NCBI GenBank assembly: GCA_002839825.1
Contig: PGYU01000007.1
Span: forward strand, 27,165-91,164
Length of the DNA stretch: 64,000 nt
Reading direction: 5' to 3'
DNA from: Ignavibacteriae bacterium HGW-Ignavibacteriae-1
Lineage (GTDB): Bacteria > Bacteroidota > Ignavibacteria > Kapaibacteriales > UBA2268
Below the pieces are notes generated by a model that ran no database searches, had not been told where the DNA came from, and saw only the letters and a program-made list of their open reading frames with translations. The position numbers and the translations under genes were made by a program. Of this stretch, positions 1 to 64,000 are shown one piece after another; positions within the stretch are counted from its first letter, which is position 1, and each line of letters begins with the position of its first letter.

Positions 1-2328
1 AATGAAATAATTTATCAGTTTCGGTTGATATATTCTGATATTGCGGCAATGATTTGAGATTGAAAAATGCTCCACCGAGAATAGAATATTCAAATTGCTC
101 GGGTTTTCGATTTTGAATTATATAATCACTATATTTAATTGTAATGAATTGTCCTTCGCGACTTCTTTTGGTTGGTCCGAATAAATCATAAAAATCAGTT
201 TTATTATGTGCTACAGTTAATTCCCAGAACCAATAATTTAATTTAAGATATAAATGTAATCTTTCATTTTCGGGAATCAATTGATTATAAGAATATGAAA
301 TATTAAAATCCGTCATGCTTAAAAAAACTTTGTCAATTAACTTAGCCCGAAAACCAAATGAAGGAAAATCTTTGTAGCCTTCAACAATCGGTATTATTGA
401 TGCAAGGCGTTGACTTGTAAATGGTTCGTAAATACTTTCAGTAACGCCGATTGAATCCAAATTTATCTCGGAAATTGATGGTAAATTCCATTGTTTTAAT
501 TGTGGATTATTCTCCAGAACGTCCATACCCAAGAATTTTATCGAGTTTGCATTTGCATTGTAATTTTCTTTCATTATCACAGGGAGCATCCCATTAACTG
601 TATAGCTATACGCAATTATTGAATCGTTGCCGATTGGTAGTGGTCGGAAATATCCGCGTTCGGTATTGCTTATAACTTCAATTTCCTTGCTTTCAACATT
701 TATCTTAAAAATATTTGAAACACCTGTCAAATAGGAAGTGCCATACAAATATTTACCATCTTCGGAAAAAACGAAATTACTACCCGAATTTCCCTCAAAT
801 GCATAAATATCTTCAAAATTATTATTACCTTGAATTATATCTTTCAAAAGAAATAAAACTAATTTCTGAGTGCCGTCAGTTGAGGAATATGTCGCGGATA
901 AATAATTACCGTCCTTTGAAATATCTAGGTCGAATAAATTATTCCCGAATGGTAATGTATAAAATTCTTCTATTTTTTCATAGGGTGGTAAAAGCCGAGA
1001 TAAAATGCTTCTGCCATTATAAACCCTGATTCCCCAAATTGATTTGTCCGCTTTATTAAATGCAAAATCGCCAAATCTTTGAAAATCCAATGTTTTAATA
1101 ATCTTTCCATTATCTCTCGAAATTAGCACTAAATCGCGATAATTATTATTATTTTCGGTCATAAAAATTGTTCGTGAATCTTCGTCGTATGTAATTGCAG
1201 TTACAAAATGCAGTCTTGGAGACATCACCGGTACGATTTTGCGAATATCGCCTGTTCCCAGATTTATTTCTGCCAAATGTGCTAATTCGCCCGGGTAATT
1301 TATTGCTAAAATTATTGAATTAGTATTTTTATCGTAAAATTGCCGAGATGCCGAGCCGAGTGGTATATCAATAATTTCTCGATGTGTAGTTATTTCATTA
1401 TCGCGAACTCGATTTAAATTTTCATTTTGAAAGTTATTTTCAAAATCAATCCAATTTTTCCATTCTGAAATTAAATCATTGCCATAAATCTTTTTGAATT
1501 GTGTTGCAAAAAAACGACTACTCGAATCACTTCGGTTGTAAAAATCGAGTAGTTTATCAACACCATGCCTATTAGCAAGATAGTTGATAAATCGAGCTCC
1601 GTAAAGATAGGCATTCGAACCCACTTTAAAATCTATAGTTGTGCCCTCTGTTTCGAGCCCAACCGGCAAATAAAAATATGCACTATCCAATACCATTGTC
1701 CTGAACACCATCTCGTCATATCCGCTGAGAGCTCTTCCGTATCCACCATTCATGAAGGTTTCAGCAAAAATCGCCATACCTTCCAGATACCATCGTGGGC
1801 TGTACCATCGCGGTGTCGCCAAATAACTGTAAACCATCGAAAGAGGGTTGCTATTGTCATTTATCGGCTTGCCAAAGAAAACACTTCTAAAAAAAGAATC
1901 GCTTTTCCCTGGCTTGTCGCATACAACTATATGATTTAATTCATGCGTTGCGAGCCACTGCATTCGCTCATTTGCGGGCATAATTTCGTAGATATTATCG
2001 AAAGGATTAATACCCAAAGTTACAAAGTTATGAGGGAGCGTTATCGCACCACCGTTACCGTAATCGCTAAAATCGTGCACAAAAAAAAAATTATTTCCTT
2101 AGAATTATAATCAAACAGATTTTTATTCATTTCGTAAGCATTTACGAAAGCTTTGGCTGTATGTGGAATCAAGTATGAATAACCGCGACCGTAATAGATG
2201 AAATCAAAGTTCGCGACTTTAAAGCTATAAATGTCAATATTTTCACTGCCCTTGCAAATAGTTGGTTGCAAAGGAGTTATAATAAAAAAACAAACAATAC
2301 AGTACAAAATCCGGCTACGCTTATTCAT
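1..2328 (-). CDS. Secreted HExxH zinc-metallopeptidase-like protein with a C-terminal PD40/TolB-type beta-propeller. The 3' end runs off the window and the gene is interrupted by a frameshift at an A10 tract.
   Basis: The minus-strand frame is open from the window edge to ~2040 with no stop, which is why it is absent from the ORF track. My translation contains WLATHELNHIVV (HExxH), then EGMAIFAE ~45 aa later, followed by propeller-like repeats. The 95-aa ORF 2041-2328 supplies the signal peptide in another frame. Reading through the homopolymer at 2086-2095 gives ...KEIIFFF/VHDFSDYGNGGAITLPHN..., which is continuous. Confidence 0.5.
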
Positions 2329-2403
2329 TTATCCTTAGATTTAATATTCAATTTATTCTTTATTTTTATTTCGGGACATAATTGCTTGTGTTTTTGGTGG
2401 CGA

Positions 2404-3558
2404 TTAAAAGCTGATTATTCCTTGTGCACTCATATATACGATACCAATTTGAGAAGCATTATATACCCCAATACTAAATTGATTTGCAGCGGCTGTTCCA
2501 ATCCCTTGATTCATAGCGGCTTCCCCAATTAGTTGGTTTGATGCTGCACCTATACCCTGATTGTTGATAGCCATCCCCAAAGTCGTACCGACAGCATTCT
2601 GTTGCGAATTCGCCGCTGATTGGGGTATTCCTATACCAACTACTTCTTGATTGAAAGCCCCACAGAATTCCGAATTAAACGAAAACATGAATGCATAATT
2701 ACCAATATATTGATTGGTAGCGGATTGGGCACTTGATACTGAAAAAGATGATATAATATTATTTATTGCATTTACCGTATTCAAGCTTAGTCCGCTGTTT
2801 GAAATGCTCACAAAAGAAGTATAACCGGTATTTATCGCATTGATGATTTCTTGTGAATTCATGCCTTTGATATAATTAGGGTCATTCAGCACTTGCGATG
2901 CCGAATAGTACATTTTGCTCGAATCACCTGTGCTGACAGCGTAGATGAAATTATCAACTACTATTCTGTCTCGAAGCGCTTTCAGCCCGTCAAGCTCTTT
3001 TTTACGCAAATTATCATTTTGAATAGAATAGTCAATATTTGCAATAGTTGCCTCGAAAATTGAGTCACGAAGAAGGAATTGATTTGCAAAGTTGTAGAAT
3101 TGTTTCAGTTGTGATTCTACGTCTTTGTTCATTTCCTTAGTCTCGCCTGAATAAAATCCTGCTAATGTAACAATTGTGTTTTGGATGGTTGTCGTATTAT
3201 TTGTTATGAAATCTGAATAATCCCGTAATTCCGCAACTGAACTTGAAATTGTAGGTGATTGATTATATGTTTCAAGTACCGGAATCCACCATTCATTTAT
3301 CATCCCTTTCAAATATAAAGCAAAGTCGCCGAATTCTACTAAATCGTAAATTGTTTTCTTCACCATGTTTGTATCGTTCAATAAATCACTTCGTAAGACG
3401 ATGTTCTCGTCGCCAATTGTGCTTTCGCGGTATCTGTCAGCCTTGGTAAATGCTCCTGAAGCATCACTCTCGTCTACGGGGGACCAATATATTGAGAATA
3501 TAAGTATGGTAACAGCTACAAGAACGCCCAAAATAACTAATACGTATTTCTTATTCAT
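2404..3558 (-). CDS. Hypothetical N-terminally membrane-anchored protein with degenerate NQGIG/NQ.IG repeats at the C-terminus.
   Basis: 384-aa ORF with an ATG start. A hydrophobic helix spans residues 5-25. The C-terminal 100 aa are Gly/Asn/Gln-rich degenerate repeats ending in F. Confidence 0.5.
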   Translation of the reverse strand: MNKKYVLVILGVLVAVTILIFSIYWSPVDESDASGAFTKADRYRESTIGDENIVLRSDLLNDTNMVKKTIYDLVEFGDFALYLKGMINEWWIPVLETYNQSPTISSSVAELRDYSDFITNNTTTIQNTIVTLAGFYSGETKEMNKDVESQLKQFYNFANQFLLRDSIFEATIANIDYSIQNDNLRKKELDGLKALRDRIVVDNFIYAVSTGDSSKMYYSASQVLNDPNYIKGMNSQEIINAINTGYTSFVSISNSGLSLNTVNAINNIISSFSVSSAQSATNQYIGNYAFMFSFNSEFCGAFNQEVVGIGIPQSAANSQQNAVGTTLGMAINNQGIGAASNQLIGEAAMNQGIGTAAANQFSIGVYNASQIGIVYMSAQGIISF

Positions 3559-3653
3559 ACTAACGTCCCAAAATATAGTAACAAACTTTTAATTTATATT
3601 TGCAAATATCAACTATGTAAAGTATAACATTTCAATCAAATAAAAAAGTGATT

Positions 3654-4352
3654 TTAATCAAGCAGAAAATCTGTAATGTGTGTGATAATAATCTTCGGGC
3701 GAATCCTATCAATCGGATGAATGACATTGGGCAAAACAGCCAATGAGGCGTTTTTAAGTCTGCGATAAACTGCAATGCTTTCTTCGAGACTTACCATCAC
3801 ATCTTTGTCGCCTACCATGATTTGAACCGAGCATTCAATATCTCCGTAATCTTCAATTCTGAGAGCCGGATTGTCTCCAAGTTCAAGCATCATTTTCGCT
3901 GTGGCGTTGACAACATTTTCCCAATTATGTTCGCCAAATTTATCTATCAAAGTTTGGACAAATGCAGGGATTTTGTTTTTCATTTTTTGAGGTTTTAACA
4001 TTGACGCTTCCAAAGCAGAGCTATCGGGATTCCAATCGAACTTTGTGCCAAGAGTCATGATTTTGCCAATTCGTCCGGGACTGTTTCGCTCGTGGTGCAA
4101 AGCGACGTATCCGCCCATGCTGTACCCGAAAACGGCTATTTCATTGTATGTAATTCCAGCAAGGTTATTAGTAATATAGTTTCCCAGTTCGCCTGAATAT
4201 TGCTCTATAGTAAATGGAAGAACGGGTTGAGTACCGTCGTGACCGGGAAAGTCAAATCTATGTATATGGAACTGCTTTTCAAGCTCGGAAGCAAGAGTGT
4301 CGAATTGCTTATGATTGCCCAAAGCACCGTGTAAAAGTATTAAATTTTTCAT
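3654..4352 (-). CDS. Alpha/beta-fold hydrolase (esterase/lipase-like).
   Basis: 232 aa. Contains HG near the N-terminus and the GYSMGG nucleophile elbow (GxSxG). Confidence 0.75.
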   Translation of the reverse strand: MKNLILLHGALGNHKQFDTLASELEKQFHIHRFDFPGHDGTQPVLPFTIEQYSGELGNYITNNLAGITYNEIAVFGYSMGGYVALHHERNSPGRIGKIMTLGTKFDWNPDSSALEASMLKPQKMKNKIPAFVQTLIDKFGEHNWENVVNATAKMMLELGDNPALRIEDYGDIECSVQIMVGDKDVMVSLEESIAVYRRLKNASLAVLPNVIHPIDRIRPKIIITHITDFLLD

Positions 4353-4637
4353 CTAAGTTTATAATTAGTTTATCAATTTAGCTTTAACTAAAATACGTAA
4401 AAGCTAAGATTTTTGCAATTATATTTTGATTAAAAATTTAAATAAAAAATTCACACAAACTTAGAATATCCGCTTTGCATTATGGTTGAAATTTAGCATA
4501 ATAAACAAGATTGCTTTTATTAAACGATATTAACATAACAAGTGCAGGCAAAAAATTAAGAAAAATTAATTTGCGCAGAATTGTTTTTTGTTTTAATTTT
4601 ACATATCATTTTCAAAACATTTTTTCGGGAGCTAATT

Positions 4638-6554
4638 ATGCGCAATTTCCTACTAATTGTACTTTTGATTATCGTTTTCGGTAATATACATTTATCGGCG
4701 CAAGTGCCTAACCAAATCAGTTGGCAAGGTGTATTGACTGACTCTCAGGGTCAAGCTTTAGACGGCACATACAACCTAACGACTAAACTCTTTAACCAAT
4801 CCGTTGGTGGCGATGCTCTTTGGATAGAACTGCATAATTCTAAGCAAATTGAAGATGGTCAGGTGAATCTAATTCTCGGGAGTATAGAAAATTTGAACTT
4901 GCAATTTAATCAACCATACTGGCTCGAAATAACTGTGGGCGCCGGGACACCCTTGAGCAGAATTCAGCTTACTTCCGTACCCTATTCCTTATATTCGGCA
5001 AATTCAAATCCTGTTATAATTAATGATTCATTAGTTTTGAAAGACTCCTTAGGTGTGACGCGAATGGTATTCAATCCAAACACAGGAACTTTCAGCATGA
5101 TGGATAATGATACAGTTTGGTATAGTATGTCGGTAAATTCGCCTGTCAAAATAACTGAAAAAATTGCAAATGATAATACATTTGAAAGATATATTGACGG
5201 ACCTGGACTGACTGTAACTCGGGTTGTAAGACCTGACGGTACAATAGAAAGTGAATCAATTTCAGAAACATCTTCAGATGGATTGACTCATGAATATTTA
5301 TCTAAAATATATGATTCAGAAGGTAGATTGATATCTAGTACTTTTATTTTCATGTATTATGATGGAGTTGGTTTTAAGCTTAAGGAAGAAATTAATAAAA
5401 CTTTCGACCCAGAATCCGAAGAAGTAATATCTGAAACATCAACAAATGAAAATGTGACTAAGGATGAACTAGTTAGCAAAACAGAGCGTTTGAATGGTGT
5501 TATCATAAGAACTATTGAAAATGCAGACGGAAAAATTGAAACGTTGACTTATAATCAAGTTGGTGCGGTACAAACTCATATGATTAGTTCAAATAATGAA
5601 AATAAAACTGAAATTATCAGCGGGACGCAAAGTACAATCGTAGAACAAACGCCGATAGGACTGTTTATTTCTAACCCGGAAAGTGATTACTCGTGTGGTT
5701 TTACTATGGGAGCATTTGGAGGTTCGTATCCATCACCAATTTGTAGCTTAAGTGTTTCAACTCCAAATGGAAATTGGACTCCGATATCTATTAATGACCA
5801 AGGTGGCACGTCAGGTTGTAGAATACATATCAATGAGTTTCTGACTGTCAACAAAACAGCAAATTTTCTGGCAAACACATCGTTTTCGAGCAATCTTACT
5901 TTATTTGCCAACCTAACAATGAGTTCTGTATCCGGTACGGCTACGCTAAAAAATACAACTTGTTCAGGATTAACTGTTAATGGACCTACAGCTTTAAATG
6001 GTGCAGCCACATGTCAAGGTCTTACTGCTACCCAGGATATTACAACTTCAGCAACAGTAAACTGTGATGATTTTGATGCATCCGGGAACGGTGAGTTTGG
6101 AGGTAATGTTCAAATAGCCGGGGATTTAGATGTTACAGGTCTAAAGAAATTCAAGATTGACCACCCCGATGACCCGCTTAACAAATCTCTGTCTCATGTT
6201 TGTATCGAATCAAACGAAGCATTAAACCAATATTCAGGAAATGTTGTGACTGACGCAAGCGGCTATGCTGTTGTGACTTTACCCGATTACGTCGAAAAAA
6301 TTAACATTGATTTCCGCTTTCAATTGACTGTAATTGGCGATTTTGCTCAAGCAATTATCTCCAAAAAAATTCAGAATAATCAATTTGAAATCAGAACTGA
6401 CAAAGCAAACATGGAAGTTAGTTGGCTGATTACTGCCAAACGCAACGATTCATACGCCAAGAACAATCCTTTCCAGGCAGTGAGTGAAAAGATCGGTGAT
6501 GATAAAGGCAAATTACTTTATAACCCGAGTAAGTTTTCTAAGCTAGGAGAATAA
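4638..6554 (+). CDS. Large secreted surface protein whose N-terminal ~110-aa domain is paralogous to the tail-fibre-domain protein at 29569 (cassette 1, gene A).
   Basis: The ORF-track start at 4581 is TTG. The first ATG at 4638 follows GGGAG and gives the signal peptide MRNFLLIVLLIIVFGNIHLSAQ. The motif ISWQGVL..G..L.GT..LT.KL...GG.A.W.E.H...G.VNL.LGS...YWLEITVG.GTPL.RI.L.SVPY is shared with the 29569 protein. Confidence 0.6.
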   Translation: MRNFLLIVLLIIVFGNIHLSAQVPNQISWQGVLTDSQGQALDGTYNLTTKLFNQSVGGDALWIELHNSKQIEDGQVNLILGSIENLNLQFNQPYWLEITVGAGTPLSRIQLTSVPYSLYSANSNPVIINDSLVLKDSLGVTRMVFNPNTGTFSMMDNDTVWYSMSVNSPVKITEKIANDNTFERYIDGPGLTVTRVVRPDGTIESESISETSSDGLTHEYLSKIYDSEGRLISSTFIFMYYDGVGFKLKEEINKTFDPESEEVISETSTNENVTKDELVSKTERLNGVIIRTIENADGKIETLTYNQVGAVQTHMISSNNENKTEIISGTQSTIVEQTPIGLFISNPESDYSCGFTMGAFGGSYPSPICSLSVSTPNGNWTPISINDQGGTSGCRIHINEFLTVNKTANFLANTSFSSNLTLFANLTMSSVSGTATLKNTTCSGLTVNGPTALNGAATCQGLTATQDITTSATVNCDDFDASGNGEFGGNVQIAGDLDVTGLKKFKIDHPDDPLNKSLSHVCIESNEALNQYSGNVVTDASGYAVVTLPDYVEKINIDFRFQLTVIGDFAQAIISKKIQNNQFEIRTDKANMEVSWLITAKRNDSYAKNNPFQAVSEKIGDDKGKLLYNPSKFSKLGE

Positions 6555-6555
6555 A

Positions 6556-7269
6556 ATGAAAACTCTATTTATTCTAATTGTATTATTTTCATCATTTTTG
6601 ATGCTACATAGCCAAGATTATATAATTAAAAAGCATGTTTTCGGTTCAAGTGCACAAACGGCATCGAATGCGGAACATGTATTTAAAAGTACTGTCGGGC
6701 AATCAACTACCGGAAATGCTGAAAATGATGACATAAAGTTATTTTCAGGCTTCTGGAAATTAGAATCCCAAGCTATAAGTTTACAGTCCATCAATCTAAT
6801 TGCAGGTTGGAACATGATTTCCACCTATCTAACACCGACTGATACATCAATCGAAATGATATTTGCTCAAATTGTGGACGATATCGTAATTGTCAAAAAC
6901 AATATAGGTCAAATCTATTATCCGGAATTTAGTATTAACGATATTGGCAATTGGAGTATTTACGAAGGCTACCAAGTTTATACAAGCCAATCCAATACGC
7001 TGGAAATATCGGGACAAGTAATCTCGCCGCAAGATACGCCTATTAATTTAGGAATCGGCTGGAGTATTGTGCCGTATTTGCGTTCAGGACCGATGAATAT
7101 CGAAGATGCTATGCAATCTTTGACTGATGATGAAGCACTCGTCATTGCTAAGAATAATCTGGGGCAAATATATTACCCGGCTTTCGGTATCAACGACATC
7201 GGGAATATGCTCGCGGGACAAGGCTATCAGATTTATTTGATTAAAACGGGAACTCTGACATACCCGTAA
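6556..7269 (+). CDS. Small secreted partner protein (cassette 1, gene B) with an internally duplicated C-terminal module shared with 32651 and 34761.
   Basis: Begins 2 nt after the upstream gene and has a signal peptide. The C-terminal module carries two ~45-aa repeats: IVKNNIGQIYYPEFSINDIGNW...GYQVY and IAKNNLGQIYYPAFGINDIGNM...GYQIY. Confidence 0.6.
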   Translation: MKTLFILIVLFSSFLMLHSQDYIIKKHVFGSSAQTASNAEHVFKSTVGQSTTGNAENDDIKLFSGFWKLESQAISLQSINLIAGWNMISTYLTPTDTSIEMIFAQIVDDIVIVKNNIGQIYYPEFSINDIGNWSIYEGYQVYTSQSNTLEISGQVISPQDTPINLGIGWSIVPYLRSGPMNIEDAMQSLTDDEALVIAKNNLGQIYYPAFGINDIGNMLAGQGYQIYLIKTGTLTYP

Positions 7270-7294
7270 TTAATAGCGATTGTGAGATATGTAA

Positions 7295-9439
7295 TTACTT
7301 TTTACGGAAAAGCTTAGTTATTGTTGAACTGATTTCATCATAATCTTTTAAAGGAACTGACACTGAAGTTGAAAGGAAAGTATCTTCCGTCGAATCTATA
7401 AAGACAGATTGCTTCGGATAAATCACTATGAAACTATTTTTACTTGATAGCTCGTCGAGATATTCAGGTATTTTATTCATCTGGCTATTGTAAGAAATTC
7501 CGTTTTTACGGCTAAATACAATAATCAGATTATCATCAAATTTCAAATCTCCGGTAATAATAGGGAAATTTCTCCAATCATTCATAGTAATAAATTCAGA
7601 TGAGATTGGATGCAATTTGTTTATATTTTGGATATATTTCAACGTAACATCATGAGCATAGAATACTAATTTGGCGCCTGTATTACGTGCGATGTTCCAA
7701 ATTTTGATTAGCCAAAATGGGAAACCGATTTCCTTCTCGGCGTTTCTGGGTATTAGAATTAAATGCCGTTTAACGGTGTTCAATGGCTGAACAGAGTTGT
7801 AAATCAATGTTGTAGTATTGCAAGACTTTAGTATTTCTTCGGTTAATTCTCCTAAAAAGGAATTTGTCAATCCCTTGTGTTTATGCAATCCTATTATCAA
7901 ATCTGAGATTTTATTTTCTTTGACAACGTTTGTGATTCCGTTTACAATATCGAGGTCATATCTGAGAATTGGTTTGAAAACACTATCAGTTGAAGATGCA
8001 CATATAGCAGCTTTTTCTAAGATTTTCTTAGCTCTCCGTTCTGCATTCTCATCAGATAATGTATTGGAAATCACGTTCAAGCCATACAATGGTGTTAAAC
8101 TTTTCTTGGATTTTATTGTTACGCTCAGATTGATTAACTCGTTAGCATTTTCAATATTGTTCATCGGAATCAATATGCTTTCATCTAATTTATTCAATTT
8201 TGTATCGTTTTCTGTCAATTCTTGCAATGCTAAATTCTGTGCACCCTTTTGAGTATATAGCGAAGCAATAGTCGAAGTTACTAATATCATCAAAATCGTA
8301 CCATTAAGTACACTATCATTCAAGAGTCTTATTGGTTCTCCAAATGAATCGTAGCCCAAAATTATATTATACCCAACCAATACAGCCGCAAGCGTTGCCG
8401 AGGCTTTAGTATTACTAAGTCCAAAAATCAATCGGCGTTCATTAAGATTATACTTGAATGTCTTTTGTGCAAGCCACGAAGCTATATACTTGCCAGTTGT
8501 AGCAATTATTGTCATAGTTAGAGCAACAAAAATCGTATCGAAATCTTTGATAAAAGCTCTGAAATCCACCAACATCCCGACTCCGATTAAAAAGAAGGGA
8601 ATAAACAGAGCATTGCCGGCGAATTCAATCCTATTCATCAATGCTGAGGTTTGTGGAATCAAGCGATTAAGTGCCAAACCGGCTAAAAAGGCTCCAATTA
8701 TTGCTTCAACTCCTGCTACTTCGGCTAAGAATGCTGCTAAAAATACTAAACCGAGCACAAAAATATATTGCGATATATTATCAGTATAGTTTTTGAAAAA
8801 CCATCTTCCAATTATAGGAAATCCTATCATTACTATCAAAGCAAAAAACAATATAGACACAGGTAGTTGAATCCAAAAGTTTTCATCTAAAGTTCCGGTA
8901 GTCATATTAACAATTACTGCTAGCACTAATAGGGATAATGTGTCTGTGATTATCGTTCCGCCAATTGTGACTATAACCGCTCGATTTTTAGTAACACCAA
9001 ATTGACCGAGAATGGGATAAGTCAATATAGTGTGCGAAGCGAACATACTCGCTAATAGGACAGATGTAGGTAAAGAAAAGTTGAGAATATAGTACCCTGT
9101 CACAGTCCCCAAAATCATAGGTATCAGAAACGTATAAAGCCCGAATATTATACTTTTGTTACTGTTTCGTTTGAAATCTCCCATATCAATTTCCAAACAA
9201 GCAAGAAACATTATGTAGAGCAATCCTACCGTCCCAAACAAAGTTATACTGCTATCACGGAGCATTAGATTTAGACCATTGGGACCAATAATTGCACCGG
9301 CGATAATGAGACCGATTAGGTGTGGAATTTTTAGCTTGTTGAAAAGTATGGGCGCGAAGAGAATGATGAACAATATCAACGCAAATAATAAAACCGGATT
9401 ACTCAACGGCAAACTTAATTCTAAAAGCTTTTGGGGCAT
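7295..9439 (-). CDS. Cation:proton antiporter (CPA family Na+/H+ or K+/H+ exchanger) with a ~300-aa C-terminal cytoplasmic regulatory domain.
   Basis: 714 aa. The N-terminus has ~12 hydrophobic helices with an LIGLIIAGAIIGPNGLNL-type motif typical of Kef/NhaP exchangers. The C-terminal soluble domain is possibly USP-like. Confidence 0.7.
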   Translation of the reverse strand: MPQKLLELSLPLSNPVLLFALILFIILFAPILFNKLKIPHLIGLIIAGAIIGPNGLNLMLRDSSITLFGTVGLLYIMFLACLEIDMGDFKRNSNKSIIFGLYTFLIPMILGTVTGYYILNFSLPTSVLLASMFASHTILTYPILGQFGVTKNRAVIVTIGGTIITDTLSLLVLAVIVNMTTGTLDENFWIQLPVSILFFALIVMIGFPIIGRWFFKNYTDNISQYIFVLGLVFLAAFLAEVAGVEAIIGAFLAGLALNRLIPQTSALMNRIEFAGNALFIPFFLIGVGMLVDFRAFIKDFDTIFVALTMTIIATTGKYIASWLAQKTFKYNLNERRLIFGLSNTKASATLAAVLVGYNIILGYDSFGEPIRLLNDSVLNGTILMILVTSTIASLYTQKGAQNLALQELTENDTKLNKLDESILIPMNNIENANELINLSVTIKSKKSLTPLYGLNVISNTLSDENAERRAKKILEKAAICASSTDSVFKPILRYDLDIVNGITNVVKENKISDLIIGLHKHKGLTNSFLGELTEEILKSCNTTTLIYNSVQPLNTVKRHLILIPRNAEKEIGFPFWLIKIWNIARNTGAKLVFYAHDVTLKYIQNINKLHPISSEFITMNDWRNFPIITGDLKFDDNLIIVFSRKNGISYNSQMNKIPEYLDELSSKNSFIVIYPKQSVFIDSTEDTFLSTSVSVPLKDYDEISSTITKLFRKK

Positions 9440-9590
9440 ATTATATAATGTTTATTACTGTTGTCAAAATTAGCCCCTATTTTTTGAATTTTATTTCAAT
9501 ATTTTATATTAATTTTTTCATAATTTCATTTGACAAAGTTAATCATAAAATTTTTCTTTTCAAAATCCGAAATTATGTTTATTTTTACAT

Positions 9591-10281
9591 AATGGGATAT
9601 AATGAAAAAAATACTGCTGTTGTGCTTTTGAGTGGAGGAATGGATTCAGCTGTTTGTGCGGCATTAGCTGTTTACGAAGGTTATCAACCGGCTGTTTTGC
9701 ATTTGAATTACGGACAACGTACTCAAAAGCGAGAGCTCAAAGCATTTCATGAAGTTGCTGACCACTTTGAAATCAACAAACGAATGATTGTAGATGTTTC
9801 GTACTTGTCGCAAATTGGCGGTTCGAGCTTGACAGATGCATCAATTGAAATCGAAAAAGCAAAATTTGACAAAAACCATATTCCAAATACCTACGTGCCG
9901 TTTCGCAATGGAAATATTATAGCGATTGCAGTGAGTTGGGCAGAAGTAATTGGCGCCAGAGCGATTATCATTGGTGCAATGGAACAAGATTCCAGCGGCT
10001 ATCCGGATTGTCGCTCGACCTTCTTCGATGCGATTAATTTGGCGATAAAATTGGGCACTAAGCCCGAAACCGAAATCCGTGTGCTCACCCCGATTATTGA
10101 TATGACAAAATCTGAAATAATCAAACGAGGAACTGAGTTGGGCGTACCTTTCGAGAAAACTTGGAGTTGTTACAAAAATTCTGATTTGGCTTGTGGTGTA
10201 TGCGAATCTTGTGCTTTACGTCTGAAAGGATTTGCAGGAGCAGGTTATCGCGACCCAATCAAATACGAGCCAAAGAGCTAA
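9591..10281 (+). CDS. queC: 7-cyano-7-deazaguanine synthase.
   Basis: The sequence carries the LLSGGMDS PP-loop and the C-terminal zinc motif CYKNSDLACGVCESC. The track ORF begins at 9448, but the conserved protein starts at the ATG at 9591 (MGYNEKNTAVVLLSGG). Confidence 0.85.
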
Positions 10282-10860
10282 TTAAAAGGCGTACCGAATC
10301 CCGAATCCACCACCGATACCAATAAATGATGTTCCGCTTGGATTGCGGTCTATAAACTTAGTATCGTCCGACACTTCGGAAGTCTGATAATGCAATCCAA
10401 GTTCAAGATGCAAAACAAGTCTATCCATTACTTTGTGCTCTAATCCACCGATTAGACCAAAATTGTAGATTCGGTTCATATCCTTGTTGATGACTTTAGT
10501 AATAACGTCATTTTCGCGAATGATTTTGAAAGTCCTATCTTCAATATACCAAAATGATACAGCAGGTGCTACGTAGTATCGAGTATTTTCGGTTTTGTGC
10601 AAATTAAACTGATACTGAATTCCCAAACTTGCGTAAAAATCCAAGTCGTCGGGTGGAGCGTCTGATTGATAAAACGTAAAAAATGTGAATGCCAAAGCAT
10701 TGTGTGGGGAAGTTTCGACTTGGTAATTCAAGCCAATGCCGGAAATTGTTGAGAGTGCGATGCCGAATTGGTGCTTTGGATATGACCGCTTTTGACTCAT
10801 CGAATCATAAGTCGAAAAAATCATCAATATAATTATGGCTAACAGAAACTTTCTAAGCAT
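10282..10860 (-). CDS. Outer-membrane beta-barrel protein (OmpA/OmpW-like small barrel).
   Basis: The internal start MLRKFLLAIIILMIFS is a signal peptide. The protein has alternating amphipathic strands and a C-terminal aromatic ...GIRYAF. Confidence 0.5.
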   Translation of the reverse strand: MLRKFLLAIIILMIFSTYDSMSQKRSYPKHQFGIALSTISGIGLNYQVETSPHNALAFTFFTFYQSDAPPDDLDFYASLGIQYQFNLHKTENTRYYVAPAVSFWYIEDRTFKIIRENDVITKVINKDMNRIYNFGLIGGLEHKVMDRLVLHLELGLHYQTSEVSDDTKFIDRNPSGTSFIGIGGGFGIRYAF

Positions 10861-11012
10861 CGAATTCACTACGTTAAAAACTATTGTCACGAAAATAGAG
10901 GCTAAATATTGATATGGCATATTTTTATAATTCACTTATCCTTAACTCTTTTTAATGCAATTTTGCTTATTTTCGAGTTGAAAATAAATTAAATTTGCGA
11001 ATTGAGGTTTGA

Positions 11013-13703
11013 ATGAATAAAACGTTGATACTAATTGCTATAATTCTTATGATTTCTTGTGCCGAACTGTTGAGCCAAACAGGCGGAGTGAAAGGTGTAC
11101 TCAAGTCTGCCGAAGACGACAGCCCAATTATCGGCGCTTCCGTTATGGTGCAGGGCACTACAATGGGCACTCGAACCAATACTGTTGGCGAGTACAATTT
11201 AGAGGGAATTCCCCAAGGCAATCATCAAATTCTTTACAGGTCAATCGGCTATAAAGAGACAATAATTGATGTTGTTGTTAAGGCTCAGTCCATGGCTTTA
11301 GTAAATGTAAAGCTTGAACCCGCTGAAATAATGAGCGAAACTGTGCAAGTGATTGCATCCAGAGCCGAATTTCGCGAAACTCCGGTGGCATTTTCGAATG
11401 TTTCGAAGCAAGATTTGGAGTTAAACCCGGGAACGATGGAAATTCCGATGATTTTGAACGAAACACCAAGCCTTTATTCATCGGAAGGTGGCGGCGGTTA
11501 TGGCGATTCTCGAATGAATTTGCGTGGATTCAAGCAAAACAACGTTGCCGTAATGGTAAACGGTGTTCCGGTAAATGATATGGAAAACGGTTGGGTATAT
11601 TGGAGCAATTGGAACGCACTCCGTGATGCAAGTGCTTCTATTCAAGTACAACGCGGACTTGGTGCAAGCAGGATAGCTAATCCTTCAGTCGGCGGTACTG
11701 TCAATATCATTTCAGATGCTGCGGACAACAGACGTGGTGTAAAATTAAAGCAAGAATACGGCAGCTCCCAATTTCTTAAATCAACAATTGTTGCAAATTC
11801 CGGCAAAGTGGGCGATTTTGCAGTTACTTTTATGGGCTCGCGTACTACCGGAGACGGAGTTATAGACAAAACCTGGATTGATGATTGGTCTTACTACCTT
11901 GCTATGAGTTTCGATGTGAATAAAAATCATAAATTGGACTTCTATTTGGTCGGTACACCGCAACAACACGGGCAACGTTCATACAAACAAGGAATGGCAG
12001 TTTATGACAAAGAATTTGCACTGAAAAACGGCATGAATGAGGAGTTTGTGATTATCGAAAATGAACGTGGAATCACTTATAACGAAAATTGGGGAAAGAT
12101 TGCAAATCCGGGCAAAGAATATTATAACGGCGAAATTCATGATGCAAGATTCGAAGATATGCTCATGACTCGTCAGAATTATTATCATAAGCCGCAGATG
12201 AACTTGAATTGGCTTTGGACACCAAATGAATCTTTCAGCTTAACAAATGTGTTCTATGTTTCATTAGGCTCGGGTGGTGGTGTCGGCAATCAAAGAGTCG
12301 GGGGCACAAGTTTCCCGCTTGACTCGAATCGCCAAACGGATTTGCAAGGAGTTTACGAATTCAATTCAGGCGATAGCCGTATAGACCCGAATTACGACCC
12401 AACACGCAAGAAATCTAATTACATTCTGACAAACAGCGTAAACGAACATTTTTGGGTAGGATACCTTGGGACTGCGGATTTTACTATTTCGGAAAACAGC
12501 AAATTCCAAGGAGGGATTGATTTCAGATACTACGAAGGCTATCACTGGCGCGAAATTCGGAATTTATTAGGTGGTGATTATTACATTGATATGGCTGATT
12601 CCACAGTTGATTACAAATCCAATCCGCAAGCTGCTGTCAAAGGTCTGGGCGATAAGATTGGCTATCACAACGACGGAATTGTCCGCCAAGCCGGAGCATT
12701 TTTGCAATATGAATATAAAAAACGTAATCTGACAACATATGCTAACGTAACAACTTCGCTTAACAGCCAAAAAAGATTTGATTATTTCCGTCGGTCGGAT
12801 ATGCCGGGCTCTAATGAAAGTGATTGGCAGAACTTTTTGGGATTCACAGTAAAAACAGGTGCAAATTACAATCTGAGCAAGATTTTCAATATTTACGGCA
12901 ATGTTGGCTATTATAGTTTGCCCCCACTTATAGATGCTATTTTCAGACTCAATAATACTGTTTACAATACTGTCGGCAATGAAGAAGTTATGGGCTTTGA
13001 ATTAGGTGTAGGTTCTTGGACACGAGAATTAAAAACAAATTTGAATCTCTACTATACAATTTGGAATAATCAGACTTTGCGCTACAGACGCTTTGACGAA
13101 AATGATAATGAGTTCAATTTCACTCTTCCCGGGCTTGATGCTTTGCATATGGGAGCCGAATTTGATATGGAATGGCGACCAATTAGAGATTTGAGATTGC
13201 GTGGGATGGTTTCGATTGGAAATTGGACTTGGACAAGCGATATAATTGGGGAATATTCTCCTGAGGAATCGCCGACTACGATTTTCCCTGTTGAAGCATA
13301 TTTGGACGGAATTAAGGTTGGAGACGCTGCACAAACTTCGTTCTCCTTTTCAGCGACTTATTATCCAATCCGCCGTAGTTCTATAAGCTTGAGTTATCGC
13401 CATTTTTCAAACTATTTTGCAGATTTTGACCCAGAATTCAGAACTGCTGCACAAAAGGGGATTCAACCTTGGGAGCTGCCATCTTACGGAATATTTAACT
13501 TGTTTATGCGGTACACAATTCCGATGCGCTCTATTGTTGGTGTCAGTTTGATGGCTAACGTGTTGAATATGCTCGACACTAAATACATTGCCGATGCAGA
13601 AGATGCCAGAATCAATTCCGGTGGCGACCCTGCAGATAGAGCAAGAGTGTATTTCGGGCGTCCTCGAACATTTGTTATAGGTCTCGAACTCGAATTCAGA
13701 TAG
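11013..13703 (+). CDS. TonB-dependent outer-membrane receptor with an N-terminal carboxypeptidase-regulatory-like domain.
   Basis: 896 aa with a signal peptide. CarbopepD_reg-like region: GVKGVL...GASVMVQGTTMGTRTNTVGEYNLEGIPQG. Plug motifs: DSRMNLRGF and VMVNGVPVND. A long beta-barrel follows. Confidence 0.7.
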   Translation: MNKTLILIAIILMISCAELLSQTGGVKGVLKSAEDDSPIIGASVMVQGTTMGTRTNTVGEYNLEGIPQGNHQILYRSIGYKETIIDVVVKAQSMALVNVKLEPAEIMSETVQVIASRAEFRETPVAFSNVSKQDLELNPGTMEIPMILNETPSLYSSEGGGGYGDSRMNLRGFKQNNVAVMVNGVPVNDMENGWVYWSNWNALRDASASIQVQRGLGASRIANPSVGGTVNIISDAADNRRGVKLKQEYGSSQFLKSTIVANSGKVGDFAVTFMGSRTTGDGVIDKTWIDDWSYYLAMSFDVNKNHKLDFYLVGTPQQHGQRSYKQGMAVYDKEFALKNGMNEEFVIIENERGITYNENWGKIANPGKEYYNGEIHDARFEDMLMTRQNYYHKPQMNLNWLWTPNESFSLTNVFYVSLGSGGGVGNQRVGGTSFPLDSNRQTDLQGVYEFNSGDSRIDPNYDPTRKKSNYILTNSVNEHFWVGYLGTADFTISENSKFQGGIDFRYYEGYHWREIRNLLGGDYYIDMADSTVDYKSNPQAAVKGLGDKIGYHNDGIVRQAGAFLQYEYKKRNLTTYANVTTSLNSQKRFDYFRRSDMPGSNESDWQNFLGFTVKTGANYNLSKIFNIYGNVGYYSLPPLIDAIFRLNNTVYNTVGNEEVMGFELGVGSWTRELKTNLNLYYTIWNNQTLRYRRFDENDNEFNFTLPGLDALHMGAEFDMEWRPIRDLRLRGMVSIGNWTWTSDIIGEYSPEESPTTIFPVEAYLDGIKVGDAAQTSFSFSATYYPIRRSSISLSYRHFSNYFADFDPEFRTAAQKGIQPWELPSYGIFNLFMRYTIPMRSIVGVSLMANVLNMLDTKYIADAEDARINSGGDPADRARVYFGRPRTFVIGLELEFR

Positions 13704-13710
13704 TCAGATT

Positions 13711-15105
13711 CTATCGTTTTCGGCTTAAACTTATCGGCATAAGCCCTGAGCTATAACTGAGCATTTGCCAAATATAGGCAAAGGCATCCGTCATGTCGTC
13801 ATGGGTTGAATTTGGGAATGCAGTCAATTCATGCTCGAAATCGCTCAACCATGCCGCATTGGATTTGAAGAATACTTTGCCCGATTCGACAAGTGCCGAC
13901 ATCGGTATTGCTCGGCTGAATTTGTCCTTGTCGGGTCTCAATTCCTTTACGGGCAAGCCCATTTCGCGGGCATTTTGAATCAATGCCGTTTGATATTGCA
14001 CAGACTCAATCCCAATCAAAGTCAGATTATGTGATTGATATATATTTTTGATTAAATCAATATGCTTATTGGGTGCTATTCGCTCTGCAATCACATCAAC
14101 AATAAAAATGTCTCGCTCGGGCGAAACGGCAAATATGATTACAGCCGTAAAATCCGAGCGTTCGTTTGTGCTAATTGCTAAATCTAATGTTGCATATTTA
14201 GTGCAATTTGTCTTGATGACCCTTTCCAAAGTATTATTTTTGATGAAGAAATTCGCGTCATCGGTGAAGTAATTGAATTTTGTGCGCTTGAAAATTCCGT
14301 CGCCCATCGGAGTTGGGTTTTGCATATAAAGCGACGAGAACCAATAAGCTCCGATTGATTCTTTGATTTTCAGCAATTGTTCTTTCGAGAATCGCTCTTC
14401 CCACAGTGCATCACCAATTTCCCTGCCAATAGCATCCTTTTCTTGAGCTATCGCCGGTAACGAAATCAATTTCCATTCATCAGGATTATTCATCAGCAAT
14501 CGTCCTGTCAAATCGTCCTCGTGCCACCTTGTCATCACAAGTATGATGCAGCCCGCGGGTTCAATCCTTGTGAAAACCGTAGAGCGAAACCAATCCCAGA
14601 GCAAATCTCGTTGGTGTTTGCTGTTGGCTTCGGCATCATTTTTAATCGGGTCGTCAATTATTAGCAAATCGGCTCCGCGTCCTGTGAGTGCACCGCCTGC
14701 ACCAACGCAAATCATTCCACCGTGAGAGTCTTTCAATCTGAAAATATTTGCCGCAAACGATGATTTATCGGTTGATATGCCAAATCTTTCGCCATAATTA
14801 TCAACCAAATCTCTCACTTTTCTGCCCCAACTTGTAGCGAATTGAGATTCATAGGTGGTGAGTATTACCGTTTTATCGGGATGATTGACCAAAAACCAAA
14901 AGGGCAAATATTTGGAGATTAACTCCGATTTGCCATGTCTCGGCGGCATATTCACAATCATTTTGCCATTTCCTGCGGCAATCATCTTTGCTAATTCGGC
15001 ATTCAAGAATTGAATATGCTTCGGCAAATCGAAATTGGGCTCGAGATTGTATGCCAACCATGCCGGACTAAGTTTGGGGTCGAATATTTTTGTGTAATCT
15101 ATCAT
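13711..15105 (-). CDS. Phage terminase large-subunit (TerL)-like ATPase/nuclease, standing alone.
   Basis: Walker A: MPPRHGKS. Walker B: LLIIDDP. Coupling motif: TRWHEDDL. The C-terminus has an RNaseH-like nuclease region. The track start at 15144 is TTG, and the first ATG (MIDYTKIF) is at 15105. Confidence 0.7.
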   Translation of the reverse strand: MIDYTKIFDPKLSPAWLAYNLEPNFDLPKHIQFLNAELAKMIAAGNGKMIVNMPPRHGKSELISKYLPFWFLVNHPDKTVILTTYESQFATSWGRKVRDLVDNYGERFGISTDKSSFAANIFRLKDSHGGMICVGAGGALTGRGADLLIIDDPIKNDAEANSKHQRDLLWDWFRSTVFTRIEPAGCIILVMTRWHEDDLTGRLLMNNPDEWKLISLPAIAQEKDAIGREIGDALWEERFSKEQLLKIKESIGAYWFSSLYMQNPTPMGDGIFKRTKFNYFTDDANFFIKNNTLERVIKTNCTKYATLDLAISTNERSDFTAVIIFAVSPERDIFIVDVIAERIAPNKHIDLIKNIYQSHNLTLIGIESVQYQTALIQNAREMGLPVKELRPDKDKFSRAIPMSALVESGKVFFKSNAAWLSDFEHELTAFPNSTHDDMTDAFAYIWQMLSYSSGLMPISLSRKR

Positions 15106-15293
15106 TAAAAGCACAAAAATCCGACGATAACAGCCCAAATACAAATCATTGATTTTAAATTCATTGCTAATAATTGTACTTCTCGATTCAGAATAATTTA
15201 GAATTTTGCCGTAAATTACGTATTTTTAAATTTGAATATTTCATTACTTGAATTTTATATATTCGTTATTGAATTTGAATTTATGAGCTTATA

Positions 15294-15578
15294 ATGCAAG
15301 ATAATAAAGATAGTAAGATAAAAGTTGAGGCGATTATAGATAATTTGGCTGATTCGTTGGCGGAAAGCGTGTTTCACGCTACTCGGATATTGTCCAAAAT
15401 TGTCGAAACAACCGAAAGATACTACGACGGCATTCACTCTCGATTTGTAGCCACTGCACAACTTCATGACAATGGCAAAATTGGTATGCCCGATACTTCG
15501 TTGTTCCAGTATCAAAACGAGATGAGTGACAAGGAATTAAACCAACATAATGTTTTATCACTTGAAATCAAAAGTTAA
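15294..15578 (+). CDS. Hypothetical small protein.
   Basis: 94-aa ORF with an ATG start, lying 5 nt upstream of holA. No family was recognised. Confidence 0.3.
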   Translation: MQDNKDSKIKVEAIIDNLADSLAESVFHATRILSKIVETTERYYDGIHSRFVATAQLHDNGKIGMPDTSLFQYQNEMSDKELNQHNVLSLEIKS

Positions 15579-15583
15579 TAATA

Positions 15584-16684
15584 ATGCTTGAAGCTGCTAA
15601 AATAAATTCTATTGCCGATATACCAAATATAATACTTGTTTTTGGCGATGAAGAAATGCTGATTGAGGAATTCCGCAATAAATTACTTAATATATTAGTA
15701 GATGATGAAAATAAGAAATTCAATACTGATATTTTTGATGCTTCAAATACCGAATTGATGAAAATTATCGAAATTGCACGCGCTTACCCGATGATGAGCG
15801 ATTATCGAGTAATTGTTGTCAAAAATTTCGAGAAATTATTTTCGGGCAGAGCTTCTAAAAAAATCGAAGAAAATTCCCCAATAAATAAATTAATTGATAA
15901 TCCGCCACCCACGACTTATCTTATAATGGAAGCCAAAATTGATTCGGCAAGCGGTATTTCCAAAGGCTCAAAAAATGGAGTGCTTTCGGCTGCAGGGCAA
16001 AAAAAACTATCATCAGTCAAATTCCCTTTCAAAAGATTCATCAACGAAACAGCTTGGATTGAATTTCCGCGAATTTACGAAAGTGCATATCCGAGATGGA
16101 TTATTGAAAGAGTGAAATTGCACGGAAAAACTATCAACGAGAAGGGCGCCGAACTGATTGCTGCCCGTGCTAAACGTAATTTGCGCGATATTAATTCGGA
16201 AATTGACAAATTAATGATTTATGCCAATGGAAAAACTAATATCTCGCTCGAAGACGTCTTGTTCGTAACGGGCTACAATCATGACTATAATGTGTTTGAA
16301 TTGCAAAACCAAATCGGCAGAAAAAATATTGGGAAATCAATCGAAATATTGACCAGATTGCTCGCTGATGACCCTCAAGAAATGCTGATTTTGAGCATCT
16401 TGACAAGATATTTTGTGATACTGTTCAAGTATTCCGAACTCAAAACTAAGGGCATGAACGAATACAGCTTGGCAAGTGCATTGGGCGTATATCCCGGGCA
16501 ATTAGGAGATTATTCAGTTGCCGCCGAAAAATACTCGCTGAATGAAATTACAAATGCACTTCAAGTGCTGTGCGATACTGACGAAATGCTCAAATCCGGC
16601 AAGGGCGAGAGCATCACAACAATGATTATGATGATTGATTCGATTATCAATGCAAATAACAAAAGCGAAGCAGGTGTGCGATGA
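15584..16684 (+). CDS. holA: DNA polymerase III delta subunit.
   Basis: 366 aa with an AAA+-lid-like N-terminus (IILVFGDEEMLIEE...). Its length and the 4-bp ATGA overlap with nadB fit holA. Confidence 0.55.
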   Translation: MLEAAKINSIADIPNIILVFGDEEMLIEEFRNKLLNILVDDENKKFNTDIFDASNTELMKIIEIARAYPMMSDYRVIVVKNFEKLFSGRASKKIEENSPINKLIDNPPPTTYLIMEAKIDSASGISKGSKNGVLSAAGQKKLSSVKFPFKRFINETAWIEFPRIYESAYPRWIIERVKLHGKTINEKGAELIAARAKRNLRDINSEIDKLMIYANGKTNISLEDVLFVTGYNHDYNVFELQNQIGRKNIGKSIEILTRLLADDPQEMLILSILTRYFVILFKYSELKTKGMNEYSLASALGVYPGQLGDYSVAAEKYSLNEITNALQVLCDTDEMLKSGKGESITTMIMMIDSIINANNKSEAGVR

Positions 16685-18225
16685 AAAAAACTGAAATATT
16701 AGTGCTCGGTTCGGGATTAGCCGGATGTATTGCGGCTTTGGCAGCGGCTGATTACGGGCGCGAAGTGACAATTGTCACCAAAGAAGACGATTTGTTGAGC
16801 GGAAATACGCCTTGGGCTCAAGGTGGAATAATCTACAAAGGCGTTCGCGACACGCCCAAAAAGCTTAAAGCCGACATCATGGCTGCGGGCGACGGGCATT
16901 GTTGGGAAACTGCAGTCAATCAATTATGCGAGTTGGGTCCCAAATTAATCGAAAAATATCTATTCGACCGTTTGAATGTTGATTTCGACCACGATAAAGA
17001 AGGCAAACTCCATCTTACTGCCGAAGGAGCGCATTCGGAGCCACGTATTATTCATTCCAAAGATAGTACCGGACATTCGATTCACGAAGCTGTTATTCGC
17101 GAAGTTAAAAAAAATCCGCATATTAAAATACTGACAAATCAGACTGTTGTTGATTTGCTGACCTTGTCGCATCATTCGACAAATACATTGGATATTTACA
17201 AAAAGCCTGCGTGTTTCGGGGCTTACGTTATTGATAACACTTCTTCAAAATTATATTCCATTTATGCCAACGAGACTATTCTTGCTCTCGGTGGTCTTGG
17301 GCAGATTTATTTGCATACAACAAATCCGGCAGAAACCACAGGCGACGGCATTGGAGTGGCATGGCGCGCAGGTGCTCGGTGCTTCAATTTGCAATTTATT
17401 CAGTTCCACCCGACAACTTTTTACAATCAGCGTGACAGATTCCTAATCTCCGAAGCTGTTCGTGGAGAAGGTGGCGTTTTGATTGACAAATCCGGCAAAG
17501 ATTTCATGAAAGATTATCACGAAATGGGCTCGCTGGCGCCGCGTGATATCGTTGCCCGTGCCATTCACCAAACTATGCTCGAAACGCATCATCCCTGCGT
17601 TTATTTAGATATTAGTTCCAAAGATTCGGCTTGGGTGAAGGACAGATTTCCGTCAATTTACAAGCATTGCCTCACCGGTGGTGTAGATATGACAAGTGAG
17701 CCTATTCCTGTCGTTCCGGCAGCACACTACCTTTGTGGCGGTGTTGGAGTCAGCCTCAAAGGCAAAACATCTCTCCAACGGCTGTACGCAGTGGGCGAAG
17801 TGTCTTGCACAGGCGTTCACGGTGCGAACAGACTTGCCTCTACATCATTGCTCGAGTGCGTTGTTTGGGGGCATATTGCGGGTTCGCAAGCGGCATTGAA
17901 TAGCGAGGACAATGATTATTTCCCCGATATTTACGATTGGAAAGAAGAAACTGAATTCATTGACCCTGCCTTGATTTCCCAAGATTGGCTCACGATTAAA
18001 AATACAATGTGGAACTACGTTGGATTGGTACGCACAAGGCAAAGATTGCTCCGTGCAACTACAATTTTGCGACATTTGCAAACCGAAATCGAGCAATTTT
18101 ACCAAAAAGCGCGTATGACCAAAAAAATCATCGAATTGCGTAATGGTGTCCAAACTGCTATTGCCGTAACATCTGCCACTTTGGAAACCAGAGTTAGCAA
18201 AGGCACGCATTATATCACCGATTAA
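16681..18225 (+). CDS. nadB: L-aspartate oxidase.
   Basis: FAD motif VLGSGLAGCIAALAAA. IQFHPT and RGEGG motifs match the fumarate reductase/L-aspartate oxidase family. The protein is 514 aa. Confidence 0.75.
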   Translation: MKKTEILVLGSGLAGCIAALAAADYGREVTIVTKEDDLLSGNTPWAQGGIIYKGVRDTPKKLKADIMAAGDGHCWETAVNQLCELGPKLIEKYLFDRLNVDFDHDKEGKLHLTAEGAHSEPRIIHSKDSTGHSIHEAVIREVKKNPHIKILTNQTVVDLLTLSHHSTNTLDIYKKPACFGAYVIDNTSSKLYSIYANETILALGGLGQIYLHTTNPAETTGDGIGVAWRAGARCFNLQFIQFHPTTFYNQRDRFLISEAVRGEGGVLIDKSGKDFMKDYHEMGSLAPRDIVARAIHQTMLETHHPCVYLDISSKDSAWVKDRFPSIYKHCLTGGVDMTSEPIPVVPAAHYLCGGVGVSLKGKTSLQRLYAVGEVSCTGVHGANRLASTSLLECVVWGHIAGSQAALNSEDNDYFPDIYDWKEETEFIDPALISQDWLTIKNTMWNYVGLVRTRQRLLRATTILRHLQTEIEQFYQKARMTKKIIELRNGVQTAIAVTSATLETRVSKGTHYITD

Positions 18226-18258
18226 AATATTTTTTGCTCTCGACACTCAATATTCTTT

Positions 18259-19032
18259 ATGATTGAAATTCATAACATATCGAAAAGCTTCGGACCAAAA
18301 GTTGTCCTCCAGGGAGTCAATTTGACTATTCCCGAGGGCGATTCTATTTGCATTATCGGCAAATCCGGCTCCGGCAAAAGCGTATTGCTCAAGCATATCG
18401 TCGGTTTGCTATCGTCGAACGAAGGCTACGTCAAGGTGGATGGCGAGCGTATGGACCAACTCACAAAATGGCAGCTTTTCATTCTCCGCCGCACAATGGG
18501 ATTCGTATTCCAAGGCGCGGCATTATTCGACTCGCTGACTGTTTTCGAGAATGTGATTCTGGGGCTTTACGAACATGGCGAGCGCGACATTGAAACCCTT
18601 GAAAACGAGGCTAAGAGAGTGCTATCGGCAGTTCAGCTATTGCCTGAGCTAAACAGCATCGGCGATTATGAATTTTCGCGTGAATGGAATATTTTGAAAA
18701 ATATCAAGCCCTCCGATTTATCGGGTGGTATGAAAAAGCGTGTTGGTGTGGCTCGTGCACTTGTCGGCAATCCCAAATATATTTTCTACGACGAGCCGAC
18801 CACAGGGCTTGACCCCGTGACTTCCGAACAGATTGACTTGCTGATAGCAGATTTGACCAACAAATTGAATGTGACTTCAGTTGTCATCACTCACGATATG
18901 TTTTCGGTGTTTAAAATTGCGAAATCGGTAGCAATGCTACACGATGGAAAAGTCAGATTTTCAGGTACGGCAGAAGAATTACAAAAATCGGAAGACCCCG
19001 TAGTAATCGAATTTATCAGTAGGTTTATGTAA
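18259..19032 (+). CDS. ABC transporter ATP-binding protein (MlaF-like).
   Basis: Walker A: GKSGSGKS. ABC signature: LSGGMKKRVGVARAL. Walker B: IFYDEPTTGLD. Confidence 0.8.
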   Translation: MIEIHNISKSFGPKVVLQGVNLTIPEGDSICIIGKSGSGKSVLLKHIVGLLSSNEGYVKVDGERMDQLTKWQLFILRRTMGFVFQGAALFDSLTVFENVILGLYEHGERDIETLENEAKRVLSAVQLLPELNSIGDYEFSREWNILKNIKPSDLSGGMKKRVGVARALVGNPKYIFYDEPTTGLDPVTSEQIDLLIADLTNKLNVTSVVITHDMFSVFKIAKSVAMLHDGKVRFSGTAEELQKSEDPVVIEFISRFM

Positions 19033-19033
19033 A

Positions 19034-19507
19034 ATGGCAAATATAGAAGCAGTTAGAGAGCGAAAGCAAAGGCTCATCACATCCAATCGCAAAGCAAGGT
19101 TCGAGTACGAAGTGGTCAGTACGCTCGAATGTGGAATAGTCTTGACCGGCACGGAAGTTAAATCATTGCGTACCGGGCGATGCAGTTTGCAGGATTCGTA
19201 CGCCGCTGTCGAAGTAAACGAATTGATTATTTACAACATGCACATCAACGAATATGAGCACGGCAATCGCCAAAATCACATACCCAAGCGTGACCGTAAG
19301 TTGCTTGTTCATGAGCGAGAATTGAATAAATTGCGGAATGCCGTCAACGAGAAAAGCATGACACTTGTGCCGCTTTCAATTTACTTTTCCGGGCATCTTG
19401 TCAAAGTGGAGCTTGCATTAGTGCGGGCAAAACGCAAATATGACAAACGCGAAACCACGAAAAAGCGCGAAACAGAACGCGAAATCAGGCGCAGTTTTAA
19501 GAGATGA
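19034..19507 (+). CDS. smpB: SsrA-binding protein.
   Basis: 157 aa. Contains the NRKARFEY..., GTEVKSLR and LLVHERE motifs and a basic C-terminal tail. Confidence 0.9.
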   Translation: MANIEAVRERKQRLITSNRKARFEYEVVSTLECGIVLTGTEVKSLRTGRCSLQDSYAAVEVNELIIYNMHINEYEHGNRQNHIPKRDRKLLVHERELNKLRNAVNEKSMTLVPLSIYFSGHLVKVELALVRAKRKYDKRETTKKRETEREIRRSFKR

Positions 19508-19635
19508 GAAGGCTCTAAAATCAGATTTTAAAAAAAAATAGCATCAAAATGTAACAAAACGCATTTTGATTTGTTACTTACATATAGAGATGTGAATTTT
19601 TTGAAATTTTATTTTTGAAATTTTGAGGAGTCTTT

Positions 19636-20025
19636 ATGAATATATCTAATAAATTCGCCAGTGTACCGAGTACAACTTTAAGCAACCGCTTACTTCGGAG
19701 GCTTGAGATGGTAAGGATTGCCCTTCCAATTGTCCTCTTGTTTACATTTTGGGTGAGCTTCTCAGGTATTGCAAACAGCCAAACATACAACCCAACTGAT
19801 GGCAATGTTATTGTATCATTTGATTTGCCTGAGAAAGGTATTTATACATTATCAGTTTATGATAATCTTGGAATAGAAATATTCAAACAAGAAATCAATG
19901 CTGGAGCAAATTTGAATATAGAATTTGAATTGAAATCTAATGCATATCCTGCAGGTATGTATAATGTTTTGATTTCGGGTTTTAGTGGCGAAATAATAAA
20001 TGGTAAATTTATTAAAATAAAATAG
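19636..20025 (+). CDS. Small secreted protein that is essentially a T9SS C-terminal sorting domain only.
   Basis: C-terminal ~80 aa read GIYTLSVYDNLGIEIFKQ...GMYNVLISGFSGEIINGKFIKIK (Por_Secre_tail-like). The start may be the internal ATG at 19708. Confidence 0.45.
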   Translation: MNISNKFASVPSTTLSNRLLRRLEMVRIALPIVLLFTFWVSFSGIANSQTYNPTDGNVIVSFDLPEKGIYTLSVYDNLGIEIFKQEINAGANLNIEFELKSNAYPAGMYNVLISGFSGEIINGKFIKIK

Positions 20026-20096
20026 AAATTATTTATTAATATCTCCTGCTCATATTTTTAACATTATGGGCAGGAGTTTTAAAAAGGAACATAATA

Positions 20097-21488
20097 GTGA
20101 AAACTTTTTTATACATAATATTTATTACCGCTATTTTAAATGTCAATTTATTTTCAAATAATATTACTTATAAAGTTGAACATTTTTATAATTTTAATAA
20201 AAATGTTTTAACTTTTGCAAAGGAAATATCTTGTTTAGATGAAAATAATTGTATTTTTTTAAAAACTGACAATAATGGTACAGGCCTTATGCTTGAAAAA
20301 ACCACTGATGCAGGCAATTCTTGGACATTAATTTATGCCGATACTTCTTTTAAATCATCCGATTCTGTTTATTATCCAAAATATTATGGAGTGGCGTGTA
20401 AATATTTTTCAGATGGAACAATTGTTATTCTGACCGATATGGGTAAAATAATACGTTCAGATAATTTTGGTGTATCATTTGTCGAAATACAAATAAATAA
20501 TTATTATTATCAATCTTTTATTATGTTAGATTCTGAAAATGCCCTAACAAATTCATCTGCAATGGAAAATTATCCTGATTCCGAATACCAAATATTGAAG
20601 TCAACTGATGGTTGTAATAATTGGGAAGATTTTCCTGTTCCAGATTCTATTTCTCAACGTTGGGATTTCGGATCTTTGATGTTGCAAAAAGATCATAGTG
20701 TTATAATTAGGTGCCATGTTAAATACGGACTTGAGCGTGATTCTACAAAGAATTACTTTTATCATACAGATTTCGAAGGTAGCTTTTGGAAATATTTTGA
20801 ATTGCCTAAATATATTAGAGATATTTATTTTTTTGATGAAAACGAAGGATTTGCTACAGGTAGAATTGTTCTCCCCGGTATTCAAGATGATACTGCGATA
20901 GTTGTTAAAACCTATGATGGAGGAATTACTTGGGAATTCAAATCTAAAACAACTTGGCCCACTGAATGGTTTTCTTCTCGATTAGTTCATAATGATTCAA
21001 TTATATTTGTAGCTGGTTCTTTATTCGGATTTCATCAGTCAACAGATAAAGGCGAAAGCTGGTTCCAACCGGAATATCAAATTCCTACGGAAGTATTTGA
21101 TATACCCTATGTATCAAGTATTGAAGCCTATTTTGACAGCGGAATTGCATATTTTTTGACTGGTTTTAATACACAATGCCTCAAAGGCACAAGAGTCTTG
21201 TCTTCCGTCGCTTCGCCATCTGTGAAGCCGAAACGGATATACCCTAATCCCGTTACTTACGGCTCGGACTTCATAGCCGAATATGAAATTGCGACTTCCG
21301 GGCATCTGAAAATGTATCTGTCCGATTTGTCAGGTCGCGAAGTTTGCCCTCTTTATAGCGATTTCGCCGAATCAGGCTCTTACTCGACATCTTTCCGTTT
21401 GCCGGAGAATATCAGTTCGGGCAGCTATTGGCTCGTCTCCGAACAAAACGGCTTCAAACATGTCCAACTACTGAATGTGGTGAAATAG
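20097..21488 (+). CDS. BNR/Asp-box repeat beta-propeller protein (Ycf48/sortilin-like) with a T9SS C-terminal domain.
   Basis: Repeated TDAGNSW, SDNFGVSF, STDGCNNW, YDGGITW and STDKGESW. The C-terminus is RIYPNPVTYG...SGSYWLVSEQNGFKHVQLLNVVK. Confidence 0.6.
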   Translation: MKTFLYIIFITAILNVNLFSNNITYKVEHFYNFNKNVLTFAKEISCLDENNCIFLKTDNNGTGLMLEKTTDAGNSWTLIYADTSFKSSDSVYYPKYYGVACKYFSDGTIVILTDMGKIIRSDNFGVSFVEIQINNYYYQSFIMLDSENALTNSSAMENYPDSEYQILKSTDGCNNWEDFPVPDSISQRWDFGSLMLQKDHSVIIRCHVKYGLERDSTKNYFYHTDFEGSFWKYFELPKYIRDIYFFDENEGFATGRIVLPGIQDDTAIVVKTYDGGITWEFKSKTTWPTEWFSSRLVHNDSIIFVAGSLFGFHQSTDKGESWFQPEYQIPTEVFDIPYVSSIEAYFDSGIAYFLTGFNTQCLKGTRVLSSVASPSVKPKRIYPNPVTYGSDFIAEYEIATSGHLKMYLSDLSGREVCPLYSDFAESGSYSTSFRLPENISSGSYWLVSEQNGFKHVQLLNVVK

Positions 21489-21650
21489 CAATGATTGATT
21501 TGCTCAATGAGCTTTATTGATGCTCATTGAGTTGCAAAAAAAGGATGAATATTTTTACATATTTTTCCAATCAAAGTACAACTTTATCGTATAATATTTA
21601 TATTAGTATTTTGAAAAATGATAGAAGTTAAATACTTTTTGAGGTGATTT

Positions 21651-22499
21651 ATGATTAAGAGAATTCTTTTGCCTTTAGATGACTCAGAATATAGCAAGAA
21701 GGCGCTCGAACTTGCGATTTGGCTTGCCAAATATCACGATGCAGAATTGACCGGCATGGTAATCTTAGATGTGCCGGGCATCAGACATTCATTTGGTTCG
21801 ATTCCGCTGGGAGCAACGTATTACACCAAATTGTTGAGCGATACGCGTTTGGCAACTGCAAAAGAACGCATTAACGGGCTAATTCATAATTTTAATGCAG
21901 AGTGTGAAAAGCACGCCGTTCGTTACGCTAACTACAAAATCGAAGGCGTCCCGAGTGATGCCATTCTCGACGCATCTAAATATTACGATGTGATGATAGT
22001 CGGCAAACGGACATTCTTTGAGTTTGATAGCGAGGAAACCGATGGGCTGTCTTTCGAAAAGCTCTTGGATTACTCGATTACACCTGTGATTGCAGTCCCT
22101 AAGGAGCTAAATTTGGAAAAACATACCAAAGAAGAGCGCAAATATCTAATAATGTTCGATGCAAGTATTCCTTCATGTCGTGCCTTGCAAAGATTTGCTC
22201 AAATGGCTGCGACGGGCAATATCGAACTCAAAATCTTTATGTCACATGATGACGAAGACTACCGTAATCACGAGTTAAATCAAGCAAAAGAACTGCTCAA
22301 TGCTCATGGTTTCGAGAATGTTACAACCGAAGGTTCGGACATTGACATCAAGAAGCTGTTCACACCGGAAGAAATGAAGAAATATGACGGTGTAGTGCTG
22401 GGTTCCAATTCAAAAAGCACAATCGCTACCTTTTTCACCGGCAGCTTCACTCGTTACGTTATCGAAAACAGCAAGAGAGTTGTATTCGTAGGGCAGTAG
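21651..22499 (+). CDS. Universal stress protein (tandem UspA domains).
   Basis: The motif ILLPLDDSEYSKKALELAIWLA opens one domain and a second USP-like half follows. The protein is 282 aa. Confidence 0.6.
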   Translation: MIKRILLPLDDSEYSKKALELAIWLAKYHDAELTGMVILDVPGIRHSFGSIPLGATYYTKLLSDTRLATAKERINGLIHNFNAECEKHAVRYANYKIEGVPSDAILDASKYYDVMIVGKRTFFEFDSEETDGLSFEKLLDYSITPVIAVPKELNLEKHTKEERKYLIMFDASIPSCRALQRFAQMAATGNIELKIFMSHDDEDYRNHELNQAKELLNAHGFENVTTEGSDIDIKKLFTPEEMKKYDGVVLGSNSKSTIATFFTGSFTRYVIENSKRVVFVGQ

Positions 22500-22583
22500 T
22501 CAGAATTTTTGAAAATAGAAAAGAAGCTGTTACCTCTCCAAAGGAGAGGGCGAAAGAAAAACAAAAATACCCCGAAAGCCTTT

Positions 22584-22603
22584 CCCCCTCTTGCAAGAGG
22601 GGG
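22584..22603. terminator. GC-rich perfect 20-bp palindrome (CCCCCTCTTGCAAGAGGGGG) between convergent genes. A second hairpin CCTCTCCAAAGGAGAGG lies at 22533-22549.
   Basis: Read directly from the sequence. A T-run (22618-22624) follows on the + strand. It is strikingly GC-rich for this genome. Confidence 0.4.
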
Positions 22604-22697
22604 TTAGGGGGTGTTCGGTTTTTGTAAATTATCTGCGTGTTTTCTGTCAACATATTTTAGGACTGTGCAATATTCCAAAAAATATGTTGATTCGACA

Positions 22698-23768
22698 CTA
22701 AATTATTTTTTTGTCTATGTACTTTGAATTGATAATTCGCAAAGTACCCATGTAATCCATCTTGAATTGCAGGAAATCGCCAACTTTGTACTTATTTTCG
22801 TTGTCGCCAAGGTCAATCACCAACATATCCGAGCTTGCACCAACAAAACTCATATCGGGATCAATCGGAGTAATGTGCCGTTCATCAACATCGAGTAAAC
22901 CAATGTCAATAATTGCTCGATAGGACTTTTGCCCCACCAAATCTTGGTTAAATTCAAAGCTGTGCCCGTCAACATTTGTCCCGAAATCACCCATCGGCAC
23001 AACCGGTTTCTCGATTAATTCGATAATTTCGGCATAAAGTCTGAACACGTCTGTGTCCATCTTACTCAGTGGCTTGTCGTTATAGACATCAGTCCCAAGG
23101 AACAAGGTTTCGCCAACGCGAAAGTGATTGATTCCTTTGGGCAGCAATTTCTGAAAAATCAACGGTATTGTAACTGATGAGCCTCCCGACACAAATGGCA
23201 ATGCTCGGTTGAATTTTGCTTCAATCAACTGCTTGTACAAACTGAGCTGAATCAGCTTGTCGGGATTTGGCAGCACGCCGTACAAACAGGATAAATTGGT
23301 GCCGATTCCGACAACTTCGATATTTTTGAGCTTGAATACATTTGAATAGAAGTTTACAAAATCATCGCCCATGACGCCTTCACGAAGCTCGCCAAGCTCA
23401 ATCATGATTATGATTTTATGCTTTTTTTGCTGCTTTTGTGCTTCTGCGGATAACAAACGTATGGTTTCAATCTGAGTGTTCATGCTGATGTCAGCATATT
23501 TGATGACGCTACTTACAACGTTGCTTGCCGGAGGCTTGATGTAAACAGTTTCAATTTCGGGATTGATAGATTTTACCATTCTCAGATTTGAGATTCGTGA
23601 ATCGCAAACCTGCTTGATATCCAACTTCAATAATTCAGCAAGATAATCTTTATTACCGCATAGCATCTTAGTCACCACAGACCATTGTATGCCGTGCTTC
23701 TTGAATAATTTTTCGAGATAATCGAAATTATATTTCAACTTTTTAGAATCTAAAGTAACATAAGCCAT
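22698..23768 (-). CDS. PLP-dependent alanine-racemase-N-domain family enzyme (amino-acid racemase/D-serine deaminase-like).
   Basis: N-terminal ...WSVVTKMLCGN... is a lysine-containing TIM-barrel motif like AVVKANAYG. The protein is 356 aa, and a GNAT gene follows 2 nt downstream. Confidence 0.5.
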   Translation of the reverse strand: MAYVTLDSKKLKYNFDYLEKLFKKHGIQWSVVTKMLCGNKDYLAELLKLDIKQVCDSRISNLRMVKSINPEIETVYIKPPASNVVSSVIKYADISMNTQIETIRLLSAEAQKQQKKHKIIIMIELGELREGVMGDDFVNFYSNVFKLKNIEVVGIGTNLSCLYGVLPNPDKLIQLSLYKQLIEAKFNRALPFVSGGSSVTIPLIFQKLLPKGINHFRVGETLFLGTDVYNDKPLSKMDTDVFRLYAEIIELIEKPVVPMGDFGTNVDGHSFEFNQDLVGQKSYRAIIDIGLLDVDERHITPIDPDMSFVGASSDMLVIDLGDNENKYKVGDFLQFKMDYMGTLRIINSKYIDKKII

Positions 23769-23769
23769 T

Positions 23770-24210
23770 TTATTTTATCAGTCTCATTTCTAAATATTTA
23801 CTCGTAAACCCAAGCTTTTCATAGAGATACCTTGCAGGGTTTTCCGGTTCGACATGTAGCGCTATATTGCCGTTTGCCGCATTGATTGCTTTTGTCATCA
23901 ATTCCTTGCCGACACCCTTGCCGCGCATGTTTTTGTGCGTAGCGATATAAACGAGAATATTTTCGGGAATATAACCCTCCATGCCTGTTTCGTTTACAAC
24001 GACCGCACATGACATTTCTGCGCCGTGGTGGCTCACCATAACAAATCCACCCGGAGATTGGCTCTCTTTGATAGCATAATTGATAGCTTTTTCGATATCC
24101 TCTTTCTTGTCACCGAATTGGTCTAAATTGTGAAACAAGAAATCAACAATTTCTTGCTTTTCAGCCACTGATGGCTTCTTTTCGGAGTTAAATAATTTCG
24201 TTTCTGTCAT
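23770..24210 (-). CDS. GNAT family N-acetyltransferase.
   Basis: Acetyl-CoA binding motif: HKNMRGKGVGKELMTKAI. The protein is 146 aa. Confidence 0.75.
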   Translation of the reverse strand: MTETKLFNSEKKPSVAEKQEIVDFLFHNLDQFGDKKEDIEKAINYAIKESQSPGGFVMVSHHGAEMSCAVVVNETGMEGYIPENILVYIATHKNMRGKGVGKELMTKAINAANGNIALHVEPENPARYLYEKLGFTSKYLEMRLIK

Positions 24211-24454
24211 AATAAATTTTCTCTCAAATTAATAATATTATCTAAACAAATAGCATATAATATAATTTCCGACACTAATAAAAAAATATTAATATCAAAA
24301 TTATGTATATGAAAATGAATAGATTACTAAAATACGCATAATAATTGGATTAACCAAATAATTCACGAATAATCACCATAATTATCCCTATTTATTGGGG
24401 ATTTTCAGGGATATTATGATAATTATTTATGAAATATTATCAATAAATATTTTC

Positions 24455-24814
24455 TTAAATTCGCTCCAAATTCTCCCTTGTGAATTCGCCTTTGGTGTCA
24501 CCTGTGTTGAGCGTGGTCGCAGGCTCGAACAACATTAAGGCAACCTCTTTCTCCGCAACCGGGCGATGCTCGATTCCACGCAGTACAATCAGGAATTCAT
24601 CCTTTTTGATTGTCACAGTCTTGTCGCGAAACTCCATCTTCAGCTCTCCGTCGAGTACGTAGAAGAGCTCGTCCTCATTTTCGTGCTTGTGCCAGACGAA
24701 TTCGCCTAATAGCTTTGCGAGCTTGACATGTTGCCCGTTCAATTCTCCAACGATTCGCGGATTGTAATAATCGCCAAACATCGCAAGTTTTTCAGATATA
24801 TTTACTTTTTCCAT
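24455..24814 (-). CDS. Cupin domain protein.
   Basis: Cupin motifs: WHKHENEDELFYVLDGELKMEF and ...GIEHRP. The track start at 24826 is TTG, and the ATG at 24814 is preceded by GGAG. Confidence 0.7.
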   Translation of the reverse strand: MEKVNISEKLAMFGDYYNPRIVGELNGQHVKLAKLLGEFVWHKHENEDELFYVLDGELKMEFRDKTVTIKKDEFLIVLRGIEHRPVAEKEVALMLFEPATTLNTGDTKGEFTRENLERI

Positions 24815-24952
24815 ACTATTCTCCAAAATTATTCAATATTGCTAAATCAAAAATGCAATATAAGGGATTATCGCAAAACGAGAGAAATATATAAAAGAAA
24901 GGAGAGCATTTGCCCTCCTTTTTGTGGTTATTATCATGAATTATTAGCAATA

Positions 24953-26554
24953 TTACTCAATTACAATTCTTTGCAAAGTCTGCTCTCCGTAATGCGTTTG
25001 GGCTACGAGCAAATACATTCCGGGCGTTAATTTATTCAAATTGAAATTTTCGCGAAACTCGCCTTTGCGAATTAGAGTTTCCGGCGATAGCGTCATTAAT
25101 AATTTCCCTGTAAGGTCATGAATCGAAAGTTTCACTTTTCTATCCTCTTTCAGTTGGAAATTGACAGAAACCGGACCGTTTGTAGGATTTGGGTACACTA
25201 ACATGTTTTCGATTGCTCCACTACACGAGCGCCAAACGTCCATTATAGTTTCCGAGCCTGTTTCGGGAGCCGCTTTGCAAATATCTTCGCTGCTGTTAAT
25301 CGCTGCAATCTCGGCTTGGAGACGCGATTTGATGTTTTCCGGCACAACTTTAAGAAGTTCATCCGTGGGTTCAAACCAGAAGATTAAGTCTGCGCCGCCA
25401 TCCGGAACATCGAATCGGACAGGAATTAATTTGTTGACAGTCAATTCTGTCATCATTTTGATGCGTTTATTAATATGAGGAAAATGCTCTATGGGAATCG
25501 TAATTTTCTCATTTAATTTAGTATTGGGCCACATAAATAGGATTTGGTCTATTTTGGTAGTATCTAAGGGATCAAATTCGCTATCTATACGTTTAATTTT
25601 GATTTTTTGTTCTACTTTTCGGTCATTTTCAGAATCATCAAAATCAATTTGAATTCTCTTAGATTTGAAACGTAATGAATCTACATCACTATTATTCATG
25701 GAATTATTCAATAAGAAAGATAATTTATTCCTATCCACTTTGAATTTACCAGAATTATCTGTATCACTAGATTGTGATAAGAATGAATCAATTTGTGCAG
25801 GAGACAACTGATTTAAAATATCTATATCTAAAGTTGTATTTTCTTCAATTGTTTCTGTATATAGTACTTGATTCGGTTTGTTCTCGCTTCCTTCGGGATT
25901 ATTTTTATTAGTCATAAACGCTATTTTTACATTTCCATTGGCAGAAGTAATAAGCTTAGGAACTAATTTATGGTCAGTATCAGAAGACTCCGAATTAGAA
26001 AGAAACTGTGTTTTCATATTCGGAGCTATCGAAACTTTCATATTACCACTTGTAACTTCATAATTATTCGTTTTCGAGTTGAATTTAATATTATATAAAT
26101 CTAAATAATCATTCGGCAAAGTAATGGTATTTATTCCGCTTATTTTGTCTGATGAGTTGGGCACATCGACTTTATCATCTACATTGTAAGTATTCATAGC
26201 GACATCATCTGGCTTAAAATTGCGTTTATTGATGTCTTTATCGCCATCGTCTGGTAGTATTTCTTTGACATTGGGGGTGGATTTTGCTGTTGATATTTCA
26301 ACTGAAGTTTGCTTATTTTCGGGCACTTGTTTATCAGAATCAATTACATTAAATAGTACCAATCCTGATATTACAAGAGCCGCCATTGAACTTAAAATAG
26401 TCATTTTATTTGCTCCGTAATTAAAAATACCTGTACTCACCGGATTTACGGTACTTGCGCTAATGAGTTCGCGAACCTCATTATCCTTCAAAACCGGCTC
26501 CAGATTTCGAGCTTTATCAAAAATATTATCAATATTTGTATAATTATTATTCAT
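24953..26554 (-). CDS. Anti-sigma-like single-pass membrane protein with a C-terminal T9SS sorting domain (paralogue of 40572-42200).
   Basis: A ~50-aa N-terminal cytoplasmic segment precedes the TM helix KMTILSSMAALVISGLVLFNV. A large extracytoplasmic region follows. The C-terminus is VYPNPTNGPVSVNF...GMYLLVAQTHYGEQTLQRIVIE. It starts 2 nt after the sigma gene. Confidence 0.5.
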   Translation of the reverse strand: MNNNYTNIDNIFDKARNLEPVLKDNEVRELISASTVNPVSTGIFNYGANKMTILSSMAALVISGLVLFNVIDSDKQVPENKQTSVEISTAKSTPNVKEILPDDGDKDINKRNFKPDDVAMNTYNVDDKVDVPNSSDKISGINTITLPNDYLDLYNIKFNSKTNNYEVTSGNMKVSIAPNMKTQFLSNSESSDTDHKLVPKLITSANGNVKIAFMTNKNNPEGSENKPNQVLYTETIEENTTLDIDILNQLSPAQIDSFLSQSSDTDNSGKFKVDRNKLSFLLNNSMNNSDVDSLRFKSKRIQIDFDDSENDRKVEQKIKIKRIDSEFDPLDTTKIDQILFMWPNTKLNEKITIPIEHFPHINKRIKMMTELTVNKLIPVRFDVPDGGADLIFWFEPTDELLKVVPENIKSRLQAEIAAINSSEDICKAAPETGSETIMDVWRSCSGAIENMLVYPNPTNGPVSVNFQLKEDRKVKLSIHDLTGKLLMTLSPETLIRKGEFRENFNLNKLTPGMYLLVAQTHYGEQTLQRIVIE

Positions 26555-26555
26555 A

Positions 26556-27164
26556 TTATATACCTATTTTCATTAATTTATCATTATTTTTTGAAAATTC
26601 ACTTCGTTCTGCAGAGTAATTATTGTTCATTTTATGTGTAATTTTATCATTCATCAATTCGCTTAATTTCTCCCGACCTCTTTTCAATCTGGATTTTACT
26701 CCCGAAATTGTTCCGCCTTGAATCTCTTTGATTTCTTCGATTGAAAATCCCGAAATTTCGTACAAAATGATTGCTTCTTTCATTTTTTCAGGTAATTTGT
26801 CCAAAGTGTCGTAAAGCACTTTTATATCGTGAGAAATATCGGGCATCGGGTCGTGAGCTATCAAATTATCCAAAGCCATATCATCTAATTCCTCGAAATT
26901 CTTCATTTTTGACTTACGCTTACGATGCAATCTGACCGCTATGGTAAAGATATAACTGCTGAAAGCCTCTTTGTTCTTAATCTTGTCAAAGTTTTCGTAC
27001 GCAGCCAACACGGTATCGCTAACCAAGTCACGCGCATTCTCGGTATTGCGAGTGATTGCTCTCGCAAAACCCGAGAGTTTGAATTTCACTCGGTCATAAT
27101 AAATCATGAACTCATTTTGTTTACTATCTTTCAAATCAATTTCCAAATTTTGTTCTCTACTCAT
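26556..27164 (-). CDS. ECF-type RNA polymerase sigma-70 family factor.
   Basis: Region 2 (DLVSDTVLAAYENF) and region 4 (EAIILYEISGFSIEEIKEIQGGTISGVKSRLKRGREKL) are present. An alternative start MIYYDRV at 27107 is possible. Confidence 0.8.
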   Translation of the reverse strand: MSREQNLEIDLKDSKQNEFMIYYDRVKFKLSGFARAITRNTENARDLVSDTVLAAYENFDKIKNKEAFSSYIFTIAVRLHRKRKSKMKNFEELDDMALDNLIAHDPMPDISHDIKVLYDTLDKLPEKMKEAIILYEISGFSIEEIKEIQGGTISGVKSRLKRGREKLSELMNDKITHKMNNNYSAERSEFSKNNDKLMKIGI

Positions 27165-27198
27165 AATATAAGTGCTACAAATTCTAAAAAAGTTTCAT
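27163..27198 (-). promoter_or_regulatory. Conserved ~35-bp motif found upstream of ECF sigma genes (copy 1). Further copies lie at 27348-27383 and 42712-42743.
   Basis: Minus-strand reads: ATGAAACTTTTTTAGAATTTGTAGCACTTATATTAT, ATGAAACTTTTTACGGAATTGCACCACTTATATTAT and ATGCACCCTTTTTTTAATATTGAAGCACTTACTCAC. Confidence 0.35.
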
Positions 27199-27410
27199 CT
27201 GATAAGTAAAATACTCAAAATATTTTTACTAAGAGCTATTCCAATGAATTAGAATCCTGTTACCATTCATAAAATGATTAGACTCATTTCTTCAAAACAA
27301 ATTTTTCAAATTTTCTTTCAATATAAAATATTTTTCGCTGCACTCTAATAATATAAGTGGTGCAATTCCGTAAAAAGTTTCATGAAAGTTTATAATTTAA
27401 TAAAGTTAAT

Positions 27411-28286
27411 ATGAAATTTACAAAATACGCTTTTTTCACAATGATTTTAGCTTTCGTAGCTTGTTCGTCTGTAGATTCGGCTCCGAAGAAGAAGAATTTG
27501 CTTTGGAAGGTTGAGTCAGGCGGCAATGTCGTCTATTTGCTTGGCTCGATTCACATCGCCGATGAGAGCTTGTACCCCTTGGATACAGTAATAATCGAAT
27601 CTTTCGAGGAATGTGAATATCTCGTGCTGGAGCTCGACCCAAGTGCCCATAGTGCATTCGACATTTACAAATATATGTCCTACGAAGGCGATACCTTGCT
27701 GAAGAATATGATTACAGCCGACCAATACGCCAAAATCAAAGAATATATGGATAAGCATAATGTGCCCGAGATGGCTTTCGGGAGCTTCAAACCTTGGGCA
27801 GCTGTGATGACGCTGCAATCTTTGGAAATGTTGAGCAGCGGCTTTTCCCAACACGAAGGGATTGACTTGCACTTCCTCGAAAGAGCCAAATCATCCGGCA
27901 AAATGGTGAAAGAGCTAGAATCATTAGAATTTCAAATGTCAATGATGAATAAATTGAACGATTATACGGGCGAGTATTTGGATTATACATTAGCCGAGCT
28001 TGATGATACCAAAAAGTATGTAGATGAGTTGCTTGACGCATGGAAACAAGGCGATTCGGATAAGATTTACAATATTTCGCAAGAAGGCAATCAGCATGAG
28101 GGATTTGACGAAGTGATGGAAGATTTGAATTACTCGAGAAATGTCACTATGACTCAGAAAGTTGAAGAATATATCGCAACAGGAGAGAAGCATTTCATCG
28201 TCGTTGGCTCGCTGCATTTATTAGGTGAACGTGGAATAGTACAGCTTTTAGAAAGCAAAAATATATATAAAATTAAACAATTATAG
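27411..28286 (+). CDS. TraB/GumN family protein.
   Basis: Signal peptide plus LLWKVESGGNVVYLLGSIHIADES, which is typical of the TraB/GumN (pheromone shutdown-like) family. Confidence 0.6.
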   Translation: MKFTKYAFFTMILAFVACSSVDSAPKKKNLLWKVESGGNVVYLLGSIHIADESLYPLDTVIIESFEECEYLVLELDPSAHSAFDIYKYMSYEGDTLLKNMITADQYAKIKEYMDKHNVPEMAFGSFKPWAAVMTLQSLEMLSSGFSQHEGIDLHFLERAKSSGKMVKELESLEFQMSMMNKLNDYTGEYLDYTLAELDDTKKYVDELLDAWKQGDSDKIYNISQEGNQHEGFDEVMEDLNYSRNVTMTQKVEEYIATGEKHFIVVGSLHLLGERGIVQLLESKNIYKIKQL

Positions 28287-28299
28287 GAAGAGTCATTAA

Positions 28300-29070
28300 A
28301 TGTTAAAAAACAAAATCACTTTAATCACCGGTGCATCAGCCGGAATTGGTAAAGCGTGTGCGGAAGTATTCGCAGAAGCAGGCTCGGACCTGATATTAGT
28401 TGCCCGAAGAATTGAATTGGCAGAAGATTTGGCAAGCAAGTTAAGTGAAAAATATGGCGTTGACTGCATCGCCATCCAACTTGATGTCCGAAATTACGAC
28501 GAAGTTGCTGACCAACTCGGGAATTTGCCCGAAAAAAGGCAGAACGTGGACATTTTAATCAATAATGCCGGATTAGCGCGCGGATTAGATAAAATTCAAG
28601 ATGGCAGCCTTGATGATTGGGAAGAAATGATTGACACTAATGTAAAGGGTTTGCTCTATGTGTCGAAATTGATTTTGCCCGGAATGGTAGCACGCGACAG
28701 CGGGATGGTAATCAATATTGGCTCGATTGCGGGCAGAGAAGTCTATCCCAAAGGCAATGTTTACTGTGCCACAAAACACGCTGTCAGAGCGATTTCCCAA
28801 TCAATGGTAATAGACCTCAACGGTACAAATGTCCGCACTTGCAACTTAGATCCGGGAATGGTCGAAACCGAATTTTCGCTCGTCCGATTTCGCGGAGATG
28901 CACCAAAAGCGGAGCAAGTTTACAAAAGTTTCAAACCATTAAGTGGGGAGGACGTTGCCCAAATTGCACTGTTTGCAGCCAGCAGACCGCCACATGTCAA
29001 CATTCAGGACATCATGGTGACAGCGATATCGCAAGCGAGCGCCCAAATAGTAAATCGTACAGGCGTCTAA
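28300..29070 (+). CDS. SDR family NAD(P)-dependent oxidoreductase (YdfG-like).
   Basis: Cofactor motif: TGASAGIGKA. Also NNAG and the catalytic YCATKHAV. Confidence 0.85.
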   Translation: MLKNKITLITGASAGIGKACAEVFAEAGSDLILVARRIELAEDLASKLSEKYGVDCIAIQLDVRNYDEVADQLGNLPEKRQNVDILINNAGLARGLDKIQDGSLDDWEEMIDTNVKGLLYVSKLILPGMVARDSGMVINIGSIAGREVYPKGNVYCATKHAVRAISQSMVIDLNGTNVRTCNLDPGMVETEFSLVRFRGDAPKAEQVYKSFKPLSGEDVAQIALFAASRPPHVNIQDIMVTAISQASAQIVNRTGV

Positions 29071-29144
29071 AAATTTCATTTGGAAATAACAAAATTTTGT
29101 TATATTTTTGCTAACTGCATTTAAGCCAATGTTTCTTTAGAAAC

Positions 29145-29234
29145 GGAGAGGTGGCAGAGAGGCTGAATGCACCGGTTTGCTAAACCGACGTAGTGGTACA
29201 ACCGCTACCGAGGGTTCGAATCCCTCCCTCTCCG
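29145..29234 (+). tRNA. tRNA-Ser (anticodon GCU) with a long variable arm.
   Basis: The cloverleaf folds by eye: acceptor GGAGAGG/CCTCTCC, anticodon stem-loop CCGGT-TTGCTAA-ACCGG, long variable arm, T-loop GGTTCGAATCC. Confidence 0.8.
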
Positions 29235-29332
29235 CTGAGTGAAATCATAAGCCCTTGTAATATACAATGTTACGAGGGCTTGTTTTTTGTTTCCAACATA
29301 TTACCAAAAGAATGCCAAACCGTCATTTTTGT

Positions 29333-29357
29333 CCCGTCAGGTGTTACACCTGACGGG
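29333..29357. repeat. Perfect palindrome CCCGTCAGGTGTTACACCTGACGGG. An identical copy lies at 33397-33421 with a half copy at 33370-33386. Related CCGTCAG hairpins lie at 46946-46969 and 46991-47013, with a degenerate copy at 56797-56816.
   Basis: Read directly from the sequence. All copies lie in 3' intergenic positions. Confidence 0.6.
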
Positions 29358-29568
29358 AGGATACAGTGTTGTTTAAATGAATTAATATTTTTAAATAACT
29401 TAAGTTATGTAAAATAATGAATCTACAAAATCTGATAATTTTATAATTTAATTCAAATTTCTCTTGTTTATATCCAAAAGTTTACTATTTTTAAAACATC
29501 TAATTTATTAATATGTAGACAATTATACGTTCTTTGATTTTAATAAATTTCAAATAGGGAGTCTAAGT

Positions 29569-32500
29569 ATGAAACAATGTACTTTCCTTGCAGCAATACT
29601 TTTTTGTATTACGAGCTCTTTATATTCTCAAATTCCCCAAACCATTAGCTGGCAGGGAATTTTGCAGGATGCTGATTCAAAAAATCTTTCAGGCACCTTT
29701 AGCCTGACTGTCAAGTTATACGATGTCGCTTCAGGCGGCACCGCTATTTGGAACGAAACACACAGCAGCGTAGTTATCGCTGACGGACTTGTCAATCTTA
29801 CTCTTGGAAGCGTTACACCTTTTAGTATTAATTTCGGCGATGAATACTGGCTCGAAATCACCGTAGGAACCGGCACTCCGCTTCCAAGGATTAAACTCAG
29901 TTCTGTGCCGTATGCAATGCATTCAAAGACGGCTGAATCTGCAAATGAAACTGACCCGACATGGAGTGGAAATGCCAATACAACGGGTACTATAAGTAGA
30001 AGCGGTAAAGTTGGTATTGGAACATCATCCCCAACGGCTTTACTGCATATTTTTGATTCAGAAACTACTGCGGGAGATGTTCTATTTGTGGGGAATATTG
30101 ATTGGACAACGCCTAGGAATCCTCCCACTTCCGGTGCAGGTACACGCATGATGTGGTATCCGGATAAAGCGGCAATTAGAGCAGGCTATATTTCGGGAAA
30201 TCACTGGGATATGAGCAATATTGGGATGTCATCAGTTGCTATGGGTTACAACACTATTGCAAGCGATCACGGAGCCACGGCTTTTGGTTCAGGAACTGAA
30301 GCTTCTGGATATGGTTCTACTGCTTTTGGAATTTTGACTACAGCACCGGGGAACGTCGCAACTGCTTTCGGAAATAATACGTCTTCAACAGGAATTGCTA
30401 CCACCGCAACGGGACACAGCACTACAGCATCGGGTGATTATTCATTTAGCATGGGATATGGAACCCAAGCCTTGGGTCAATTTTCATTATCAATGGGAAA
30501 AGAAACTTCGGCTCTATCAGGCTATGAAGTAGTTTTAGGGTCATATAATACTGAATACGTGCCCGAAAATGCATTCGGTTGGAGTGAAAATGACCGCTTA
30601 TTTGTAATAGGAAACGGCGTGGGTGATTTTGCTCCAAGCAATGCAATGACCGTGTTAAAAAACGGCAAGGTGGGAATTGGAACCGACAACCCACAATATC
30701 CGCTTCACGTGAATACTCCGGGAGTATTTACCGGAATACAGATGACCACTGATGCAGCGGGTACCACCATGAGTGATGGCTTGATTATTGGCATGCAGTA
30801 CCAGTCAAATGAACCTTCCAATCGTTATGCAACAGTACTGAACAAGGAAAATTCACCATTGCTTTTAGGAACAAATAATAATTATCAGGGCGACTTGACC
30901 ATCCTACCAGGTGGGAATATTGGGATTGGCATTAATCCGCCCACTACGCGGCTCGACATCAACGGTCAAGTTCGTATTCGTGGTGGCAGTCCGGGCGCAG
31001 GAAAAGTGTTGACAAGTAGTGCTAATGGCACTGCTACTTGGCAAACTAAAAGTTTAGAATTGCCATTTTCTTCAACAATATCAAGCAGTGGAACGCTTTT
31101 CTATATTAAGAATAATGAATATTTAGGTTCAGGAATTTATGGCTACGGTGTATTTGGTGTAACCGGCGAAGCTCATGATGGCGGTATTGGAGTAGGTGGA
31201 TACGGTGGATTAGGAGTAGAAGGTGTGTCAAAATCTGCAGGAGGGGTTGGAGTTTATGGACGAGTTCAAATTTCAGGAACAGCAATCAAGGGTAAGGTAG
31301 ATAATCCCAATGATTTTTCAGGATACTTTTTGGGTGGAAAATTTTATACTTCAAGTCAGGTTGGAATAGGCACAGAAAGTCCCTCGGCTCTTCTGCATGT
31401 TCATGGAACTGGTTATAGTGGAGGTAATGTTGTTTTTACGGGCGAATATTTAGATTCGTATATTAGCCAAGCACCCGTTGAGGGCTCGGGTACGCGCATG
31501 ATGTGGTACCCAAATAAGGGTTCATTCCGAGCGGGACGTGTAACAAGCACGCAATGGAATAAAAGTAATATGGGAGATTATTCCACAGCATTTGGATACG
31601 ACACTAAGGCATCCGGATATGGCTCTATTGCTTTAGGATACTCATCTACTGCATCTAACACTGCTGCATCGGCAATCGGATTTAATACTATTGCCTCCGG
31701 TAATGTTTCCACTGCAATTGGTTATTCCGCCACAGCTTCAGGATATGCTTCCACTGCAATTGGTTATTACGCCACAGCTTCAGGGTTTGCTTCCACTGGA
31801 ATGGGGTATAACACTACCGCGAAATCAGGATATGAAACTGTAGTCGGTAGTTGGAATACGGATTACACTCCTGTTTCAACATCAGGTTGGAATTCTAGTG
31901 ATAGACTGTTTGTAATTGGAAATGGCACTGCAAGTACATCACGTAGTAACGCCATGACAGTATTAAAGAATGGGAAAATAGGCATAGGAACAGCATCACC
32001 TAGCGAACTATTGCATATAAATAATTCTACCGGAACTGCTAAATTGCGAGTTTCATCAGCGTCCACAGCCCTATCGGAGCTTACTTTTTATAGCGGGAGC
32101 ACTTATCTTGGCGCAATAGGTAGTGACAATACAAGTAATTATTTATTTATTTATCATGGTGGAAATATTATTTTCAAAAATGGCAGAATTGGTATTCAAA
32201 CTGAAACAAATCCCACATTTGCCCTACATTTACCAAATAGTACAAGTGATGGTACCGGCAGAGGACGCGCAAATGCATGGACAACTTACAGCGATAGAAG
32301 GATTAAAACAGCCACTGAAGAAATTCAATATGGACTTAGCGAAATAATGCAACTTCAACCGGTAAAATATTTCCAACATAATTCAATATTTGACGATGGT
32401 AAATTAGTAATTTCCGATATTGGGGCAAGCGATATTGGTTTTATCGCACAAGATATTTTCAAAATAATTCCTGAAATTGTCAGCGTTCCCGATAATGAAA

Positions 32501-32637
32501 ACGCTGAACTTTGGGGGTTGAATTATGAAAAGCTCACTCCAATACTTGTAAAAGCTATTCAAGAGCAACAAATGAAAATAGACGAACTCGAGCGGAAACT
32601 CGAACTACTTTTGCAAAAATTTTCTGAAAATAAATAA
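29569..32637 (+). CDS. Tail-fibre-domain surface protein with a shared N-terminal domain, Gly/Ser/Thr-rich repeats and a C-terminal S74-type intramolecular chaperone domain (cassette 2, gene A).
   Basis: The signal peptide and N-terminal domain are paralogous to 4638-6554. Repeats include YGSTAFG and GYSATASGYASTAIGY. The C-terminus DIGFIAQDIFKIIPEIVS...LNYEKLTPILVKAIQEQQMKIDELE matches the chaperone-of-endosialidase (peptidase S74) signature. Confidence 0.75.
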   Translation: MKQCTFLAAILFCITSSLYSQIPQTISWQGILQDADSKNLSGTFSLTVKLYDVASGGTAIWNETHSSVVIADGLVNLTLGSVTPFSINFGDEYWLEITVGTGTPLPRIKLSSVPYAMHSKTAESANETDPTWSGNANTTGTISRSGKVGIGTSSPTALLHIFDSETTAGDVLFVGNIDWTTPRNPPTSGAGTRMMWYPDKAAIRAGYISGNHWDMSNIGMSSVAMGYNTIASDHGATAFGSGTEASGYGSTAFGILTTAPGNVATAFGNNTSSTGIATTATGHSTTASGDYSFSMGYGTQALGQFSLSMGKETSALSGYEVVLGSYNTEYVPENAFGWSENDRLFVIGNGVGDFAPSNAMTVLKNGKVGIGTDNPQYPLHVNTPGVFTGIQMTTDAAGTTMSDGLIIGMQYQSNEPSNRYATVLNKENSPLLLGTNNNYQGDLTILPGGNIGIGINPPTTRLDINGQVRIRGGSPGAGKVLTSSANGTATWQTKSLELPFSSTISSSGTLFYIKNNEYLGSGIYGYGVFGVTGEAHDGGIGVGGYGGLGVEGVSKSAGGVGVYGRVQISGTAIKGKVDNPNDFSGYFLGGKFYTSSQVGIGTESPSALLHVHGTGYSGGNVVFTGEYLDSYISQAPVEGSGTRMMWYPNKGSFRAGRVTSTQWNKSNMGDYSTAFGYDTKASGYGSIALGYSSTASNTAASAIGFNTIASGNVSTAIGYSATASGYASTAIGYYATASGFASTGMGYNTTAKSGYETVVGSWNTDYTPVSTSGWNSSDRLFVIGNGTASTSRSNAMTVLKNGKIGIGTASPSELLHINNSTGTAKLRVSSASTALSELTFYSGSTYLGAIGSDNTSNYLFIYHGGNIIFKNGRIGIQTETNPTFALHLPNSTSDGTGRGRANAWTTYSDRRIKTATEEIQYGLSEIMQLQPVKYFQHNSIFDDGKLVISDIGASDIGFIAQDIFKIIPEIVSVPDNENAELWGLNYEKLTPILVKAIQEQQMKIDELERKLELLLQKFSENK

Positions 32638-32650
32638 ATAGGAATTAATT

Positions 32651-33367
32651 ATGAAAATAATATTTATTGTTTTATTAATGAGCGTAATTAGTTTGCATTC
32701 ACAGACATATAAAATTAAAAATTATGTGATGGGTAGCTCTGCTGCGACTGTTTCCAATGACGATTTTAATTTTAGAAACACATTAGGACAGCCCGCAATT
32801 GGCAAAATCCAGAACGTAGATAATATTATAGGTTCGGGGTTTTGGTACACAATCGGTAAAACGGCTGATGGTATGCATATTATATATTTAAACCTCGGTT
32901 GGAATCTGATTTCCACCTATGTAGAGCCGGAAATAGCTGCACTTGAAAACATTTTTTCCGAAATTGAAGGTAGCACTGTCATCGTGAAGAATAATTCCGG
33001 GCAGATTTACTATCCCGAGTTTGATATCAATGACATTGGGAATTGGGACGTCAAGCAGGCTTATCAAGTCTATATGTCGAAGGCTGAGATGCTCACGATT
33101 CCGGGCGAGAAAGTGGTGCCTGAAACGACCGAAATAACTCTTTCGACGGGTTGGAATATGCTCGCATATCTCCGAGATAATGCATTGGATATTGAGATTG
33201 CACTTGCTTCACTCGTTGCGGATGACAAGCTCGTCATCGCAAAGGACAACATGGGCAACGTCTTCTATCCCGCTTTCGATATCAATATGATTGGCAATAT
33301 GCTCCCCGGGCAGGGCTACCAGATATATCTGATAAGCGGAGCAACGCTGACGTATCCGGAGAATTAG
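32651..33367 (+). CDS. Small secreted partner protein (cassette 2, gene B) with a shared, internally duplicated C-terminal module.
   Basis: Paralogue of 6556-7269. The C-terminal ~155 aa are ~94% identical to the C-terminus of 34761-36545. Confidence 0.6.
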   Translation: MKIIFIVLLMSVISLHSQTYKIKNYVMGSSAATVSNDDFNFRNTLGQPAIGKIQNVDNIIGSGFWYTIGKTADGMHIIYLNLGWNLISTYVEPEIAALENIFSEIEGSTVIVKNNSGQIYYPEFDINDIGNWDVKQAYQVYMSKAEMLTIPGEKVVPETTEITLSTGWNMLAYLRDNALDIEIALASLVADDKLVIAKDNMGNVFYPAFDINMIGNMLPGQGYQIYLISGATLTYPEN

Positions 33368-33698
33368 AACCCGTCAGGTGTGAGACTTAAATCGTCCCGT
33401 CAGGTGTTACACCTGACGGGAGGAATTTTATTACTACCTAATTCATACCCCGAACTCCCAGTCTTCAAGCTCAATCTAATATGCTGCTACAAAATAAAAT
33501 ATTCAGATGATTAGTTATGTATAATATTATTTTAAGTGTTAATGAGAAAATAGATTTGCATTTAATAAAATAATAGTTATATTTGCCTAAGTGTTTTGTT
33601 CATAAGTGTGAAAGTATATGTGAATTATAAATACAAGTCCGCTAAATGATTAATACACAGAGTTTTAATATATTCTTAAAAATATTGGGAGTGCTTTT

Positions 33699-34751
33699 AT
33701 GAATAGGGTTTTGATGATTTTGATAATTATTGTCATTTCGACAATTAATTTGTATTCTTACAAAGCTATTATTGTTCAGAATGGCAATGATGCAAAATTG
33801 TACCAAGTTACCGAGTTGCAAAAAGCACTTGATTCGGCAGCAGTTGGTTCGGACGTGTATCTTCCCGGCTATGATTTTTCCGGCACAACTATCACAATTA
33901 GAAAAAAGCTTAACATATACGGAACAGGTTTTTATTCATCTGCAACAAATGAAACAGGAAAGACCATTCTGGGAACCCTAACTTATAATACGGGAAGCGA
34001 CAGCACTTTATTAGAAGGCGTTTATATAGATAACGTACTCAGAATTTCATATACTGCAACTCACAAAGTTTCAAACTTGATGTTTAGAAAATGTAATATA
34101 AGGGGACTGAATTTAGCAAATGGTGATACAAGCAAATTTCACACTTTCAAAGATTGCATTTTGTATAATCCAACAATCTCCTCGAAAGCAGTAGGTATCA
34201 AAGTTTACAATTCGATAATTGACCCCAATCCAGGTGCTACAATTTATGGGCTTATTTTTGAATCATATAATACAAGTTATATTAATTGTATACTGCATTA
34301 TCCTGATGTCAATGGTTCAAAAGGTTTATTTTGGGCGTCTAATTCTGCTTTTAACCTTTTTGAGAATTGCATATTCTTGAATACTTATGAACTTAAAAGT
34401 CTGGGCTTAAATAACGGATTTGTAAATTGTTTGTCTGTCTATAATCAGACTGACTGGGGAGTTGATAATTACAATGTAGATTGCCTTATTAATCAAAACA
34501 AGGATTCGATATTTGTTGATACATTGGATATTTATAGTTTTTCTGAAGATTTCGATTATCACCTCAATAATAATTGTTTAGGAAAGGATTATGGAACTGA
34601 TGGAACAGATCTAGGGATTTATGGTGGTACTTATCCATACAAAGAATTAGGTATTCCAATTATTCCATATATTAAGAATTATAATTCAGCTAATAAAACT
34701 GTGAATGGAACGCTTGAAGTGAACGTAGAAGTTGAATCTCAAACTGAATAA
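33699..34751 (+). CDS. Hypothetical secreted protein, possibly a right-handed beta-helix fold.
   Basis: Signal peptide. Repetitive N/G/T-rich ~22-aa segments with regularly spaced hydrophobics and Cys (CNIRG, CILYN, CILHY, CIFLN). Confidence 0.4.
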   Translation: MNRVLMILIIIVISTINLYSYKAIIVQNGNDAKLYQVTELQKALDSAAVGSDVYLPGYDFSGTTITIRKKLNIYGTGFYSSATNETGKTILGTLTYNTGSDSTLLEGVYIDNVLRISYTATHKVSNLMFRKCNIRGLNLANGDTSKFHTFKDCILYNPTISSKAVGIKVYNSIIDPNPGATIYGLIFESYNTSYINCILHYPDVNGSKGLFWASNSAFNLFENCIFLNTYELKSLGLNNGFVNCLSVYNQTDWGVDNYNVDCLINQNKDSIFVDTLDIYSFSEDFDYHLNNNCLGKDYGTDGTDLGIYGGTYPYKELGIPIIPYIKNYNSANKTVNGTLEVNVEVESQTE

Positions 34752-34760
34752 GGATAAAAA

Positions 34761-36545
34761 ATGAGAAACATTTTACTTTATTCCTTTATTTTTCTTTCCG
34801 TTAATGTTGTTTTTGCAAATAAAATAACAAATTATGAATATTGGATTGATTACGCTTTTGCAAATAGAATTCAAAATGTAATTAACGATGCAGATTCAAA
34901 TCTAAATTTATCAGAAAGTATAGATTTAACATATTTAGTCCAAGGAATTCACACATTCAATATACGTTTTAAGGATAGTTTAAATAAATGGTCTGTTGCT
35001 CAAACAAGTTTTTTCTACAAGCCGGCTAATGATTCACTAATGGATAATTATAATTACCCAAATAATACTCTCACAGCTTATGAATATTGGGTTGATGATG
35101 ATTTTGTAAATAGAAAATATGGGGTGATAAACCCAAATACATCTCTTTTGAATATTGATTCTTTCTTCTTATTTGAGAATATAAATTCAGGAATTCATAA
35201 ATTCGTAATCAGATTCAAAGATAACTATGGAAAGTGGTCTGTTGCGCAAACAAGTTATTTCTACCATAGGGCAAATGATTCATTAATGGATAATTATAAT
35301 TATCCAAATAACACTCTAATCGCTTATGAATATTGGGTTGATGATAATTATATTGATAAAAAATATGAGACGTTAAATCCTAATACATCAATAATGAATC
35401 TTGATTCTAACTTTTTGTTGGAAAATTTAAATTCAGGAATCCACAAATTTGTAATCAGGTTCAAAGATAACTATGGCAAATGGTCTATTTCTCAAACCAG
35501 TTATTTTTATATTCCTGATAATTCTGAATTTACGGATGTCAGTTATACATCGAACAAAATTTACGGATATCGCTATTGGTTTGATAACAAGCCGGAAACA
35601 ATTTTTACATTGATATTAGATAATAAAGAAGAAACATTTTCCGAAATAATTAATTTGCAATGTCCCGAATTGGATACATTGGGATTGCACGTGCTACACA
35701 TGCAATATATGGATTCAGTTGGGAAATGGAGTGTAGCAGTATCGGATACTTTTATTTATGAAGGATTTGAGGTATCAAAACCAATATTAAAATCCCCGAC
35801 AGATAATGCAAATGTAAAAGCTGATACAATTTTAAAATGGAATATTATCCCATATATTAGCAAATATTATATTCAAATCTCAGATACAAATGATTTTTCT
35901 AATATTTTGGTGTATGATTCACTTACAAATGCAACACAATATGAAATAAATTTTATTGATTTAAAAACTTATTATTGGCGAGTTAAAGCAGAATATGAGG
36001 GCATTTATAGTGAATGGTCGGATGTTTGGGCATTTACAACTGTTGATGCTGCGCAAATTATTTCACTCAACCTTGGTTGGAATCTGATTTCCACCTATGT
36101 AGAGCCGGAATTTGCTGCACTCGAAAACATTTTCTCCGAAATTGAAGGAAGCACTGTCATCGTGAAGAATAATTCCGGGCAGATTTATTATCCTGAGTTT
36201 GATATTAATGATATCGGCGATTGGGACGTGAAGCAGGCTTATCAAGTTTATATGTCGAAGGCTGAAATGCTCACGATTCCGGGCGAGATGGTGGTGCCTG
36301 AAACGACCGAAATCACCCTCACAACGGGATGGAATATGCTTGCATATCTCCGCGATAATGCTATGGATATTGAGAATGCTCTTGCCACGCTCGTTGCGGA
36401 CGACAAACTCGTCATCGCAAAGGACAACATGGGCAACGTCTTCTATCCCGCATTTGAAATCAACATGATAGGCGACATGCTACCCGGGCAGGGCTATCAA
36501 ATATATCTGACAAGCGGAGCAACGCTGACCTATCCGGAGAATTAG
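34761..36545 (+). CDS. Multi-repeat secreted protein with four ~81-aa tandem repeats, an FN3-like domain and the shared C-terminal module.
   Basis: Repeats carry YEYWVDD...NSGIHKFVIRFKDNYGKWSVAQTSYFY. The FN3-like stretch reads YYWRVKAEYEGIYSEWSDVWAFTT. The C-terminal 160 aa match 32651-33367. Confidence 0.6.
   Translation: MRNILLYSFIFLSVNVVFANKITNYEYWIDYAFANRIQNVINDADSNLNLSESIDLTYLVQGIHTFNIRFKDSLNKWSVAQTSFFYKPANDSLMDNYNYPNNTLTAYEYWVDDDFVNRKYGVINPNTSLLNIDSFFLFENINSGIHKFVIRFKDNYGKWSVAQTSYFYHRANDSLMDNYNYPNNTLIAYEYWVDDNYIDKKYETLNPNTSIMNLDSNFLLENLNSGIHKFVIRFKDNYGKWSISQTSYFYIPDNSEFTDVSYTSNKIYGYRYWFDNKPETIFTLILDNKEETFSEIINLQCPELDTLGLHVLHMQYMDSVGKWSVAVSDTFIYEGFEVSKPILKSPTDNANVKADTILKWNIIPYISKYYIQISDTNDFSNILVYDSLTNATQYEINFIDLKTYYWRVKAEYEGIYSEWSDVWAFTTVDAAQIISLNLGWNLISTYVEPEFAALENIFSEIEGSTVIVKNNSGQIYYPEFDINDIGDWDVKQAYQVYMSKAEMLTIPGEMVVPETTEITLTTGWNMLAYLRDNAMDIENALATLVADDKLVIAKDNMGNVFYPAFEINMIGDMLPGQGYQIYLTSGATLTYPEN
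34830..35790. repeat. Tandem ~243-bp (81-aa) intragenic repeats, about four units. Units 2 and 3 are near-identical at the DNA level.
   Basis: For example, aatgattcactaatggataattataattacccaaataatactct (35027) against aatgattcattaatggataattataattatccaaataacactct (35270). Confidence 0.6.
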
Positions 36546-36553
36546 AATGATTC

Positions 36554-36594
36554 AAAGCTTCCGAAGGAGTAAAACCTTCGGAAGCTTTTTTTCT
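36554..36594 (+). terminator. Rho-independent terminator.
   Basis: AAAGCTTCCGAAGG-agtaaaa-CCTTCGGAAGCTTT followed by TTTTT. It lies directly after the stop at 36545. Confidence 0.75.
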
Positions 36595-36707
36595 CTTTTC
36601 CAAACAAAATTTCCACCCTATGAAAAAAGTTCTTTACAAAAATTTCTTGTTTACGTCATTACTTATGGTCATTTTTGTAAGCGTGTTGGCTGTAAATTGA
36701 GGATAAT

Positions 36708-37751
36708 ATGAAAATTTTGATAGTGGTACTTTTGTTTTTAGGGGCTTTTGATGTGTTCGCACAGAGCAGGGAGGTGAATCAACATCTGCAGATGCTGGCG
36801 AACGGCAAAACTGATGAGGTGAGGTCGGCGATTCCGGAACTTTTGGCTCGCTATCCGAATGACCCGGGCATCATGTTGCTGCATGGTAGTGTGGTCGAGG
36901 ATATGAAGCTGTCGCTGGATATTTATCGGCGTATCGTCACTGATTACGCAGGGAGCGAGTGGGCGGACGATGCTCAATGGCGCATTGTGCAGCATTATGC
37001 TATTTGGGGCGACACGAGCAAGGCTAAGTCCGAGCTCGATATTCTGCGTGCCAAGCATCCCTATTCGACATACTTAACAGTTGCTGCAGATGTAGTCAGG
37101 AGTTCAGTCGCATATGCCAAGAGCAACACGAAAGCTATAGCACGAACCGAAAATCAGCGCCCAATTATTGACGAACCCGCCAAACAAGATTTCAAGCCGC
37201 TTACAAGTGAAGCATCGCCTAACAGATTAGCTGATTCAAAACCCGCTGATAATGTTGCGATTGACAATAAATTGAAAGAAATTTCACCTGACATCAATGC
37301 AGAACCAACTCCAACGAGAACAGAACCCACTCCATCGAGAACGGAAACCGCTCCATCGAGAACGGAAACCGCTCCATCGAGAACTGAAACCACTCCCACA
37401 AGAACTGAACCCACTCAAACCAGAACTGAACCAGTTTCAGCGCAAGAAGTTAAACCGGTCACGCAAATTGACTCGCCTGAAATAAGCGATGTGACGATTG
37501 TGGAAGATGTGCCGAAAGAGATATTTTACGGCTTGCAGGTAGGGATTTATAGCGAGAAAGCTACTGCGGAATCTGAAAAGGAGAAGTTTTTGGCAAAGCG
37601 TATGCGGACAACGGTTGCGGAGAAAAATGTCGCCGGAAGACTGAGATATGCGGTTGTGATTGGGCATTATTCCTCGCTCGAAGCTGCCGAAGCTGCTAAA
37701 ATAATCGTCGGGCAACAGTGCGAATGCGAGCCTTTGATTTACGAAAAATAG
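36708..37751 (+). CDS. SPOR-domain protein with a TPR-like N-terminal region and a low-complexity TPSRTE hexapeptide tandem repeat linker.
   Basis: Signal peptide. The C-terminus FYGLQVGIYSEKATAESEKEKF...YAVVIGHYSSLEAAEAA is SPOR-like. An 18-bp DNA period runs through 37310-37430. Confidence 0.55.
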   Translation: MKILIVVLLFLGAFDVFAQSREVNQHLQMLANGKTDEVRSAIPELLARYPNDPGIMLLHGSVVEDMKLSLDIYRRIVTDYAGSEWADDAQWRIVQHYAIWGDTSKAKSELDILRAKHPYSTYLTVAADVVRSSVAYAKSNTKAIARTENQRPIIDEPAKQDFKPLTSEASPNRLADSKPADNVAIDNKLKEISPDINAEPTPTRTEPTPSRTETAPSRTETAPSRTETTPTRTEPTQTRTEPVSAQEVKPVTQIDSPEISDVTIVEDVPKEIFYGLQVGIYSEKATAESEKEKFLAKRMRTTVAEKNVAGRLRYAVVIGHYSSLEAAEAAKIIVGQQCECEPLIYEK

Positions 37752-37781
37752 TATGTTATTTTTTATATATGGGTATAAACT

Positions 37782-38363
37782 ATGAATTTTAAAAAAATGT
37801 TTTTAGTTGTATTGCTGCCAGTATTGATGGTGAGTTTTTCTTGTACGAGCGAAACAAAGGACGCGGAACAAATGGTAAGCGAGAATATCTACGGATTCAT
37901 CGTCACAGATATTGATGGGAATGAAGTCACATTGAGTGCTTATGAGGGCAAGGTTTTGCTAATTGTCAATGTAGCGTCGAAATGTGGCTATACTAAGCAA
38001 TATACAGGGCTTCAGGCGATTTACGAAAAGTACAAAGACCAAGGGTTTGTAGTTTTGGGATTCCCTTGTAATCAGTTTGGCGGTCAAGAACCCGGAACTG
38101 AGAAGGAAATAAAGGAGTTTTGCGAATCGAATTTCGATGTCACTTTCCCGATGTTTTCCAAAGTTGATGTCAATGGCGACAACACTCATCCGCTTTACAA
38201 ATATTTGAAAAGCAACGCTAAGGGCACGATGGGAACTCAGGATATTAAGTGGAATTTCGCAAAATTTTTGGTGGATAAAAAAGGCGTGGTGCAAGACCGC
38301 ATCGGCACTCAAACTACTCCCGAATCAATGACCGAACAAATCGAAAAGCTGTTAGCCGAATAA
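37782..38363 (+). CDS. gpx: Glutathione peroxidase (lipoprotein-like signal).
   Basis: Motifs VASKCGYT, LGFPCNQFGGQEPG and WNFAKFLV. Confidence 0.85.
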   Translation: MNFKKMFLVVLLPVLMVSFSCTSETKDAEQMVSENIYGFIVTDIDGNEVTLSAYEGKVLLIVNVASKCGYTKQYTGLQAIYEKYKDQGFVVLGFPCNQFGGQEPGTEKEIKEFCESNFDVTFPMFSKVDVNGDNTHPLYKYLKSNAKGTMGTQDIKWNFAKFLVDKKGVVQDRIGTQTTPESMTEQIEKLLAE

Positions 38364-38387
38364 ATTCTGAACTTTTGAGAATATTTC

Positions 38388-38424
38388 AAAGCCGCTCCAT
38401 TTTTGGGGCGGCTTTTTGTTTTAT
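38388..38424. terminator. Bidirectional intrinsic terminator between convergent genes.
   Basis: AAAGCCGCTCC-atttttg-GGGCGGCTTTTTGTTTT. Confidence 0.6.
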
Positions 38425-38432
38425 TTATACAA

Positions 38433-39620
38433 TTATTCTTTTATGGCAAATTTTATTGCTTGTATGTCATTATTTGAAGTAACATTGAGAATATAAATAC
38501 CAATTGGTAGATTCAATGTACTTAAATCTAAATTATAATCATTATTCATAACATCTCTGTTATAAATTTGTTCACCCATTAAGTTGAATATATTTATAGA
38601 AAAGGGTTGAATTGAATTGACTTCTATAAGATTATTGATATAATCAACATTTATTTTTGAATTATTATCTACTTCGGCATTTTTCACACTAACCGTTGTT
38701 AAACCTCTATATAATTTACCGCCTTCAAAAGCAGCGTACAAGCTATTGTCAACATAATCCATTCCCTGCAAATGAGCATTAATAGGCGTATCTATGAATT
38801 CCCACGTCACTCCTCCATCGGAAGTGAAAAGTACAGAATTTTTATCAAAGCCAGCCCATCCAATTTGGCTATTTAACATCTTAAAGTTGCCGACTATAAA
38901 AATTGTAGTTTGAATTGTAGTTAACCAACTTTCACCACCATCAGTAGTTTTGATAATGAAACCAAATCCGGCAACCCATCCTGTAGATTTATCAATGAAT
39001 TGAACAGCTAAATTCCTATAAATTGCAGGAGTCTTGTGCGATTTCCAACTTTCGCCACCATTCGTCGTACTCAGTACTGCACCCATATCACCGACTACCC
39101 AGCCATTCATTTCATCAATAAAATATATTGACCATAAATGCAGATTGGGAATTTCATGCTGAAGTATGAACCAATTCTCGCCACCATCAATAGTTTTAAG
39201 CACAATACCGTTTTCTCCTGTTACCCAGCCAATATTTTTATCAAGAAAAAAAACAGAATTAAACTGCAGTTTAGAATTGCTTTCAAGCTTTCTCACTTCT
39301 CCATTGGAATTTACTTTAGATATCGCTCCATCAGTACCAACTATCCAACCGGTACCATCGGAGAATAAAAATATATCCACAAAAATATTACTTGTATCGG
39401 TACTGTGATCAATCCATGTGACGCCGGCATCCGTAGTTCTGAAAATGGTCCCGCTGTATCCCGCCATCCAACCATTATTACTATTATAAAATTTAATGCA
39501 ATTCATATCAGCAGCGCTTTCTATTTTAATTTCCTGCCAATCAATTTCTACCGAAAAAGTTGGGATAGTGCTTAAAAATAGCATAAAGGAAAGCAAAGTT
39601 GTCTTAAATTTCAGTTTCAT
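38433..39620 (-). CDS. BNR/Ycf48-like beta-propeller protein with a T9SS C-terminal domain.
   Basis: Repeats TTDAGVTW, TIDGGENW, TTNGGESW, TTDGGESW and TSDGGVTW. The C-terminus reads ...LNLPIGIYILNVTSNNDIQAIKFAIKE. The ATG at 39620 is preceded by AAAGGTGA, whereas the track start at 39659 would overlap the upstream gene. Confidence 0.6.
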   Translation of the reverse strand: MKLKFKTTLLSFMLFLSTIPTFSVEIDWQEIKIESAADMNCIKFYNSNNGWMAGYSGTIFRTTDAGVTWIDHSTDTSNIFVDIFLFSDGTGWIVGTDGAISKVNSNGEVRKLESNSKLQFNSVFFLDKNIGWVTGENGIVLKTIDGGENWFILQHEIPNLHLWSIYFIDEMNGWVVGDMGAVLSTTNGGESWKSHKTPAIYRNLAVQFIDKSTGWVAGFGFIIKTTDGGESWLTTIQTTIFIVGNFKMLNSQIGWAGFDKNSVLFTSDGGVTWEFIDTPINAHLQGMDYVDNSLYAAFEGGKLYRGLTTVSVKNAEVDNNSKINVDYINNLIEVNSIQPFSINIFNLMGEQIYNRDVMNNDYNLDLSTLNLPIGIYILNVTSNNDIQAIKFAIKE

Positions 39621-39631
39621 TATTTCACCTT

Positions 39632-40561
39632 TTATTTTAAATTTGAAATCTCTTTCCATTTAATAACACCGTGATAATTCTCTGCAACAAATAGTTTATT
39701 TTGATATAGAAACATTGCCCCCGGATATTCGCATTCTGAGCGGTCAAATTCTGTCCAATTCGCTCCGAAGTCTTGCGAATTTAAAATAATTCGTTCATTG
39801 TTTAATTTGCAATAAAGCCATATATTATTCTTGTCGCTCACAAATCCATTTATTGAATAATTAGTTTGCGTATTTATCCAATTCCAAGTTAAACAGTTAT
39901 CAGTGGAATTACAAAGTAAGCCATCGAACCCTAATGCCCATATCTTATTTCCATCATAATGAAGGTTCCAAATTTGTTCTCCTTCAAATATATTAATTAA
40001 TTTCCATGTTTCGCCTTCATCGTTTGATTCGTAAATAGCAGAAGCATTGTCATTATATGCTGATAAATATATTTTATCATGTACTTTTGCAATCGAAGTT
40101 AAGTTGGGATGTTCGATTATTGAAACTGCCTTCCATGTTTCTCCTTTATCTGTACTTCGCAATATGTAGGAATTTTGTGATAATATCAATAAGGTGTTTG
40201 GGTTGACATATGTGAATTTCGCTAAATTAAAAACAGGGTCAATACTCAAATCTTCAAACTCATTACCGGGTTTAGAAAAATATACAATTGTTCCGTAATA
40301 GCCAGTAATTAAAATTCCTCCATCCGGTGTAAAATCTATGTTCATCAAAGGGTAATGTGTTCCGACGTATTGTCTCTTCCAACTCAATCCGGCGTCTGTT
40401 GAATATAAATAATTATTCCTGGGTCCTAATACAATGCCTATTCCATTATCATTAAATTTGATTTTCGTTAATGGCTCGTTATTTAAATTTGCAACTGTAT
40501 TCCAATCTTCCGCTTCTGCACTAAGATGCATTATTAGCATAAATAAAATTAATATTTTCAT
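39632..40561 (-). CDS. BNR-repeat beta-propeller protein (secreted).
   Basis: Signal peptide. Repeats STDAGLSW, STDKGETW, SNDEGETW, DNCLTW and FGANW. Confidence 0.5.
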   Translation of the reverse strand: MKILILFMLIMHLSAEAEDWNTVANLNNEPLTKIKFNDNGIGIVLGPRNNYLYSTDAGLSWKRQYVGTHYPLMNIDFTPDGGILITGYYGTIVYFSKPGNEFEDLSIDPVFNLAKFTYVNPNTLLILSQNSYILRSTDKGETWKAVSIIEHPNLTSIAKVHDKIYLSAYNDNASAIYESNDEGETWKLINIFEGEQIWNLHYDGNKIWALGFDGLLCNSTDNCLTWNWINTQTNYSINGFVSDKNNIWLYCKLNNERIILNSQDFGANWTEFDRSECEYPGAMFLYQNKLFVAENYHGVIKWKEISNLK

Positions 40562-40571
40562 CGTTATTTCC

Positions 40572-42200
40572 TTAATTGATTATTATTCGTTGCGAAACAA
40601 ATTCATTCTTATCGGATTTGAGACCAATTAAATATGTGCCTGTAGTCAAATTAATCAGATTTAGTTTTATATGATGTTCTCCGGCATTCAAATTATTGAT
40701 ATTTGATAGTCTGCCAATGAATGCGCCCTGAATATCATATATATTTATCTCAATATTTCGCACTTCAGTTGTTTTGAATTTCATTGTAATAGAACCGTTG
40801 TATACCGGATTAGGATATAAATTCTGTATTTCGATTGCACCATTGGCAAATCGGCAATAATCGTAAAATGACTCTTCTTCAATGAAATTGCACGCTTCTT
40901 CTAAGCTTAATGTGCCGGACTCTATTGATGAAATAATTTCAATTTCATTTTTCAAAGCTTTTTTGTAGCGTTCCGGTAGTGATTCGATAAATTCATCTGT
41001 AGGATAATACCACAAAACTAATTTTTCAATCAAATCATTTTTATTAAATTTGATTTCGATTGGCAAAAGCTTCGAGTAATCCATGTTTTCAATATATTTC
41101 TGACTTATTGGCGAATCATGCGAAATAAATACATATTTATGGTCAGTATTATTGTATTTAAAAGCGGCAATTATCGGAACAACTTTGCTGTAGGAATCTT
41201 TTGCCCAATTACCGAATTGTGCAATATTATTTACAAAACCTTGTAAAGCCCGCGTCTTCCAATCTTCATAAGCGACTGCATAATCCATTCCAATGTATTC
41301 ATGAACCGAGCTATGCAATATTACATTTTTCAAATTGTAATATATTTTTCCGTCAATAGTGTCTGAGGTGGTTGCCGTTCTATATGCAGTAGCATGAATT
41401 GTGGCTTTAACCAATATAGATTCATCAAGTTTATCCTTCAAATCTATCTCATGGCGGGTTTTTATGAGTAGTGTATCGCCATTTACAGGGTAATTTCGTT
41501 CAACTAATTCATAATTCGCCGGAAGATTGCTATAAGATTTATTGTTCCTCATTGGAATTGGATGCAACTGATGAAAGTATTCGATAGGATATGATACAGT
41601 ATTTTCATTCAATTGAATATTTAATTTTGCTAATTCATTTTTTGTCAGATTTAAAGTTATTAGCCCCGGTATTGGGCTTCCTTCAGCATCGGTTTGAATA
41701 GAGCCTGGTTCGAGGAAATCTATAGATGTACTTTTGTTTCCAATTGTAAATACATTTTGCGGACGTTGAAGTGCTTCGGTTCTAAATGGATTTTTAATGT
41801 AAATAGGATAGTTTGTCAATTCCTCTTGAGATATGATTTGAGTTTTTCCTTCAATATGTTTGGATTTGGTACTACTTTCGGTTAATACTGCAATTTCTGA
41901 ATTGTCAATCAAATCATGTTCTGTGTGTTCAATTTCTGACGTATGGATACTGGATTTTGAACTAATTTCAATAATTTCAAGAATATTTGAAATCTCAAAG
42001 TATTGATTCATACTTAGAAAACTAAACACTACTAAAAAAGTCAACATTGCGATACTCCCCAACAGTTCGACATTCAGTGGTGAATTATGAGCAAATTTAT
42101 TCACTGCTAAAATTGAATTCAATTCCTTATCATCTAAAGGCTCTTTAAACTGATTCATTTCCTTAGCAGCAGCAAAATATTTATTTAACTCTGTATTCAT
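40572..42200 (-). CDS. Anti-sigma-like single-pass membrane protein with a T9SS C-terminal domain (paralogue of 24953-26554).
   Basis: A 45-aa N-terminal segment precedes TM helix LLGSIAMLTFLVVFSFL. The central domain shares WYYPTDEFIESLPERYK with the paralogue's WFEPTDELLKVVPENIK. The C-terminus is LYPNPVYNGSITMKF...GTYLIGLKSDKNEFVSQRIIIN. It overlaps the sigma gene by 20 nt. Confidence 0.5.
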   Translation of the reverse strand: MNTELNKYFAAAKEMNQFKEPLDDKELNSILAVNKFAHNSPLNVELLGSIAMLTFLVVFSFLSMNQYFEISNILEIIEISSKSSIHTSEIEHTEHDLIDNSEIAVLTESSTKSKHIEGKTQIISQEELTNYPIYIKNPFRTEALQRPQNVFTIGNKSTSIDFLEPGSIQTDAEGSPIPGLITLNLTKNELAKLNIQLNENTVSYPIEYFHQLHPIPMRNNKSYSNLPANYELVERNYPVNGDTLLIKTRHEIDLKDKLDESILVKATIHATAYRTATTSDTIDGKIYYNLKNVILHSSVHEYIGMDYAVAYEDWKTRALQGFVNNIAQFGNWAKDSYSKVVPIIAAFKYNNTDHKYVFISHDSPISQKYIENMDYSKLLPIEIKFNKNDLIEKLVLWYYPTDEFIESLPERYKKALKNEIEIISSIESGTLSLEEACNFIEEESFYDYCRFANGAIEIQNLYPNPVYNGSITMKFKTTEVRNIEINIYDIQGAFIGRLSNINNLNAGEHHIKLNLINLTTGTYLIGLKSDKNEFVSQRIIIN

Positions 42201-42609
42201 CTTTCACTCCAATTAATTCAGCCAATTGCTTTTTCGCTCTGTATAATCTTGATTTAATAGTTTCTTCGCTTACATTCATAATTATACTCGCTTCCTTTCG
42301 TGAAAAGCCCTCAATTTCTGATAAAATCAGCGTTTCTCTGTAATCCGGCTTCAACTTATTCATTGCTTGTCGCAAAAATTGAATATCAATCATTACATCG
42401 GGATGCAATGAGTTGTCCATTAAATTGTCAAAATCAAAATCCTTTTCAAAGTTGGATTGAAATTTGATTGATTTGTAAAACACTCTACTTGCGATAGTAA
42501 ATACATAGCTTAAGAAAGCATCTTCACTCTTGAGTTTGGCAAATCCTAAGAAAGCCTGATAAAGAGTTTCGCTCAGTAATTCCTTTGCATCGTCGGTATT
42601 TCTAGTCAT
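42181..42609 (-). CDS. ECF-type RNA polymerase sigma-70 family factor (short).
   Basis: Region 2 (LLSETLYQAFLGFAKL) and region 4 (ETLILSEIEGFSRKEASIIMNVSEETIKSRLYRAKKQL) are present. Confidence 0.7.
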   Translation of the reverse strand: MTRNTDDAKELLSETLYQAFLGFAKLKSEDAFLSYVFTIASRVFYKSIKFQSNFEKDFDFDNLMDNSLHPDVMIDIQFLRQAMNKLKPDYRETLILSEIEGFSRKEASIIMNVSEETIKSRLYRAKKQLAELIGVKDEYRVK

Positions 42610-42768
42610 GAAGAGACAATATCTCCACAGACTATCTTTGTTCCGACGATAACATTCGGTAAAATGTGCTTTTAAATCATTCAGTTTTCTATCCTTTTTT
42701 ATATTCTGTGAGTAAGTGCTTCAATATTAAAAAAAGGGTGCATTAATGAACAAATTTGCTCTCCACTC

Positions 42769-43680
42769 TCACGGCTTATAGCTTTTTATTGCTTTAATGC
42801 GGGAATTAATGCCATCTATCACGGTATTGATTGGTGGCGAAGTGCCAAAGCCAAGCTCATTATGTTCGTCAATCAGATTGCCATTCTCGATTGGGTATAT
42901 GGACCTAACTGCCGAACCTGATGTGCTGAGAGGCAACAAACTGAAAAATGTCGAGGCTTCCGTTATACATATCATTCTGTATTCGAAGAAAATGAGGTAG
43001 GATTTGTTGAGTTCCATCTCGAAATTGGGATTTGTATCTTCAAACCATTCCTTGACATAGTCAAATTTCAAGCAATTGAAAGTGTCTGAGGAGTTTGAGC
43101 CTTCCTCTCCACATGTCAGAAGTTGTTTCCCTTTGAAAATGGTGTCAACTGTTGCAATTACTTCTCGAACTGTTTTGGGCTGTACTTTGTACGATGTGGC
43201 TCTCATCAAAATCGAATTTACCGTCACTCGTGCAACTAAGTATGACGAGGTCAATGATGCATCAATAATCGGAGTGGGCGATGCTCGCCGAATTTGTTCG
43301 ATAAAGGTGAAATAATAGTTCATCACAGATTGCTTATTCAGTTCGCCATAAATCATGTAATTGAGAAAATTTTCCGGACTATATTCGATAGTTTTATACA
43401 AATATTTCATCACGGTTTGGAGTGTATCATTATAGTCTTGTCTCAGTAAGCTACCATAAAATTCCTCGAAATCAGAGTTTTTAGTCAAGCTATCCAAGAA
43501 TCTGTATGCTCTTGCGACATCTTCAGGCATATCATCGGAATAGGGCGGATTGGAGGCATTTACCTCAGTCTCATAGTGAGTGCCGATAAAATCCGGTAAG
43601 CAGGGCAAATCCTGACCAAATATAGATTGGGTGAATATGAAATTCAGGCACAAAACAAGCAGTATAACTAATAACTTCAT
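42769..43680 (-). CDS. Hypothetical secreted protein.
   Basis: 303-aa ORF with signal peptide MKLLVILLVLCLNFIFTQSIFGQ. No family was recognised. Confidence 0.45.
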   Translation of the reverse strand: MKLLVILLVLCLNFIFTQSIFGQDLPCLPDFIGTHYETEVNASNPPYSDDMPEDVARAYRFLDSLTKNSDFEEFYGSLLRQDYNDTLQTVMKYLYKTIEYSPENFLNYMIYGELNKQSVMNYYFTFIEQIRRASPTPIIDASLTSSYLVARVTVNSILMRATSYKVQPKTVREVIATVDTIFKGKQLLTCGEEGSNSSDTFNCLKFDYVKEWFEDTNPNFEMELNKSYLIFFEYRMICITEASTFFSLLPLSTSGSAVRSIYPIENGNLIDEHNELGFGTSPPINTVIDGINSRIKAIKSYKP

Positions 43681-43969
43681 GACTTTTCCTCAATTAATCA
43701 AGCGACACTCACTACAATTCAAATGAAAGAAACGAACGAATTCAGCTTTTGTTTATCATGCAAAAAAATCTTAAATTCAATATGAAATACTTTTAGTTAA
43801 AATATTAACATAATAATATAAAAAACATGTACAATCAATTCAATATGTTACAAAAGTGACAAAAATACATTTATATATAGAGATTACGATGATTTTCTTG
43901 CATGAATAAAAAATAATACTTAATTTCACAACTGTATTGATTGTAAAAATAAAATAATTATTTTAATAT

Positions 43970-46801
43970 ATGAACATAATAAGTCATTTTAAAGATAGAG
44001 GAAAAGCAGTCACCATAACTTATAGCTTGGTTTTTGCTTTAATTGCCTACTTAGCATTTACGACACTCAACTCTGCGGTACAAGTAACAATGCCCGAAGA
44101 GAACGACGAATGCATGATGTGCCATGACGACAAAGATTTGAAAGGTACGCGCAAAGGCAAGAATATTTCGATGTATGTCAATCCCAATCACGTTTTGGGT
44201 TCAGTTCACGCTGAAGTAAAATGCGTTGATTGCCATACAGATTTAGCAGGAGTGGAATTGCCTCACGAGGACGATTTGAAGCCCGCAACTTGTGGTAAAT
44301 GCCACACTAAGCAGCAAAAGGATTTCGACATGAGCTTTCATGGTGTAGCACTCAAAAAAGGCGACCCTTTGGCGCCTAATTGTCAGTACTGCCACGGTAG
44401 CCACCAAATTGTTGATGCAAAGCACGAAAAATCGCCCGTGCAACCCCTCAAAATACCATTCATGTGTGGGAAATGCCACCAAGAAGGTGCACCCGTACAA
44501 ATGTCTAGGAATATTCCCCAATCGCATATCTTGGAAAATTATTCTGAGAGTATTCATGGTGAAGGTCTTTTCAAGCGCGGTTTAGTTGTGACTGCTACTT
44601 GCGTTTCGTGTCATACTGCACATGCGATTTTGCCACATACTGATAAGAGGTCTTCGATTGCACGTAATAATATTGCCGCAACGTGCTCTCAATGTCATGC
44701 GAGAATTGAAGATGTGCACAAAAAAATCATTGATGGCGAATTATGGGAGAAAGAAGCTCATACGCTGCCTGCTTGTGTTGATTGCCACCAACCTCATAAA
44801 GTTCGGAAATCGTTTTATGATGTAGGTTTAGCAAAAGCCGAGTGTTTGAATTGTCACCAAGATAAAAATATTAAAGCAAGCAAAGGCGGTCGCTCTCTGC
44901 ATGTTGATATAAGCAAATTAGACCATTCGGTACATTCAGACCTTGCTTGCAGTAAATGCCATATTGAGGTTCGCCCATCTAAAATTCGCTCTTGCGAAAC
45001 AATTACAACAAAAGTTAATTGTGGAAGTTGCCATGACAAAGTAAACGATAATTATATGCAAAGCAGCCATGGGAAGCTATTCTTAAGTGGTGAAAGTGAT
45101 GCTCCAACTTGTGTAACATGCCACAATGACCACGAAGTGCTCCCGAAGATTAATCCAATGTCTAAAACTTTTGCTATAAATATTCCTAACCTATGCTCAG
45201 AGTGTCACCAAGACGGACATCAAGCAGCGGTCAGGATGGAAGACAAGGTACAACATCTTACAGAAACTTATTCGGAGAGTATTCACGGGCAGGGCTTGAA
45301 ATCCGGCAGACTCAAAGTAACGGCGAATTGTTCGGATTGTCACTCTGCGCATATGGAAGCAAATCATGAAAATCCCGTATCCTCGACTCATAAGGACAAT
45401 ATTAGCACCACTTGTGGCAAGTGCCATTGGGGAATTCAGACTCAATTCGATAAAAGTATCCACTCGCCAATGGTATCAAAATCGGAAGATGACTTGCCAA
45501 ATTGTAACACATGCCATGTGGCTCACTCAGTAGTTGACCCATCAAAAGATGAGTTCAGATTGTCCATGTTGAATACCTGCGGCAAATGCCATGAAAAAAT
45601 TACTCACTTATATTTCGATACATATCACGGGAAGGCGTCACTTCTTGGTTCGGGCAAAGCTGCTAAATGCCAAGATTGCCATAGCGCCCATATGATATTA
45701 CCAACATCACACGCAAATTCGACACTTTCACGAGACAACATTGTCGAAACATGTGCAAAATGCCATCCCGCAGCTAATAAAGGCTTTACAAGGTATTTAA
45801 CTCATGCAACTCATCACGACCCGGAAAAATACCCACTGCTTTTCATCACATTTTGGGGTATGACAATACTTCTTCTCGGCACATTTCTGGTTTCATGGTT
45901 GCACACATTATTGTGGTTGCCAAAGTCATTAAAGATGCGAAAAGAGATGATGGTACTCAAAGCCGCTGGGCATTCTGGCAAACGCGTTAGGAGATTTACA
46001 CCATTGAACCGAATTTTGCACGTCACAATGATATTATGCTTCCTGACTCTTGCCGCCACAGGGATGATGCTCAAATTCTCATATGCTTGGTGGGCACAAT
46101 TCAGCGTTAAGTTGATTGGCGGAGTGGAAGTTACAGGCTTCTTCCATCGCTTTGCTGCAATAGTATTGTTCGGTGTATTCTTTACTCATATTTTCGATTT
46201 AATATTCAACAAACGTAAAGAATTTAGTTCATGGAAAGAAATGCTTTTGGGTTCGGATTCTCTTTTGCCAAATAAAAAAGATTGGGAAGATTTTATCGGC
46301 TCAATGAAATGGTTCTTCAACAAAGGACCGCGCCCGCAATACGGAAGATGGACTTATTGGGAAAAATTCGACTATTTTGCAGTATTTTGGGGGATTTTCG
46401 TAATTGGCTCAACCGGGCTTATGCTCTGGATACCCGAGTTTTTCACCAAATTTATGTCCGGACAATTCATTAACGTTGCTACTATTATTCATAGTGACGA
46501 GGCATTGCTTGCAGCAGGATTCATTTTCACCATACATTTCTTCAATACGCACTTCCGTCCGGAAAAATTCCCTATGGATACCGTAATTTTCTCAGGAAGT
46601 TATGATGTAGAAGAATTCAAATTCGACAGACCCGCCGAATATGAAAAATTGGTCGAAGAAGGGAAATTGGAAGAACTTTACGTTGACGCACCGACTCCGA
46701 CACAAAAGAAAGTTCATTCAATCTTTGGATGGGCAGCTTTATTAACCGGATTATTAATAGTCTTTTTAATAATTTATTCGATTATTAGCATTAACTTTTA
46801 A
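43970..46801 (+). CDS. Membrane-anchored 19-heme c-type cytochrome fused to a C-terminal FdnI/HydC-like diheme cytochrome b domain (CbcL-like).
   Basis: I count 19 CxxCH motifs between residues 48 and 600. The C-terminal 330 aa hold 4-5 TM helices with [25 protein letters not shown] and [18 protein letters not shown], matching the Ni/Fe-hydrogenase/formate-dehydrogenase b-type cytochrome family. Confidence 0.8.
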
Positions 46802-46812
46802 ATGTAAGTATA

Positions 46813-46945
46813 TCAATTCATCCGATGACTCCAAGTCATCGGATGAATATTGTAGATTAAAATATTGTAGGGACAGCAACAGCGTTCTGTCCAAAATATC
46901 GTCATACTTAGCTGCATGCGAAGAATCAAGTTTTCAAAAAAACAT
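46813..46945. repeat. ~130-bp intergenic repeat element, copy A (copy B at 55284-55412). It opens with a 14-bp-stem hairpin.
   Basis: Copy A reads caATTCATCCGATGACTccaAGTCATCGGATGAATAt...GGACAGCAACAGCGTTCTGTCC...GAAGAATCAAGTTTTCA, and copy B is nearly identical. Confidence 0.65.
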
Positions 46946-47378
46946 TCCGTCAGGTCTACAACTGACGGACTGAAATGAAGAACATGTTTACCGTCAGTTA
47001 TAACAACTGACGGGACAATAAAACGAATGATATTGTATAAATTGTTGCAGTGAATAAGGTAGGTGACGTTTGGGTGATAAAACTTGGAGAGACTTCTGTT
47101 TTGCAGTTCTCAAATGTTCATCATATAGTGTTTTCCATATCTCAAGCACTTTTTAACTAATTTTAAGGACGTTATTAGTATTTACCCATAAATCAGAAAA
47201 TAGTATCAAAGAAATTATTAATTTTTAGAAATATAGTACAAACTAAAAATAAATGTTGAAATTTAATTCAATTTGTTTATCTTTGTTTGTTGACTTTTTG
47301 GATGTTTATATATAGTTATATATATATGTTGTTTTTTAGATATAAATAATCTTACAATAATATTCTGATAAGGTAAAT

Positions 47379-48545
47379 ATGAAAGACAAGAAGCATATAG
47401 TAATAGTATTCTCAATAGTTTTTGGGAGTATAATTATAGCGTTGATTGCTGACAGATTATTGCAACCTACAAGTTTCGGCAAATACGGACATTACCGTTG
47501 GGATGCCGTTAATGAGCTTCAGACTCAGAAAATCATAAATCAAAATACTAATACATGTAGTGAATGTCATAATGATATATATCAGTTGCATCAGAAGGAC
47601 GCTCATTTTAGTGTGCCTTGTGTTGACTGCCACGGTGCGGGAGATTTGCACGTTTCATTCTATAGAAAAGATGAAAACTCGAAGAATATCACCAAATTAC
47701 AAGCTGTACTGAAAAAAGAATTTGATTTCGAAGGTTGTCTTTATTGCCACCGGAAATTAAATGCTCGACCTTCTGACTTCCCTCAGATAAATCAGGAAGA
47801 GCATTACAAATTTATGCACGTAATTGATTCAACTACAAAATGTATTGCCTGCCATGATCCTCACGAGCCTATATTTCTATTGACTGAATCAAGACAGGCT
47901 CGTCTGCATCCAATAGTTTACAAATGTACTGATTGCCACAGTAAAAGACCCGAAAAGAATTATTATGATGTTGCCGACCATCCTAAGATATTCGAATGTA
48001 AAGATTGTCATTCCGAAATTGTCAAGGATTTCAACACTAAATCTCACAGTAACGCAGTTGAATGTCGAACATGCCATTTATTTCATAAAGAAGATGAGAC
48101 AATTGGACGAATGTATAAAAACGGAAACATGGAATTCTGTTTGCTTTGTCATGAAAAGAAACCCTTCAAAGATGCAGACTTTCCTCCTAAAGTTGAGTGG
48201 CCTTCCCACATTGGCAGTCTAAAACATATAGAAAAGACAGATACGAAATTATGTCTTGACTGTCACGCAAAGGATATTCATAAAATGGATTTAAGATTGA
48301 GGGGGAATCCGCATCCCGGAAATTGGAAAGCCGAACATAAGAAATATGCAAAGAGAACTTTTGCTTCTAATGACAAATCTGATTGTAAAAATTGTCATAC
48401 AAAGGATTATTGTATGTCCTGTCATTTGACAGAAATGCCACACCCGGTTGATTTTATGGATAATCACAAATTCACTGTTGAGAAAAAAGGGAAAAAAATG
48501 TGTGCAAACTGCCATAATACTGATTTCTGCGGTCAATGTCATTAA
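47379..48545 (+). CDS. Membrane-anchored 13-heme c-type cytochrome.
   Basis: An N-terminal TM helix precedes 13 CxxCH motifs, the last being CGQCH at the C-terminus. Confidence 0.8.
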   Translation: MKDKKHIVIVFSIVFGSIIIALIADRLLQPTSFGKYGHYRWDAVNELQTQKIINQNTNTCSECHNDIYQLHQKDAHFSVPCVDCHGAGDLHVSFYRKDENSKNITKLQAVLKKEFDFEGCLYCHRKLNARPSDFPQINQEEHYKFMHVIDSTTKCIACHDPHEPIFLLTESRQARLHPIVYKCTDCHSKRPEKNYYDVADHPKIFECKDCHSEIVKDFNTKSHSNAVECRTCHLFHKEDETIGRMYKNGNMEFCLLCHEKKPFKDADFPPKVEWPSHIGSLKHIEKTDTKLCLDCHAKDIHKMDLRLRGNPHPGNWKAEHKKYAKRTFASNDKSDCKNCHTKDYCMSCHLTEMPHPVDFMDNHKFTVEKKGKKMCANCHNTDFCGQCH

Positions 48546-48620
48546 ACGTATTTGAAATAAAATGTTTACGTATTATCAAGAGAAACAAATTGATTAAACA
48601 GTAAAATAAGGACATTTAAA

Positions 48621-49376
48621 ATGGATAATATAGAAAGAAGGCAATTCATAAAATGCGGTTTGTACAGTACAGCCGGAATACTTGTCGGGTCATTTTTTGC
48701 TTTCAGTAAAAGCAGCGACCCTATTGAAGTTCTAAAATATGAGGATTTGCTAAAGTTCGACTGGGGCTATATAGTTGATACTACAAGATGTATCGGCTGC
48801 GGTGCGTGCGTAAGAGCTTGTTCGGTAGAAAATAATGTACCTGATACATTTTTCAGAACGTGGGTTGAAAGATTTGAAATTAATAAGGATGAGCAGGTAA
48901 GGGTTGATTCACCGAACGGAGCAATGGAAGGTTTCAAAAATGACAATTTTGATACCGATATTGTTAAAGCATTCTTTGTACCAAAAATCTGTAACCACTG
49001 TCAAAATTCAGCCTGTACACAGGTTTGTCCTGTCGGAGCATCATACCATTCACCGGATGGTGTTGTACTGATAGACAAAGAACATTGCATTGGGTGCGGA
49101 TACTGCGTTCAGGCTTGCCCGTATAGCTGTAGATATATAGACCATAAAGTCGGTGTTGCGGATAAATGTACATTATGTTATCATAGGATTCACAAAGGCG
49201 AACTACCGGCTTGTGTAAATGCCTGTCCCCGTAATGCTCGGATTTTCGGCAATCTGAAAGACCCCGAAAGTAATATTCGTAAAATTCTACACAAAAGAAG
49301 ATATGGTATACTTAAACCTGAATTAGGAACTAATCCTAAATGCTTTTACATCGGACTTGATATGGAGGTTAAATAA
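48621..49376 (+). CDS. Tat-exported 4x[4Fe-4S] ferredoxin subunit (NrfC/PsrB/HybA family).
   Basis: Tat motif RRQFIK. Four Cys clusters: CIGCGACVRAC, CNHCQNSACTQVCP, CIGCGYCVQACP and CTLC...CVNACP. Confidence 0.85.
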   Translation: MDNIERRQFIKCGLYSTAGILVGSFFAFSKSSDPIEVLKYEDLLKFDWGYIVDTTRCIGCGACVRACSVENNVPDTFFRTWVERFEINKDEQVRVDSPNGAMEGFKNDNFDTDIVKAFFVPKICNHCQNSACTQVCPVGASYHSPDGVVLIDKEHCIGCGYCVQACPYSCRYIDHKVGVADKCTLCYHRIHKGELPACVNACPRNARIFGNLKDPESNIRKILHKRRYGILKPELGTNPKCFYIGLDMEVK

Positions 49377-50524
49377 TGGAAACGGCACAAAATTTCCTTT
49401 TCCCCAATGAAATGCATATTTACTGGACAGTTATGATTGTCTTATATCCATATATCACAGGTATGGTTGCAGGTGCTTTTATAGTATCGTCATTTTATCA
49501 TGTTTTTGGTATGGAAAAACTCAAGCCAATCGCAAAATATGCACTTGTTTCATCACTTGCATTTTTACTTTTCGCGACAGTACCGCTCCTTAATCATCTC
49601 GGCAGACCCGAAAGAGCATTTAATATTATGCTGACGCCGAATTTTAATTCTGCTATGAGCGGTTTTGGCTTTGTTTATGCATTTTATATGTTAATTGTTG
49701 TATTGGAAATCTGGTTCAGTTACAGAAAGGAATTTATAGAAAAGTATAAGCAGTCAAAGGGATTTGTAAAGTTCATTTATAAGGTCCTTATTCTCGGCAA
49801 TACAAATGATAATCTTAATACAAGAAGATATGACAATAAAATGGTTGTTGTCTTGGGTGCAATCGGAATACCGGTGGCGTGTATTCTGCACGGATATGTT
49901 GGTTTTCTATTCGGTTCTTTAAAGGCAAATCTATGGTGGTCAACTCCTCTGATGTTTATTATTTTCATATTTTCGGCAATTGTTTCCGGCTTGGCGGTTC
50001 TGACATTTCTATATTTGTTTGTACATTGGAAAAGAAAACTTAAAATCAATCAGGAAGCTATTGATTTAATGTCAAAATGGCTTTGGGGGTTTATGATAAT
50101 AGCAGTTACACTCGAACTAATGGAGGTTTTGTCTATTGCTTATGAACAAACAGAAAAATGGGAAATCCTACATCAACTAATATACGGCAAACTTAAGGTC
50201 TCGTATTTATATCTACAGATTGGACTGTTTTCCATTGTGCCGTTTTTAATTCTTACAATTACATCATTAGTGAAATTTGATAACAGAATAAGAAATTTTT
50301 TGATTTGGCTCTCATCCGGCATGTTGTTAATTCAGGTTTTGCTGATGCGCTGGAATGTAGTTATCGGAGGACAGTTAGTATCCAAAAGTATGAGAGGATT
50401 TACAGAATATTTTCCGGGCTTATTAGATAAAGAGGGTTTATTAGTTTCATTTTTACTGATATTTATTCCATTTTTATTATTAAGAGCTTTTGATAAATTT
50501 TTCCCGTTTTTCGAGAAACAATAG
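49376..50524 (+). CDS. NrfD/PsrC-family integral membrane quinol-interacting subunit.
   Basis: 382 aa with ~9-10 TM helices and an NrfD-like N-terminus (HIYWTVMIVLYPYITGMVAGAFIV). The start overlaps the upstream stop (ATAATGG). Confidence 0.8.
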   Translation: METAQNFLFPNEMHIYWTVMIVLYPYITGMVAGAFIVSSFYHVFGMEKLKPIAKYALVSSLAFLLFATVPLLNHLGRPERAFNIMLTPNFNSAMSGFGFVYAFYMLIVVLEIWFSYRKEFIEKYKQSKGFVKFIYKVLILGNTNDNLNTRRYDNKMVVVLGAIGIPVACILHGYVGFLFGSLKANLWWSTPLMFIIFIFSAIVSGLAVLTFLYLFVHWKRKLKINQEAIDLMSKWLWGFMIIAVTLELMEVLSIAYEQTEKWEILHQLIYGKLKVSYLYLQIGLFSIVPFLILTITSLVKFDNRIRNFLIWLSSGMLLIQVLLMRWNVVIGGQLVSKSMRGFTEYFPGLLDKEGLLVSFLLIFIPFLLLRAFDKFFPFFEKQ

Positions 50525-50858
50525 GTTGATACAACAAATTAAATTAAGTCAATCAAATAAAATATTTCACTTTGCATAATTTTATTCTTACATTTTATAA
50601 AATATTAATAGATGTTGAACTACACATTATTATAAGGCATATTCAGCATCAAAAATAAAATATTCGAATATCAGTTCTAATTCTCAGGATAAGTAAGCGT
50701 TGCACCGCTTATCAGATATATTTGATAGTCGTAACAAATTATAATTTAACAATTCATTCTATAGCTTTAAGTCATCGGTCCTTTCAGTTGTTACAAAGAC
50801 AGGACGAAACAAAAGAGCATGCTTTACGGGCTTGTAGCAACAGAACGGACATAAATTC

Positions 50859-51434
50859 TTAGGGGAGCCGATTAACATTGTAGTTGAGCAAGACAATCCC
50901 ACAATCGAATGATTTGGCTTGAATAAGTTTTAGATTGTGAATTGCTCCGAGCTTGTCGAAAATCTGCATACCGCTCCCAATTGCTGCCGGGTTGACGAAA
51001 ATATGATAATCGTCTATCAGATTATGCTTTATTAAATTCGATACGAATTCTGCTCCTCCATAAGCGATTATGTCTTTTCCGGGAATATTTTTCAAAGCAT
51101 TAATTTCACTTACTAAATCATTTTTAGCTAAAATAGTATTGTCCCACTCAGAATTTTTTAAAGTATTTGAAAAAACTACTTTCGGTGTTTCGGTAAATTT
51201 AATTCCTGCAGCATTTTCAGGATTGTCGGGGTCAGATGCTACACCAGCCCAATATGGGATAAAACCGGTTGCGAGCTTTCTGCCAAGCACGATGCAATCT
51301 ATACTATCTGTAAGCTCCTGAACGTAGGACATAAGTTCCTTGTCCCAATTCCAAGTAACCCAATCCATTTCGCCATTTGGACCAGCAATAAAACCATCTA
51401 TAGTCATCTGTACTTGCAATTTCAATTTACGCAT
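50859..51434 (-). CDS. Dihydrofolate-reductase-like (RibD C-terminal domain) family protein.
   Basis: N-terminus: KLQVQMTIDGFIAGPNGEMDW. Also IAYGGAEFVSNLIKHNLIDDYHIFVNP. Confidence 0.75.
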   Translation of the reverse strand: MRKLKLQVQMTIDGFIAGPNGEMDWVTWNWDKELMSYVQELTDSIDCIVLGRKLATGFIPYWAGVASDPDNPENAAGIKFTETPKVVFSNTLKNSEWDNTILAKNDLVSEINALKNIPGKDIIAYGGAEFVSNLIKHNLIDDYHIFVNPAAIGSGMQIFDKLGAIHNLKLIQAKSFDCGIVLLNYNVNRLP

Positions 51435-51680
51435 AATCTTTCCTTAATCTTTATAGTTCACAAAAAATTACTACTTTAGTCGAAAATGATATGTGAATAT
51501 TGGAAGAATTCCCTCAAAATGACTGACCTGTCCATCGTATTTATCTTTTAAATCCAATTCGGATATTCATCTCATCACACCGATTCTATTTGGTCAATTG
51601 AGATATTTTTTGTAATTTTAATATTGTATTTATGTCATGTTGGAAATTGATAATTGCTTACAAATTAAGAGTGCAAATAT

Positions 51681-53111
51681 ATGAAAATACTATACTTTGT
51701 TGTTACATTTATGTTGATAATCGCCAATTATGGGACTTTAAGTTCGATAGAAAACGATGATTGCATGATGTGTCATTCTGATCCCGATATGTATATGGAA
51801 AAGGGGCGTTCAAAAATTTCTCTATGGGTGGATAATTCAAAGTTTATGTTTTCTGCCCATAAAAATGTGAAATGTATAGACTGCCACAAGGGATTCGACC
51901 CCGATGATATCCCGCATAAAGAAAATATTGGGAAAATTGATTGCAACTCATGTCATCAAGGAGTCGAAAAAAAGCATACCTTCCACCCATGGATGGCAGA
52001 TGCTCCTTTGCAAAACGATTGCAAAAAATGTCATGGCTATCATTATGCAACTCCGGCTAAGGGCAAAGGCAGCAAGGTCTCCGGCATTCATTCTCTTCAA
52101 CAATGCGGCACTTGCCATCAAGATGTGGTTGACGAATATATGAAATCGGAGCATTACAAAGCATTATTGAGCATCTCGGACGAAAATGCCCCCGATTGCA
52201 ATTATTGCCATAGTAAACCCATCACTAAGGGCTGGATTGGAAATTATATTGAGCGAAAAGCAAACCAAAACCAAGTTTGTACAGATTGCCATAGTCACGA
52301 CACCAAAAATCCCTCGGTCATCAAAACGATAACAAATTCTAATTCGAGGCATTTCCAACTGAAAGCTGAAGGTAAAGAGCACGCTGCAGTATGTACGGAT
52401 TGCCACGGATTTCATAATATTAAGAAAAATGAGGATTTTGAAGCTCGTCTCAGTGTCAAAAATTCATTCTCTGCGTGTGGCAAATGCCACGTTCATATCG
52501 CCCAAGAATATCAAAACAGTATCCACGGGTTGGCTCAAATCAAAGGCAATATGGATGCTGCATCGTGCGTCAGTTGCCATTTCGAACATGATTTGAAAAA
52601 GGTTCCACACGTAGATGAAGCCATTTTCAAAAGTAATAAATTAAACAAACAATTTGCCATAGACAGCAAAATGATTTATTGCGTTTCTTGCCATGGCGAT
52701 TCGGAATTAATGGGCAAAAGCAATATCAAATCATTGTTGGAATCACATTCGTGGTTGCCGGAACTCGAAAGCCATTTTTCCGCAGTATCTTGTTTCGATT
52801 GTCATTCGAGTTATACGGTACCGTATTTATCGCATAATATATTACCTTTGGAAAAAAGTGTCAAAACTTGCAATCCATGCCACGAGCAGGACATGAATTT
52901 GAAATCTAAATTGGCAAATTATTACAAGACACGAAAAACCGGAGAATCCGGAATAATTGACGGCACAATAGGCGGTGGCAGTTACGTTGGCTTGTCTCGG
53001 AGTGTAATTCTTGATAATCTAAGTTTTATACTTCTGGGAGGCGTATTTATTGGTTTACTCGCTCATGGTTATATTAGATGGTACTTCAGAAGCAAAAAGG
53101 AATCAAAATGA
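51681..53111 (+). CDS. 13-heme c-type cytochrome with N- and C-terminal membrane anchors.
   Basis: I count 13 CxxCH motifs. The N-terminus CMMCHSD resembles the 43970 protein's CMMCHDD. A C-terminal hydrophobic helix is present. Confidence 0.8.
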   Translation: MKILYFVVTFMLIIANYGTLSSIENDDCMMCHSDPDMYMEKGRSKISLWVDNSKFMFSAHKNVKCIDCHKGFDPDDIPHKENIGKIDCNSCHQGVEKKHTFHPWMADAPLQNDCKKCHGYHYATPAKGKGSKVSGIHSLQQCGTCHQDVVDEYMKSEHYKALLSISDENAPDCNYCHSKPITKGWIGNYIERKANQNQVCTDCHSHDTKNPSVIKTITNSNSRHFQLKAEGKEHAAVCTDCHGFHNIKKNEDFEARLSVKNSFSACGKCHVHIAQEYQNSIHGLAQIKGNMDAASCVSCHFEHDLKKVPHVDEAIFKSNKLNKQFAIDSKMIYCVSCHGDSELMGKSNIKSLLESHSWLPELESHFSAVSCFDCHSSYTVPYLSHNILPLEKSVKTCNPCHEQDMNLKSKLANYYKTRKTGESGIIDGTIGGGSYVGLSRSVILDNLSFILLGGVFIGLLAHGYIRWYFRSKKESK

Positions 53112-55270
53112 AAAAGTTAGAACTATACCCGATTTGGATTAGAATTTGGCATATTTTGCAAGGTATTTTATTTCTTCTTCTTTTGATTTCCGGTGTTGGT
53201 ATGCATTTTGGGATTGTACCGATTGGCTTTTCATTGCCAATCCATATTTATTCCGGTATCACGATGTCGGTACTATATATACTATTTTTCGTAATGAATT
53301 TCGCAACCGGGAATGCAAAACATTATTTCAAAATTCAAAAAGGGACAGTAAAGAAATTTTTTGTAGAATTAAAATATTATTTTTGGGATATATTTATTCA
53401 GCAAGAATTGGCATACGACCCGGAAATCATTAAATTCGGTGTTTTCAAGCAATTATTATATTTGAAAATAATGTATATAGTTATTCCATGTATTATTATT
53501 ACAGGATTAATTATTTTGATACCAAATCTGATGCCTGAAACGATTTTTGGTAGCTCAGGTGTTTGGGTTATTACGCTGATTCACACGATAATGGGATTCT
53601 TCCTGACTGCGTTTTTCCTTTTGCACTTATATTTGGGTACAACAGGCAAGACAGTTGGTCAATTATATAAAGCAATTGCAAGCGGTAGTCTGGAATACGA
53701 AGAAAAAATACCGGAACAAGAATTACCATCGGATTTAGTAAAGAAAAAGAAATTCTTCCCGACATCATTTTATAATCCGCTTACAATGCTCGGCTCATTA
53801 TTAGCATTAATGGCATTTGTAGTGATTATCGGACTATTATTTGTTGACATAATTGCAGGATTTGACAATCCCTATATCGGCATTGTTACATTCATTTTCT
53901 TACCTATAATTCTTGGTCTCGGTATAGTATTGATATTTCTCGGGGCTTTATGGGAAAGCAAAAAACGTTTTCTTGCCCAAAAGAAAGATAAACCATTGCC
54001 AATAATAGATTTAAATAGTCCCAAAACCCAAAGAATAATAGCATTTATGTCAATTATTGGTGTGATTTTGTTATTATTCACAGTATTCGGCTCGTTTAAA
54101 GCTTACGAATATACGGAATCTGATGAGTTTTGCGGCGAGGCATGTCATCAGGTTATGCACCCTGAATATTTGGCATATCAAGATTCTCCGCATTCAAATG
54201 TGGGATGCGTCAAATGCCACATCGGTTCAGGTGCAGATTGGTTTGTCAAAGCCAAGTTGTCCGGTAGTTGGCAGCTGATTTCGGTTATGTTTGATTTGTA
54301 TTCAAAACCGATTCAAGTGCCTGTTGCTCATCTACGTCCTGCCCAAGAGACTTGTGAGCAGTGCCATTGGCCCGCTAATTTCAATAGCGAAAAGAAAATA
54401 GTCTATGATTTTTTCCAATCGGACGAAGTCAATTCCGAAACGATGTTGACAATGTTACTCAAAACCGGTGGTGGTACACCTGAAAGCGGTAGGCAATCCG
54501 GGATTCATTGGCATATGAATCTCGCTAATGAGATTCATTATATTGCAAATGATTACGAGCGCCAAGATATTCCTTGGGTGAGAGTGGTTTCAAAATTGAC
54601 CGGCGATACGACTATTTATATCAGAGAAGACGACGAAATAACACCGGATATGCTCGAGCCCGAAAAATTACGGAAAATGGATTGTATTGATTGCCACAAC
54701 AGACCATCGCACATTTACAAGATTCCTTACAAGGAAGTAAATACATATATGTCGAATCGCAAAATTGACAATTCACTGCCATTTATCAAAAATCTCGCCG
54801 TCCAAATACTCGAATCATATTCGATTAATCGCGAAAATTCATTGGCGGAAATTAGTAATTATATAAATAATTTTTATAATAAATATTACCCTGAAACAGC
54901 GAAGGGGAAAAAGCATCAGATTCAGCAATCAATCCACCACATTAACACAATTTATTTGCGAAATTATTTCCCGGAAATGCATACAAATTGGAAACGATTC
55001 CCGAATAATTTGGGGCATATGTATTCCGATGGGTGCTTCAGATGCCACGACGGTAAACACAAATCAGCTGACGGGAAAGTGGTGAGCCACGATTGCAATG
55101 TTTGTCATACAATTATTTCACAAAAAACGCCCGGTCAAATTGAAGAAACACGCGGTTTAGACTTGGAATTCAAGCATCCCGGTGGCGAAAATCTCAACAT
55201 CGAAAACAGACTTTGTTCCGACTGTCATGGCATTAAACAAGTGAAAAACATACAGGCATTCAAAAAATAA
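53108..55270 (+). CDS. Fusion of an FdnI/HydC-like cytochrome b (N-terminal) with a periplasmic 7-heme NapC/NirT/ImcH-like c-type cytochrome (C-terminal).
   Basis: The ATG at 53108 follows AAGGAA and overlaps the upstream stop by 4 nt. N-terminal motifs: IWIRIWHILQGILFLLLLISGVGMH and ITLIHTIMGFFLTAFFLLHLYLG. Seven CxxCH motifs follow, including CVKCHIGSGADWFVKAK, which is NapC/NrfH-like. Confidence 0.75.
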   Translation: MKKLELYPIWIRIWHILQGILFLLLLISGVGMHFGIVPIGFSLPIHIYSGITMSVLYILFFVMNFATGNAKHYFKIQKGTVKKFFVELKYYFWDIFIQQELAYDPEIIKFGVFKQLLYLKIMYIVIPCIIITGLIILIPNLMPETIFGSSGVWVITLIHTIMGFFLTAFFLLHLYLGTTGKTVGQLYKAIASGSLEYEEKIPEQELPSDLVKKKKFFPTSFYNPLTMLGSLLALMAFVVIIGLLFVDIIAGFDNPYIGIVTFIFLPIILGLGIVLIFLGALWESKKRFLAQKKDKPLPIIDLNSPKTQRIIAFMSIIGVILLLFTVFGSFKAYEYTESDEFCGEACHQVMHPEYLAYQDSPHSNVGCVKCHIGSGADWFVKAKLSGSWQLISVMFDLYSKPIQVPVAHLRPAQETCEQCHWPANFNSEKKIVYDFFQSDEVNSETMLTMLLKTGGGTPESGRQSGIHWHMNLANEIHYIANDYERQDIPWVRVVSKLTGDTTIYIREDDEITPDMLEPEKLRKMDCIDCHNRPSHIYKIPYKEVNTYMSNRKIDNSLPFIKNLAVQILESYSINRENSLAEISNYINNFYNKYYPETAKGKKHQIQQSIHHINTIYLRNYFPEMHTNWKRFPNNLGHMYSDGCFRCHDGKHKSADGKVVSHDCNVCHTIISQKTPGQIEETRGLDLEFKHPGGENLNIENRLCSDCHGIKQVKNIQAFKK

Positions 55271-55283
55271 ATTCATAATTAAA

Positions 55284-55412
55284 CAATTCATCCGATGACT
55301 TTCGAGTCATCGGATGAATATAGAATGGATATTTCTTATGGACATCAACAGCGTTCTATCCAAATTTCCGTCATTTTTAGCCACCGACGAAGAATCAAGT
55401 TTTCATAAAAAT
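55284..55412. repeat. ~130-bp intergenic repeat element, copy B.
   Basis: caATTCATCCGATGACTttcgAGTCATCGGATGAATAt...GGACATCAACAGCGTTCTATCC...GAAGAATCAAGTTTTCA. Confidence 0.65.
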
Positions 55413-55596
55413 ACATGAATTACTCATTTCGTTCAAAATGACAAATGGAGCTTGATACTGCGTATGTATAAGTCCCTGAATTATTATTATGATGCTTAAC
55501 TTATATAATTTACAAATAGAAAGTTAGTATTAAATATAATAGTTTAAGATTTTATTCGTAATGCTTTCTAATTTTAAAACAAGGAAGTATTTAATT

Positions 55597-56790
55597 ATGT
55601 TTAGATTATTATTACTAATAGTTTTTCTTTTTACAGTAATAAACTCCTATGCTCAATGGGTGAGAGTAGAGCAATTGCCGCAGATTTATATAACCGGTAT
55701 TGCCCTTAATGATGAAACAATATTTGTGGCAGCAGATACATGCATTATTTTCAAAAGTACCGACAATGGGCAAAATTGGCAAAGTATAAACTTTGACTAT
55801 AATGAAGCCGGAGCTTCAAATATATCATATCTGAATGGTAAAATTTATGTGGGAACTATTGCCCATGGCGTTTATGTCAGTACTGATAACGGTAATTCGT
55901 GGAATAATAAAGGTCCCTCAATGATGCCTGTCTCCGGTTTTTCAGAATTTAAAGGTGAAATTTATTGCTCAACATTAGGAGACGGTGTTTTTGTTGAGAC
56001 TACAAGCTCTTGGGTGCGAATGAATAACGAATTACCTACCTATTCCCAACAAATATACACAATGACTTCGACTCCTAATAATTTACTAATATCAGCGGGG
56101 TCTAACGGTGTTTGGTACAGATACGATTTTGAAATTGGTAAATGGATTGAAGGGTATTTTGACGAGGGTTTATCTCCCGGAATGGAAATCTGGAAGATGA
56201 TTTATGATAACGGTATCTGTTACGCTTCAGCACGAAATAGAATATTTTCGAGTACAAATGATGGAGAAAAATGGGTACAGGATATTGTGGGTACAAAGAA
56301 TGGTACAGATAGGATAATGTACGCAGGAAAAGAACATATATACGCACTCACAAATTCAAGCATGGTTGGTGTCTGGATTCAGAAGCGTTATAAGAATTTG
56401 CCCGCCGGCTCTACTTGGAGCAACGATGAGGAGTTTGTAAATAATGTTTACGCTTTCGACATCCTCGAATACGACGACAAGCTGTTCCTTGCAACCGACA
56501 GAGGACTTTATATAAAGCCCTTAAGTAATACTCATGTTGACTATGAAAATTCAAGCCAGGTTGAAATTTTTCCCAATCCGACTTCAGACGGTTTTGTTCA
56601 AATCAGGAATTCAGAAATAATTAATAAATATGAAATTTTCGATATAACAGGCAGAATTGTCCATAAAGAAAACATCAATGATAATGAGCTTGTTCTTTCT
56701 TTAGACCTCGATTCGGGATTGTATTACGTATCCATAAATTGTTTAAACGGACAAAATTTCTTTATCCCTCTATTAGTTGGCAAATACTGA
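55597..56790 (+). CDS. BNR-like beta-propeller protein with a T9SS C-terminal domain.
   Basis: The ATG at 55597 follows AAGGAAG and the signal peptide reads MFRLLLLIVFLFTVINSYAQ. Repeats STDNGQNW, STDNGNSW and STNDGEKW. C-terminus: EIFPNPTSDGFVQI...GLYYVSINCLNGQNFFIPLLVGKY. Confidence 0.5.
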   Translation: MFRLLLLIVFLFTVINSYAQWVRVEQLPQIYITGIALNDETIFVAADTCIIFKSTDNGQNWQSINFDYNEAGASNISYLNGKIYVGTIAHGVYVSTDNGNSWNNKGPSMMPVSGFSEFKGEIYCSTLGDGVFVETTSSWVRMNNELPTYSQQIYTMTSTPNNLLISAGSNGVWYRYDFEIGKWIEGYFDEGLSPGMEIWKMIYDNGICYASARNRIFSSTNDGEKWVQDIVGTKNGTDRIMYAGKEHIYALTNSSMVGVWIQKRYKNLPAGSTWSNDEEFVNNVYAFDILEYDDKLFLATDRGLYIKPLSNTHVDYENSSQVEIFPNPTSDGFVQIRNSEIINKYEIFDITGRIVHKENINDNELVLSLDLDSGLYYVSINCLNGQNFFIPLLVGKY

Positions 56791-57117
56791 TTTTTCGCCC
56801 CGTCAGTGTTACAATTGTGAAATAAAGAGCCTGTTTTACAGTATTTCAACTGATTGAAAAAGCAAATTCTCGTCAGTAATAACAAAGACAGGACAAAATC
56901 CTGTCCAGTCATTACTCTTCTACTTATTGCAATAACTTATTTACTCGAACGTGCTTTTTTTTATGAAAAATGAATGTATCATGATTATATCAAATCATGC
57001 AACTAACTCTTGTTGCGGCTTTAAGTATTCCGGATTATCAGACATGTATAGAGGAGAAATCCACTAAGGTTTAACTTATTTTAGTTCATTTTGAGGTATG
57101 GTAGGATGTATGCTTGT

Positions 57118-59454
57118 ATGAAAAAAAGCTTATTAATTGTTCTAATTATGTTCCTATCCTCCGTTTACGGTCGTACTCAGGTTCTGTATATCAACGAAGT
57201 CATGTCGTCCAACAACCAATTCTACTTTGACGAAGACGGGGACGATAGTGATTGGATTGAAATTTACAACAATTCCGGCGAGCCTGTCAATCTCGCAGGA
57301 TACTGCTTATCTGATAAAGCATCGCAACTTAATTGCTGGAGTTTCCCCAATGTAGTGATTGAAGGATATGACTACCTTGTTGTATTTGCATCGAACAAGA
57401 ATCGCGCTGAAATAGGCAAAGAGTTGCATACGAATTTTGCAATAGCTGCCGATGGCGAGGACCTCTTTCTTAGCTACGGCGGGCAAATTGTTCATATGTT
57501 GCCGGCGAAGACGCTTGAGAGCAACACAAGCTATGGACTTTTCCCGGATGGTCATGACCAAACCTTCGTCTTTGCAAACCCCACTCCCGGTGCAGCCAAT
57601 TTTTACCAAGAATCAAATGAACAAGTGCATTTTTCGCATGTGGGTGGGATTTACGACCAAGTTTTTAATTTGGAGTTAGCAAGTAATCATCCTGAAAATA
57701 GAATATTTTATACAACGGATGGTAGCACTCCTACTGCCGAATCAATGTTATACGAATCCGCTCTTGAACTCGATACATCATTTCATTCTCAACGAAACAT
57801 ATCTCAAATTTTGGTTACACCACCATCGGCGCACCAAGCACCCGCCATTACTGATGTCCCAAAGGCTATAATCATCAAAGCAGCTGTTTTTGACGATAAA
57901 GGCAACATGATTAGCGAAGTTACAACTCATTCGTACTTTTTCCAATCATTAAATATAAATCATAATAGCCTTCCAATAATCTCGATTTCAGCGGATTATG
58001 ATGATTTGTTTGATTACCACACCGGAATTTTGGTTCCCGGAGTTAATTGGGATGCATCTAACCCCAATATTACCGGTAATTACGTACTTAGAGGAATTAA
58101 TTGGGAACGCGAAGCGTATGCCGAATTTTATGAATCAAATAATCAAATAGGATTTAAACAAAAGGTAGGTTTAAGAACTCATGGGGCAAATTCCCGTCTT
58201 AAATCACAAAAGGGGCTTAAAATTTATGCAAGAAGTAAGTATGTATTGTCTAAATTTAATTATAAGCTCTTCGATGATAGGACCACTAATATTTTTAACA
58301 CACTTATATTAAAACCATTTTCTGTATCATGGAATCTCACAGGTGCAGAAGATTACACTGCAAATAAATTGGTAGTAGGGTTGGATGTTGATGGTGTGGC
58401 ATCGCGTCCTGTGGTATTGTATCTCAATGGCGAATATTGGGGCGTATATTATATTTCTGAGAGAATTGATGAAGATTATTTAGAGACATATCACGATGTT
58501 GACCCGGATAATGTTGATATTATTGGAACTTGGTATGGTACTCCCGAAAGCGGAGACAATACAGCTTATCTGGAAATGTATGAATTTGTCAAAAACAATG
58601 ATTTCTCCGATGATGCAAATTACAAGGAAATTTGCAAAATAATTGATATTGATAATTTTATTGATTATCAGATTTTTCAAATATATATTGCCAATTATGA
58701 TTGGCCCGCAAATAATTTCAGATGTTGGCGTTCAAAAACTCCCGGTAGCAAGTGGAGATTTGCTTTCTTTGATGGTGATGCTTGTTTTATGAGTCATAAG
58801 AAAGATATGTTTGAACATGCTACAGATACATCCGACAACGTCTGGCCCACTAATGCCGGGTCTACTATGATTTTCAGGAAAATGTTGGAAAATGATATTT
58901 TCTTAAATAAATTCCTAATTAGAATAGAAAACATTTTAAATCAATTTTTATATTATAATAAATCTTCTGTTTTTCAAAAAACTGTATTTCATTTTTTAGA
59001 GCCGGAAATTACTAAACAAATTAAACGCTTTTCACATCCTATGGATTACGATGATTGGACATATATGATGATTGTATTAAATTATTTTTTAGAAGGAAGA
59101 ACATGTTCGCTAAAGGAACAAATTTACGAAAAATATGGAATTGACCTTTATATCATTGAATGTTTACATGATTCAGTTAAAGATGATCCCAAGTTCAACA
59201 ACACTCTCAAAATCTTCCCCAATCTGACAACAGGCAACTTTCGGATTAAATTTATTCCCAAGTATTCAGGTAATTATGAATTTTATCTGACAAATTTAAT
59301 GGGTGAAAAGATTTATTTAGAAAGTAGATATTTACATCAAGAGTTAGCACATACCGGCTTGTATAACATATCCTTATCACCCGGAATTTATTATATTGCA
59401 ATCCAAGGCGATAAGGAGTATTGTTCGGGGAAAATAATTATTATTACTGAATAA
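57118..59454 (+). CDS. CotH-kinase-family protein with an N-terminal lamin-tail domain and a C-terminal T9SS sorting domain.
   Basis: The track start at 57091 is TTG, and MKKSLLIVLIMFLSSVYG at 57118 is a signal peptide. The LTD region reads INEVMSSN...DWIEIYNNSGEPVNLAGYCLSD. The CotH-like region reads NGEYWGVYYISERIDEDYL...DWPANNFRCW. C-terminus: KIFPNLTTGNFRIKF...GIYYIAIQGDKEYCSGKIIIITE. Confidence 0.55.
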   Translation: MKKSLLIVLIMFLSSVYGRTQVLYINEVMSSNNQFYFDEDGDDSDWIEIYNNSGEPVNLAGYCLSDKASQLNCWSFPNVVIEGYDYLVVFASNKNRAEIGKELHTNFAIAADGEDLFLSYGGQIVHMLPAKTLESNTSYGLFPDGHDQTFVFANPTPGAANFYQESNEQVHFSHVGGIYDQVFNLELASNHPENRIFYTTDGSTPTAESMLYESALELDTSFHSQRNISQILVTPPSAHQAPAITDVPKAIIIKAAVFDDKGNMISEVTTHSYFFQSLNINHNSLPIISISADYDDLFDYHTGILVPGVNWDASNPNITGNYVLRGINWEREAYAEFYESNNQIGFKQKVGLRTHGANSRLKSQKGLKIYARSKYVLSKFNYKLFDDRTTNIFNTLILKPFSVSWNLTGAEDYTANKLVVGLDVDGVASRPVVLYLNGEYWGVYYISERIDEDYLETYHDVDPDNVDIIGTWYGTPESGDNTAYLEMYEFVKNNDFSDDANYKEICKIIDIDNFIDYQIFQIYIANYDWPANNFRCWRSKTPGSKWRFAFFDGDACFMSHKKDMFEHATDTSDNVWPTNAGSTMIFRKMLENDIFLNKFLIRIENILNQFLYYNKSSVFQKTVFHFLEPEITKQIKRFSHPMDYDDWTYMMIVLNYFLEGRTCSLKEQIYEKYGIDLYIIECLHDSVKDDPKFNNTLKIFPNLTTGNFRIKFIPKYSGNYEFYLTNLMGEKIYLESRYLHQELAHTGLYNISLSPGIYYIAIQGDKEYCSGKIIIITE

Positions 59455-59474
59455 ATAATAAAATTTGTTAAAAA

Positions 59475-60692
59475 TTACTGCCTCGGTACCATGCGAATGT
59501 TTTGTCCCCAGCGATTTTGTTCTTCCATTCGGCATGACCATACGAGCTCGTCGTTCCAAACTGTTATGTCGGGGCATCCGTCGCACATGTTGATTCGTCC
59601 GTCCTTGTGAATGTCGGCGGGTTGGATTATCATCACTGATTGAAAATGTAGTCGCGAGAAGAATGCACGCGGATTTGCAATGATGGAGCGGAAATAATTT
59701 TTAGCCACTTCGCGAATGCCTTTGTCAAAGGGCATTAACAAGAAATAGAGTCGTCCCATTTTCAAAAGTGAAGGGTTTGAATATGCCAAATAGCTGCCTG
59801 TGAATAGGTGCTTGAAAGTTTGGACAATTTCCATGAATTTTGGTCCGATATGCCCGAAAACTTGATGCTTATTGCCCATCCTTCCGGTGAAAAGCCATTT
59901 GTAGCTGTCAACTTTTTCGGTACCGTTCAAAAATGCCGAGGGAGTAAAATTCGGGTCATATTGTCTGATGATTTCGACAAGCTCGGGCGACGTAATGTCG
60001 GTACGGCGATTATCATCATTTTTCGAATACATCATTTCGTCGAATTCCACTTTTTCTGCGCCTACATAAAAATCGAAATCTTTGCCCAATATTGCCATTC
60101 TATAAAGTATGAAGACCATCACGTGGATTTTATCTATGTGTTGTTGCGCAAATTTCATCAAATCCGGCACATATTGAATGTTGTCGGGATAAATCGTAGC
60201 ATTGAATGAGCAAGATAGCCCGCCCACTTCGGCTATCATATTGGCATAAGTAAGTCGCAATTCGTTCAGTTCAATTTCGTTTTTGCCAGTCCATCCCTGA
60301 CGTTTTTGACCGCTATCAACATGGAAAGTGAATCCTTCGCAACCAGCTTTCTTCAACTCTTTCAGCATTTCAATTGTCAGCAAAGCGCCGTTTGAATTGA
60401 TAATCGGTTTCCAGCCGCGTTTGCGAACCATTCGGACGATTTCGACAATATCGGGGTGAGTAAGCGGCTCGCCGCCCGCGACTGAAACGCCATCGGTTTT
60501 GCGGTAACGTTCGAGCACATCGAGCTCGTGATTAATCTCTTCGAGAGTTTTGTGTGAGTTGTTGCGGTTTTCGCGGTAACATCCGTCGCAGTATAAGTTG
60601 CATTTGCTGGTCGGTTCGAGCCACGAAATTGAATTATCGGCAAAGTTCCAAGGGAGCCTGTAGAGATTTGTGGGAGAAAAGACTGTGTTCAT
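59475..60692 (-). CDS. Radical SAM protein (HpnH/DUF3463-like architecture).
   Basis: Cluster motif: EPTSKCNLYCDGCYRE (CxxxCxxC). GGEPL. A C-terminal Cys-containing extension reads MCDGCPD...WSC. Confidence 0.65.
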   Translation of the reverse strand: MNTVFSPTNLYRLPWNFADNSISWLEPTSKCNLYCDGCYRENRNNSHKTLEEINHELDVLERYRKTDGVSVAGGEPLTHPDIVEIVRMVRKRGWKPIINSNGALLTIEMLKELKKAGCEGFTFHVDSGQKRQGWTGKNEIELNELRLTYANMIAEVGGLSCSFNATIYPDNIQYVPDLMKFAQQHIDKIHVMVFILYRMAILGKDFDFYVGAEKVEFDEMMYSKNDDNRRTDITSPELVEIIRQYDPNFTPSAFLNGTEKVDSYKWLFTGRMGNKHQVFGHIGPKFMEIVQTFKHLFTGSYLAYSNPSLLKMGRLYFLLMPFDKGIREVAKNYFRSIIANPRAFFSRLHFQSVMIIQPADIHKDGRINMCDGCPDITVWNDELVWSCRMEEQNRWGQNIRMVPRQ

Positions 60693-60899
60693 TGCTTATC
60701 TCAATTTTATATTTTTAAAAAACACTTTTTTTACGAACTTAAAAATAAGAAAAAATCTCAAAGTGAAAAAATTTGGGGAGAGAAAAGGAAGAGTAGGGAC
60801 ACAGCGTCATGAATAAAACCATGGGCTATGATTTATCTGTGGAATGGTTTCCCTAAAACAAAAAAAGAGGGCTTTGATGCCCTCTTTCAGTGTGAATCG

Positions 60900-60972
60900 T
60901 GGTCAGAGAGGGAGTTGAACCCCCGACACGTGGATTTTCAGTCCACTGCTCTACCAACTGAGCTACCTGACC
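60900..60972 (-). tRNA. tRNA-Phe (anticodon GAA).
   Basis: The reverse complement GGTCAGGTAGCTCAGTTGGTAGAGCAGTGGACTGAAAATCCACGTGTCGGGGGTTCAACTCCCTCTCTGACCA folds into a cloverleaf. A hairpin plus T-run terminator lies downstream at 60862-60895 on the minus strand. Confidence 0.85.
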
Positions 60973-61053
60973 AAAATACAAGAATACAAAAGTAGTAATT
61001 TGAATTGAAATCACCAAATTTGTTCTGAAAATAGTGCTGAATTTTTTGTTGAA

Positions 61054-62202
61054 TTATACTTTTATATGCAAAATTTCCAATTTTTTGGATTCTGCCATTA
61101 CGAAAAGTATGATGTTTAGCTCGTCGCTGCTTGTTTCGGATAGAGTGATTTTCGTGGTTCTGTCTTTGTATGGCATCAGCGATGACTCGAGTAATGCGGT
61201 GTTCACGGGTTGTCCGCCTGTGGCTCCGGCAATTCCGTTGTCGAAAAGCACTATTTTGAGCGGGATATCGCGGTTGATTGCCTCTTGCAAGCCGATTATG
61301 CCGCATGATAAAAAGGCGAAATCACCGAGCACTGCCCACGCTTTGGTATGCCCGGCAAGGTAGGCTCCGATTGCGGTTGGGATGCTTCCGCCCATGTGGA
61401 GCGTGATGTCTATGCACGAATACGGTTCCAGTGCGAACAATGTTGGCAGGCTTGTGTCGCCGATTGTGACATCGCGTTTGATTGTCTTGAAAATCTCGAA
61501 AAATGGGATGTAGTCCTTTGTGACTCTTTGCCATTCGGGTGGCAATTGGGCTATTTGCGGCAATGTTGGCTTTGGGATGTCATCATGCGGCAGCGATGCA
61601 ATGCGGCGTTGCAGGACTTGGTATTGGTAATCTGCGAGTATCGGTGTGACCAGGTTTTTGTATATGTTGCGGCTATAGGGTTTGGTGCACGGCTTGTGTG
61701 TCATTTCGATATATTCGACATCGCTCTCAATATCGGCTGCATCAATCACTATAACGCAGGGCAGTCCGCTATTTTCGGATTTTTCGGTAGATTCTAACAA
61801 TGATTGCTGAATGTTTGCGGGCGTTGCGATGACTGTCTGAAGATTTGCACCTTTGACGATTGGCACTATATCAAAAATATTATCGGAATGAGTTCCGGTC
61901 TTGTCATCGAAAATGATAAATAGGAGTGAAGCGTTGACTCCGGACGTCATCACATCAATTATGCAGTTCATAGATTTGAGCAAACCGTGAGTTTTGATAA
62001 TGACTGCTGCTCTTGTTCCGGTGATTGCCACTCCTGCTGCCACTGCCGAAGCAATTTCCTCGTGATAACTGATTGTTAGTTGATTGCCAAATTTTTCGTT
62101 CAAGAGCTCAAATGTCTGATTAGCGCCATATCCCGGAACATATGTAATGACTCGGTAATCCAAATTGTACAAAGTTTCGGCGATTATTTTGGCTGTTGTC
62201 AT
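61054..62202 (-). CDS. Thiamine-pyrophosphate-dependent enzyme, ~380 aa, with fused Pyr and PP domains (phosphonopyruvate/sulfopyruvate decarboxylase-like).
   Basis: C-terminal TPP-binding motif: VLGDFAFLSCG...LFDNGIAGATGGQ. The N-terminal half looks like a Pyr domain. Confidence 0.45.
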   Translation of the reverse strand: MTTAKIIAETLYNLDYRVITYVPGYGANQTFELLNEKFGNQLTISYHEEIASAVAAGVAITGTRAAVIIKTHGLLKSMNCIIDVMTSGVNASLLFIIFDDKTGTHSDNIFDIVPIVKGANLQTVIATPANIQQSLLESTEKSENSGLPCVIVIDAADIESDVEYIEMTHKPCTKPYSRNIYKNLVTPILADYQYQVLQRRIASLPHDDIPKPTLPQIAQLPPEWQRVTKDYIPFFEIFKTIKRDVTIGDTSLPTLFALEPYSCIDITLHMGGSIPTAIGAYLAGHTKAWAVLGDFAFLSCGIIGLQEAINRDIPLKIVLFDNGIAGATGGQPVNTALLESSLMPYKDRTTKITLSETSSDELNIILFVMAESKKLEILHIKV

Positions 62203-62203
62203 T

Positions 62204-62917
62204 TTATGTCCTGTGGTCGAGGTGTTGTTTCATCAAATCGAAAGTTTCATTCATCAAGGTGTTTATTCCGGCTTCTCGGATGTACTCAATGTCAAATTGC
62301 TTTACAAATGTGAGTGTAACAGTTTGTGGGTTGATTTCAAATTTTCCTTTGGGCATCACATCGGCTGTACCTTTAATTGCAAGTGTTACGATGGCTTTGC
62401 CGCTTTTGGTTGCCAGCAGGAAGGCACCTTTTTTAAATTGCCCCAATGTGCCGTCTTCGGAGCGAGTACCTTCGGGGAAGATAATCACTGAATCTCCGTC
62501 GCTAATTGATTGGACTGCATGGCGAAAGCTTTGCATGGCATTTTGTGGGTCTTCTCGTTTGACCGAAATAAAGGGTGAAATCTTCAGGCACCACCCGAAA
62601 ATCGGGATTTTCTCGAGCTCTTCCTTGTACATGATTCGCGCATTATCTTTCAGCGATGAGAGCAGAACGGGTATATCGTAAAGCGAAGTATGGTTGGAAA
62701 TATAAACTACGTTTGAAATTGGGTAATGCACTTCTTGAGTGTTTAATTTGACTTTTATGCCGGAAATATCGAGCAATAATTTAGACCAAATGGCTGCGAG
62801 ACGGTGAAAATGATGTTTGCCAAAGACGAGCATAAGCAAAGTTGTAGTCAATGCAAAGAAAATCGTAACAATTGCAATCAGAATTAATCGCGATATTGTA
62901 ACGATTTTTTTTACCAT
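62204..62917 (-). CDS. plsC: 1-acyl-sn-glycerol-3-phosphate acyltransferase.
   Basis: N-terminal TM helix. Catalytic HxxxxD: NHTSLYD. Motif III: FPEGTRS. Confidence 0.8.
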   Translation of the reverse strand: MVKKIVTISRLILIAIVTIFFALTTTLLMLVFGKHHFHRLAAIWSKLLLDISGIKVKLNTQEVHYPISNVVYISNHTSLYDIPVLLSSLKDNARIMYKEELEKIPIFGWCLKISPFISVKREDPQNAMQSFRHAVQSISDGDSVIIFPEGTRSEDGTLGQFKKGAFLLATKSGKAIVTLAIKGTADVMPKGKFEINPQTVTLTFVKQFDIEYIREAGINTLMNETFDLMKQHLDHRT

Positions 62918-62935
62918 TCTTACCCAAACCTAATG

Positions 62936-63259
62936 CTAATTTTTACTCAATCCATTAGCACACATGACGTGACAAATCTTAAGAATTGTATAATCTCTGA
63001 TAGTATAGTATCTTAGCAAGCCCTGAGCGCGCGAATCTAAGAAACCGCAAGATTGGAGCACCTTGAGTTGCTTAGAAACATTTGCTTGTAATAGTCCTGT
63101 GGCACTGATAATATCGGTTACACATTTCTCGCCGGCAAATAAGCATCGTAAAATCTTGAGTCGCGATGGCTCAGATAAGGCTTTGAACACTTTCGATAAG
63201 TGCTCGATTTCAATATCGGTCAAGTCTGCTTGAGCAGTTTCTAATAAAGTTGCTTTCAT
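62936..63259 (-). CDS. ArsR/SmtB family transcriptional regulator.
   Basis: LSEPSRLKILRCLFAGEKCVTDIISATGLLQANVSKQLKVL is a winged HTH typical of ArsR. Confidence 0.8.
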   Translation of the reverse strand: MKATLLETAQADLTDIEIEHLSKVFKALSEPSRLKILRCLFAGEKCVTDIISATGLLQANVSKQLKVLQSCGFLDSRAQGLLRYYTIRDYTILKICHVMCANGLSKN

Positions 63260-63474
63260 ATCTTATACGCCTGTAACAATAAAAGTCAAATTTTGTCAAT
63301 TTATGTTTCAAATATACTAAAAAAAGGACAAATAGAGGGAGTAATAACAGTTTTAAAGGATATTTTATACTAAAAAAGTATAAAAATAATTCGTCATGCC
63401 TATAAAATAATTTTGGTTTATATCGTGTTAAATGTTTGGTAACTATAATTATGTAAAATTAATTTTGAAAAAAG

Positions 63475-63675
63475 ATGAATACCCATATACATACATGCGA
63501 TTCTTGTGGTGATGCAAAAGAAATCTATCTATTGCCAAACGAAAAGGCAGAAGATCTGGACGGTTGCGTTTGTTCACGAGATATTAAAAAAATCGGCAGA
63601 CATGACGAATCAAGTTTATTACGTATGATTGACCGCGATATCCGCCGTAAAGAAAGAAAAGAAAGCTCTCTATAA
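63475..63675 (+). CDS. Hypothetical small Cys-containing protein.
   Basis: 66-aa ORF with CDSCG...CVC. No family was recognised. Confidence 0.25.
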   Translation: MNTHIHTCDSCGDAKEIYLLPNEKAEDLDGCVCSRDIKKIGRHDESSLLRMIDRDIRRKERKESSL

Positions 63676-63708
63676 TTTTGTAGCTTTTTCAATTATCATA
63701 AGTTTTAT

Positions 63709-64000
63709 CTAAAAGTCTTTGGCGTTTGGATAAAACTTTTCATTTGTTTTAGCCATTTTCGCTATAATTGGCGATGTTCTGTAACGATCTTCGTGATACA
63801 TTTCGTACAAATCACTAAGCCTTGAAGCTACAAAATCCAATCCTAATTCATCAGCCCATTTAAACAATCCTTTCGGATAATTTACGCCGTTAAGCATTGC
63901 CAAATCTATGTCTTCTTTGCTTGCGATATTATACATCAATGTGTCTGCGGCTTCGTTGATGAGCATCACAATAATCCTTTCAAAAATCATACTATCGAGT
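63709..64000 (-). CDS. 3-hydroxyacyl-CoA dehydrogenase C-terminal domain (5' end beyond the window).
   Basis: ERIIVMLINEAADTL...ASKEDIDLAMLNGVNYPKG...GLD matches the 3HCDH_C signature. The ORF continues past the window end. Confidence 0.75.
   Translation of the reverse strand, partial: LDSMIFERIIVMLINEAADTLMYNIASKEDIDLAMLNGVNYPKGLFKWADELGLDFVASRLSDLYEMYHEDRYRTSPIIAKMAKTNEKFYPNAKDF

What the first reader, a model, noticed from the sequence alone, without database searches (positions are those of the whole stretch)
24953..27164. Two paralogous ECF-sigma / anti-sigma-like pairs in which the membrane partner ends in a T9SS sorting domain
Locus 1 is 26556-27164 with 24953-26554, separated by 2 nt. 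Locus 2 is 42181-42609 with 40572-42200, overlapping by 20 nt. Each partner has a short cytoplasmic N-terminus, one TM helix and a large external domain ending in a Por-type CTD. A T9SS CTD on a protein with anti-sigma topology is paradoxical. Either the N-terminal helix is a cleaved signal and the protein is secreted, or CTD removal by the T9SS is itself the signal that releases the sigma factor, which would form a secretion-coupled regulatory switch.
Basis: partly seen in the sequence, partly recalled or inferred. Interest (0 to 1): 0.55.

Follow-up and report, generated by a model that had tools for sequence, protein, structure and literature searches.

The report
Sigma-factor partner carrying a T9SS tail
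Two gene pairs in this Ignavibacteria/Kapabacteria genome each join an ECF sigma factor to an inner-membrane protein built like an anti-sigma factor but ending in a type IX secretion tag. The pairs belong to a large undescribed family that may link gene control to the outer-membrane secretion machine.

Summary
Both loci encode an ECF sigma factor followed, on the same strand and tightly coupled, by a ~540-aa protein. That protein has a ~50-aa N-terminus, one ~21-residue hydrophobic helix, a long ectodomain and a type-A T9SS C-terminal sorting domain that passes the curated cut-offs.

There are two corrections:
- Sigma 2 is not a 142-aa stump. It most likely starts at a conserved CTG at 42684, giving 167 aa.
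- The gap in locus 1 is 1 nt, not 2.

The pair defines a family of about 690 50%-identity clusters, with one architecture in nearly all full-length members. In 25 of 25 loci examined, an ECF sigma of the same subfamily lies directly upstream, and nothing else is conserved.

The cleavable-signal reading is disfavoured:
- The hydrophobic segment starts near residue 51 and is of transmembrane length.
- It obeys the positive-inside rule.
- It is preceded by a conserved helical hairpin that is confidently modelled.

The best reading is an autoregulated sigma/anti-sigma module whose anti-sigma ectodomain is a T9SS client. [quoted passage not shown]

Sigma binding and T9SS coupling are inferred, not shown. 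No paper describing this was found. I rate it a new variant of a known kind, of moderate to high interest.

The parts
27354..27381 (-). Distal ECF-type promoter-like motif (GAAACTTTTT-N14-CACTTA) upstream of sigma 1
   Evidence: The pattern GAAACTTT-N14-18-CTTA has only 2 hits in the window. Both lie upstream of sigma 1, against 0.12 expected by chance. The same motif occurs once in 9 of the 20 loci then held (8 distinct, since L003 and L013 are one contig), at coordinates that lie upstream of the sigma ORF in each.
27169..27196 (-). Proximal copy of the same promoter-like motif. It ends 5 nt before the listed ATG of sigma 1.
26556..27164 (-). Sigma 1: ECF (group IV) sigma-70 factor, 202 aa, with a ~30-aa tail after region 4
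   Evidence: Matches Pfam Sigma70_r2 and Sigma70_r4_2. TIGR02937 scores above its cut-off. PDB relatives include SigH, SigW, RpoE and CnrH.
24953..26554 (-). Partner 1: 533-aa putative membrane anti-sigma factor with a T9SS sorting domain
26456..26533 (-). Partner 1 residues 8-33: conserved cytoplasmic helical hairpin (family motif LD.yF..AR...P..S.deAR.L). This is the proposed sigma-binding element.
   Evidence: Family consensus. Helices 8-17 and 24-33 are modelled at pLDDT ~87-90. No match to any Pfam or PDB anti-sigma domain.
26342..26404 (-). Partner 1 residues ~51-71: single N-in transmembrane helix (signal anchor)
   Evidence: Hydropathy peak at residues 53-71. Family statistics on length and charge asymmetry.
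25910..26143 (-). Partner 1 residues 138-215: small conserved helix/beta ectodomain module (I.G.N.I.L...EL..LGI ... P..ITD..G)
   Evidence: pLDDT 86-95. Conserved columns G140, L146/L151, P199 and G207. No informative fold match.
25199..25441 (-). Partner 1 residues 372-452: family-specific pre-CTD module (KLIP...W..PT.E...LP ... C...D.WRsCSGAIEN) with two conserved cysteines
   Evidence: Invariant W393 and P405; near-invariant C426 and D439. pLDDT 81-95. This is the region shared by the two window paralogues.
24956..25198 (-). Partner 1 residues 453-533: type-A T9SS C-terminal sorting domain at the extreme C-terminus
   Evidence: PF18962 at E 1e-10 and TIGR04183 at 33 bits against a cut-off of 23. 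Ig-like fold matching, among others, the RemA CTD in the T9SS translocon complex 8gl6_D (TM-score 0.57 on the target).
24898..24921 (-). Terminator-like hairpin (10-bp stem plus T run) about 30 nt after the partner 1 stop. It closes a two-gene operon.
42711..42742 (-). Locus 2 promoter-like motif TGCACCCTTTTT-N11-GCACTTACT. Its -10-like part is like that of locus 1, and its -35-like part differs.
   Evidence: Conserved between the window and the diverged orthologous locus L021.
42181..42684 (-). Sigma 2: ECF sigma factor. Most likely 167 aa from CTG 42684, not 142 aa from ATG 42609.
40572..42200 (-). Partner 2: 542-aa paralogue of partner 1, with its helix at ~46-66 and CTD at 461-541. It overlaps sigma 2 by 20 nt, and GGAG lies upstream of its ATG.
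38433..40561 (-). Two BNR/Ycf48-like beta-propeller genes (309 aa; 408 aa with its own CTD), apparently co-transcribed with locus 2
   Evidence: A 10-nt gap to partner 2 and a 28-nt overlap between the two genes. No terminator-like site appears before 38388-38415. A BNR gene also follows the partner in L021 and L029.

Best explanation
Each locus is a self-contained, probably autoregulated ECF sigma / membrane anti-sigma module.

Proposed layout of the partner:
- It inserts into the inner membrane as an N-in single-pass protein.
- Its conserved ~35-aa N-terminal helical hairpin sits in the cytoplasm and sequesters the sigma factor encoded immediately upstream.
- Its ~460-aa ectodomain consists of a disordered tether, a small beta module, a family-specific cysteine-containing module and, at the very end, a type-A T9SS sorting domain.

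Proposed mechanism:
- The sorting domain delivers the far end of the protein to the T9SS translocon in the outer membrane.
- The protein then either bridges both membranes, as Dma1 does, or has its ectodomain clipped off and exported.
- In either case the stability of the anti-sigma factor, and hence the release of sigma by regulated intramembrane proteolysis, would depend on what happens to the CTD-bearing ectodomain at the T9SS.

Shown here: the architecture, the topology signals, the strict sigma pairing, a conserved ECF-type promoter and a CTD above the curated cut-offs.

Inferred: sigma binding, engagement with the T9SS and proteolytic release.
For: 1. Pairing.
- In 25 of 25 loci examined, an ECF sigma 41-54% identical to sigma 1 lies directly upstream on the same strand.
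- In most loci the two genes overlap by 4-20 nt or are separated by fewer than 20 nt (my comparison of the sigma ends with the N-terminal domain positions).
- Sigma and partner are the only ORFs conserved across all 22 non-redundant loci compared, the two window loci included.

2. Co-divergence. Pairwise identity of the sigmas and of the partner N-termini correlates at r = 0.71, with 0 of 2000 permutations reaching that value. Paralogues group by type rather than by genome.

3. Topology.
- One hydrophobic segment starts at a median residue of 51, with an uncharged length of 23 and an apolar run of 19.
- There are 3.3 K/R against 0.3 D/E before it and 1.3 against 2.4 after it.

4. N-terminus. 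The motif LD.yF..AR...P..S.deAR.L is conserved across members of about 25% identity. It is modelled as two helices at pLDDT ~87-90.

5. Precedent. Forty N-terminal residues of Dma1 suffice to pull down its ECF sigma Das1, and Dma1 has the same order of helix, disordered linker and outer-membrane-targeted C-terminus (PMC10927553).

6. CTD.
- It scores above the Pfam and TIGR04183 cut-offs and lies at the extreme C-terminus.
- It is the best-conserved part of the family.
- The profile match in family members ends about 80 residues before the C-terminus.
- Six ORFs with such tails lie in this 64-kb window.

7. Autoregulation. The ECF-type motif GAAACTTT-N14-18-CTTA is found in the window only upstream of sigma 1 (2 hits against 0.12 expected). 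It also occurs once, upstream of sigma, in 9 of the 20 loci then held (8 distinct).
Against: - No direct test of sigma binding was possible.
- The N-terminal profile matches no known anti-sigma domain in Pfam, NCBIfam or the PDB.
- No T9SS machinery gene lies in the window. The presence of a T9SS in this organism is therefore inferred only from the abundance of CTD-bearing ORFs.
- To my knowledge, known T9SS cargo carries a cleaved Sec signal, and I know of no inner-membrane-tethered T9SS client.
- The co-divergence result also follows simply from the two genes being inherited together.
Confidence: 0.6

Rival explanations
1. The partner is a true anti-sigma factor, but its C-terminal domain is only an Ig-like periplasmic sensor or binding domain that resembles a T9SS CTD. 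It never engages the secretion system, and the module senses some periplasmic cue in the ordinary way.
For: - The fold is a generic Ig-like beta sandwich. The best PDB matches are an alpha-2-macroglobulin domain and other Ig-like domains.
- An inner-membrane tether is hard to reconcile with export through the translocon.
- No T9SS gene is linked to the loci.
Against: - The domain passes the curated TIGR04183 and PF18962 cut-offs in both paralogues.
- It sits at the extreme C-terminus, as type-A sorting signals do.
- It is kept in essentially every full-length family member.
- It is the most conserved part of the protein.
- The family was found only in lineages rich in CTD proteins: Kapabacteria, Ignavibacteria and the FCB group.
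Confidence: 0.2
2. The partner is an ordinary secreted T9SS cargo protein. Its first ~70 residues are a long, cleaved, 'extended' signal peptide. The sigma factor merely drives its expression and is not held by it.
For: - To my knowledge, T9SS cargo normally uses a cleaved Sec signal.
- Extended signal peptides with conserved N-terminal extensions are known in autotransporters (from my own knowledge).
- A Met just before the helix (M51) is nearly invariant and could in principle be an internal start.
Against: - The hydrophobic run is of transmembrane length (median 19 apolar and 23 uncharged residues). No conserved small-x-small site follows it; an Asn does.
- Starting at M51 would leave no positively charged n-region.
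- The 50 residues upstream are conserved as protein across ~25%-identical members and fold confidently.
- Normal exported proteins in the window have short signals at their very N-terminus.
- Universal, often overlapping pairing with a sigma gene is the hallmark of anti-sigma factors rather than of cargo.
Confidence: 0.12
3. The adjacency is incidental or an annotation artefact, and locus 2 is a decaying pseudogene pair because its sigma lacks a start codon.
For: the ORF listing finds no ATG, GTG or TTG that would give a full-length sigma 2.
Against: - The upstream in-frame codons of sigma 2 are conserved as protein, with synonymous changes, in a diverged orthologue. That orthologue also keeps the CTG and the AGGA.
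- The extension completes region 2.
- The pairing holds in 25 of 25 loci.
Confidence: 0.02

Closest known systems
[quoted passage not shown] 2024, PMC10927553)
   Same: - Found in the Bacteroidota lineage.
- Encoded directly next to an ECF sigma.
- A very short N-terminal cytoplasmic region (40 aa suffice in Dma1), one inner-membrane helix and a long disordered periplasmic linker.
- A C-terminal domain whose destination is the outer membrane.
- A proposed proteolytic release of sigma.
   Different: - The C-terminal module here is a T9SS type-A sorting domain, preceded by a family-specific module, and not an eight-stranded OMP_b-brl_2 barrel.
- Whether the sigma belongs to ECF21 was not tested.
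- Dma1 has experimental support, and this family has none.
PorA / PorXY / SigP signalling of the Porphyromonas gingivalis T9SS (Yukitake et al. 2020, PMC7712824)
   Same: A protein with a T9SS CTD feeds information about the secretion system into an ECF sigma factor.
   Different: - There the CTD protein (PorA) is a separate surface protein.
- According to the paper, the signal runs through a two-component system (PorY/PorX) that activates SigP, and no anti-sigma factor of SigP is described.
- Here the CTD and the putative sigma-binding region are parts of one polypeptide.
FlgM / sigma-28 (FliA) secretion checkpoint (from my own knowledge)
   Same: An anti-sigma factor carries a secretion signal, so the state of a secretion machine sets sigma activity.
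   Different: - FlgM is soluble and is exported whole from the cytoplasm by the flagellar type III apparatus.
- Here the sigma-binding part would stay in the cytoplasm behind a membrane helix, so release needs proteolysis.
FecR/FecA-type cell-surface signalling and class II short anti-sigma domains (CnrY, NepR) (from my own knowledge)
   Same: - A single-pass anti-sigma factor that couples an outer-membrane event to an ECF sigma.
- A short two-helix sigma-binding region, as in CnrY and NepR.
   Different: - There is no FecR domain, no TonB-dependent transducer partner, and no detectable sequence relation to CnrY, NepR or zinc-binding anti-sigma domains.
- In FecR systems the outer-membrane component is a separate protein.

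Membership tests
ECF (group IV) sigma-70 factors | Regions 2 and 4 are present, regions 1.1 and 3 are absent, and the size is about 160-200 aa | tested here: met
   - Sigma 1: Sigma70_r2 35 bits, Sigma70_r4_2 43 bits, TIGR02937 64 bits against a cut-off of 43.
- Sigma 2: TIGR02937 54 bits for the listed 142-aa ORF. From CTG 42684, region 2 scores 32 bits and region 4_2 scores 59 bits.
T9SS type-A cargo (TIGR04183 / PF18962 C-terminal sorting domain) | A sorting domain above the curated cut-off at the extreme C-terminus | tested here: met
   - Partner 1: PF18962 42 bits (cut-off 27) and TIGR04183 33 bits (cut-off 23), at residues 453-532 of 533.
- Partner 2: 49.5 and 35 bits, at residues 461-542 of 542.
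T9SS type-A cargo (TIGR04183 / PF18962 C-terminal sorting domain) | An N-terminal cleavable Sec signal peptide | tested here: not met
   - The hydrophobic segment starts near residue 51 and is of transmembrane length, with positive-inside charge asymmetry.
- A conserved folded hairpin precedes it.
- No dedicated predictor such as SignalP was available, so this rests on simple statistics.
T9SS type-A cargo (TIGR04183 / PF18962 C-terminal sorting domain) | Export that depends on the T9SS, and removal of the CTD by PorU | not testable with these tools
   This needs experiments. T9SS core genes were not found in the window, and the rest of the genome could not be read.
Known anti-sigma domain families (zinc-binding zf-HC2/RsrA type, RskA, FecR, NepR, CnrY) | Sequence match to the sigma-binding domain | tested here: not met
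   - The whole partners gave no Pfam or NCBIfam hit other than CTD-type models at E <= 0.001. Partner 2 had three marginal exodeoxyribonuclease VII matches far below cut-off.
- 56 N-termini scanned singly gave no recurring family.
- The N-terminal profile against the PDB gave nothing below E 0.2.
Anti-sigma factors in the functional sense | Encoded next to, and co-transcribed with, the cognate ECF sigma; single-pass N-in topology with a cytoplasmic N-terminus | tested here: met
   - Pairing in 25 of 25 loci, with overlapping or near-abutting genes in most.
- A terminator-like site lies only after the partner in locus 1.
- Charge asymmetry supports the N-in orientation.
Anti-sigma factors in the functional sense | Physical binding and inhibition of the sigma factor | not testable with these tools
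[quoted passage not shown] | A C-terminal eight-stranded outer-membrane beta-barrel (OMP_b-brl_2) | tested here: not met
   There is no OMP_b-brl hit, and the C-terminus is an Ig-like CTD. These proteins are therefore not members, although the layout is analogous.
[quoted passage not shown] | Cognate sigma of group ECF21 | not tested
   No ECF-group models were available. The nearest named model, NF058625 (PG0214/GFO_1088 family), scores 68 bits against a cut-off of 130.

The most novel reading that the evidence does not exclude
The family is a secretion-coupled transcriptional switch. The anti-sigma factor's own ectodomain is a T9SS substrate, so engagement, pulling or CTD cleavage at the translocon triggers site-1 and site-2 proteolysis and frees the ECF sigma. 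The cell would thereby read out T9SS capacity directly through one polypeptide that reaches from the cytoplasm to the outer-membrane secretion pore.
Probability: 0.3. Interest if true: 0.8.

Novelty: new variant of a known kind. Interest (0 to 1): 0.62.

Why it matters

A second, large family that reaches the outer membrane through a different device, a T9SS sorting tag, would suggest that trans-envelope anti-sigma factors are a broader feature of the Bacteroidota lineage. It would also provide a compact two-gene system with a recognisable promoter for testing three questions:
- Can the T9SS handle a membrane-tethered client?
- Is secretion activity fed back to transcription?
- How does a 35-residue hairpin hold an ECF sigma?

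The family is annotated only as 'hypothetical' or 'T9SS type A sorting domain-containing protein', so its regulatory role is currently invisible in databases.

Tried and rejected
No interface prediction was obtained.

2. A search of the 5.8-billion-protein database with the N-terminal profile, to look for the same N-terminus on other C-terminal architectures such as Dma-type barrels, found only 2 short fragments among 484 candidates. The word prefilter made this uninformative.

3. A search with the full family profile returned only close relatives.

4. The N-terminal profile against the PDB gave only chance-level matches. A scan of 56 N-termini against Pfam gave the same.

5. Foldseek on both models returned only generic Ig-like hits that explain the CTD. 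Nothing emerged for the 138-215 module or the pre-CTD module.

6. The supplementary files of the ECF classification paper and of the Dma paper are not held. I could therefore neither assign an ECF group nor compare N-termini with Dma1 and Reo.

7. I considered and rejected the idea that sigma 2 is truncated or a pseudogene.

8. I considered and rejected M51 as the real start of a normal signal peptide. It would leave no charged n-region, and the upstream 50 residues are conserved as protein.

9. I looked for conserved neighbours that might reveal the regulon. None was found except BNR/Ycf48-like genes after locus-2-type pairs.
Full report
**What is there**

The window matches a metagenome-assembled genome named Ignavibacteriae bacterium HGW-Ignavibacteriae-1. 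Partner 1 is 100% identical to its protein CVV22_06880, and the nearest relatives are labelled Candidatus Kapabacteria.

- Sigma 1 (26556-27164) and sigma 2 (42181-42609 as listed) match Pfam sigma-70 regions 2 and 4_2. They also match the ECF superfamily model TIGR02937 above its cut-off, and they are 40% identical to each other.
- Partner 1 (24953-26554, 533 aa) and partner 2 (40572-42200, 542 aa) give no curated domain match other than the T9SS type-A sorting domain (and equivalog models matching only through it) at their extreme C-termini. Both PF18962 and TIGR04183 score above their cut-offs.
- The partners are 31% identical over the last ~170 residues.

**Corrections to the observation**

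One nucleotide, not two, separates the sigma 1 stop from the partner 1 start.

Sigma 2 is not a truncated 142-aa protein.
- No ATG, GTG or TTG lies upstream in frame, but the frame stays open for 37 more codons.
- In a diverged orthologous locus (L021, 73% identical sigma) these codons are conserved as protein, with third-position changes.
- Both loci keep a CTG 7-8 nt after an AGGA.
- Starting at CTG 42684 gives 167 aa. It lifts the Pfam region 2 match from 19 bits (below cut-off, profile positions 16-68) to 32 bits (positions 2-68 of 71).

**A family, not a curiosity**

A profile of the partners without their CTD, searched against 1.84 billion cluster representatives, finds 692 proteins at E <= 1e-3 and 91 at E <= 1e-30. 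Most match from residue 1 to about 80 residues before their C-terminus.

Inspection of the 157 sequences held shows one architecture:
- an N-terminal motif, roughly LD.yF..AR...P..S.deAR.L;
- a basic patch (KG.K.M) and one hydrophobic helix;
- a variable, low-complexity stretch;
- a small conserved module (I.G.N.I.L...EL..LGI ... P..ITD..G);
- a second variable stretch;
- a family-specific module (KLIP...W..PT.E...LP ... C ... D.WRsCSGAIEN) that abuts the CTD;
- the CTD, ending in GEQAVQRIIvE.

The few members without a CTD look like contig-end fragments.

**Pairing with sigma is universal**

I examined loci for close and distant members, using a scan of species-representative genomes and contig look-ups.
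- In 25 of 25 loci, an ECF sigma 41-54% identical to sigma 1 lies immediately upstream on the same strand.
- From the sigma ends and the positions of the N-terminal domain, I estimate that the genes overlap by 4-20 nt or lie fewer than 20 nt apart in most loci.
- An all-against-all comparison of flanking ORFs finds only these two genes conserved across all 22 non-redundant loci compared, which include the two window loci.
- The one exception is a BNR/Ycf48-like beta-propeller gene that follows locus-2-type pairs (window, L021, L029).
- Sigma and partner N-terminus diverge together (r = 0.71; 0 of 2000 permutations reach this). Paralogues from one genome group with their own type from other genomes. 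The pair therefore duplicated as a unit.

**Operon signals**

A motif of ECF-promoter type, GAAACTTT-N14-18-CTTA, occurs only twice in the 64-kb window, against 0.12 expected by chance. Both copies lie upstream of sigma 1, at 27169-27196 and 27354-27381. It also occurs exactly once in 9 of the 20 loci then held (8 distinct, since L003 and L013 are one contig), at coordinates upstream of the sigma ORF.

Locus 2 has a variant, TGCACCCTTTTT-N11-GCACTTACT (42742-42711). It is conserved in L021 and has a different -35-like half. This would fit two orthogonal, self-activating sigmas.

A strong terminator-like hairpin follows partner 1 (24921-24898). In locus 2 no such site appears until after the two BNR genes.

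**Signal peptide or membrane anchor?**

For 133 family members:
- The hydrophobic segment starts at a median residue of 51 (range 41-64).
- The uncharged stretch has a median of 23 residues, and the apolar run a median of 19.
- The 12 residues before it hold 3.3 K/R and 0.3 D/E on average. The 12 after it hold 1.3 K/R and 2.4 D/E.

This is the signature of an N-in signal anchor. Other exported proteins in the same window carry ordinary short signals within their first ~25 residues. No small-x-small site is conserved after the helix; an Asn is.

The 50 residues before the helix are conserved as protein down to ~25% identity. With a 122-sequence alignment, AlphaFold models residues 8-17 and 24-33 as two helices at pLDDT ~87-90. 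Residues 38-124 stay below 50, while 138-215 and 372-533 are confident.

I conclude that the N-terminus is a cytoplasmic domain, not a cleaved leader. This rests on simple statistics, because no dedicated predictor was available.

**What it most likely is**

The evidence is:
- strict co-location and translational coupling with an ECF sigma;
- N-in single-pass topology;
- a short conserved cytoplasmic hairpin;
- an ECF-type promoter in front of the pair.

Together these are the standard signature of a sigma/anti-sigma module. A two-helix, ~35-residue sigma-binding element is plausible. Forty N-terminal residues of Dma1 suffice to pull down Das1 (PMC10927553), and CnrY and NepR are similarly short (my own knowledge).

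The N-terminal motif matches no known anti-sigma domain. It would therefore be a new sequence class of such an element.

**What the CTD implies**

The tag is above the curated cut-offs, terminal, the best-conserved part of the family and nearly universal in it. Six ORFs in this window alone carry such tails. Its predicted fold matches, among many Ig-like domains, the RemA CTD bound in the T9SS translocon (8gl6_D).

I therefore think it is a functional sorting signal rather than a look-alike, with moderate confidence.

The layout of cytoplasmic hairpin, inner-membrane helix, disordered tether and outer-membrane-directed C-terminus parallels Dma1. Dma1 was shown to exist as one polypeptide with its C-terminal barrel in the outer membrane and to be processed into fragments. 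The difference is the outer-membrane device: a T9SS tag plus a private pre-CTD module, in place of a barrel.

Two mechanistic versions remain open:
- a standing trans-envelope tether whose disturbance triggers proteolysis;
- a substrate-like ectodomain whose engagement or clipping at the translocon sets the lifetime of the anti-sigma factor.

It has conceptual relatives in FlgM export and in PorA-PorXY-SigP signalling (PMC7712824). It is untested here.

**Limits**

- No T9SS core gene lies in the window, and I could not read the rest of the genome.
- No regulon beyond the operons themselves was found.
- The ECF group of the sigmas was not assigned.
- The fold searches gave nothing for the two private ectodomain modules.

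**Novelty**

Full-text searches combining anti-sigma with T9SS, sorting domain, Por_Secre_tail or dual membrane-spanning found no description of an anti-sigma factor with a T9SS sorting domain. Database names for the family are 'hypothetical protein' or 'T9SS type A sorting domain-containing protein'.

I rate it a new variant of a known kind: a membrane anti-sigma factor of the trans-envelope sort, with a new sigma-binding motif and a new outer-membrane targeting device.

**Verdict**

- Confidence that this is a sigma/anti-sigma module with a T9SS-directed ectodomain: about 0.6.
- Probability of a true secretion-coupled switch: about 0.3.
- Interest: 0.62.

Noticed in passing
window 42609-42723 (minus strand): Sigma 2 appears to use a non-canonical CTG start at 42684, with AGGA at 42695-42692. 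Gene callers, including those behind the public records, call it 142 aa from ATG 42609. The same short call is made in the orthologous loci L021-L026.
   Followed up: yes
window 27169-27196 and 27354-27381 (minus strand): Two tandem copies of the ECF-type promoter-like motif lie 185 nt apart upstream of sigma 1. The proximal one ends 5 nt before the listed ATG. This implies either a leaderless transcript or a downstream start codon (for example TTG at codon 7 or ATG at codon 20).
   Followed up: partly
window 38433-40561 (minus strand); L021 4641-5561; L029 2893-3819: BNR/Ycf48-like beta-propeller genes follow locus-2-type pairs in three different organisms. In the window there are two, and the second carries its own signal peptide and T9SS CTD. 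They are candidate regulon members of sigma 2.
   Followed up: partly
window 19636-20025, 20097-21488, 57091-59454, 38433-39659: Four further ORFs end in CTD-like domains, which makes six in 64 kb. T9SS cargo is evidently abundant in this genome, although no T9SS machinery gene lies in the window.
   Followed up: partly
window 26556-26650 (minus strand): Sigma 1 and most family sigmas carry a variable 20-40-aa tail after region 4. Sigma 2 lacks it. Its role is unknown.
   Followed up: no
window 13711-15144 (minus strand): A 477-aa ORF matches the phage terminase large subunit (TIGR01630 at 77 bits, above cut-off). It may be a prophage remnant or a mobile element.
   Followed up: no
window 43970-46801, 51681-53111, 53078-55270 (plus strand): A cluster of large multihaem c-type cytochromes. 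One of 943 aa is fused to a cytochrome b561-like membrane domain. Another joins a thiosulfate-reductase-type cytochrome b to an NrfH-like domain. This suggests extracellular or periplasmic electron transfer.
   Followed up: no
window 29569-32637 (plus strand): A 1022-aa ORF gives weak matches to trimeric autotransporter adhesin repeats (Ata, YadA, EmaA), all far below the family cut-offs.
   Followed up: no
L011 1139-3546: In one family locus the partner gene is split into two overlapping ORFs (1139-2668 and 2665-3546). This is probably a frameshift or an assembly error.
   Followed up: no
L004, L007, L009, L011, L013, L017, L020 record titles: Several genome records that carry the family are titled Desulfobulbaceae or Hyphomicrobiales. 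Their sigma/partner genes nevertheless sit among Kapabacteria and Ignavibacteria relatives, and L004 has a sigma 92% identical to sigma 1. The labels look like taxonomic mis-assignments of metagenome bins.
   Followed up: no

What the first reader, a model, noticed from the sequence alone, without database searches (positions are those of the whole stretch)
29569..33367. Duplicated two-gene cassette: fibre-like surface protein plus small partner with a novel shared C-terminal module (second copy at 4638-7269)
Genes 4638-6554/6556-7269 and 29569-32637/32651-33367 have the same order and near-zero spacing (2 and 14 nt). The large proteins share a ~110-aa N-terminal domain (ISWQG...YWLEITVG.GTPL.RI.L.SVPY) but diverge afterwards, and one ends in a phage tail-fibre S74 chaperone domain. 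The small proteins share an N-terminal motif (GSSA...GQ...G......GFW) and a C-terminal module built from two ~45-aa repeats (N.GQIYYP.F.IN.IGN....GYQ.Y). This looks like an adhesin or fibre paired with a dedicated partner, in the way fibre/assembly-factor or receptor-binding protein/chaperone pairs are arranged. I do not recognise the partner module as a known Por type-A CTD.
Basis: partly seen in the sequence, partly recalled or inferred. Interest (0 to 1): 0.7.

Follow-up and report, generated by a model that had tools for sequence, protein, structure and literature searches.

The report
Surface fibre genes with dedicated docking partner
Two gene pairs in this Kapabacteria-like genome each encode a phage-tail-fibre-like surface fibre and a small partner protein, and the same pairing recurs across several bacterial phyla, which makes the partner a testable candidate for the unknown element that holds such fibres on the cell.

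Summary
Both cassettes exist at the stated coordinates. The fibres share a ~105-aa N-terminal domain (49.6% identity) and the partners are 52% identical.

The fibres are remote relatives of Bdellovibrio MAT (mosaic adhesive trimer) chimeric fibres. One is the S74 type, with an SDRRIK self-cleavage motif. The other ends in a different tip.

The C-terminal module consists of two ~80-aa repeats. It has no Pfam, NCBIfam or PHROG model and no PDB fold match. It is also promiscuous: a third copy lies at 36054-36542, and there are about 13,000 cluster representatives worldwide, often just upstream of a T9SS C-terminal sorting domain (CTD).

What tracks the fibres is the partner's ~50-aa N-terminal element, which I call smallN. 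In 40 metagenome loci chosen only by the fibre N domain, 27 had a smallN gene immediately downstream. Most of those partners are only signal peptide + smallN + T9SS CTD. No smallN occurred in 822 kb of control loci.

The best explanation is that smallN docks the fibre's conserved N domain, and the rest of the partner ties it to the cell surface. This is inferred, not shown. I found no description of such a partner in the literature I searched.

The parts
29569..32637 (+). Fibre A (1022 aa). It has a Sec signal peptide, a MAT-like N domain, YadA-head-like repeats and a C-terminal S74 intramolecular chaperone/protease.
   Evidence: Pfam YadA_head (7.9e-23) and Peptidase_S74 (1.5e-8). PHROG tail-fibre families match the C-terminal part. 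PDB sequence hits to trimeric autotransporter heads (BpaC, 1.2e-9) and to a phage long tail fibre distal subunit.
29632..29943 (+). Fibre A conserved N-terminal domain (aa 22-125), a beta-sandwich.
32254..32634 (+). Fibre A S74 chaperone/protease domain. The SDRRIK motif starts at nt 32290 (S908).
   Evidence: The motif has the form SDxxxK, as defined for S74 MATs in PMC10769870.
32651..33367 (+). Partner A (238 aa): signal peptide, smallN element, then the two-repeat module.
   Evidence: It is 100% identical to CVV22_06910 of Ignavibacteriae bacterium HGW-Ignavibacteriae-1.
32705..32857 (+). Partner A smallN element (aa 19-69; Y.IK..V.GSSA..SN...F..T.GQP.IG......SGFWY). This is the proposed fibre-docking part.
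   Evidence: HMM hits. It co-occurs with the fibre N domain. It is low-confidence in the monomer AF2 model (pLDDT 37-53). No Pfam hit.
32876..33364 (+). Partner A module (aa 76-238): a tandem duplication of an ~80-aa alpha/beta unit.
4638..6554 (+). Fibre B (638 aa). It has a signal peptide, a MAT-like N domain (nt 4695-5015), a variable shaft and a non-S74 tip domain (aa 484-628).
   Evidence: There is no SDxxxK motif. The tip is 42% identical to a tip ORF in L084 (E 1.9e-37).
6556..7269 (+). Partner B (237 aa): smallN at 6616-6765 and module at 6784-7266.
   Evidence: It is identical to CVV22_06795 (P0013).
36054..36542 (+). Third copy of the module, at the C-terminus of an unrelated 594-aa repeat protein (34761-36545).
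   Evidence: It is a ~490-nt block, 88.6% nt identical to the partner A module, with sharp boundaries at the module start and at the stop codon.
29247..29283 (+). Terminator-like hairpin upstream of cassette A, marking the end of the preceding gene.
   Evidence: 17-pair stem followed by a T tract.
33395..33421 (+). Terminator-like hairpin 28 nt after the partner A stop codon. It closes a two-gene unit.
   Evidence: 12-pair stem with 8 GC pairs.

Best explanation
Each cassette encodes a secreted, probably trimeric, phage-tail-fibre-like surface fibre of the MAT (mosaic adhesive trimer) kind, together with a small partner that acts as its dock.

The fibre has a constant ~105-aa beta-sandwich N domain and a variable shaft and tip. 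Fibre A matures through its self-cleaving S74 chaperone. Fibre B has a different tip.

The partner's ~50-aa N-terminal element (smallN) is proposed to bind the fibre's constant N domain. The rest of the partner fixes the complex to the cell envelope. In most lineages that part is a T9SS C-terminal sorting domain (CTD). From established T9SS biology, a CTD leads to export and, for many cargoes, attachment to surface lipopolysaccharide. In this genome and in Chloroflexi that part is instead the two-repeat module.

Because the fibres have no CTD of their own, the partner may also take them through the T9SS.

Shown: fibre identity, the tight gene linkage, the linkage being to smallN and not to the module, and the partner architectures. 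Inferred: physical binding of smallN to the N domain, the anchoring role, and co-export.
For: Fibre identity:
- YadA_head, S74 and the SDRRIK motif.
- In all 12 N-terminal fibre sequences scanned with their signal peptide, NF053851 Bdello_MAT_N was the top NCBIfam hit among those starting in the N domain. Six of them rescanned without the signal peptide still hit it (E 5e-10 to 6.5e-4), and in two of these the two matched stretches lay in both halves of the profile.
- The S74 and non-S74 split matches the MAT description (PMC10769870).

Linkage:
- Cassette A has a 13-nt gap and is bracketed by terminator-like hairpins.
- All 7 module-retrieved loci that contain a fibre N domain also contain smallN, directly downstream.
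- Of 40 metagenome loci chosen only by the fibre N domain, 27 have a smallN ORF downstream on the same strand, and 24 of these 27 start within 140 nt of the fibre stop.
- There are 0 smallN hits in 822 kb of module-only control loci.

Partner architectures:
- smallN + CTD: 9 of 9 tested have PF18962 or a FlgD_ig-like CTD.
- smallN + module + CTD.
- smallN + module (this window, L001, L006, L009, L081).
- smallN x2 inside larger secreted proteins in Chloroflexi.

Other points:
- 0 of 10 fibres tested carry a CTD.
- One partner follows arrays of 1-5 fibres that differ in tip but share the N domain.
- smallN is not confidently folded alone.
- Across 24 distinct pairs, fibre N-domain divergence tracks smallN (Pearson 0.92, Spearman 0.51) better than it tracks the partner's own CTD (0.64, 0.35).
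Against: - There is no direct evidence of binding.
- The window's own partners lack a CTD, so how they or the fibres cross the outer membrane here is unexplained.
- 13 of 40 fibre loci show no adjacent smallN gene, and those fibres have no CTD of their own.
- The N domain is a generic beta-sandwich with no telling structural neighbour.
- The mirror-tree signal is confounded by shared ancestry and partly driven by close pairs.
- Bdellovibrio has MAT fibres but, to my knowledge, no T9SS, so the CTD-based anchor cannot be universal.
- Some metagenome loci are near-duplicates, so the effective sample is smaller than 40.
Confidence: 0.5

Rival explanations
1. The partner is purely a T9SS export adaptor. 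smallN binds the fibre in the periplasm and the CTD carries the complex through the translocon, after which the partner is released and plays no lasting anchoring role.
For: Fibres lack CTDs (0 of 10), whereas the commonest partners are little more than smallN + CTD. The linkage is tight.
Against: This does not explain partners without a CTD (this window; Chloroflexi partners ending in the module or a dockerin). Hitch-hiking through the T9SS is not an established mechanism: literature searches found nothing relevant.
Confidence: 0.15
2. The partner is an assembly factor or chaperone for the fibre, like phage tail-fibre assembly proteins.
For: The gene order (fibre followed by a small gene) resembles phage fibre/chaperone pairs. 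smallN is disordered when modelled alone.
Against: Fibre A already has an intramolecular S74 chaperone. The partner has no PHROG or Pfam chaperone match. Partners carry secretion or surface domains. The same partner type serves fibres with unrelated C-termini (S74 and non-S74), whereas fibre chaperones act on the C-terminal tip. Neither family was found in viral contigs.
Confidence: 0.12
3. The partner is an independent co-regulated surface protein, such as a second adhesin or a distal accessory subunit. Its module or cargo domains do the work, and smallN is merely a conserved leader-proximal segment.
For: The module occurs in many unrelated surface proteins. In Chloroflexi, smallN sits inside peptidases.
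Against: In the commonest form the mature partner has nothing but smallN and a CTD. smallN was never seen away from fibre genes in 822 kb of control sequence.
Confidence: 0.1
4. The adjacency is fortuitous, or reflects only a recent local duplication in this genome.
For: There are two copies in one window, and the module shows recent conversion.
Against: The two cassettes are only ~50% identical, and each has its own orthologue in other MAGs (L001 and L006). The pairing is found in Kapabacteria/Ignavibacteriota-type, Bacteroidota-type and Chloroflexi MAGs and in many metagenomes.
Confidence: 0.02

Closest known systems
Bdellovibrio bacteriovorus MAT (mosaic adhesive trimer) chimeric fibres (Caulton et al. 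2024, PMC10769870; NCBIfam NF053851 Bdello_MAT_N)
   Same: Both have a signal peptide followed by a conserved beta-rich N domain, then a long variable fibre. Both come in an S74-terminated type (SDxxxK) and a non-S74 type with swapped tips, and both have several paralogues per genome. The N domain is a remote sequence homologue.
   Different: Scores are 17-41 bits against a 60-bit cut-off, so these fibres are not members of the Bdellovibrio subfamily. The host is a Kapabacteria-like FCB bacterium, not a known predator. The shaft uses YadA-head-like repeats. No partner gene has been described for MATs, and their anchor is stated to be unknown.
Phage tail fibres and tailspikes with a C-terminal S74 intramolecular chaperone, and their adaptor or baseplate attachment
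   Same: The S74 domain and fibre-like C-terminal region match PHROG tail-fibre families and PDB 6f45. The logic is also shared: the constant N-terminus attaches and the variable C-terminus binds the target.
   Different: This is not in a prophage, since the flanking genes are housekeeping genes. Neither the N domain nor the partner was found in IMG/VR viral contigs. The attachment partner carries bacterial secretion or surface domains.
T9SS type-B CTD cargo with an adjacent PorP/SprF-like partner (e.g. SprB/SprF in Flavobacterium johnsoniae; recalled from my own knowledge, not tested here)
   Same: A large surface adhesin gene is followed immediately by a small dedicated partner gene needed for export or anchoring in T9SS-bearing bacteria.
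   Different: Here the fibre has no CTD of any type. The partner is not a PorP/SprF beta-barrel (no Pfam hit). In most lineages the partner is itself a type-A CTD cargo.
Trimeric autotransporter adhesins (YadA, BpaC, Ata)
   Same: YadA_head repeats are present, with NCBIfam hits and PDB hits, implying a trimeric head-like shaft.
   Different: There is no C-terminal YadA anchor beta-barrel. The C-terminus is an S74 chaperone. Scores are far below the family cut-offs (36.8 against 2500 bits for Ata).
Cohesin-dockerin type modular docking
   Same: Conceptually, a short conserved docking element on one protein pairs with a constant domain on a set of variable proteins.
   Different: There is no sequence or fold relationship. 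This is an analogy only.

Membership tests
MAT superfamily (Bdellovibrio chimeric fibres) | A conserved ~130-aa beta-rich domain directly after the signal peptide, homologous to Bdello_MAT_N. | tested here: met
   NF053851 was hit by all 12 N-terminal fibre sequences scanned and was the top hit among those starting in the N domain. Six of them rescanned without the signal peptide still hit it, E 5e-10 to 6.5e-4; in two of these, two matched stretches lay in profile 14-81 and 109-152. AF2 gives a confident beta-sandwich.
MAT superfamily (Bdellovibrio chimeric fibres) | Reaches the curated cut-off of NF053851 (60 bits), which would mean membership of the Bdellovibrio subfamily. | tested here: not met
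   Scores are 17.3-41.4 bits. These are remote relatives, not subfamily members.
MAT superfamily (Bdellovibrio chimeric fibres) | The C-terminus is either an S74 protease/chaperone with SDxxxK or an alternative tip domain. | tested here: met
   Fibre A has PF13884 and SDRRIK at aa 908. Fibre B has no S74 and carries a separate conserved tip.
MAT superfamily (Bdellovibrio chimeric fibres) | Intertwined trimeric beta-helix/prism shaft and surface localisation. | not testable with these tools
   Trimerisation is only inferred from the YadA_head repeats and the S74 domain. No multimer prediction was available.
T9SS type-A CTD (PF18962 / TIGR04183) | A C-terminal ~75-aa sorting domain in the partner, module or fibre. 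| tested here: not met
   None of the six cassette-region proteins gave a hit, even at E <= 0.1. As a positive control, four other window proteins pass the Pfam cut-off. Partners in other lineages do carry it.
T9SS type-B CTD (PF13585 CHU_C / TIGR04131) | A C-terminal type-B sorting domain. | tested here: not met
   No hit in the fibres or partners of the window.
Phage tail-fibre assembly / chaperone proteins | Sequence match of the partner to a phage chaperone or assembly family. | tested here: not met
   The partners gave 0 PHROG, 0 Pfam and 0 significant PDB hits. There were no relatives in viral contigs.
Trimeric autotransporter adhesin | A C-terminal YadA-type membrane anchor. | tested here: not met
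   Only head repeats were found, with no anchor domain.
Known carbohydrate-binding or other solved fold (for the module) | Structural similarity of the confident AF2 model to a solved structure. | tested here: not met

The most novel reading that the evidence does not exclude
smallN is a general 'socket' for the N domain of MAT-like fibres. By fusing this ~50-aa element to different carriers, bacteria can mount interchangeable receptor-binding fibres on different things:
- on the cell surface, through a T9SS CTD or through the un-named two-repeat module;
- in Chloroflexi, directly on secreted lytic enzymes (M23 and papain-like peptidases).

In T9SS-bearing bacteria the CTD-less trimeric fibres would leave the cell by hitch-hiking on the partner's CTD. 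This would identify the missing surface element of MAT-type fibres and would be a first case of cargo co-export by the T9SS.
Probability: 0.25. Interest if true: 0.8.

Novelty: new variant of a known kind. Interest (0 to 1): 0.62.

Why it matters
MAT-type chimeric fibres were described in 2024 as the prey-recognition adhesins of Bdellovibrio. What holds their conserved N domain on the cell was explicitly left open. Relatives of that N domain turn out to be widespread in FCB-group bacteria, Chloroflexi and other uncultured lineages (more than 700 hits). They are genetically tied to a short, previously undescribed element that is usually fused to a T9SS sorting domain. This gives a concrete candidate for fibre anchoring or export that can be tested with a pull-down or a multimer prediction.

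The work also flags two abundant unannotated families that deserve models in domain databases:
- the ~165-aa two-repeat module, with about 13,000 50%-identity clusters and no solved fold;
- the smallN element.

Tried and rejected
- **Fused-chain AF2.** I built paired alignment A3 (fibre N domain, GS linker, smallN) to test binding.
- **AFDB Foldseek.** The library was not available.
- **First N-domain homologue search.** The single-sequence search returned only 4 hits because of word-index limits. The profile search worked but was biased towards short proteins and returned no Bdellovibrio entries, so the MAT link rests on NCBIfam only.
- **Viral origin.** There were no relatives of the N domain or the partner in IMG/VR, and no PHROG hit for the partners.
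- **smallN as a diverged piece of another domain.** hhalign found no similarity to the fibre N domain or to the module.
- **Complementary distribution.** I asked whether fibres without an adjacent partner carry their own CTD. They do not, so this extra support for the in-trans CTD idea did not materialise.
- **Module as a T9SS CTD or carbohydrate-binding fold.** No sequence or structural support.
- **Literature.** Searches for T9SS hitch-hiking or for fibre partners found nothing relevant.
- **First metagenome scan.** The attempt with A2 failed for lack of a conserved stretch. It was repeated successfully with A5.
Full report
**1. The observation**

- Fibre A: 29569-32637, 1022 aa.
- Partner A: 32651-33367, 238 aa, 13 nt after fibre A.
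- Fibre B: 4638-6554, 638 aa.
- Partner B: 6556-7269, 237 aa, 1 nt after fibre B.

An all-against-all BLASTP of the window's ORFs shows that the fibres share only their first ~117 residues (49.6% identity, E 3e-31). The partners align over their whole length (52%, E 2e-81).

The last 168 residues of partner A are 91% identical to the C-terminus of a third, otherwise unrelated ORF (34761-36545, 594 aa). At the DNA level this is a ~490-nt block of 88.6% identity. It begins sharply at the start of the module and stops 3 nt after the stop codon. The modules of partners A and B are only 59% identical in DNA. The module has therefore been recently copied or converted as a unit.

The window is 100% identical at protein level to Ignavibacteriae bacterium HGW-Ignavibacteriae-1 (CVV22_06910, CVV22_06795). 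Its closest relatives are labelled Kapabacteria.

**2. What the fibres are**

Fibre A has six YadA_head repeat hits and a C-terminal Peptidase_S74 domain. The catalytic motif SDRRIK lies at residue 908. The C-terminal region matches PHROG tail-fibre families. PDB sequence hits are trimeric autotransporter heads and a phage long tail fibre. Fibre B has no Pfam or PDB hit. Its last ~145 residues form a tip domain that recurs elsewhere (42% identity to an ORF in L084).

For the shared N domain, every sequence I scanned (two from the window, ten from related loci) hit NF053851 'Bdello_MAT_N, mosaic adhesive trimer family chimeric fiber protein'. It was the top hit among those starting in the N domain. 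Six mature domains without signal peptides still hit it (E 5e-10 to 6.5e-4), and in two of them the two matched stretches lay in both halves of the profile. Scores (17-41 bits) are below the 60-bit subfamily cut-off. These are remote relatives, not members of the Bdellovibrio subfamily.

The description of MATs (PMC10769870) fits point by point:
- a signal peptide;
- a conserved ~130-aa beta-rich N domain;
- long trimeric fibres;
- an S74 subfamily with SDxxxK and a non-S74 subfamily with swapped tips.

**3. What the partner is made of**

The partner has three parts: a signal peptide, a ~50-aa element (smallN, consensus Y.IK.YV.GSSA.TVSN....F.ST.GQPAIG..........SGFWY), and a ~165-aa module (alignment A1).

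The module is a tandem duplication of an ~80-aa unit (37-48% identity, z > 20). AF2 predicts it with pLDDT > 90, whereas smallN is low-confidence (37-53).

A genome scan found it in 176 places in Bacteroidota, Ignavibacteriota/Kapabacteria, Saprospiraceae, Rhodothermaceae and Chloroflexi MAGs. So it is an abundant, unannotated, cell-surface-proximal domain and is not specific to the partner.

**4. Which part goes with the fibres**

I built HMMs for the fibre N domain, smallN and the module and ran them over all fetched loci.

- **Module-retrieved genome loci.** Of 79 loci, 7 contained a fibre N domain. All 7 had smallN in the next gene downstream. The other 72 loci (822 kb) had no smallN at all.
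- **Contexts fetched through fibre N-domain homologues.** These showed the same arrangement with different partners.
  - In L084 and L088 the gene after the fibre genes is a 173-177-aa protein consisting of signal peptide + smallN + T9SS CTD, with no module.
  - L089 has smallN plus a CTD-like tail.
  - In Chloroflexi, smallN is duplicated and embedded in larger secreted proteins downstream of arrays of 3-5 short fibres. These proteins include a papain-family peptidase (L086), an M23 peptidase with a dockerin (L090), and module-terminated proteins (L017, P0136, P0146).
- **Independent metagenome sample.** This sample was chosen only by the fibre N domain (77 loci).
  - 40 loci had at least 700 nt after the last fibre gene.
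  - 27 of them had a smallN ORF downstream on the same strand, and 24 of these started within 140 nt of the fibre stop. Two further loci had an adjacent or overlapping smallN ORF that the criteria missed: L163 on the same strand, and L107/L109 (near-duplicates) on the opposite strand.
  - Most of these partners are 169-190 aa. Nine of nine tested carry PF18962 or a FlgD_ig-like CTD.
  - None of ten fibres tested carries a CTD.
  - Some loci are near-duplicates. After removing identical pairs, 24 distinct fibre-N/smallN pairs remained.

Other relatives of the window's cassettes keep the order: two S74 fibres followed by a 238-aa partner in L081-L083 and L001, and four fibre genes followed by a partner in L009. 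Both window cassettes have their own orthologues in MAG CROMO_A_116 (L001 for A, L006 for B). The duplication of the pair as a unit is therefore old.

**5. Mechanism**

The constant elements are the fibre N domain and smallN. Everything else varies: fibre shaft and tip, and partner C-terminal part. One partner gene follows one to five fibre genes. The variable partner part is in most cases a surface-sorting or surface-proximal domain.

The simplest reading is that smallN is a docking element for the fibre N domain, and that the remainder of the partner fixes the complex to the envelope. After CTD processing, a smallN+CTD partner would leave a ~60-aa peptide on the cell surface; this step comes from established T9SS biology, not from anything tested here. 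Because the fibres lack CTDs, the partner could also carry them through the T9SS.

The low AF2 confidence of smallN in isolation fits a segment that folds on binding. Across 24 pairs, fibre N-domain identity tracks smallN identity (Pearson 0.92, Spearman 0.51; 0 of 2000 permutations reached the observed value). It tracks the partner's own CTD less well (0.64, 0.35). This is suggestive only, because shared ancestry inflates such correlations.

None of this shows binding. In this window the partners have the module in place of a CTD, although the genome uses type-A CTDs elsewhere. How fibre and partner pass the outer membrane here is open. Thirteen of 40 fibre loci have no adjacent partner by the test criteria, and those fibres have no CTD of their own.

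Cassette A looks like a bicistronic unit. Strong terminator-like hairpins lie at 29247-29283 and 33395-33421, with none comparable between the two genes.

**6. Rivals**

- **Pure export-adaptor role.** It overlaps with the main model but does not explain CTD-less partners.
It is disfavoured for several reasons. S74 fibres have their own chaperone. Partners serve fibres with unrelated tips. Partners carry surface domains. No phage chaperone family matches.
- **Independent adhesin role.** It is hard to square with the minimal smallN+CTD partners.
- **Chance adjacency.** It is excluded.

**7. Comparison and novelty**

The fibres are new, remote members of a known kind: MAT-like chimeric fibres built from phage S74 and autotransporter-head parts. 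The conserved partner, defined by smallN, matches no Pfam, NCBIfam or PHROG model. I found no description of it in the searchable literature. The MAT paper lists the surface element bound by the N domain as unidentified. The nearest functional analogies are phage fibre-adaptor attachment and the SprB/SprF-type cargo-partner pairs of the T9SS; the latter is from my own knowledge and was not tested here.

I rate this a new variant of a known kind, with moderate to high interest. It turns an explicit open question into a simple binding or multimer-prediction experiment, and it exposes two large unannotated families.

Noticed in passing
window 34761-36545 (module at 36054-36542): A 594-aa secreted protein carries a third copy of the module. 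A ~490-nt block is 88.6% nt identical to the partner A module, with sharp boundaries at the module start and at the stop codon. This indicates recent domain-level gene conversion or shuffling between genes 2.7 kb apart.
   Followed up: partly
window 34761-36050: The N-terminal part of the 594-aa protein is made of ~95-aa tandem units (YEYWVDD...GIHKFVIRFKDNYGKWS..QTSYFY). The same unit precedes the module in P0008. No Pfam family matches it.
   Followed up: no
window 26556-27164 / 24953-26554 and 42181-42609 / 40572-42200 (- strand): This is a second duplicated two-gene pair in the window. A small protein (40% identity between copies; it looks like an ECF sigma factor by eye, not tested) is followed by a ~535-aa protein ending in a T9SS Por_Secre_tail domain (31% identity between copies).
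   Followed up: partly
L081 10000-16717 (- strand): Next to the fibre-partner cassette of a related MAG lie two tandem copies of another large-plus-small pair. Each consists of a ~1031-aa Glug/Beta_helix protein followed by a 162-aa protein with an IPTL-CTERM sorting domain. This may be a second type of surface fibre with a dedicated small partner.
   Followed up: no
L084 7024-7974; L088 7792-8334: The non-S74 tip domain (42% identical to fibre B aa 484-628) is encoded as a separate ORF without an N domain, between an N-domain ORF and the partner. This could be a split fibre, a frameshift or a two-chain fibre.
   Followed up: no
L086 8352-12125; L090 7519-10071; L017 7410-8672: In Chloroflexi MAGs the smallN element is duplicated and sits inside large secreted proteins directly after arrays of 2-5 short fibre genes. 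The proteins are a papain-family peptidase, an M23 peptidase with a dockerin, and a module-terminated protein.
   Followed up: partly
window 43970-55270: This is a cluster of large paralogous proteins (43970-46801, 47379-48545 and 51681-53111 share 22-27% identity). Their sequences are CxxCH-rich by eye, suggesting a multihaem cytochrome locus. It is unrelated to the finding.
   Followed up: no
P0042, P0081, P0126, P0038; L015 6900-8729: A further conserved ~130-aa domain without a Pfam model (…GDEIAV…G.G…G.A.ITVWGD…EGA..GE.L.LK.W…) lies between the module and the T9SS CTD. In the 609-aa partners it also lies between smallN and the module.
   Followed up: no

What the first reader, a model, noticed from the sequence alone, without database searches (positions are those of the whole stretch)
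36066..36545. ~480-bp, ~90%-identical DNA duplication grafting the partner C-terminal module onto a third, unrelated repeat protein
32888-33367 and 36066-36545 align end to end through the stop codon, giving ~94% aa identity with differences mostly at synonymous positions. The module in 34761-36545 is noticeably GC-richer than the extremely AT-rich body of the same gene (34761-36060). That points to recent acquisition by recombination rather than common descent of whole genes. Two direct repeats 3.2 kb apart can also mediate deletion or gene conversion, producing fibre-partner variants.
Basis: seen in the sequence. Interest (0 to 1): 0.6.

Follow-up and report, generated by a model that had tools for sequence, protein, structure and literature searches.

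The report
Shared C-terminal domain on surface proteins
Two neighbouring secreted-protein genes of a Kapabacteria-like bacterium end in the same 160-residue domain; it is an unnamed but very widespread portable module that is old in this lineage and exchanged between genes by recombination, which is ordinary surface-protein modularity, not a recent import.

Summary
32888-33367 and 36066-36545 are 89.8% identical in DNA and 93.7% in protein, and 39 of the 49 differences fall at third codon positions. GC steps from 28% in the gene body to 46.5% in the module.

The reading "recent acquisition" is only partly right.
- The two genes share only this module, so the gene is a mosaic.
- A sister genome (L001) has the same 594-aa gene, the same junction and the same synteny, so the graft predates the split of the two lineages.
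- The A-B synonymous divergence (dS 0.49) is not smaller than the divergence between the two genomes.
- The GC step occurs in every copy, including the supposed donor.

The module is two ~78-aa repeats. It has no match in Pfam, NCBIfam, PHROGs or PDB sequences, and no Foldseek match in PDB or BFVD. A profile search finds 12,807 cluster representatives. The module lies either at the extreme C-terminus or before an ~145-aa domain plus a T9SS sorting domain.

Almost all more distant homologues of the gene-B body end in a T9SS sorting domain instead. Module copies group by genome lineage rather than by locus, and L001 shows significant conversion tracts. One gene-B orthologue carries a partner-type module. 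No conversion tract is detectable between the two window copies themselves.

The function is inferred, not shown: probably a common surface-anchoring or docking handle linked to MAT-like fibre cassettes.

The parts
36066..36545 (+). Module copy B: C-terminal 159 residues plus stop of the 594-aa gene. Two ~78-aa repeats, 36% identical to each other.
   Evidence: In the gene-B AF2 model this region has pLDDT about 60-83.
32888..33367 (+). Module copy A: C-terminal 159 residues plus stop of the 238-aa 'partner'.
   Evidence: 89.8% nt and 93.7% aa identity to copy B. The AF2 module region, residues 71-238, has block-mean pLDDT 80-96.
34761..36545 (+). Gene B (594 aa): signal peptide, four ~82-aa beta-rich repeats resembling Y_Y_Y-type repeats (246-nt tandem units at 34818-35434), an FN3-like domain, then the module.
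   Evidence: (some body homologues carry PF07495 Y_Y_Y in their precomputed Pfam lists). Identical to CVV22_06920 of Ignavibacteriae bacterium HGW-Ignavibacteriae-1.
33699..34751 (+). 350-aa secreted protein that ends 9 nt before gene B. It travels with gene B in L001, in L009 and probably in L010 (a 265-aa contig-truncated ORF in the same position), so the two are probably one operon.
32651..33367 (+). Partner A (238 aa): signal peptide, a ~55-aa low-confidence beta N-part (Y-x-I-K...GSSA...GQ...SGFW), then the module. It starts 13 nt after the fibre gene.
   Evidence: Identical to P0001 (CVV22_06910).
29569..32637 (+). Secreted fibre (1022 aa): signal peptide, a conserved ~120-aa N-domain, YadA-head repeats, and a Peptidase_S74 intramolecular chaperone. 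Resembles an S74-type MAT fibre.
4581..6554 (+). Second fibre-like gene with the same N-domain (50% id) but a non-S74 tip. The real start is probably the ATG at 4638.
6556..7269 (+). Partner C (237 aa). Its module (6805-7266) is the diverged third copy, 55-57% aa identical to copies A and B.
   Evidence: (P0009).
50577..50728 (-). Relic: the last ~51 nt of a module, the stop codon and the downstream flank. It is orthologous to the 3' end of L001's 521-aa Fib_succ_major + module gene. The rest of that gene is gone from the window genome.
36554..36588 (+). Intrinsic-terminator hairpin plus T-run right after copy B. It is shared with the module copies kA, kB and L002A, so it is part of the original repeat unit.
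33394..33424 (+). 31-nt perfect palindromic element that replaces the terminator after copy A. An identical copy lies at 29331-29361.
29145..29235 (+). tRNA-Ser(GCT) at the upstream edge of the fibre cluster. Homology with L001 ends here, and the flank is inverted between the two genomes.

Best explanation
The 480-bp repeat encodes a self-contained, portable protein domain made of two ~78-aa beta-rich repeats. It belongs to a very large domain family that no searched library names. The family occurs in Ignavibacteriota/Kapabacteria, Bacteroidota, KSB1 and a few Chloroflexota. There it ends many unrelated secreted proteins, or sits in front of an ~145-aa domain plus a T9SS sorting domain.

In an ancestor of this Kapabacteria clade, a repeat protein of a family that usually ends in PKD plus a T9SS sorting domain acquired an FN3-like domain plus this module, together with its terminator. 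That is C-terminal module exchange by recombination.

The near-identity to the neighbouring partner gene's module is not a sign of a fresh graft. It results from two things. Purifying selection is strong (dN/dS about 0.07). Episodic gene conversion or module replacement among the module-bearing genes of one genome homogenised copies A and B (and C in the sister genome) until about the time the window and L001 lineages split. Since then the two window copies have drifted about 10% apart, almost only at synonymous sites.

Steps shown: the repeat, the mosaic structure, the age of the graft, selection, the breadth of the family and its positions in proteins, clustering by lineage, conversion tracts in L001, and module replacement in P0171.

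Steps inferred: because the same handle sits on many different extracellular bodies, and because a minimal partner (N-part plus module) is encoded directly after MAT-like surface-fibre genes in three phyla, the module most likely provides a common attachment or docking function at the cell surface and not a catalytic one.
For: Repeat and selection.

Age of the graft: L001 has the same gene order and junction, and the block 32557-36584 is colinear at 88% nt identity.

Mosaic structure: 3 of the 202 body homologues besides the window's own protein carry the module. Most of the rest carry Por_Secre_tail. Only 4 module domains, in 2 of 80 related metagenome loci, were found.

Family size and position:
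- 12,807 representatives at E <= 1e-3, and 1,944 at E <= 1e-30.
- Of 96 complete module ORFs, 43 are terminal and 50 are followed by 179-241 aa.
- In every extended example scanned, the extension ends in Por_Secre_tail.
- One relative's genome has at least 11 copies on different bodies.

Concerted evolution:
- Informative sites inside the module: 13 group copies by genome, 2 by locus, 2 crosswise. Upstream of the junction, all group by locus.
- NJ bootstrap: (kA,kB,kC) 82%; (wA,L002A,wB) 68%.
- Sawyer-type tracts: kB-kC p = 0.0005, kA-kC p = 0.005.
- The P0171 body and FN3-like domain are 66-70% identical to wB, but its module is only 47% identical to wB and 79% identical to a partner-type protein, P0012.

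Link to fibres: a partner follows a gene with the fibre N-domain at both window loci and in L001, L002, L005, L019 and L056 (KSB1). In L033 (Chloroflexota) and L045 a fibre-N-domain gene also lies upstream of the module-bearing gene; in L045 only the module part matched, so a partner-type protein is not established there.

T9SS use: the window genome does use T9SS cargo domains on other proteins.
Against: - Between the two window copies themselves there is no significant conversion tract (p = 0.82).
- Only 3 sites are shared exclusively by wA and wB, about what parallel third-position changes could produce. The by-genome site pattern may therefore be driven largely by the L001 lineage.
- Bootstrap supports are moderate (68-88%).
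- Orthologous modules are more diverged at synonymous sites (dS 0.50-0.54) than their flanks (0.20-0.33), which the model does not predict outright.
- P0012 and P0171 come from different samples, so conversion within one genome is not shown for that case.
- The function is not supported by any homology. There is no hit in Pfam, NCBIfam, PHROGs or PDB sequences, and no Foldseek hit in PDB or BFVD.
- It is unknown how proteins ending in the module without a T9SS domain cross the outer membrane.
Confidence: 0.65

Rival explanations
1. One reading: the module was recently copied from the partner gene, or imported from a GC-richer source, onto gene B by recombination. The GC step marks the recent join.
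For: 90% DNA identity confined to the module, a sharp 5' boundary and a sharp GC step.
Against: - The same fusion, junction and synteny occur in L001, and in 66%-identical orthologues.
- The A-B dS of 0.49 is at least as large as the between-genome dS of the flanks.
- The GC step is present in the supposed donor and in all copies.
Confidence: 0.08
2. An old duplication with purely vertical, independent evolution. The copies stay similar only because the domain is strongly constrained, and no gene conversion occurs.
For: dN/dS is 0.05-0.10. There is no tract between wA and wB. Differences are evenly spread.
Against: - Constraint on the protein does not explain similarity at synonymous sites.
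- It does not explain the 13: 2: 2 site pattern or the clustering of kA, kB and kC.
- It does not explain the significant tracts in L001.
- It does not explain a gene-B orthologue whose module is far more diverged than its body and matches a partner-type module.
Confidence: 0.15
3. The module is a divergent or tandem T9SS C-terminal sorting domain, so the duplication simply reflects a shared secretion signal.
For: It is C-terminal, each repeat is about the size of a CTD, the organisms use T9SS, and in gene B it occupies the place that a CTD holds in homologues.
Against: - There is no Por_Secre_tail or TIGR04183 hit.
- hhalign of the module profile against a CTD profile gives probability 0.2%.
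- In half of the family the module is followed by a genuine CTD.
- The predicted repeats contain helices.
Confidence: 0.07
4. An assembly or binning artefact, with collapsed strain variants creating a false duplicate.
For: The source is a metagenome-assembled genome.
Against: Three further long assemblies have the same structure with 0-4 mismatches. The same arrangement occurs in a different species. Both copies are intact ORFs under purifying selection.
Confidence: 0.01

Closest known systems
Cellulosomal dockerin modules (type I), from general knowledge
   Same: A small C-terminal module built from an internal tandem duplication. It is appended to many unrelated secreted proteins of one organism. 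Copies within an organism resemble each other more than copies across organisms do.
   Different: There is no sequence relation: no Pfam Dockerin hit appears even at E <= 10. The module is 159 aa and beta-rich, not a ~70-aa EF-hand pair. No cohesin-like receptor has been identified. Binding has not been shown.
T9SS type A C-terminal sorting domain (PF18962 / TIGR04183)
   Same: A C-terminal element shared by many cargo proteins in the same phyla. In gene B the module takes the position that the CTD holds in homologues.
   Different: It is not homologous. It often lies upstream of a real CTD.
Bdellovibrio MAT (mosaic adhesive trimer) chimeric fibres, PMC10769870
   Same: The neighbouring fibres have a signal peptide, a conserved ~120-130-aa beta-rich N-domain, and S74 or non-S74 tips that are swapped between paralogues. 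Tip swapping is the same kind of modular evolution.
   Different: The NCBIfam Bdello_MAT_N matches are below cut-off (27 and 17 bits against 60). The terms searched in the MAT paper turned up no downstream partner gene or module. The duplication studied here is in the partner and in a non-fibre protein, not in a fibre.
Shared adhesin domains of Porphyromonas gingivalis rgpA / kgp / hagA; modular exchange of phage tail-fibre C-termini (general knowledge, not tested here)
   Same: Near-identical C-terminal blocks are shared by otherwise different surface or secreted protein genes of one genome, and recombination between them keeps them alike.
   Different: The domains are different and unrelated. 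Here the block is an uncharacterised domain, and the last homogenisation is old (dS about 0.5).

Membership tests
T9SS type A sorting domain (Por_Secre_tail, PF18962/TIGR04183) | C-terminal ~75-aa beta-sandwich recognised by the Pfam/TIGRFAM model | tested here: not met
   Partner A, partner C and gene B have no hit at E <= 0.1. The 10 module sequences have none at E <= 10. hhalign against a CTD alignment gives probability 0.2%.
T9SS type A sorting domain | Lies at the extreme C-terminus of the cargo | tested here: inconclusive
   43 of 96 modules are terminal, but 50 of 96 are followed by ~145 aa plus a true CTD.
Concerted evolution / gene conversion between paralogous modules | Paralogues within a genome group together against their positional orthologues | tested here: met
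   Site patterns are 13: 2: 2. Bootstrap for (kA,kB,kC) is 82% and for (wA,L002A,wB) 68%. The P0171 module is 79% identical to a partner-type module but 47% identical to the gene-B orthologue's module.
Concerted evolution / gene conversion between paralogous modules | Statistically significant shared tracts (Sawyer-type test) | tested here: inconclusive
   Met in L001 (kB-kC p = 0.0005; kA-kC p = 0.005). Not met for the window pair wA-wB (p = 0.82).
MAT-type surface fibre (for the adjacent fibre genes) | Signal peptide followed by a conserved ~130-aa beta-rich N-domain | tested here: inconclusive
   The two window fibres share the N-domain at 50% identity. The NCBIfam Bdello_MAT_N hits of 27.1 and 17.2 bits are below the cut-off of 60.
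MAT-type surface fibre | C-terminal S74 chaperone/protease (S74 subgroup) or an alternative tip (NS74) | tested here: met
   Peptidase_S74 lies at residues 908-971 of the 1022-aa fibre. The 657-aa fibre has none. Definitions are from PMC10769870.
Phage tail-fibre assembly protein or chaperone (for the 'partner') | Match to a phage tail-assembly or chaperone family | tested here: not met
   Neither partner has a PHROG match. BFVD Foldseek has no hit at E <= 0.001; the best is E 0.044, TM 0.25. Both partners carry signal peptides.
Dockerin | Pfam Dockerin_1 match or paired Ca-binding EF-hand segments | tested here: not met
   No Pfam hit of that kind at E <= 10. The predicted fold is mainly beta.
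Dockerin-like function (common docking handle) | Specific binding to a cohesin-like receptor | not testable with these tools
   This needs binding assays or complex prediction.

The most novel reading that the evidence does not exclude
The module is a new kind of common docking or anchoring handle of FCB-group bacteria. In this reading, a two-repeat C-terminal domain tethers many different secreted proteins to one surface receptor, as dockerins do. The minimal 'partner' (N-part plus module) is encoded right after MAT-like fibre genes in Kapabacteria and KSB1, and apparently in Chloroflexota. It could be the still-unidentified adaptor that anchors the conserved N-domain of such fibres to the cell. 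Module-terminal proteins that lack a T9SS domain would then reach or stay at the surface through this handle.
Probability: 0.15. Interest if true: 0.7.

Novelty: new member of a known kind. Interest (0 to 1): 0.35.

Why it matters
As a duplication it is ordinary. Surface-protein genes commonly share modules and exchange them by recombination.

Two things are of some value:
- It gives a clean worked example in an uncultured lineage of C-terminal module replacement (T9SS-type end replaced by FN3-like plus module) followed by concerted evolution. It also warns that a GC step plus a sharp homology boundary does not by itself date an acquisition.
- It draws attention to a very large domain family (more than 12,000 clusters at 50% identity). 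No searched library names it, and neither PDB nor BFVD held a structural match. Its bimodal position (terminal, or before X plus a T9SS CTD) and its conserved pairing with MAT-like fibre genes suggest a role in surface display that could be tested.

Tried and rejected
- A metagenome scan for an A/B recombinant (an A-specific 5' anchor, a 468-480 nt gap, then the stop context) found nothing. It did not even find the parental arrangement, so it is uninformative.
- A second metagenome scan with the gene-B alignment found no close orthologues; the best was 40% identical.
- The gene-B AF2 model was too poor (mean pLDDT 61) for a fold search.
- T9SS-CTD homology of the module was tested and rejected.
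- A phage origin for the partner or module was tested and rejected.
- I considered that L002's partner, which has no 350/594 genes downstream, is a deletion product of A x B recombination. Five 3' sites link wB with L002A, but L002's flank is A-type and the contig ends soon after, so this cannot be decided.
- GC-biased gene conversion was considered as the cause of the high GC3. It fits the trend (0.49-0.55 in the near-identical copies against 0.41-0.43 in diverged ones), but it was not tested.
Full report
**1.

The only long direct repeat in 27-40 kb is 32857-33156 / 36035-36334, with spacing 3178 nt. Alignment extends it to 32857-33369 / 36035-36547.

- 49 of 480 nt differ (89.8% identity).
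- 10 of 159 residues differ (93.7% identity).
- 39 of the 49 differences are at third codon positions.
- 33 of the 43 differing codons are synonymous.
- NG86 gives dN 0.033, dS 0.49, dN/dS 0.07.

Both copies are the 3' ends of intact ORFs with signal peptides. One is a 238-aa "partner" (32651-33367) that starts 13 nt after a 1022-aa fibre gene. The other is a 594-aa gene (34761-36545) that starts 9 nt after a 350-aa gene.

GC steps from 28.3% (GC3 0.22) in the gene-B body to 46.5% (GC3 0.55) in the module.

Three further long assemblies of the same population carry the identical arrangement, so it is not an assembly artefact.

**2. Context**

The window matches Ignavibacteriae bacterium HGW-Ignavibacteriae-1, a Kapabacteria-like MAG. 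Partner A equals P0001 (CVV22_06910) and gene B equals P0169 (CVV22_06920).

The fibre at 29569-32637 has a signal peptide, YadA-head repeats and a Peptidase_S74 chaperone. It matches phage tail-fibre PHROGs in its C-terminal half.

A second fibre-like gene (4581-6554) shares only the ~120-aa N-domain, at 50% identity, and has a different tip. It too is followed by a 237-aa partner (6556-7269), whose module is the diverged third copy (55-57% aa).

The pattern of signal peptide, conserved N-domain and S74 or non-S74 tips is that of the Bdellovibrio MAT fibres (PMC10769870). The NCBIfam Bdello_MAT_N matches are below cut-off, however.

The cluster abuts tRNA-Ser(GCT). It consists of two transcription units, each closed by a hairpin.

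**3. What the module is**

It consists of two ~78-aa repeats that are 36% identical to each other. AlphaFold2 with an 18-sequence alignment predicts it confidently as a mainly beta domain with short helices (block-mean pLDDT 80-96). The partner's N-part is not confidently predicted.

It has no match in any of the following:
- Pfam, even at E <= 10.
- NCBIfam or PHROGs.
- PDB sequences.
- Foldseek against PDB or BFVD.

It is not a T9SS sorting domain; hhalign gives probability 0.2%.

Despite that, it is very common. A profile search finds 12,807 cluster representatives at E <= 1e-3 and 1,944 at E <= 1e-30.

In species-representative genomes it occurs in Kapabacteria/Ignavibacteriota, Bacteroidales, Flavobacteriales, KSB1 and a few Chloroflexota. 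One Kapabacteria-like MAG has at least 11 copies, on proteins of 240 to 2088 aa.

Its position in proteins is bimodal. Of 96 complete module ORFs, 43 end within 9 residues of the module and 50 continue for 179-241 residues. In every scanned example that extension is a conserved ~145-aa domain plus Por_Secre_tail.

The bodies in front of it are unrelated extracellular domains. They include PKD, fn3, beta-helix, BNR/sortilin, Kelch, subtilase and FISUMP.

**4. Gene B is a mosaic, but an old one**

The gene-B body retrieves 202 homologues. Only the window's own protein and three close orthologues (87%, 66% and 66% identical) end in the module. Nearly all others that have a recorded Pfam hit (23-37% identical, mostly Bacteroidota) end in a T9SS sorting domain, often after PKD.

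Among 80 related metagenome loci, only 2 contain the module. The window genome itself has ordinary T9SS cargo. So the C-terminus of this lineage's gene was exchanged for an FN3-like domain plus the module.

The sister genome L001 (Kapabacteria M9949) has the same 238-350-594 order and the same junction. It also has a colinear 4-kb block at 88% nt identity. The graft therefore predates the split of the two genomes.

The A-B dS (0.49) is not smaller than the dS of orthologous flanks between the genomes (0.20-0.33).

The GC step is not a scar of import into gene B. Partner A shows it (32.5 to 45.6%), as do copy C and every orthologous copy. A GC of 46% is typical of ordinary genes in the window. 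The 28% body is lower than any whole ORF there.

**5. Exchange between copies**

Site patterns. Inside the module, 13 informative sites group copies by genome (wA=wB, kA=kB). Two group them by locus and 2 crosswise. Just upstream of the junction, every site groups by locus.

Third copy in L001. A third near-identical copy sits on a 521-aa FISUMP protein. NJ trees give (kA,kB,kC) 82% and (wA,L002A,wB) 68% bootstrap.

Conversion tracts. A Sawyer-type permutation test finds tracts for kB-kC (module nt 321-432, p = 0.0005) and kA-kC (249-336, p = 0.005). It finds none for wA-wB (p = 0.82). Only 3 sites are shared exclusively by wA and wB.

At greater depth. The gene-B orthologue P0171 has a body and FN3-like domain 66-70% identical to the window's. 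Its module is only 47% identical to wB, yet 79% identical to that of a 239-aa partner-type protein, P0012. That indicates module replacement.

My reading is as follows. The copies were homogenised up to about the time of the window/L001 split. Conversion then continued in L001. In the window lineage the two copies have since diverged independently under strong purifying selection.

The repeat unit originally included the downstream terminator. wB, kA, kB and L002A still share it. After wA it has been replaced by a 31-nt palindromic element that also occurs at 29331.

**6. Gain and loss**

At 50728-50577 on the minus strand lie the last ~51 nt of a module, its stop codon and its flank. This is orthologous to the 3' end of L001's FISUMP + module gene, and the rest of that gene is deleted.

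Fibre number varies between genomes (1, 2 or 4). The cluster is also rearranged relative to TraB-SDR-tRNA-Ser.

No deletion between the two window repeats was seen in the other assemblies. A metagenome scan for a recombinant was uninformative.

**7. Function (inferred)**

Five things point to a shared attachment or docking role rather than catalysis:
- The same handle sits on many different extracellular bodies.
- Purifying selection on it is strong.
- Its sequence is lineage-specific.
- Module-bearing genes cluster together (window, L001, L098).
- Partner-type genes lie next to genes with the fibre N-domain at both window loci, in L001/L002/L005/L019, in KSB1 (L056) and apparently in Chloroflexota (L033).

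The MAT paper states that the anchor of the MAT N-domain is unknown. The partner is a candidate adaptor, but nothing here tests that.

It is also unexplained how module-terminal proteins without a T9SS domain leave the periplasm.

**8. Verdict**

The phenomenon is a new member of a known kind, namely modular, concertedly evolving surface-protein genes. The most useful by-product is the delineation of a large, unnamed domain family.

Noticed in passing
29331-29361 and 33394-33424: A 31-nt perfect palindromic element (GTCCCGTCAGGTGTTACACCTGACGGGAGGA) occurs twice at 100% identity. One copy follows tRNA-Ser. The other has replaced the terminator after partner A, with a half-copy at 33370-33381. 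A variant follows the terminator in L002. It may be a small mobile or REP-like hairpin element.
   Followed up: partly
50577-50728 (minus strand): Relic of a module-bearing gene: the last ~51 nt, the stop codon and the flank. It is orthologous to the 3' end of L001's 521-aa Fib_succ_major + module gene, and it sits downstream of a RibD_C gene. The deletion breakpoint lies inside the module.
   Followed up: yes
37281-37442 (SPOR-domain gene 36708-37751): A 21-nt (7-aa, TEPTPSR-like) tandem array. Two ENA assemblies of the same population have one unit fewer (340 versus 347 aa), so the array length varies.
   Followed up: partly
13711-15144 (minus strand): A terminase large-subunit gene (Terminase_6N/6C) lies between a TonB-dependent receptor gene and housekeeping genes. 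The same neighbourhood is conserved in a relative (L011). No other phage genes were looked for.
   Followed up: no
29145-29305 and L001:19248-20713: The fibre cluster abuts tRNA-Ser(GCT). Relative to TraB-SDR-tRNA, the cluster is inverted or relocated between the window and L001, and the number of S74 fibre genes differs (1 versus 4; 2 in L002 and L005).
   Followed up: partly
4581-6554 and 29569-32637 (first ~120 residues after the signal peptide): The two fibres share a conserved N-domain (50% id) with weak, sub-threshold similarity to NCBIfam Bdello_MAT_N. A fibre-N-domain gene lies upstream of the module-bearing gene in Kapabacteria-like MAGs, KSB1 (L056) and Chloroflexota (L033). This looks like a conserved fibre + partner cassette.
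   Followed up: partly
32888-33367 / 36066-36545 versus flanks: Orthologous modules (window versus L001) have dS 0.50-0.54, although the flanking orthologous genes have dS 0.20-0.33. Module GC3 is 0.49-0.55 in the near-identical copies and 0.41-0.43 in diverged ones. GC-biased conversion or import from other paralogues is possible; neither was tested.
   Followed up: partly
P0021, P0049, P0053, P0063, P0064, P0073, P0079 (residues between the module and the T9SS CTD): A conserved ~145-aa domain (…TGNN…G.EIG.Y…LIGSG…VT.WGD…DGA…) always separates the module from the T9SS sorting domain in the extended architecture. It has no Pfam match either.
   Followed up: no
L098 (Ga0222627_1000029) 2943-15900: Three adjacent genes each carry module + X + about 230 aa. 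One of them has a gene-B-like repeat body. Module-bearing genes therefore cluster in other lineages too.
   Followed up: no
43970-46801 and 53078-55270: Two large multi-haem cytochrome c proteins fused to cytochrome b561-like membrane domains.
   Followed up: no

Follow-up and report, generated by a model that had tools for sequence, protein, structure and literature searches.

Three multiheme cytochrome modules, one with a cytochrome b-ImcH fusion, in an uncultured Ignavibacteria-like bacterium

Several inner-membrane cytochromes connect the quinone pool to periplasmic hemes. In Geobacter, the use of ImcH, CbcL and CbcBA for acceptors of different redox potential has been shown genetically. 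ImcH is electroneutral; CbcL and CbcBA have been proposed to oxidise quinol on the N side. CbcL of Geobacter sulfurreducens (GSU0274) carries an N-terminal periplasmic domain of 9 hemes followed by a six-helix HydC/FdnI-like cytochrome b; the published range of the CbcL/MtrH/MtoC family is 416-1034 aa and 3-23 motifs. CbcBA (GSU0593-0594) couples the 7-heme cytochrome CbcA, which ends in a histidine-bearing helix, to a neighboring gene for a four-helix dihaem cytochrome b. The published signature of ImcH (GSU3259) comprises three transmembrane (TM) helices, one CX3CH and six CX2CH motifs; all forms described in surveys have 1-3 helices. NrfBCD and Hmc/Nhc-type modules have three parts: a multiheme cytochrome in the periplasm, a ferredoxin with four clusters that is exported by Tat, and a membrane subunit resembling NrfD. 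Ignavibacteria have previously been implicated in electrode and iron respiration.

The region described here spans ~11 kb of a 64-kb window (the whole stretch of DNA analysed) from an Ignavibacteria/Kapaibacteria-like uncultured bacterium. It contains six intact open reading frames, A to F, all on the + strand (Table 1). A recount of c-heme motifs gives 52 (19+13+13+6 CxxCH and one CxxxCH), the same total that a first-pass annotation had assigned to six same-strand genes; the seven sites it saw in the last gene also hold, except that one is the atypical CX3CH rather than CxxCH. This density cannot be chance, because elsewhere in the window, across all six frames, no open reading frame contains more than one CxxCH motif. 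A RibD_C gene on the opposite strand (50859-51434) splits the cytochrome region, which consists of three separate units (A, B-C-D and E-F) and not of a single operon. The order from B to F is the same in an independent assembly (Logan SRR3546454). These units correspond to the three quinol-interacting modules proposed earlier, but the number of quinone-reactive units is four: the b domain of A, D, the b domain of F and its ImcH part. The families of all three modules have known links to metal and electrode respiration. The sequences directly show the gene content, the motifs for hemes and other cofactors, the topology, the families to which A and the ImcH part of F belong, and the synteny of relatives. 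The modules are probably three independent inner-membrane complexes that connect the menaquinone pool to periplasmic c-heme chains, most likely by quinol oxidation.

Table 1. Coordinates of genes, domains and repeat elements in the window.
Feature	Position (nt)	Strand	Extent	Remarks
A	43970-46801	+	943 aa	19 CxxCH
A, 19-heme periplasmic domain	43970-45829	+	aa 40-620	after N-terminal signal or anchor
A, cytochrome b domain	45830-46798	+	aa 621-943	C-terminal; 6-helix FdnI/HydC-type
3' repeat element, copy 1	46800-46942	no strand	~145 nt	directly after A
B	47379-48545	+	388 aa	13 CxxCH
C	48621-49376	+	251 aa	0 c-heme motifs
D	49376-50524	+	382 aa	0 c-heme motifs
3' repeat element, degenerate partial copy	50736-50778	no strand		after D
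E	51681-53111	+	476 aa	13 CxxCH
F	53078-55270 (open frame)	+	730 aa	6 CxxCH + 1 CxxxCH
F, cytochrome b domain	53108-53692	+	aa 11-205	4-helix FdnI/HyaC-type, dihaem
F, linker		+		Lys-rich, cytoplasmic; between b domain and ImcH module
F, ImcH module, complete	53747-55267	+	aa 224-730	3 TM helices
3' repeat element, copy 2	55270-55411	no strand	~145 nt	directly after F

Protein A is a true member of the CbcL/MtrH/MtoC family. It shares the domain order of GSU0274, and its length and heme count fall inside the family range. Matches to Pfam Ni_hydr_CYTB (45.4 bits) and TIGR01583 FdnI (E 8e-12), together with the 19 CxxCH motifs, bear out its original description as a 19-heme cytochrome fused to an FdnI/HydC-type cytochrome b. 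In both proteins, histidines are found in helices 1-3 with two more in helix 5; those of A (His645, 684, 726/740 and 841/856) sit within hydrophobic segments. The excess over the 9 hemes of Geobacter CbcL is due to an internal tandem duplication of ~243 aa, whose halves are 34% identical (E 9e-39). Ignavibacteria CbcL homologs with 19 hemes and, like A, six helices have already been tabulated (Zhong & Shi 2018); the motif pattern of A matches OGV21847.1 in Table S2 of that study, and orthologs with 52-62% identity occur in many loci. A would act as a single-polypeptide CbcL-type enzyme in which a dihaem cytochrome b is wired to 19 c-hemes, with a quinone site that most likely faces the cytoplasm.

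The second unit has the composition of NrfBCD and Hmc/Nhc-type modules. B is its membrane-anchored 13-heme c-type cytochrome subunit (anchor at aa 3-29); it matches Pfam multiheme families, and its 139 homologs are all unnamed and mostly from Ignavibacteria/FCB (Fibrobacterota, Chlorobiota, Bacteroidota and allies). C and D always follow B in relatives. C resembles ferredoxins and is of the NrfC/TtrB/DsrO type; it is exported to the periplasm by Tat (RRQFIK) and has four Cys motifs for [4Fe-4S] clusters and a Fer4_11 match (Pfam, E 4.4e-26). D, whose ATG overlaps the C stop codon (TAATG), is an NrfD-like, quinone/quinol-interacting integral membrane subunit (Pfam NrfD, E 1e-36, with hydrophobic segments present). 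The first-pass reading of a 13-heme cytochrome with NrfC-like and NrfD-like partners therefore stands. That annotation had also named a canonical Nrf or ACIII complex with partners nearby as the outcome that would speak against it. Canonical Nrf, ACIII and Dsr assignments are rejected here, with NCBIfam scores well under the cut-offs and no partner enzyme in the vicinity. Compared with the known systems, C scores 214 bits against TtrB, 189 against DsrO and 156 against NrfC, each under its equivalog cut-off; D is far under those for NrfD, DsrP and QrcD, the HmcB and QrcC equivalogs are likewise missed, and neither NrfA nor another catalytic partner accompanies the module. D would exchange electrons with quinol and C relay them to B, which would stand where the catalytic subunit usually is.

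The scores of C, best against TtrB, DsrO and NrfC, also bear on a different reading, in which the modules serve ordinary periplasmic respiration and pass quinol electrons to soluble reductases encoded elsewhere (for nitrite, sulfur compounds, arsenate or selenate) rather than to the cell exterior. The likeness of the ImcH part of F to NrfH points the same way, as do the location of B-C-D and E-F amid housekeeping genes in some relatives and the lack of an outer-membrane conduit within the 64-kb window, where the missing porin-cytochrome conduit had already been remarked upon. However, every equivalog score lies below cut-off, no catalytic subunit adjoins the modules in any locus examined, and cytochromes of 13-19 hemes fit long-range transfer. 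In relatives, moreover, the neighbors of E-F include a small multiheme cytochrome together with a protein that is a beta-barrel or resembles one, and the ImcH and CbcL families are genetically tied to extracellular acceptors. Purely periplasmic respiration is thus unlikely, and a role of the modules in extracellular electron transfer is plausible.

The ATG at 53108 is the most likely start codon of protein F, and matches to its homologs begin at residue 11. Its seven-heme part, initially called NapC/NirT-like, can be named more precisely: it is a true ImcH. Residues 224-730 share with GSU3259 the three TM helices, a CX3CH motif right after helix 3 (at 352), six CX2CH motifs (at 377, 426, 536, 653, 673 and 713) and a Lys and a Gln near heme 1. 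All 55 sequences compared have these last two, Lys393 and Gln399, which equal K173 and Q179 of Geobacter ImcH shifted by 220 residues; the same shift places the CX3CH histidine H137 on His357. Profile alignment also matches the first-heme region to that of NrfH. The ImcH part is 46% identical to a related protein (locus L058) whose length and motif positions agree with those of the catalogued GBD86519.1. Besides Lys393 and Gln399, the invariant residues of F are C352, C356, H357 and His25/43/56/169/183, and four invariant histidines of the b domain align to the heme ligands of HyaC in a profile alignment.

Unlike GSU3259, F carries an additional N-terminal four-helix dihaem cytochrome b. This domain has the same fold and four His positions as E. 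coli FdnI (formate dehydrogenase-N) and HyaC (hydrogenase-1), but its partner is a multiheme cytochrome instead of an iron-sulfur subunit, and it is covalently joined to ImcH. An AF2 model matches the folds of FdnI, HyaC and CybB (pTM 0.54, with the placement of the two halves relative to each other uncertain). No description of a b-ImcH fusion was found in the searchable literature, and this single polypeptide is apparently the only feature of the region that looks undescribed; it is the more novel point, which the earlier annotation missed. Joining of two adjacent genes by an assembly or frameshift artefact would produce the same picture, and in Ancylomarina sp. DW003 the genes are indeed neighbors but separate, in the order 7-heme cytochrome, cytochrome b, ImcH. 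This origin is nevertheless refuted, with hardly any probability left to it: the identical 730-aa protein occurs in two independent assemblies, the full-length fused architecture is found in at least 75 protein clusters of diverse origin, and the linker is retained in every fused homolog sampled, Lys/Arg-rich in most.

E is a 13-heme periplasmic cytochrome and, in the manner of CbcA, the likely partner of F's b domain. It has a signal peptide and a C-terminal TM helix (aa 441-465, nt 53001-53075) holding His462, which is kept with an Arg-aromatic motif in 9/9 orthologs (RWYF in eight, RII in Ancylomarina). With F starting at 53108, its ATG overlaps the E stop codon in the sequence ATGA. A 13-heme E ortholog precedes the fusion in all seven fetched fused loci that have upstream sequence, and also in L087/L088. 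The arrangement is that of CbcBA, a c cytochrome with a C-terminal His helix beside a four-helix dihaem b, although this likeness is architectural only. Compared with CbcA, E is extended at the N-terminus by six hemes similar to the start of A; its last seven align to the Ancylomarina 7-heme protein, and residues 199-466 are 27% identical to L032. The gene order also differs from CbcBA (cytochrome c, then b), and the b domain of F itself bears all four canonical histidines and is fused to ImcH. Heme motifs and the Ni_hydr_CYTB and Cytochrom_NNT matches of F agree with the third module as first outlined, a 13-heme cytochrome with a cytochrome b fused to a 7-heme domain. We infer that E and F interact: E would be held by its His-bearing helix on the dihaem b domain, whose fusion partner ImcH would serve as an NrfH-like quinol oxidase with its quinol site at heme 1, on the periplasmic side.

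Two quinone sites in one polypeptide could instead work in series. E-F would then form a self-contained, charge-translocating redox loop rather than two parallel quinol oxidases: electrons from a periplasmic donor would pass through E and the b hemes to reduce menaquinone on the cytoplasmic side, and the quinol would be re-oxidised at the periplasmic site of ImcH, with electrons leaving through its hemes. In favor of a loop, all four HyaC/FdnI ligands are present in the b domain, and E has an anchor helix similar to the one in hydrogenase small subunits. In addition, another b-ImcH fusion, the divergent P0299, is encoded with a [NiFe]-hydrogenase large subunit on one side and a HycI protease on the other; there its b domain is expected to be a quinone reductase, like HyaC. 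Against this, CbcBA and ImcH, the nearest analogues among characterised systems, both oxidise quinol in Geobacter, no periplasmic donor enzyme is found near E-F in the window or in nine related loci, and a periplasm-to-periplasm route needs well-separated donor and acceptor potentials, none of which was identified. A loop has a small chance of being correct, and parallel quinol oxidation is favored.

For the three modules together, quinol electrons would reach periplasmic carriers and then extracellular or periplasmic acceptors of differing redox potential. The ImcH site, electroneutral, would serve high-potential acceptors; the b-type sites would draw on the membrane potential for low-potential ones. 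Against this scheme, the window encodes neither an outer-membrane conduit nor a periplasmic shuttle or terminal reductase. Reverse operation, in which the quinone pool would be reduced with electrons drawn from a syntrophic partner, a cathode or extracellular Fe(II), is conceivable, given that Fe(II)-oxidising bacteria also have CbcL/MtoC/MtrH homologs, for which a role as quinone reductase has been proposed. It is very improbable here: ImcH homologs have so far been implicated in quinol oxidation only, cultured Ignavibacteria reduce iron, arsenate and nitrate, and the window offers no carbon-fixation or oxidase context. Oxidation of quinol is accordingly the direction we infer for A, B-C-D and E-F, along with the acceptors named above.

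The placement of the modules side by side had been taken as a distinctive consolidation, which the relatives do not support. In the related loci where ImcH is unfused and at least 6 kb of upstream sequence is available (50 loci), a 13-heme CbcL-like gene is present in 35, and a 19-heme A ortholog additionally adjoins imcH in 20; B-C-D is also present in 3 of the 80 fetched loci. The arrangement is not special, because CbcL-like genes, ImcH and sometimes B-C-D occur together in most related Ignavibacteriota loci. A, B-C-D and E-F are each autonomous, being found alone in related genomes.

A ~145-nt repeat element, matching no Rfam family, directly follows both A and F. Copy 1 contains a hairpin with a 15-bp stem (46816-46849) and a second hairpin, GGACAG...CTGTCC. 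The partial, degenerate copy that follows D shows 72-79% identity (families D7 and D10).

The 64-kb window contains a sharply bounded island of multiheme cytochromes. Its six intact ORFs, here termed A to F, carry 52 c-type heme sites, which bears out the first-pass annotation's count of about 52 hemes in six same-strand genes; one of the seven sites in F is an atypical CxxxCH motif. When the 64 kb were scanned in six frames, no ORF outside A-F proved to have more than one CxxCH motif, so the cytochrome cluster is real and its limits are sharp. The window lies within a 126-kb JGI metagenome contig, and the arrangement from B to F is repeated in an independent Logan assembly.

Features of the cytochrome island, its surroundings and related loci (positions in the window unless a fetched locus of a relative, L followed by a number, is named)
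Feature	Position	Strand	Length	Content or remark
A	43970-46801	+	943 aa	19 CxxCH
Direct-repeat copies within A	44534-44559 and 45263-45288
B	47379-48545	+	388 aa	13 CxxCH
C	48621-49376	+	251 aa	no c-heme motif
D	49376-50524	+	382 aa	no c-heme motif
RibD_C gene	50859-51434	opposite to A-F		divides the island
E	51681-53111	+	476 aa	13 CxxCH
F	53078-55270	+	730 aa	6 CxxCH and 1 CxxxCH
Repeat element after A	46800-46942		~145 nt
Repeat element after F	55270-55411		~145 nt
Repeat element after D	50736-50778			degenerate copy
First sigma factor/T9SS pair	26556-27164/24953-26554	-		ECF-type sigma factor, then T9SS protein
Second sigma factor/T9SS pair	42181-42609/40572-42200	-		same order
Terminase large-subunit-like ORF	13711-15144	-		phage-like, isolated
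YadA-head/Peptidase_S74 protein	29569-32637	+	1022 aa
B-C-D with Rieske complex	L085 10001-16349; L086 706-7054; L061 8101-13976			B-C-D, Rieske protein, bc1/b6f-type cytochrome b, ~480-aa 11-heme cytochrome
Ancylomarina sp. DW003 row	L032 6063-12193			6-heme cytochrome, 120-aa unknown protein, DUF5777 beta-barrel, monoheme cytochrome c, then unfused trio
Ca. Kapaibacterium Ch6 row	L004 5142-8432			5-heme cytochrome, 403-aa protein, Rieske-like protein, monoheme cytochrome c; upstream of E-F orthologs
Hydrogenase locus with divergent fusion P0299	L089 1-4297		771 aa	32% identity
Fused F homolog and A ortholog	L009 75-4658			Bacteroidetes MAG

Several features subdivide the island. The ~145-nt elements after A and F, the remnant of this element after D, the 578 nt that separate A from B and the RibD_C gene on the other strand beyond D point to three transcription units, A, B-C-D and E-F. 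The element holds a perfect hairpin with a 15-bp stem (ATTCATCCGATGACT...AGTCATCGGATGAAT) and a second small hairpin. No further copy was found in the window or in the fetched loci of other organisms, and it matched no Rfam family; the sole Rfam matches in the whole window are two tRNAs. Candidate identities are a terminator cassette, a small mobile repeat and the scar of a rearrangement. A promoter and terminator scan gave no guidance, with 61 promoter-like sites against 48.5 expected.

Protein F joins two domains. Alignments of its homologs open at residue 11, and an ATG at 53108 runs into the TGA that ends E (ATGA); F therefore most likely begins at 53108 and is translationally coupled to E. 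Judged by motifs and alignments, residues 224-730 are an ImcH. The published signature of this family comprises three helices, one CX3CH and six CX2CH motifs. F has hydrophobic segments at about 231-262, 263-295 and 316-344, all helical in the AF2 model, followed by a CX3CH at 352 and CxxCH at 377, 426, 536, 653, 673 and 713; after subtraction of 222, their spacing equals that of catalogued ImcH homologs. With a constant shift of 220, Geobacter ImcH residues E127, H137, K173, Q179 and Y188 correspond to E347, H357, K393, Q399 and Y408 of F. Across 55 sequences K393, Q399 and H357 are invariant, while position 347 is E or D and position 408 is Y or F in 54 each. In the family profile the CX3CH region aligns with heme 1 of NrfH and Lys393 with the NrfH lysine. 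The ImcH part is 46% identical over ~495 residues to a 497-aa protein of bacterium BMS3Abin03, which in length and motif positions matches GBD86519.1, an ImcH homolog of Table S3. An ImcH is ordinarily a stand-alone protein of ~470-520 aa, whereas here it is fused to a 205-aa cytochrome b domain; the fusion is a variant architecture and does not exclude homology to ImcH. Length differs widely among P0335 and other ImcH-family representatives, which reach 1166 aa with extra C-terminal heme regions, and one 645-aa protein has an N-terminal Macro domain before its ImcH-like part, perhaps as a gene-calling artefact.

The N-terminal domain of F is a dihaem cytochrome b of the FdnI/HyaC type. It has four helices bearing His25, His56, His169 and His183 and is followed by a Lys-rich linker. 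Fold searches returned the FdnI/HyaC fold, the AF2 model has a pLDDT of 77, and of its five invariant histidines four align with the HyaC heme ligands in a profile search; profile and fold searches thus gave matches where a direct PDB sequence search gave none. Recent descent from the b domain of the 13-heme CbcL-like protein encoded near ImcH in relatives was considered and rejected, as the two share a collinear but weak similarity (22% identity, E 0.024 in a tiny database).

Protein E, encoded immediately upstream, starts with a signal peptide, carries 13 hemes and ends in a helix (441-465) with His462. All nine orthologs retain the helix and this histidine, followed by an Arg-aromatic motif that takes the form RWYF in eight. 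C-terminal helices with a histidine have been published for both Geobacter CbcA and hydrogenase small subunits. The His-bearing single helix of the multiheme cytochrome E and the adjacent four-helix dihaem b of F thus reproduce the CbcA/CbcB architecture. The likeness to the Geobacter proteins is architectural only, and models for CbcA or CbcB were absent from the NCBIfam matches. Within E, the first six hemes resemble the N-terminus of A, and the other seven align with the 7-heme cytochrome of Ancylomarina sp. DW003.

When clustered at 90% identity, the full-length b-ImcH proteins of Kapaibacteria, Ignavibacteria and Chloroherpetonaceae make up at least 75 groups, which merge into essentially one at 50% identity; all bear generic names only. 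Given the agreement of the independent assembly and the architecture shared by these clusters, an assembly artefact was rejected as the origin of the fusion. A 13-heme E ortholog lies directly upstream of the fusion in all seven fetched fused loci that include upstream sequence, and again in the Kapabacteria contigs L087 and L088. In Ancylomarina sp. DW003, separate adjacent genes encode a 7-heme cytochrome whose helix bears the His, a cytochrome b of 204 aa and an ImcH of 500 aa, plausibly the state that preceded fusion. A second, divergent b-ImcH fusion, P0299, is flanked by the gene for a [NiFe]-hydrogenase large subunit, immediately before it, and that for a HycI maturation protease, which follows; its equivalent of Q399 is Glu. 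From this position, the membrane cytochrome b of a hydrogenase appears to have been fused to ImcH. In at least two genomic settings, and by one fusion event or two, ImcH has thus been joined to a cytochrome b domain of a type that normally anchors a redox partner in the periplasm. Published surveys list ImcH homologs with one to three helices only, and literature searches found no description of a cytochrome b-ImcH fusion; a CbcB-like b fused to ImcH, together with a 13-heme CbcA-like partner, seems to be undescribed.

Protein A is, by layout and homology, a member of the CbcL/MtrH/MtoC family, whose proteins span 416-1034 aa and 3-23 heme motifs, usually have six helices and occur in 15 phyla (Zhong & Shi 2018). 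It consists of a signal or anchor sequence, an N-terminal, periplasmic 19-heme domain (CxxCH motifs at residues 48-595) and a C-terminal cytochrome b domain, which scores 45.4 bits against Pfam Ni_hydr_CYTB (cut-off 30.1) and E 8e-12 against the FdnI model TIGR01583. This C-terminal part has six hydrophobic segments and His645, 684, 726/740 and 841/856, placed in helices 1-3 with two in helix 5, as in HydC/FdnI-like b domains; the pattern equals that published for CbcL. Among the entries in Table S2 of Zhong & Shi (2018) are Ignavibacteria proteins that have 19 motifs in 944-952 aa. Compared by motif position, A and one of these, OGV21847.1 (944 aa, 19 motifs, 6 TM), differ by just 1-3 residues, and tblastn finds A orthologs with 52-62% identity in many fetched loci. 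The heme domain is roughly double the 9-heme domain of Geobacter CbcL. Its halves (residues 40-300 and 300-620) are 34% identical over 225 aa (E 9e-39), and the duplication is visible in the DNA as a 729-nt direct repeat; on this self-similarity, the domain arose by tandem duplication of a ~243-aa unit.

The middle unit, B-C-D, is by domain content a module of the cytochrome-NrfC-NrfD type whose family is unnamed. B is anchored at its N-terminus and packs its 13 hemes into 388 aa; all 139 homologs found are unnamed, and the family seems to be undescribed. C begins with a twin-arginine signal and contains Cys motifs for four [4Fe-4S] clusters, and its stop codon overlaps the start of D (TAATG), which matches Pfam NrfD at E 1e-36. 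Canonical Nrf, ACIII, Dsr, Hmc, Qrc, Ttr and Phs systems were each rejected, since every NCBIfam equivalog score is under its cut-off and partner genes are absent nearby. The TtrB model gives 214 bits (cut-off 416), NrfC 155.6 (377.6), NrfD 51.9 (347.6) and NrfH 49.1 (134.2), and the window has no NrfA-like ORF, so that neither NrfABCD nor NrfHA is represented. For DsrMKJOP, DsrO is a near miss (189.3 against 200 bits), DsrP falls far short (34.6 against 350) and DsrMK-like genes are absent nearby. Alternative complex III comprises the pentaheme ActA, a large ActB, two NrfD-like subunits (ActC and ActF) and ActD/ActE; here there is one NrfD-like gene, C has just 251 aa and B carries 13 hemes. 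The first-pass annotation had allowed for canonical Nrf or ACIII subunits, an outcome that did not arise, and its module and domain assignments agree with the Pfam, NCBIfam, TM and motif evidence.

Gene context was compared by scanning F against one genome per species and then running tblastn of all window proteins against the fetched loci. The usual order in Ignavibacteriota and Bacteroidota MAGs is a 13-heme CbcL-like gene, a 19-heme A ortholog and a stand-alone ImcH, an order also seen in Gemmatimonadota, Terriglobales and KSB1. The CbcL-like gene is present in 35 of the 50 unfused-ImcH loci that extend at least 6 kb upstream, and in 20 it is accompanied by the A ortholog. A B-like gene with C and D is added in three relatives' loci. 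Each module also occurs apart from the others: B-C-D stands alone in L083 and is joined solely to a Rieske/cytochrome b complex and a multiheme cytochrome in L085 and L086, while E-F lies alone amid housekeeping genes in a Kapabacteria relative (63% identity). The modules are therefore autonomous, and side-by-side occurrence of these families is the rule across the lineage, not something special to the window. The first-pass annotation had presented side-by-side placement as distinctive and had overstated the novelty of the island: the lineage's A-type proteins and ImcH homologs had already been catalogued, clustering is common, and electrode and iron respiration had previously been suspected in Ignavibacteria. 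The locus is no new kind of system. Two further arrangements were seen. The pairing of the NrfCD module with a Rieske/cytochrome b complex, with the multiheme cytochrome last, recurs in L085, L086 and L061. L009 is the sole other fetched locus in which the fusion type adjoins A: an F homolog of the fused kind, its N-terminus cut by the contig end, immediately precedes a 19-heme A ortholog with 55-62% identity.

In Geobacter, genetics links ImcH to high-potential extracellular acceptors, CbcL to low and CbcBA to the lowest. ImcH is reported to oxidize menaquinol at a periplasmic-side site near heme 1 and to release the protons to the periplasm, making the reaction electroneutral. CbcL and CbcBA are proposed to oxidize quinol on the cytoplasmic side, where the membrane potential aids electron crossing via the b hemes and low-potential acceptors are favoured. 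By homology and architecture, we infer that A, B-C-D and E-F are probably alternative exits from the menaquinone pool to periplasmic heme wires, and infer likewise the direction of electron flow, the acceptors and the docking of E with F; operation of the modules in reverse, for electron uptake, seems very improbable. By analogy with Geobacter, the three modules are probably tuned to differing acceptor potentials. F would join an electroneutral and a potential-driven site in one protein, both sharing a heme exit with E. E-F might even act as a new kind of Rieske-less 'bc' machine, in which the dihaem b provides a quinone site facing the cytoplasm and ImcH heme 1 a quinol site facing the periplasm, both within a single polypeptide, although this is rather unlikely. 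If true, a local quinone loop or a Q-cycle-like split could operate between the two sites, membrane potential could be conserved or deliberately spent as the acceptor potential dictates, and H2 would drive the same device in the hydrogenase-linked fusion of L089. That hydrogenase-linked fusion also suggests a series redox loop for E-F, itself an unlikely arrangement.

As the first-pass annotation had noted, the window encodes no outer-membrane porin-cytochrome conduit: none emerged from the CxxCH scan, from tblastn with the accessory proteins of the Ancylomarina and Kapaibacterium loci, or from Pfam scans of flanking ORFs. The modules might instead serve periplasmic reductases encoded elsewhere, which is considered rather improbable. 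Neighbours in Ancylomarina and Kapaibacterium tie the E-F family to a likely outer-membrane partner. The Ancylomarina row may form a complete pathway from inner to outer membrane and a tractable model. The 5-heme cytochrome of Kapaibacterium Ch6 is homologous to the Ancylomarina 6-heme protein (33% identity), the 403-aa Ch6 protein has a signal peptide, no Pfam match and possibly a beta-barrel fold, and similar 5- or 6-heme ORFs occur in L006, L007, L010 and L071.

It is still an open question how metal- and electrode-respiring bacteria adjust energy conservation to the potential of the acceptor, and nearly all work on it has been done in Geobacter, which makes ImcH, CbcL and CbcBA as separate proteins. 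The Ignavibacteria/Kapaibacteria members of these families have grown to 13 and 19 hemes and frequently lie in clusters, and one clade has a covalent fusion of a CbcB-like cytochrome b with ImcH. The fusion argues for physical cooperation of the two types of quinone site and provides a natural stoichiometric complex for structural and biochemical study of both together. Ancylomarina sp. DW003, with its unfused trio, beta-barrel and small multiheme cytochrome, is a possible experimental entry point; its record carries no metagenome-assembled-genome label, so it is probably a cultured strain.

The genes flanking the island have no relation to electron transfer. Pfam scans identified T9SS cargo proteins with the Por_Secre_tail sorting domain, ECF sigma factors, a CotH protein, a radical-SAM enzyme and housekeeping genes. 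This setting is consistent with a member of the FCB group (Fibrobacterota, Chlorobiota, Bacteroidota and allies). Two similar minus-strand pairs each encode an ECF-type sigma factor and then a ~535-aa protein that ends in a T9SS sorting domain; the second of these pairs is immediately upstream of the cytochrome island. An isolated ORF resembles a phage terminase large subunit, and ~15 kb from it a protein combines YadA-head repeats with a Peptidase_S74 (endosialidase chaperone) domain of the phage-tail-fibre kind; the two may be prophage remnants.
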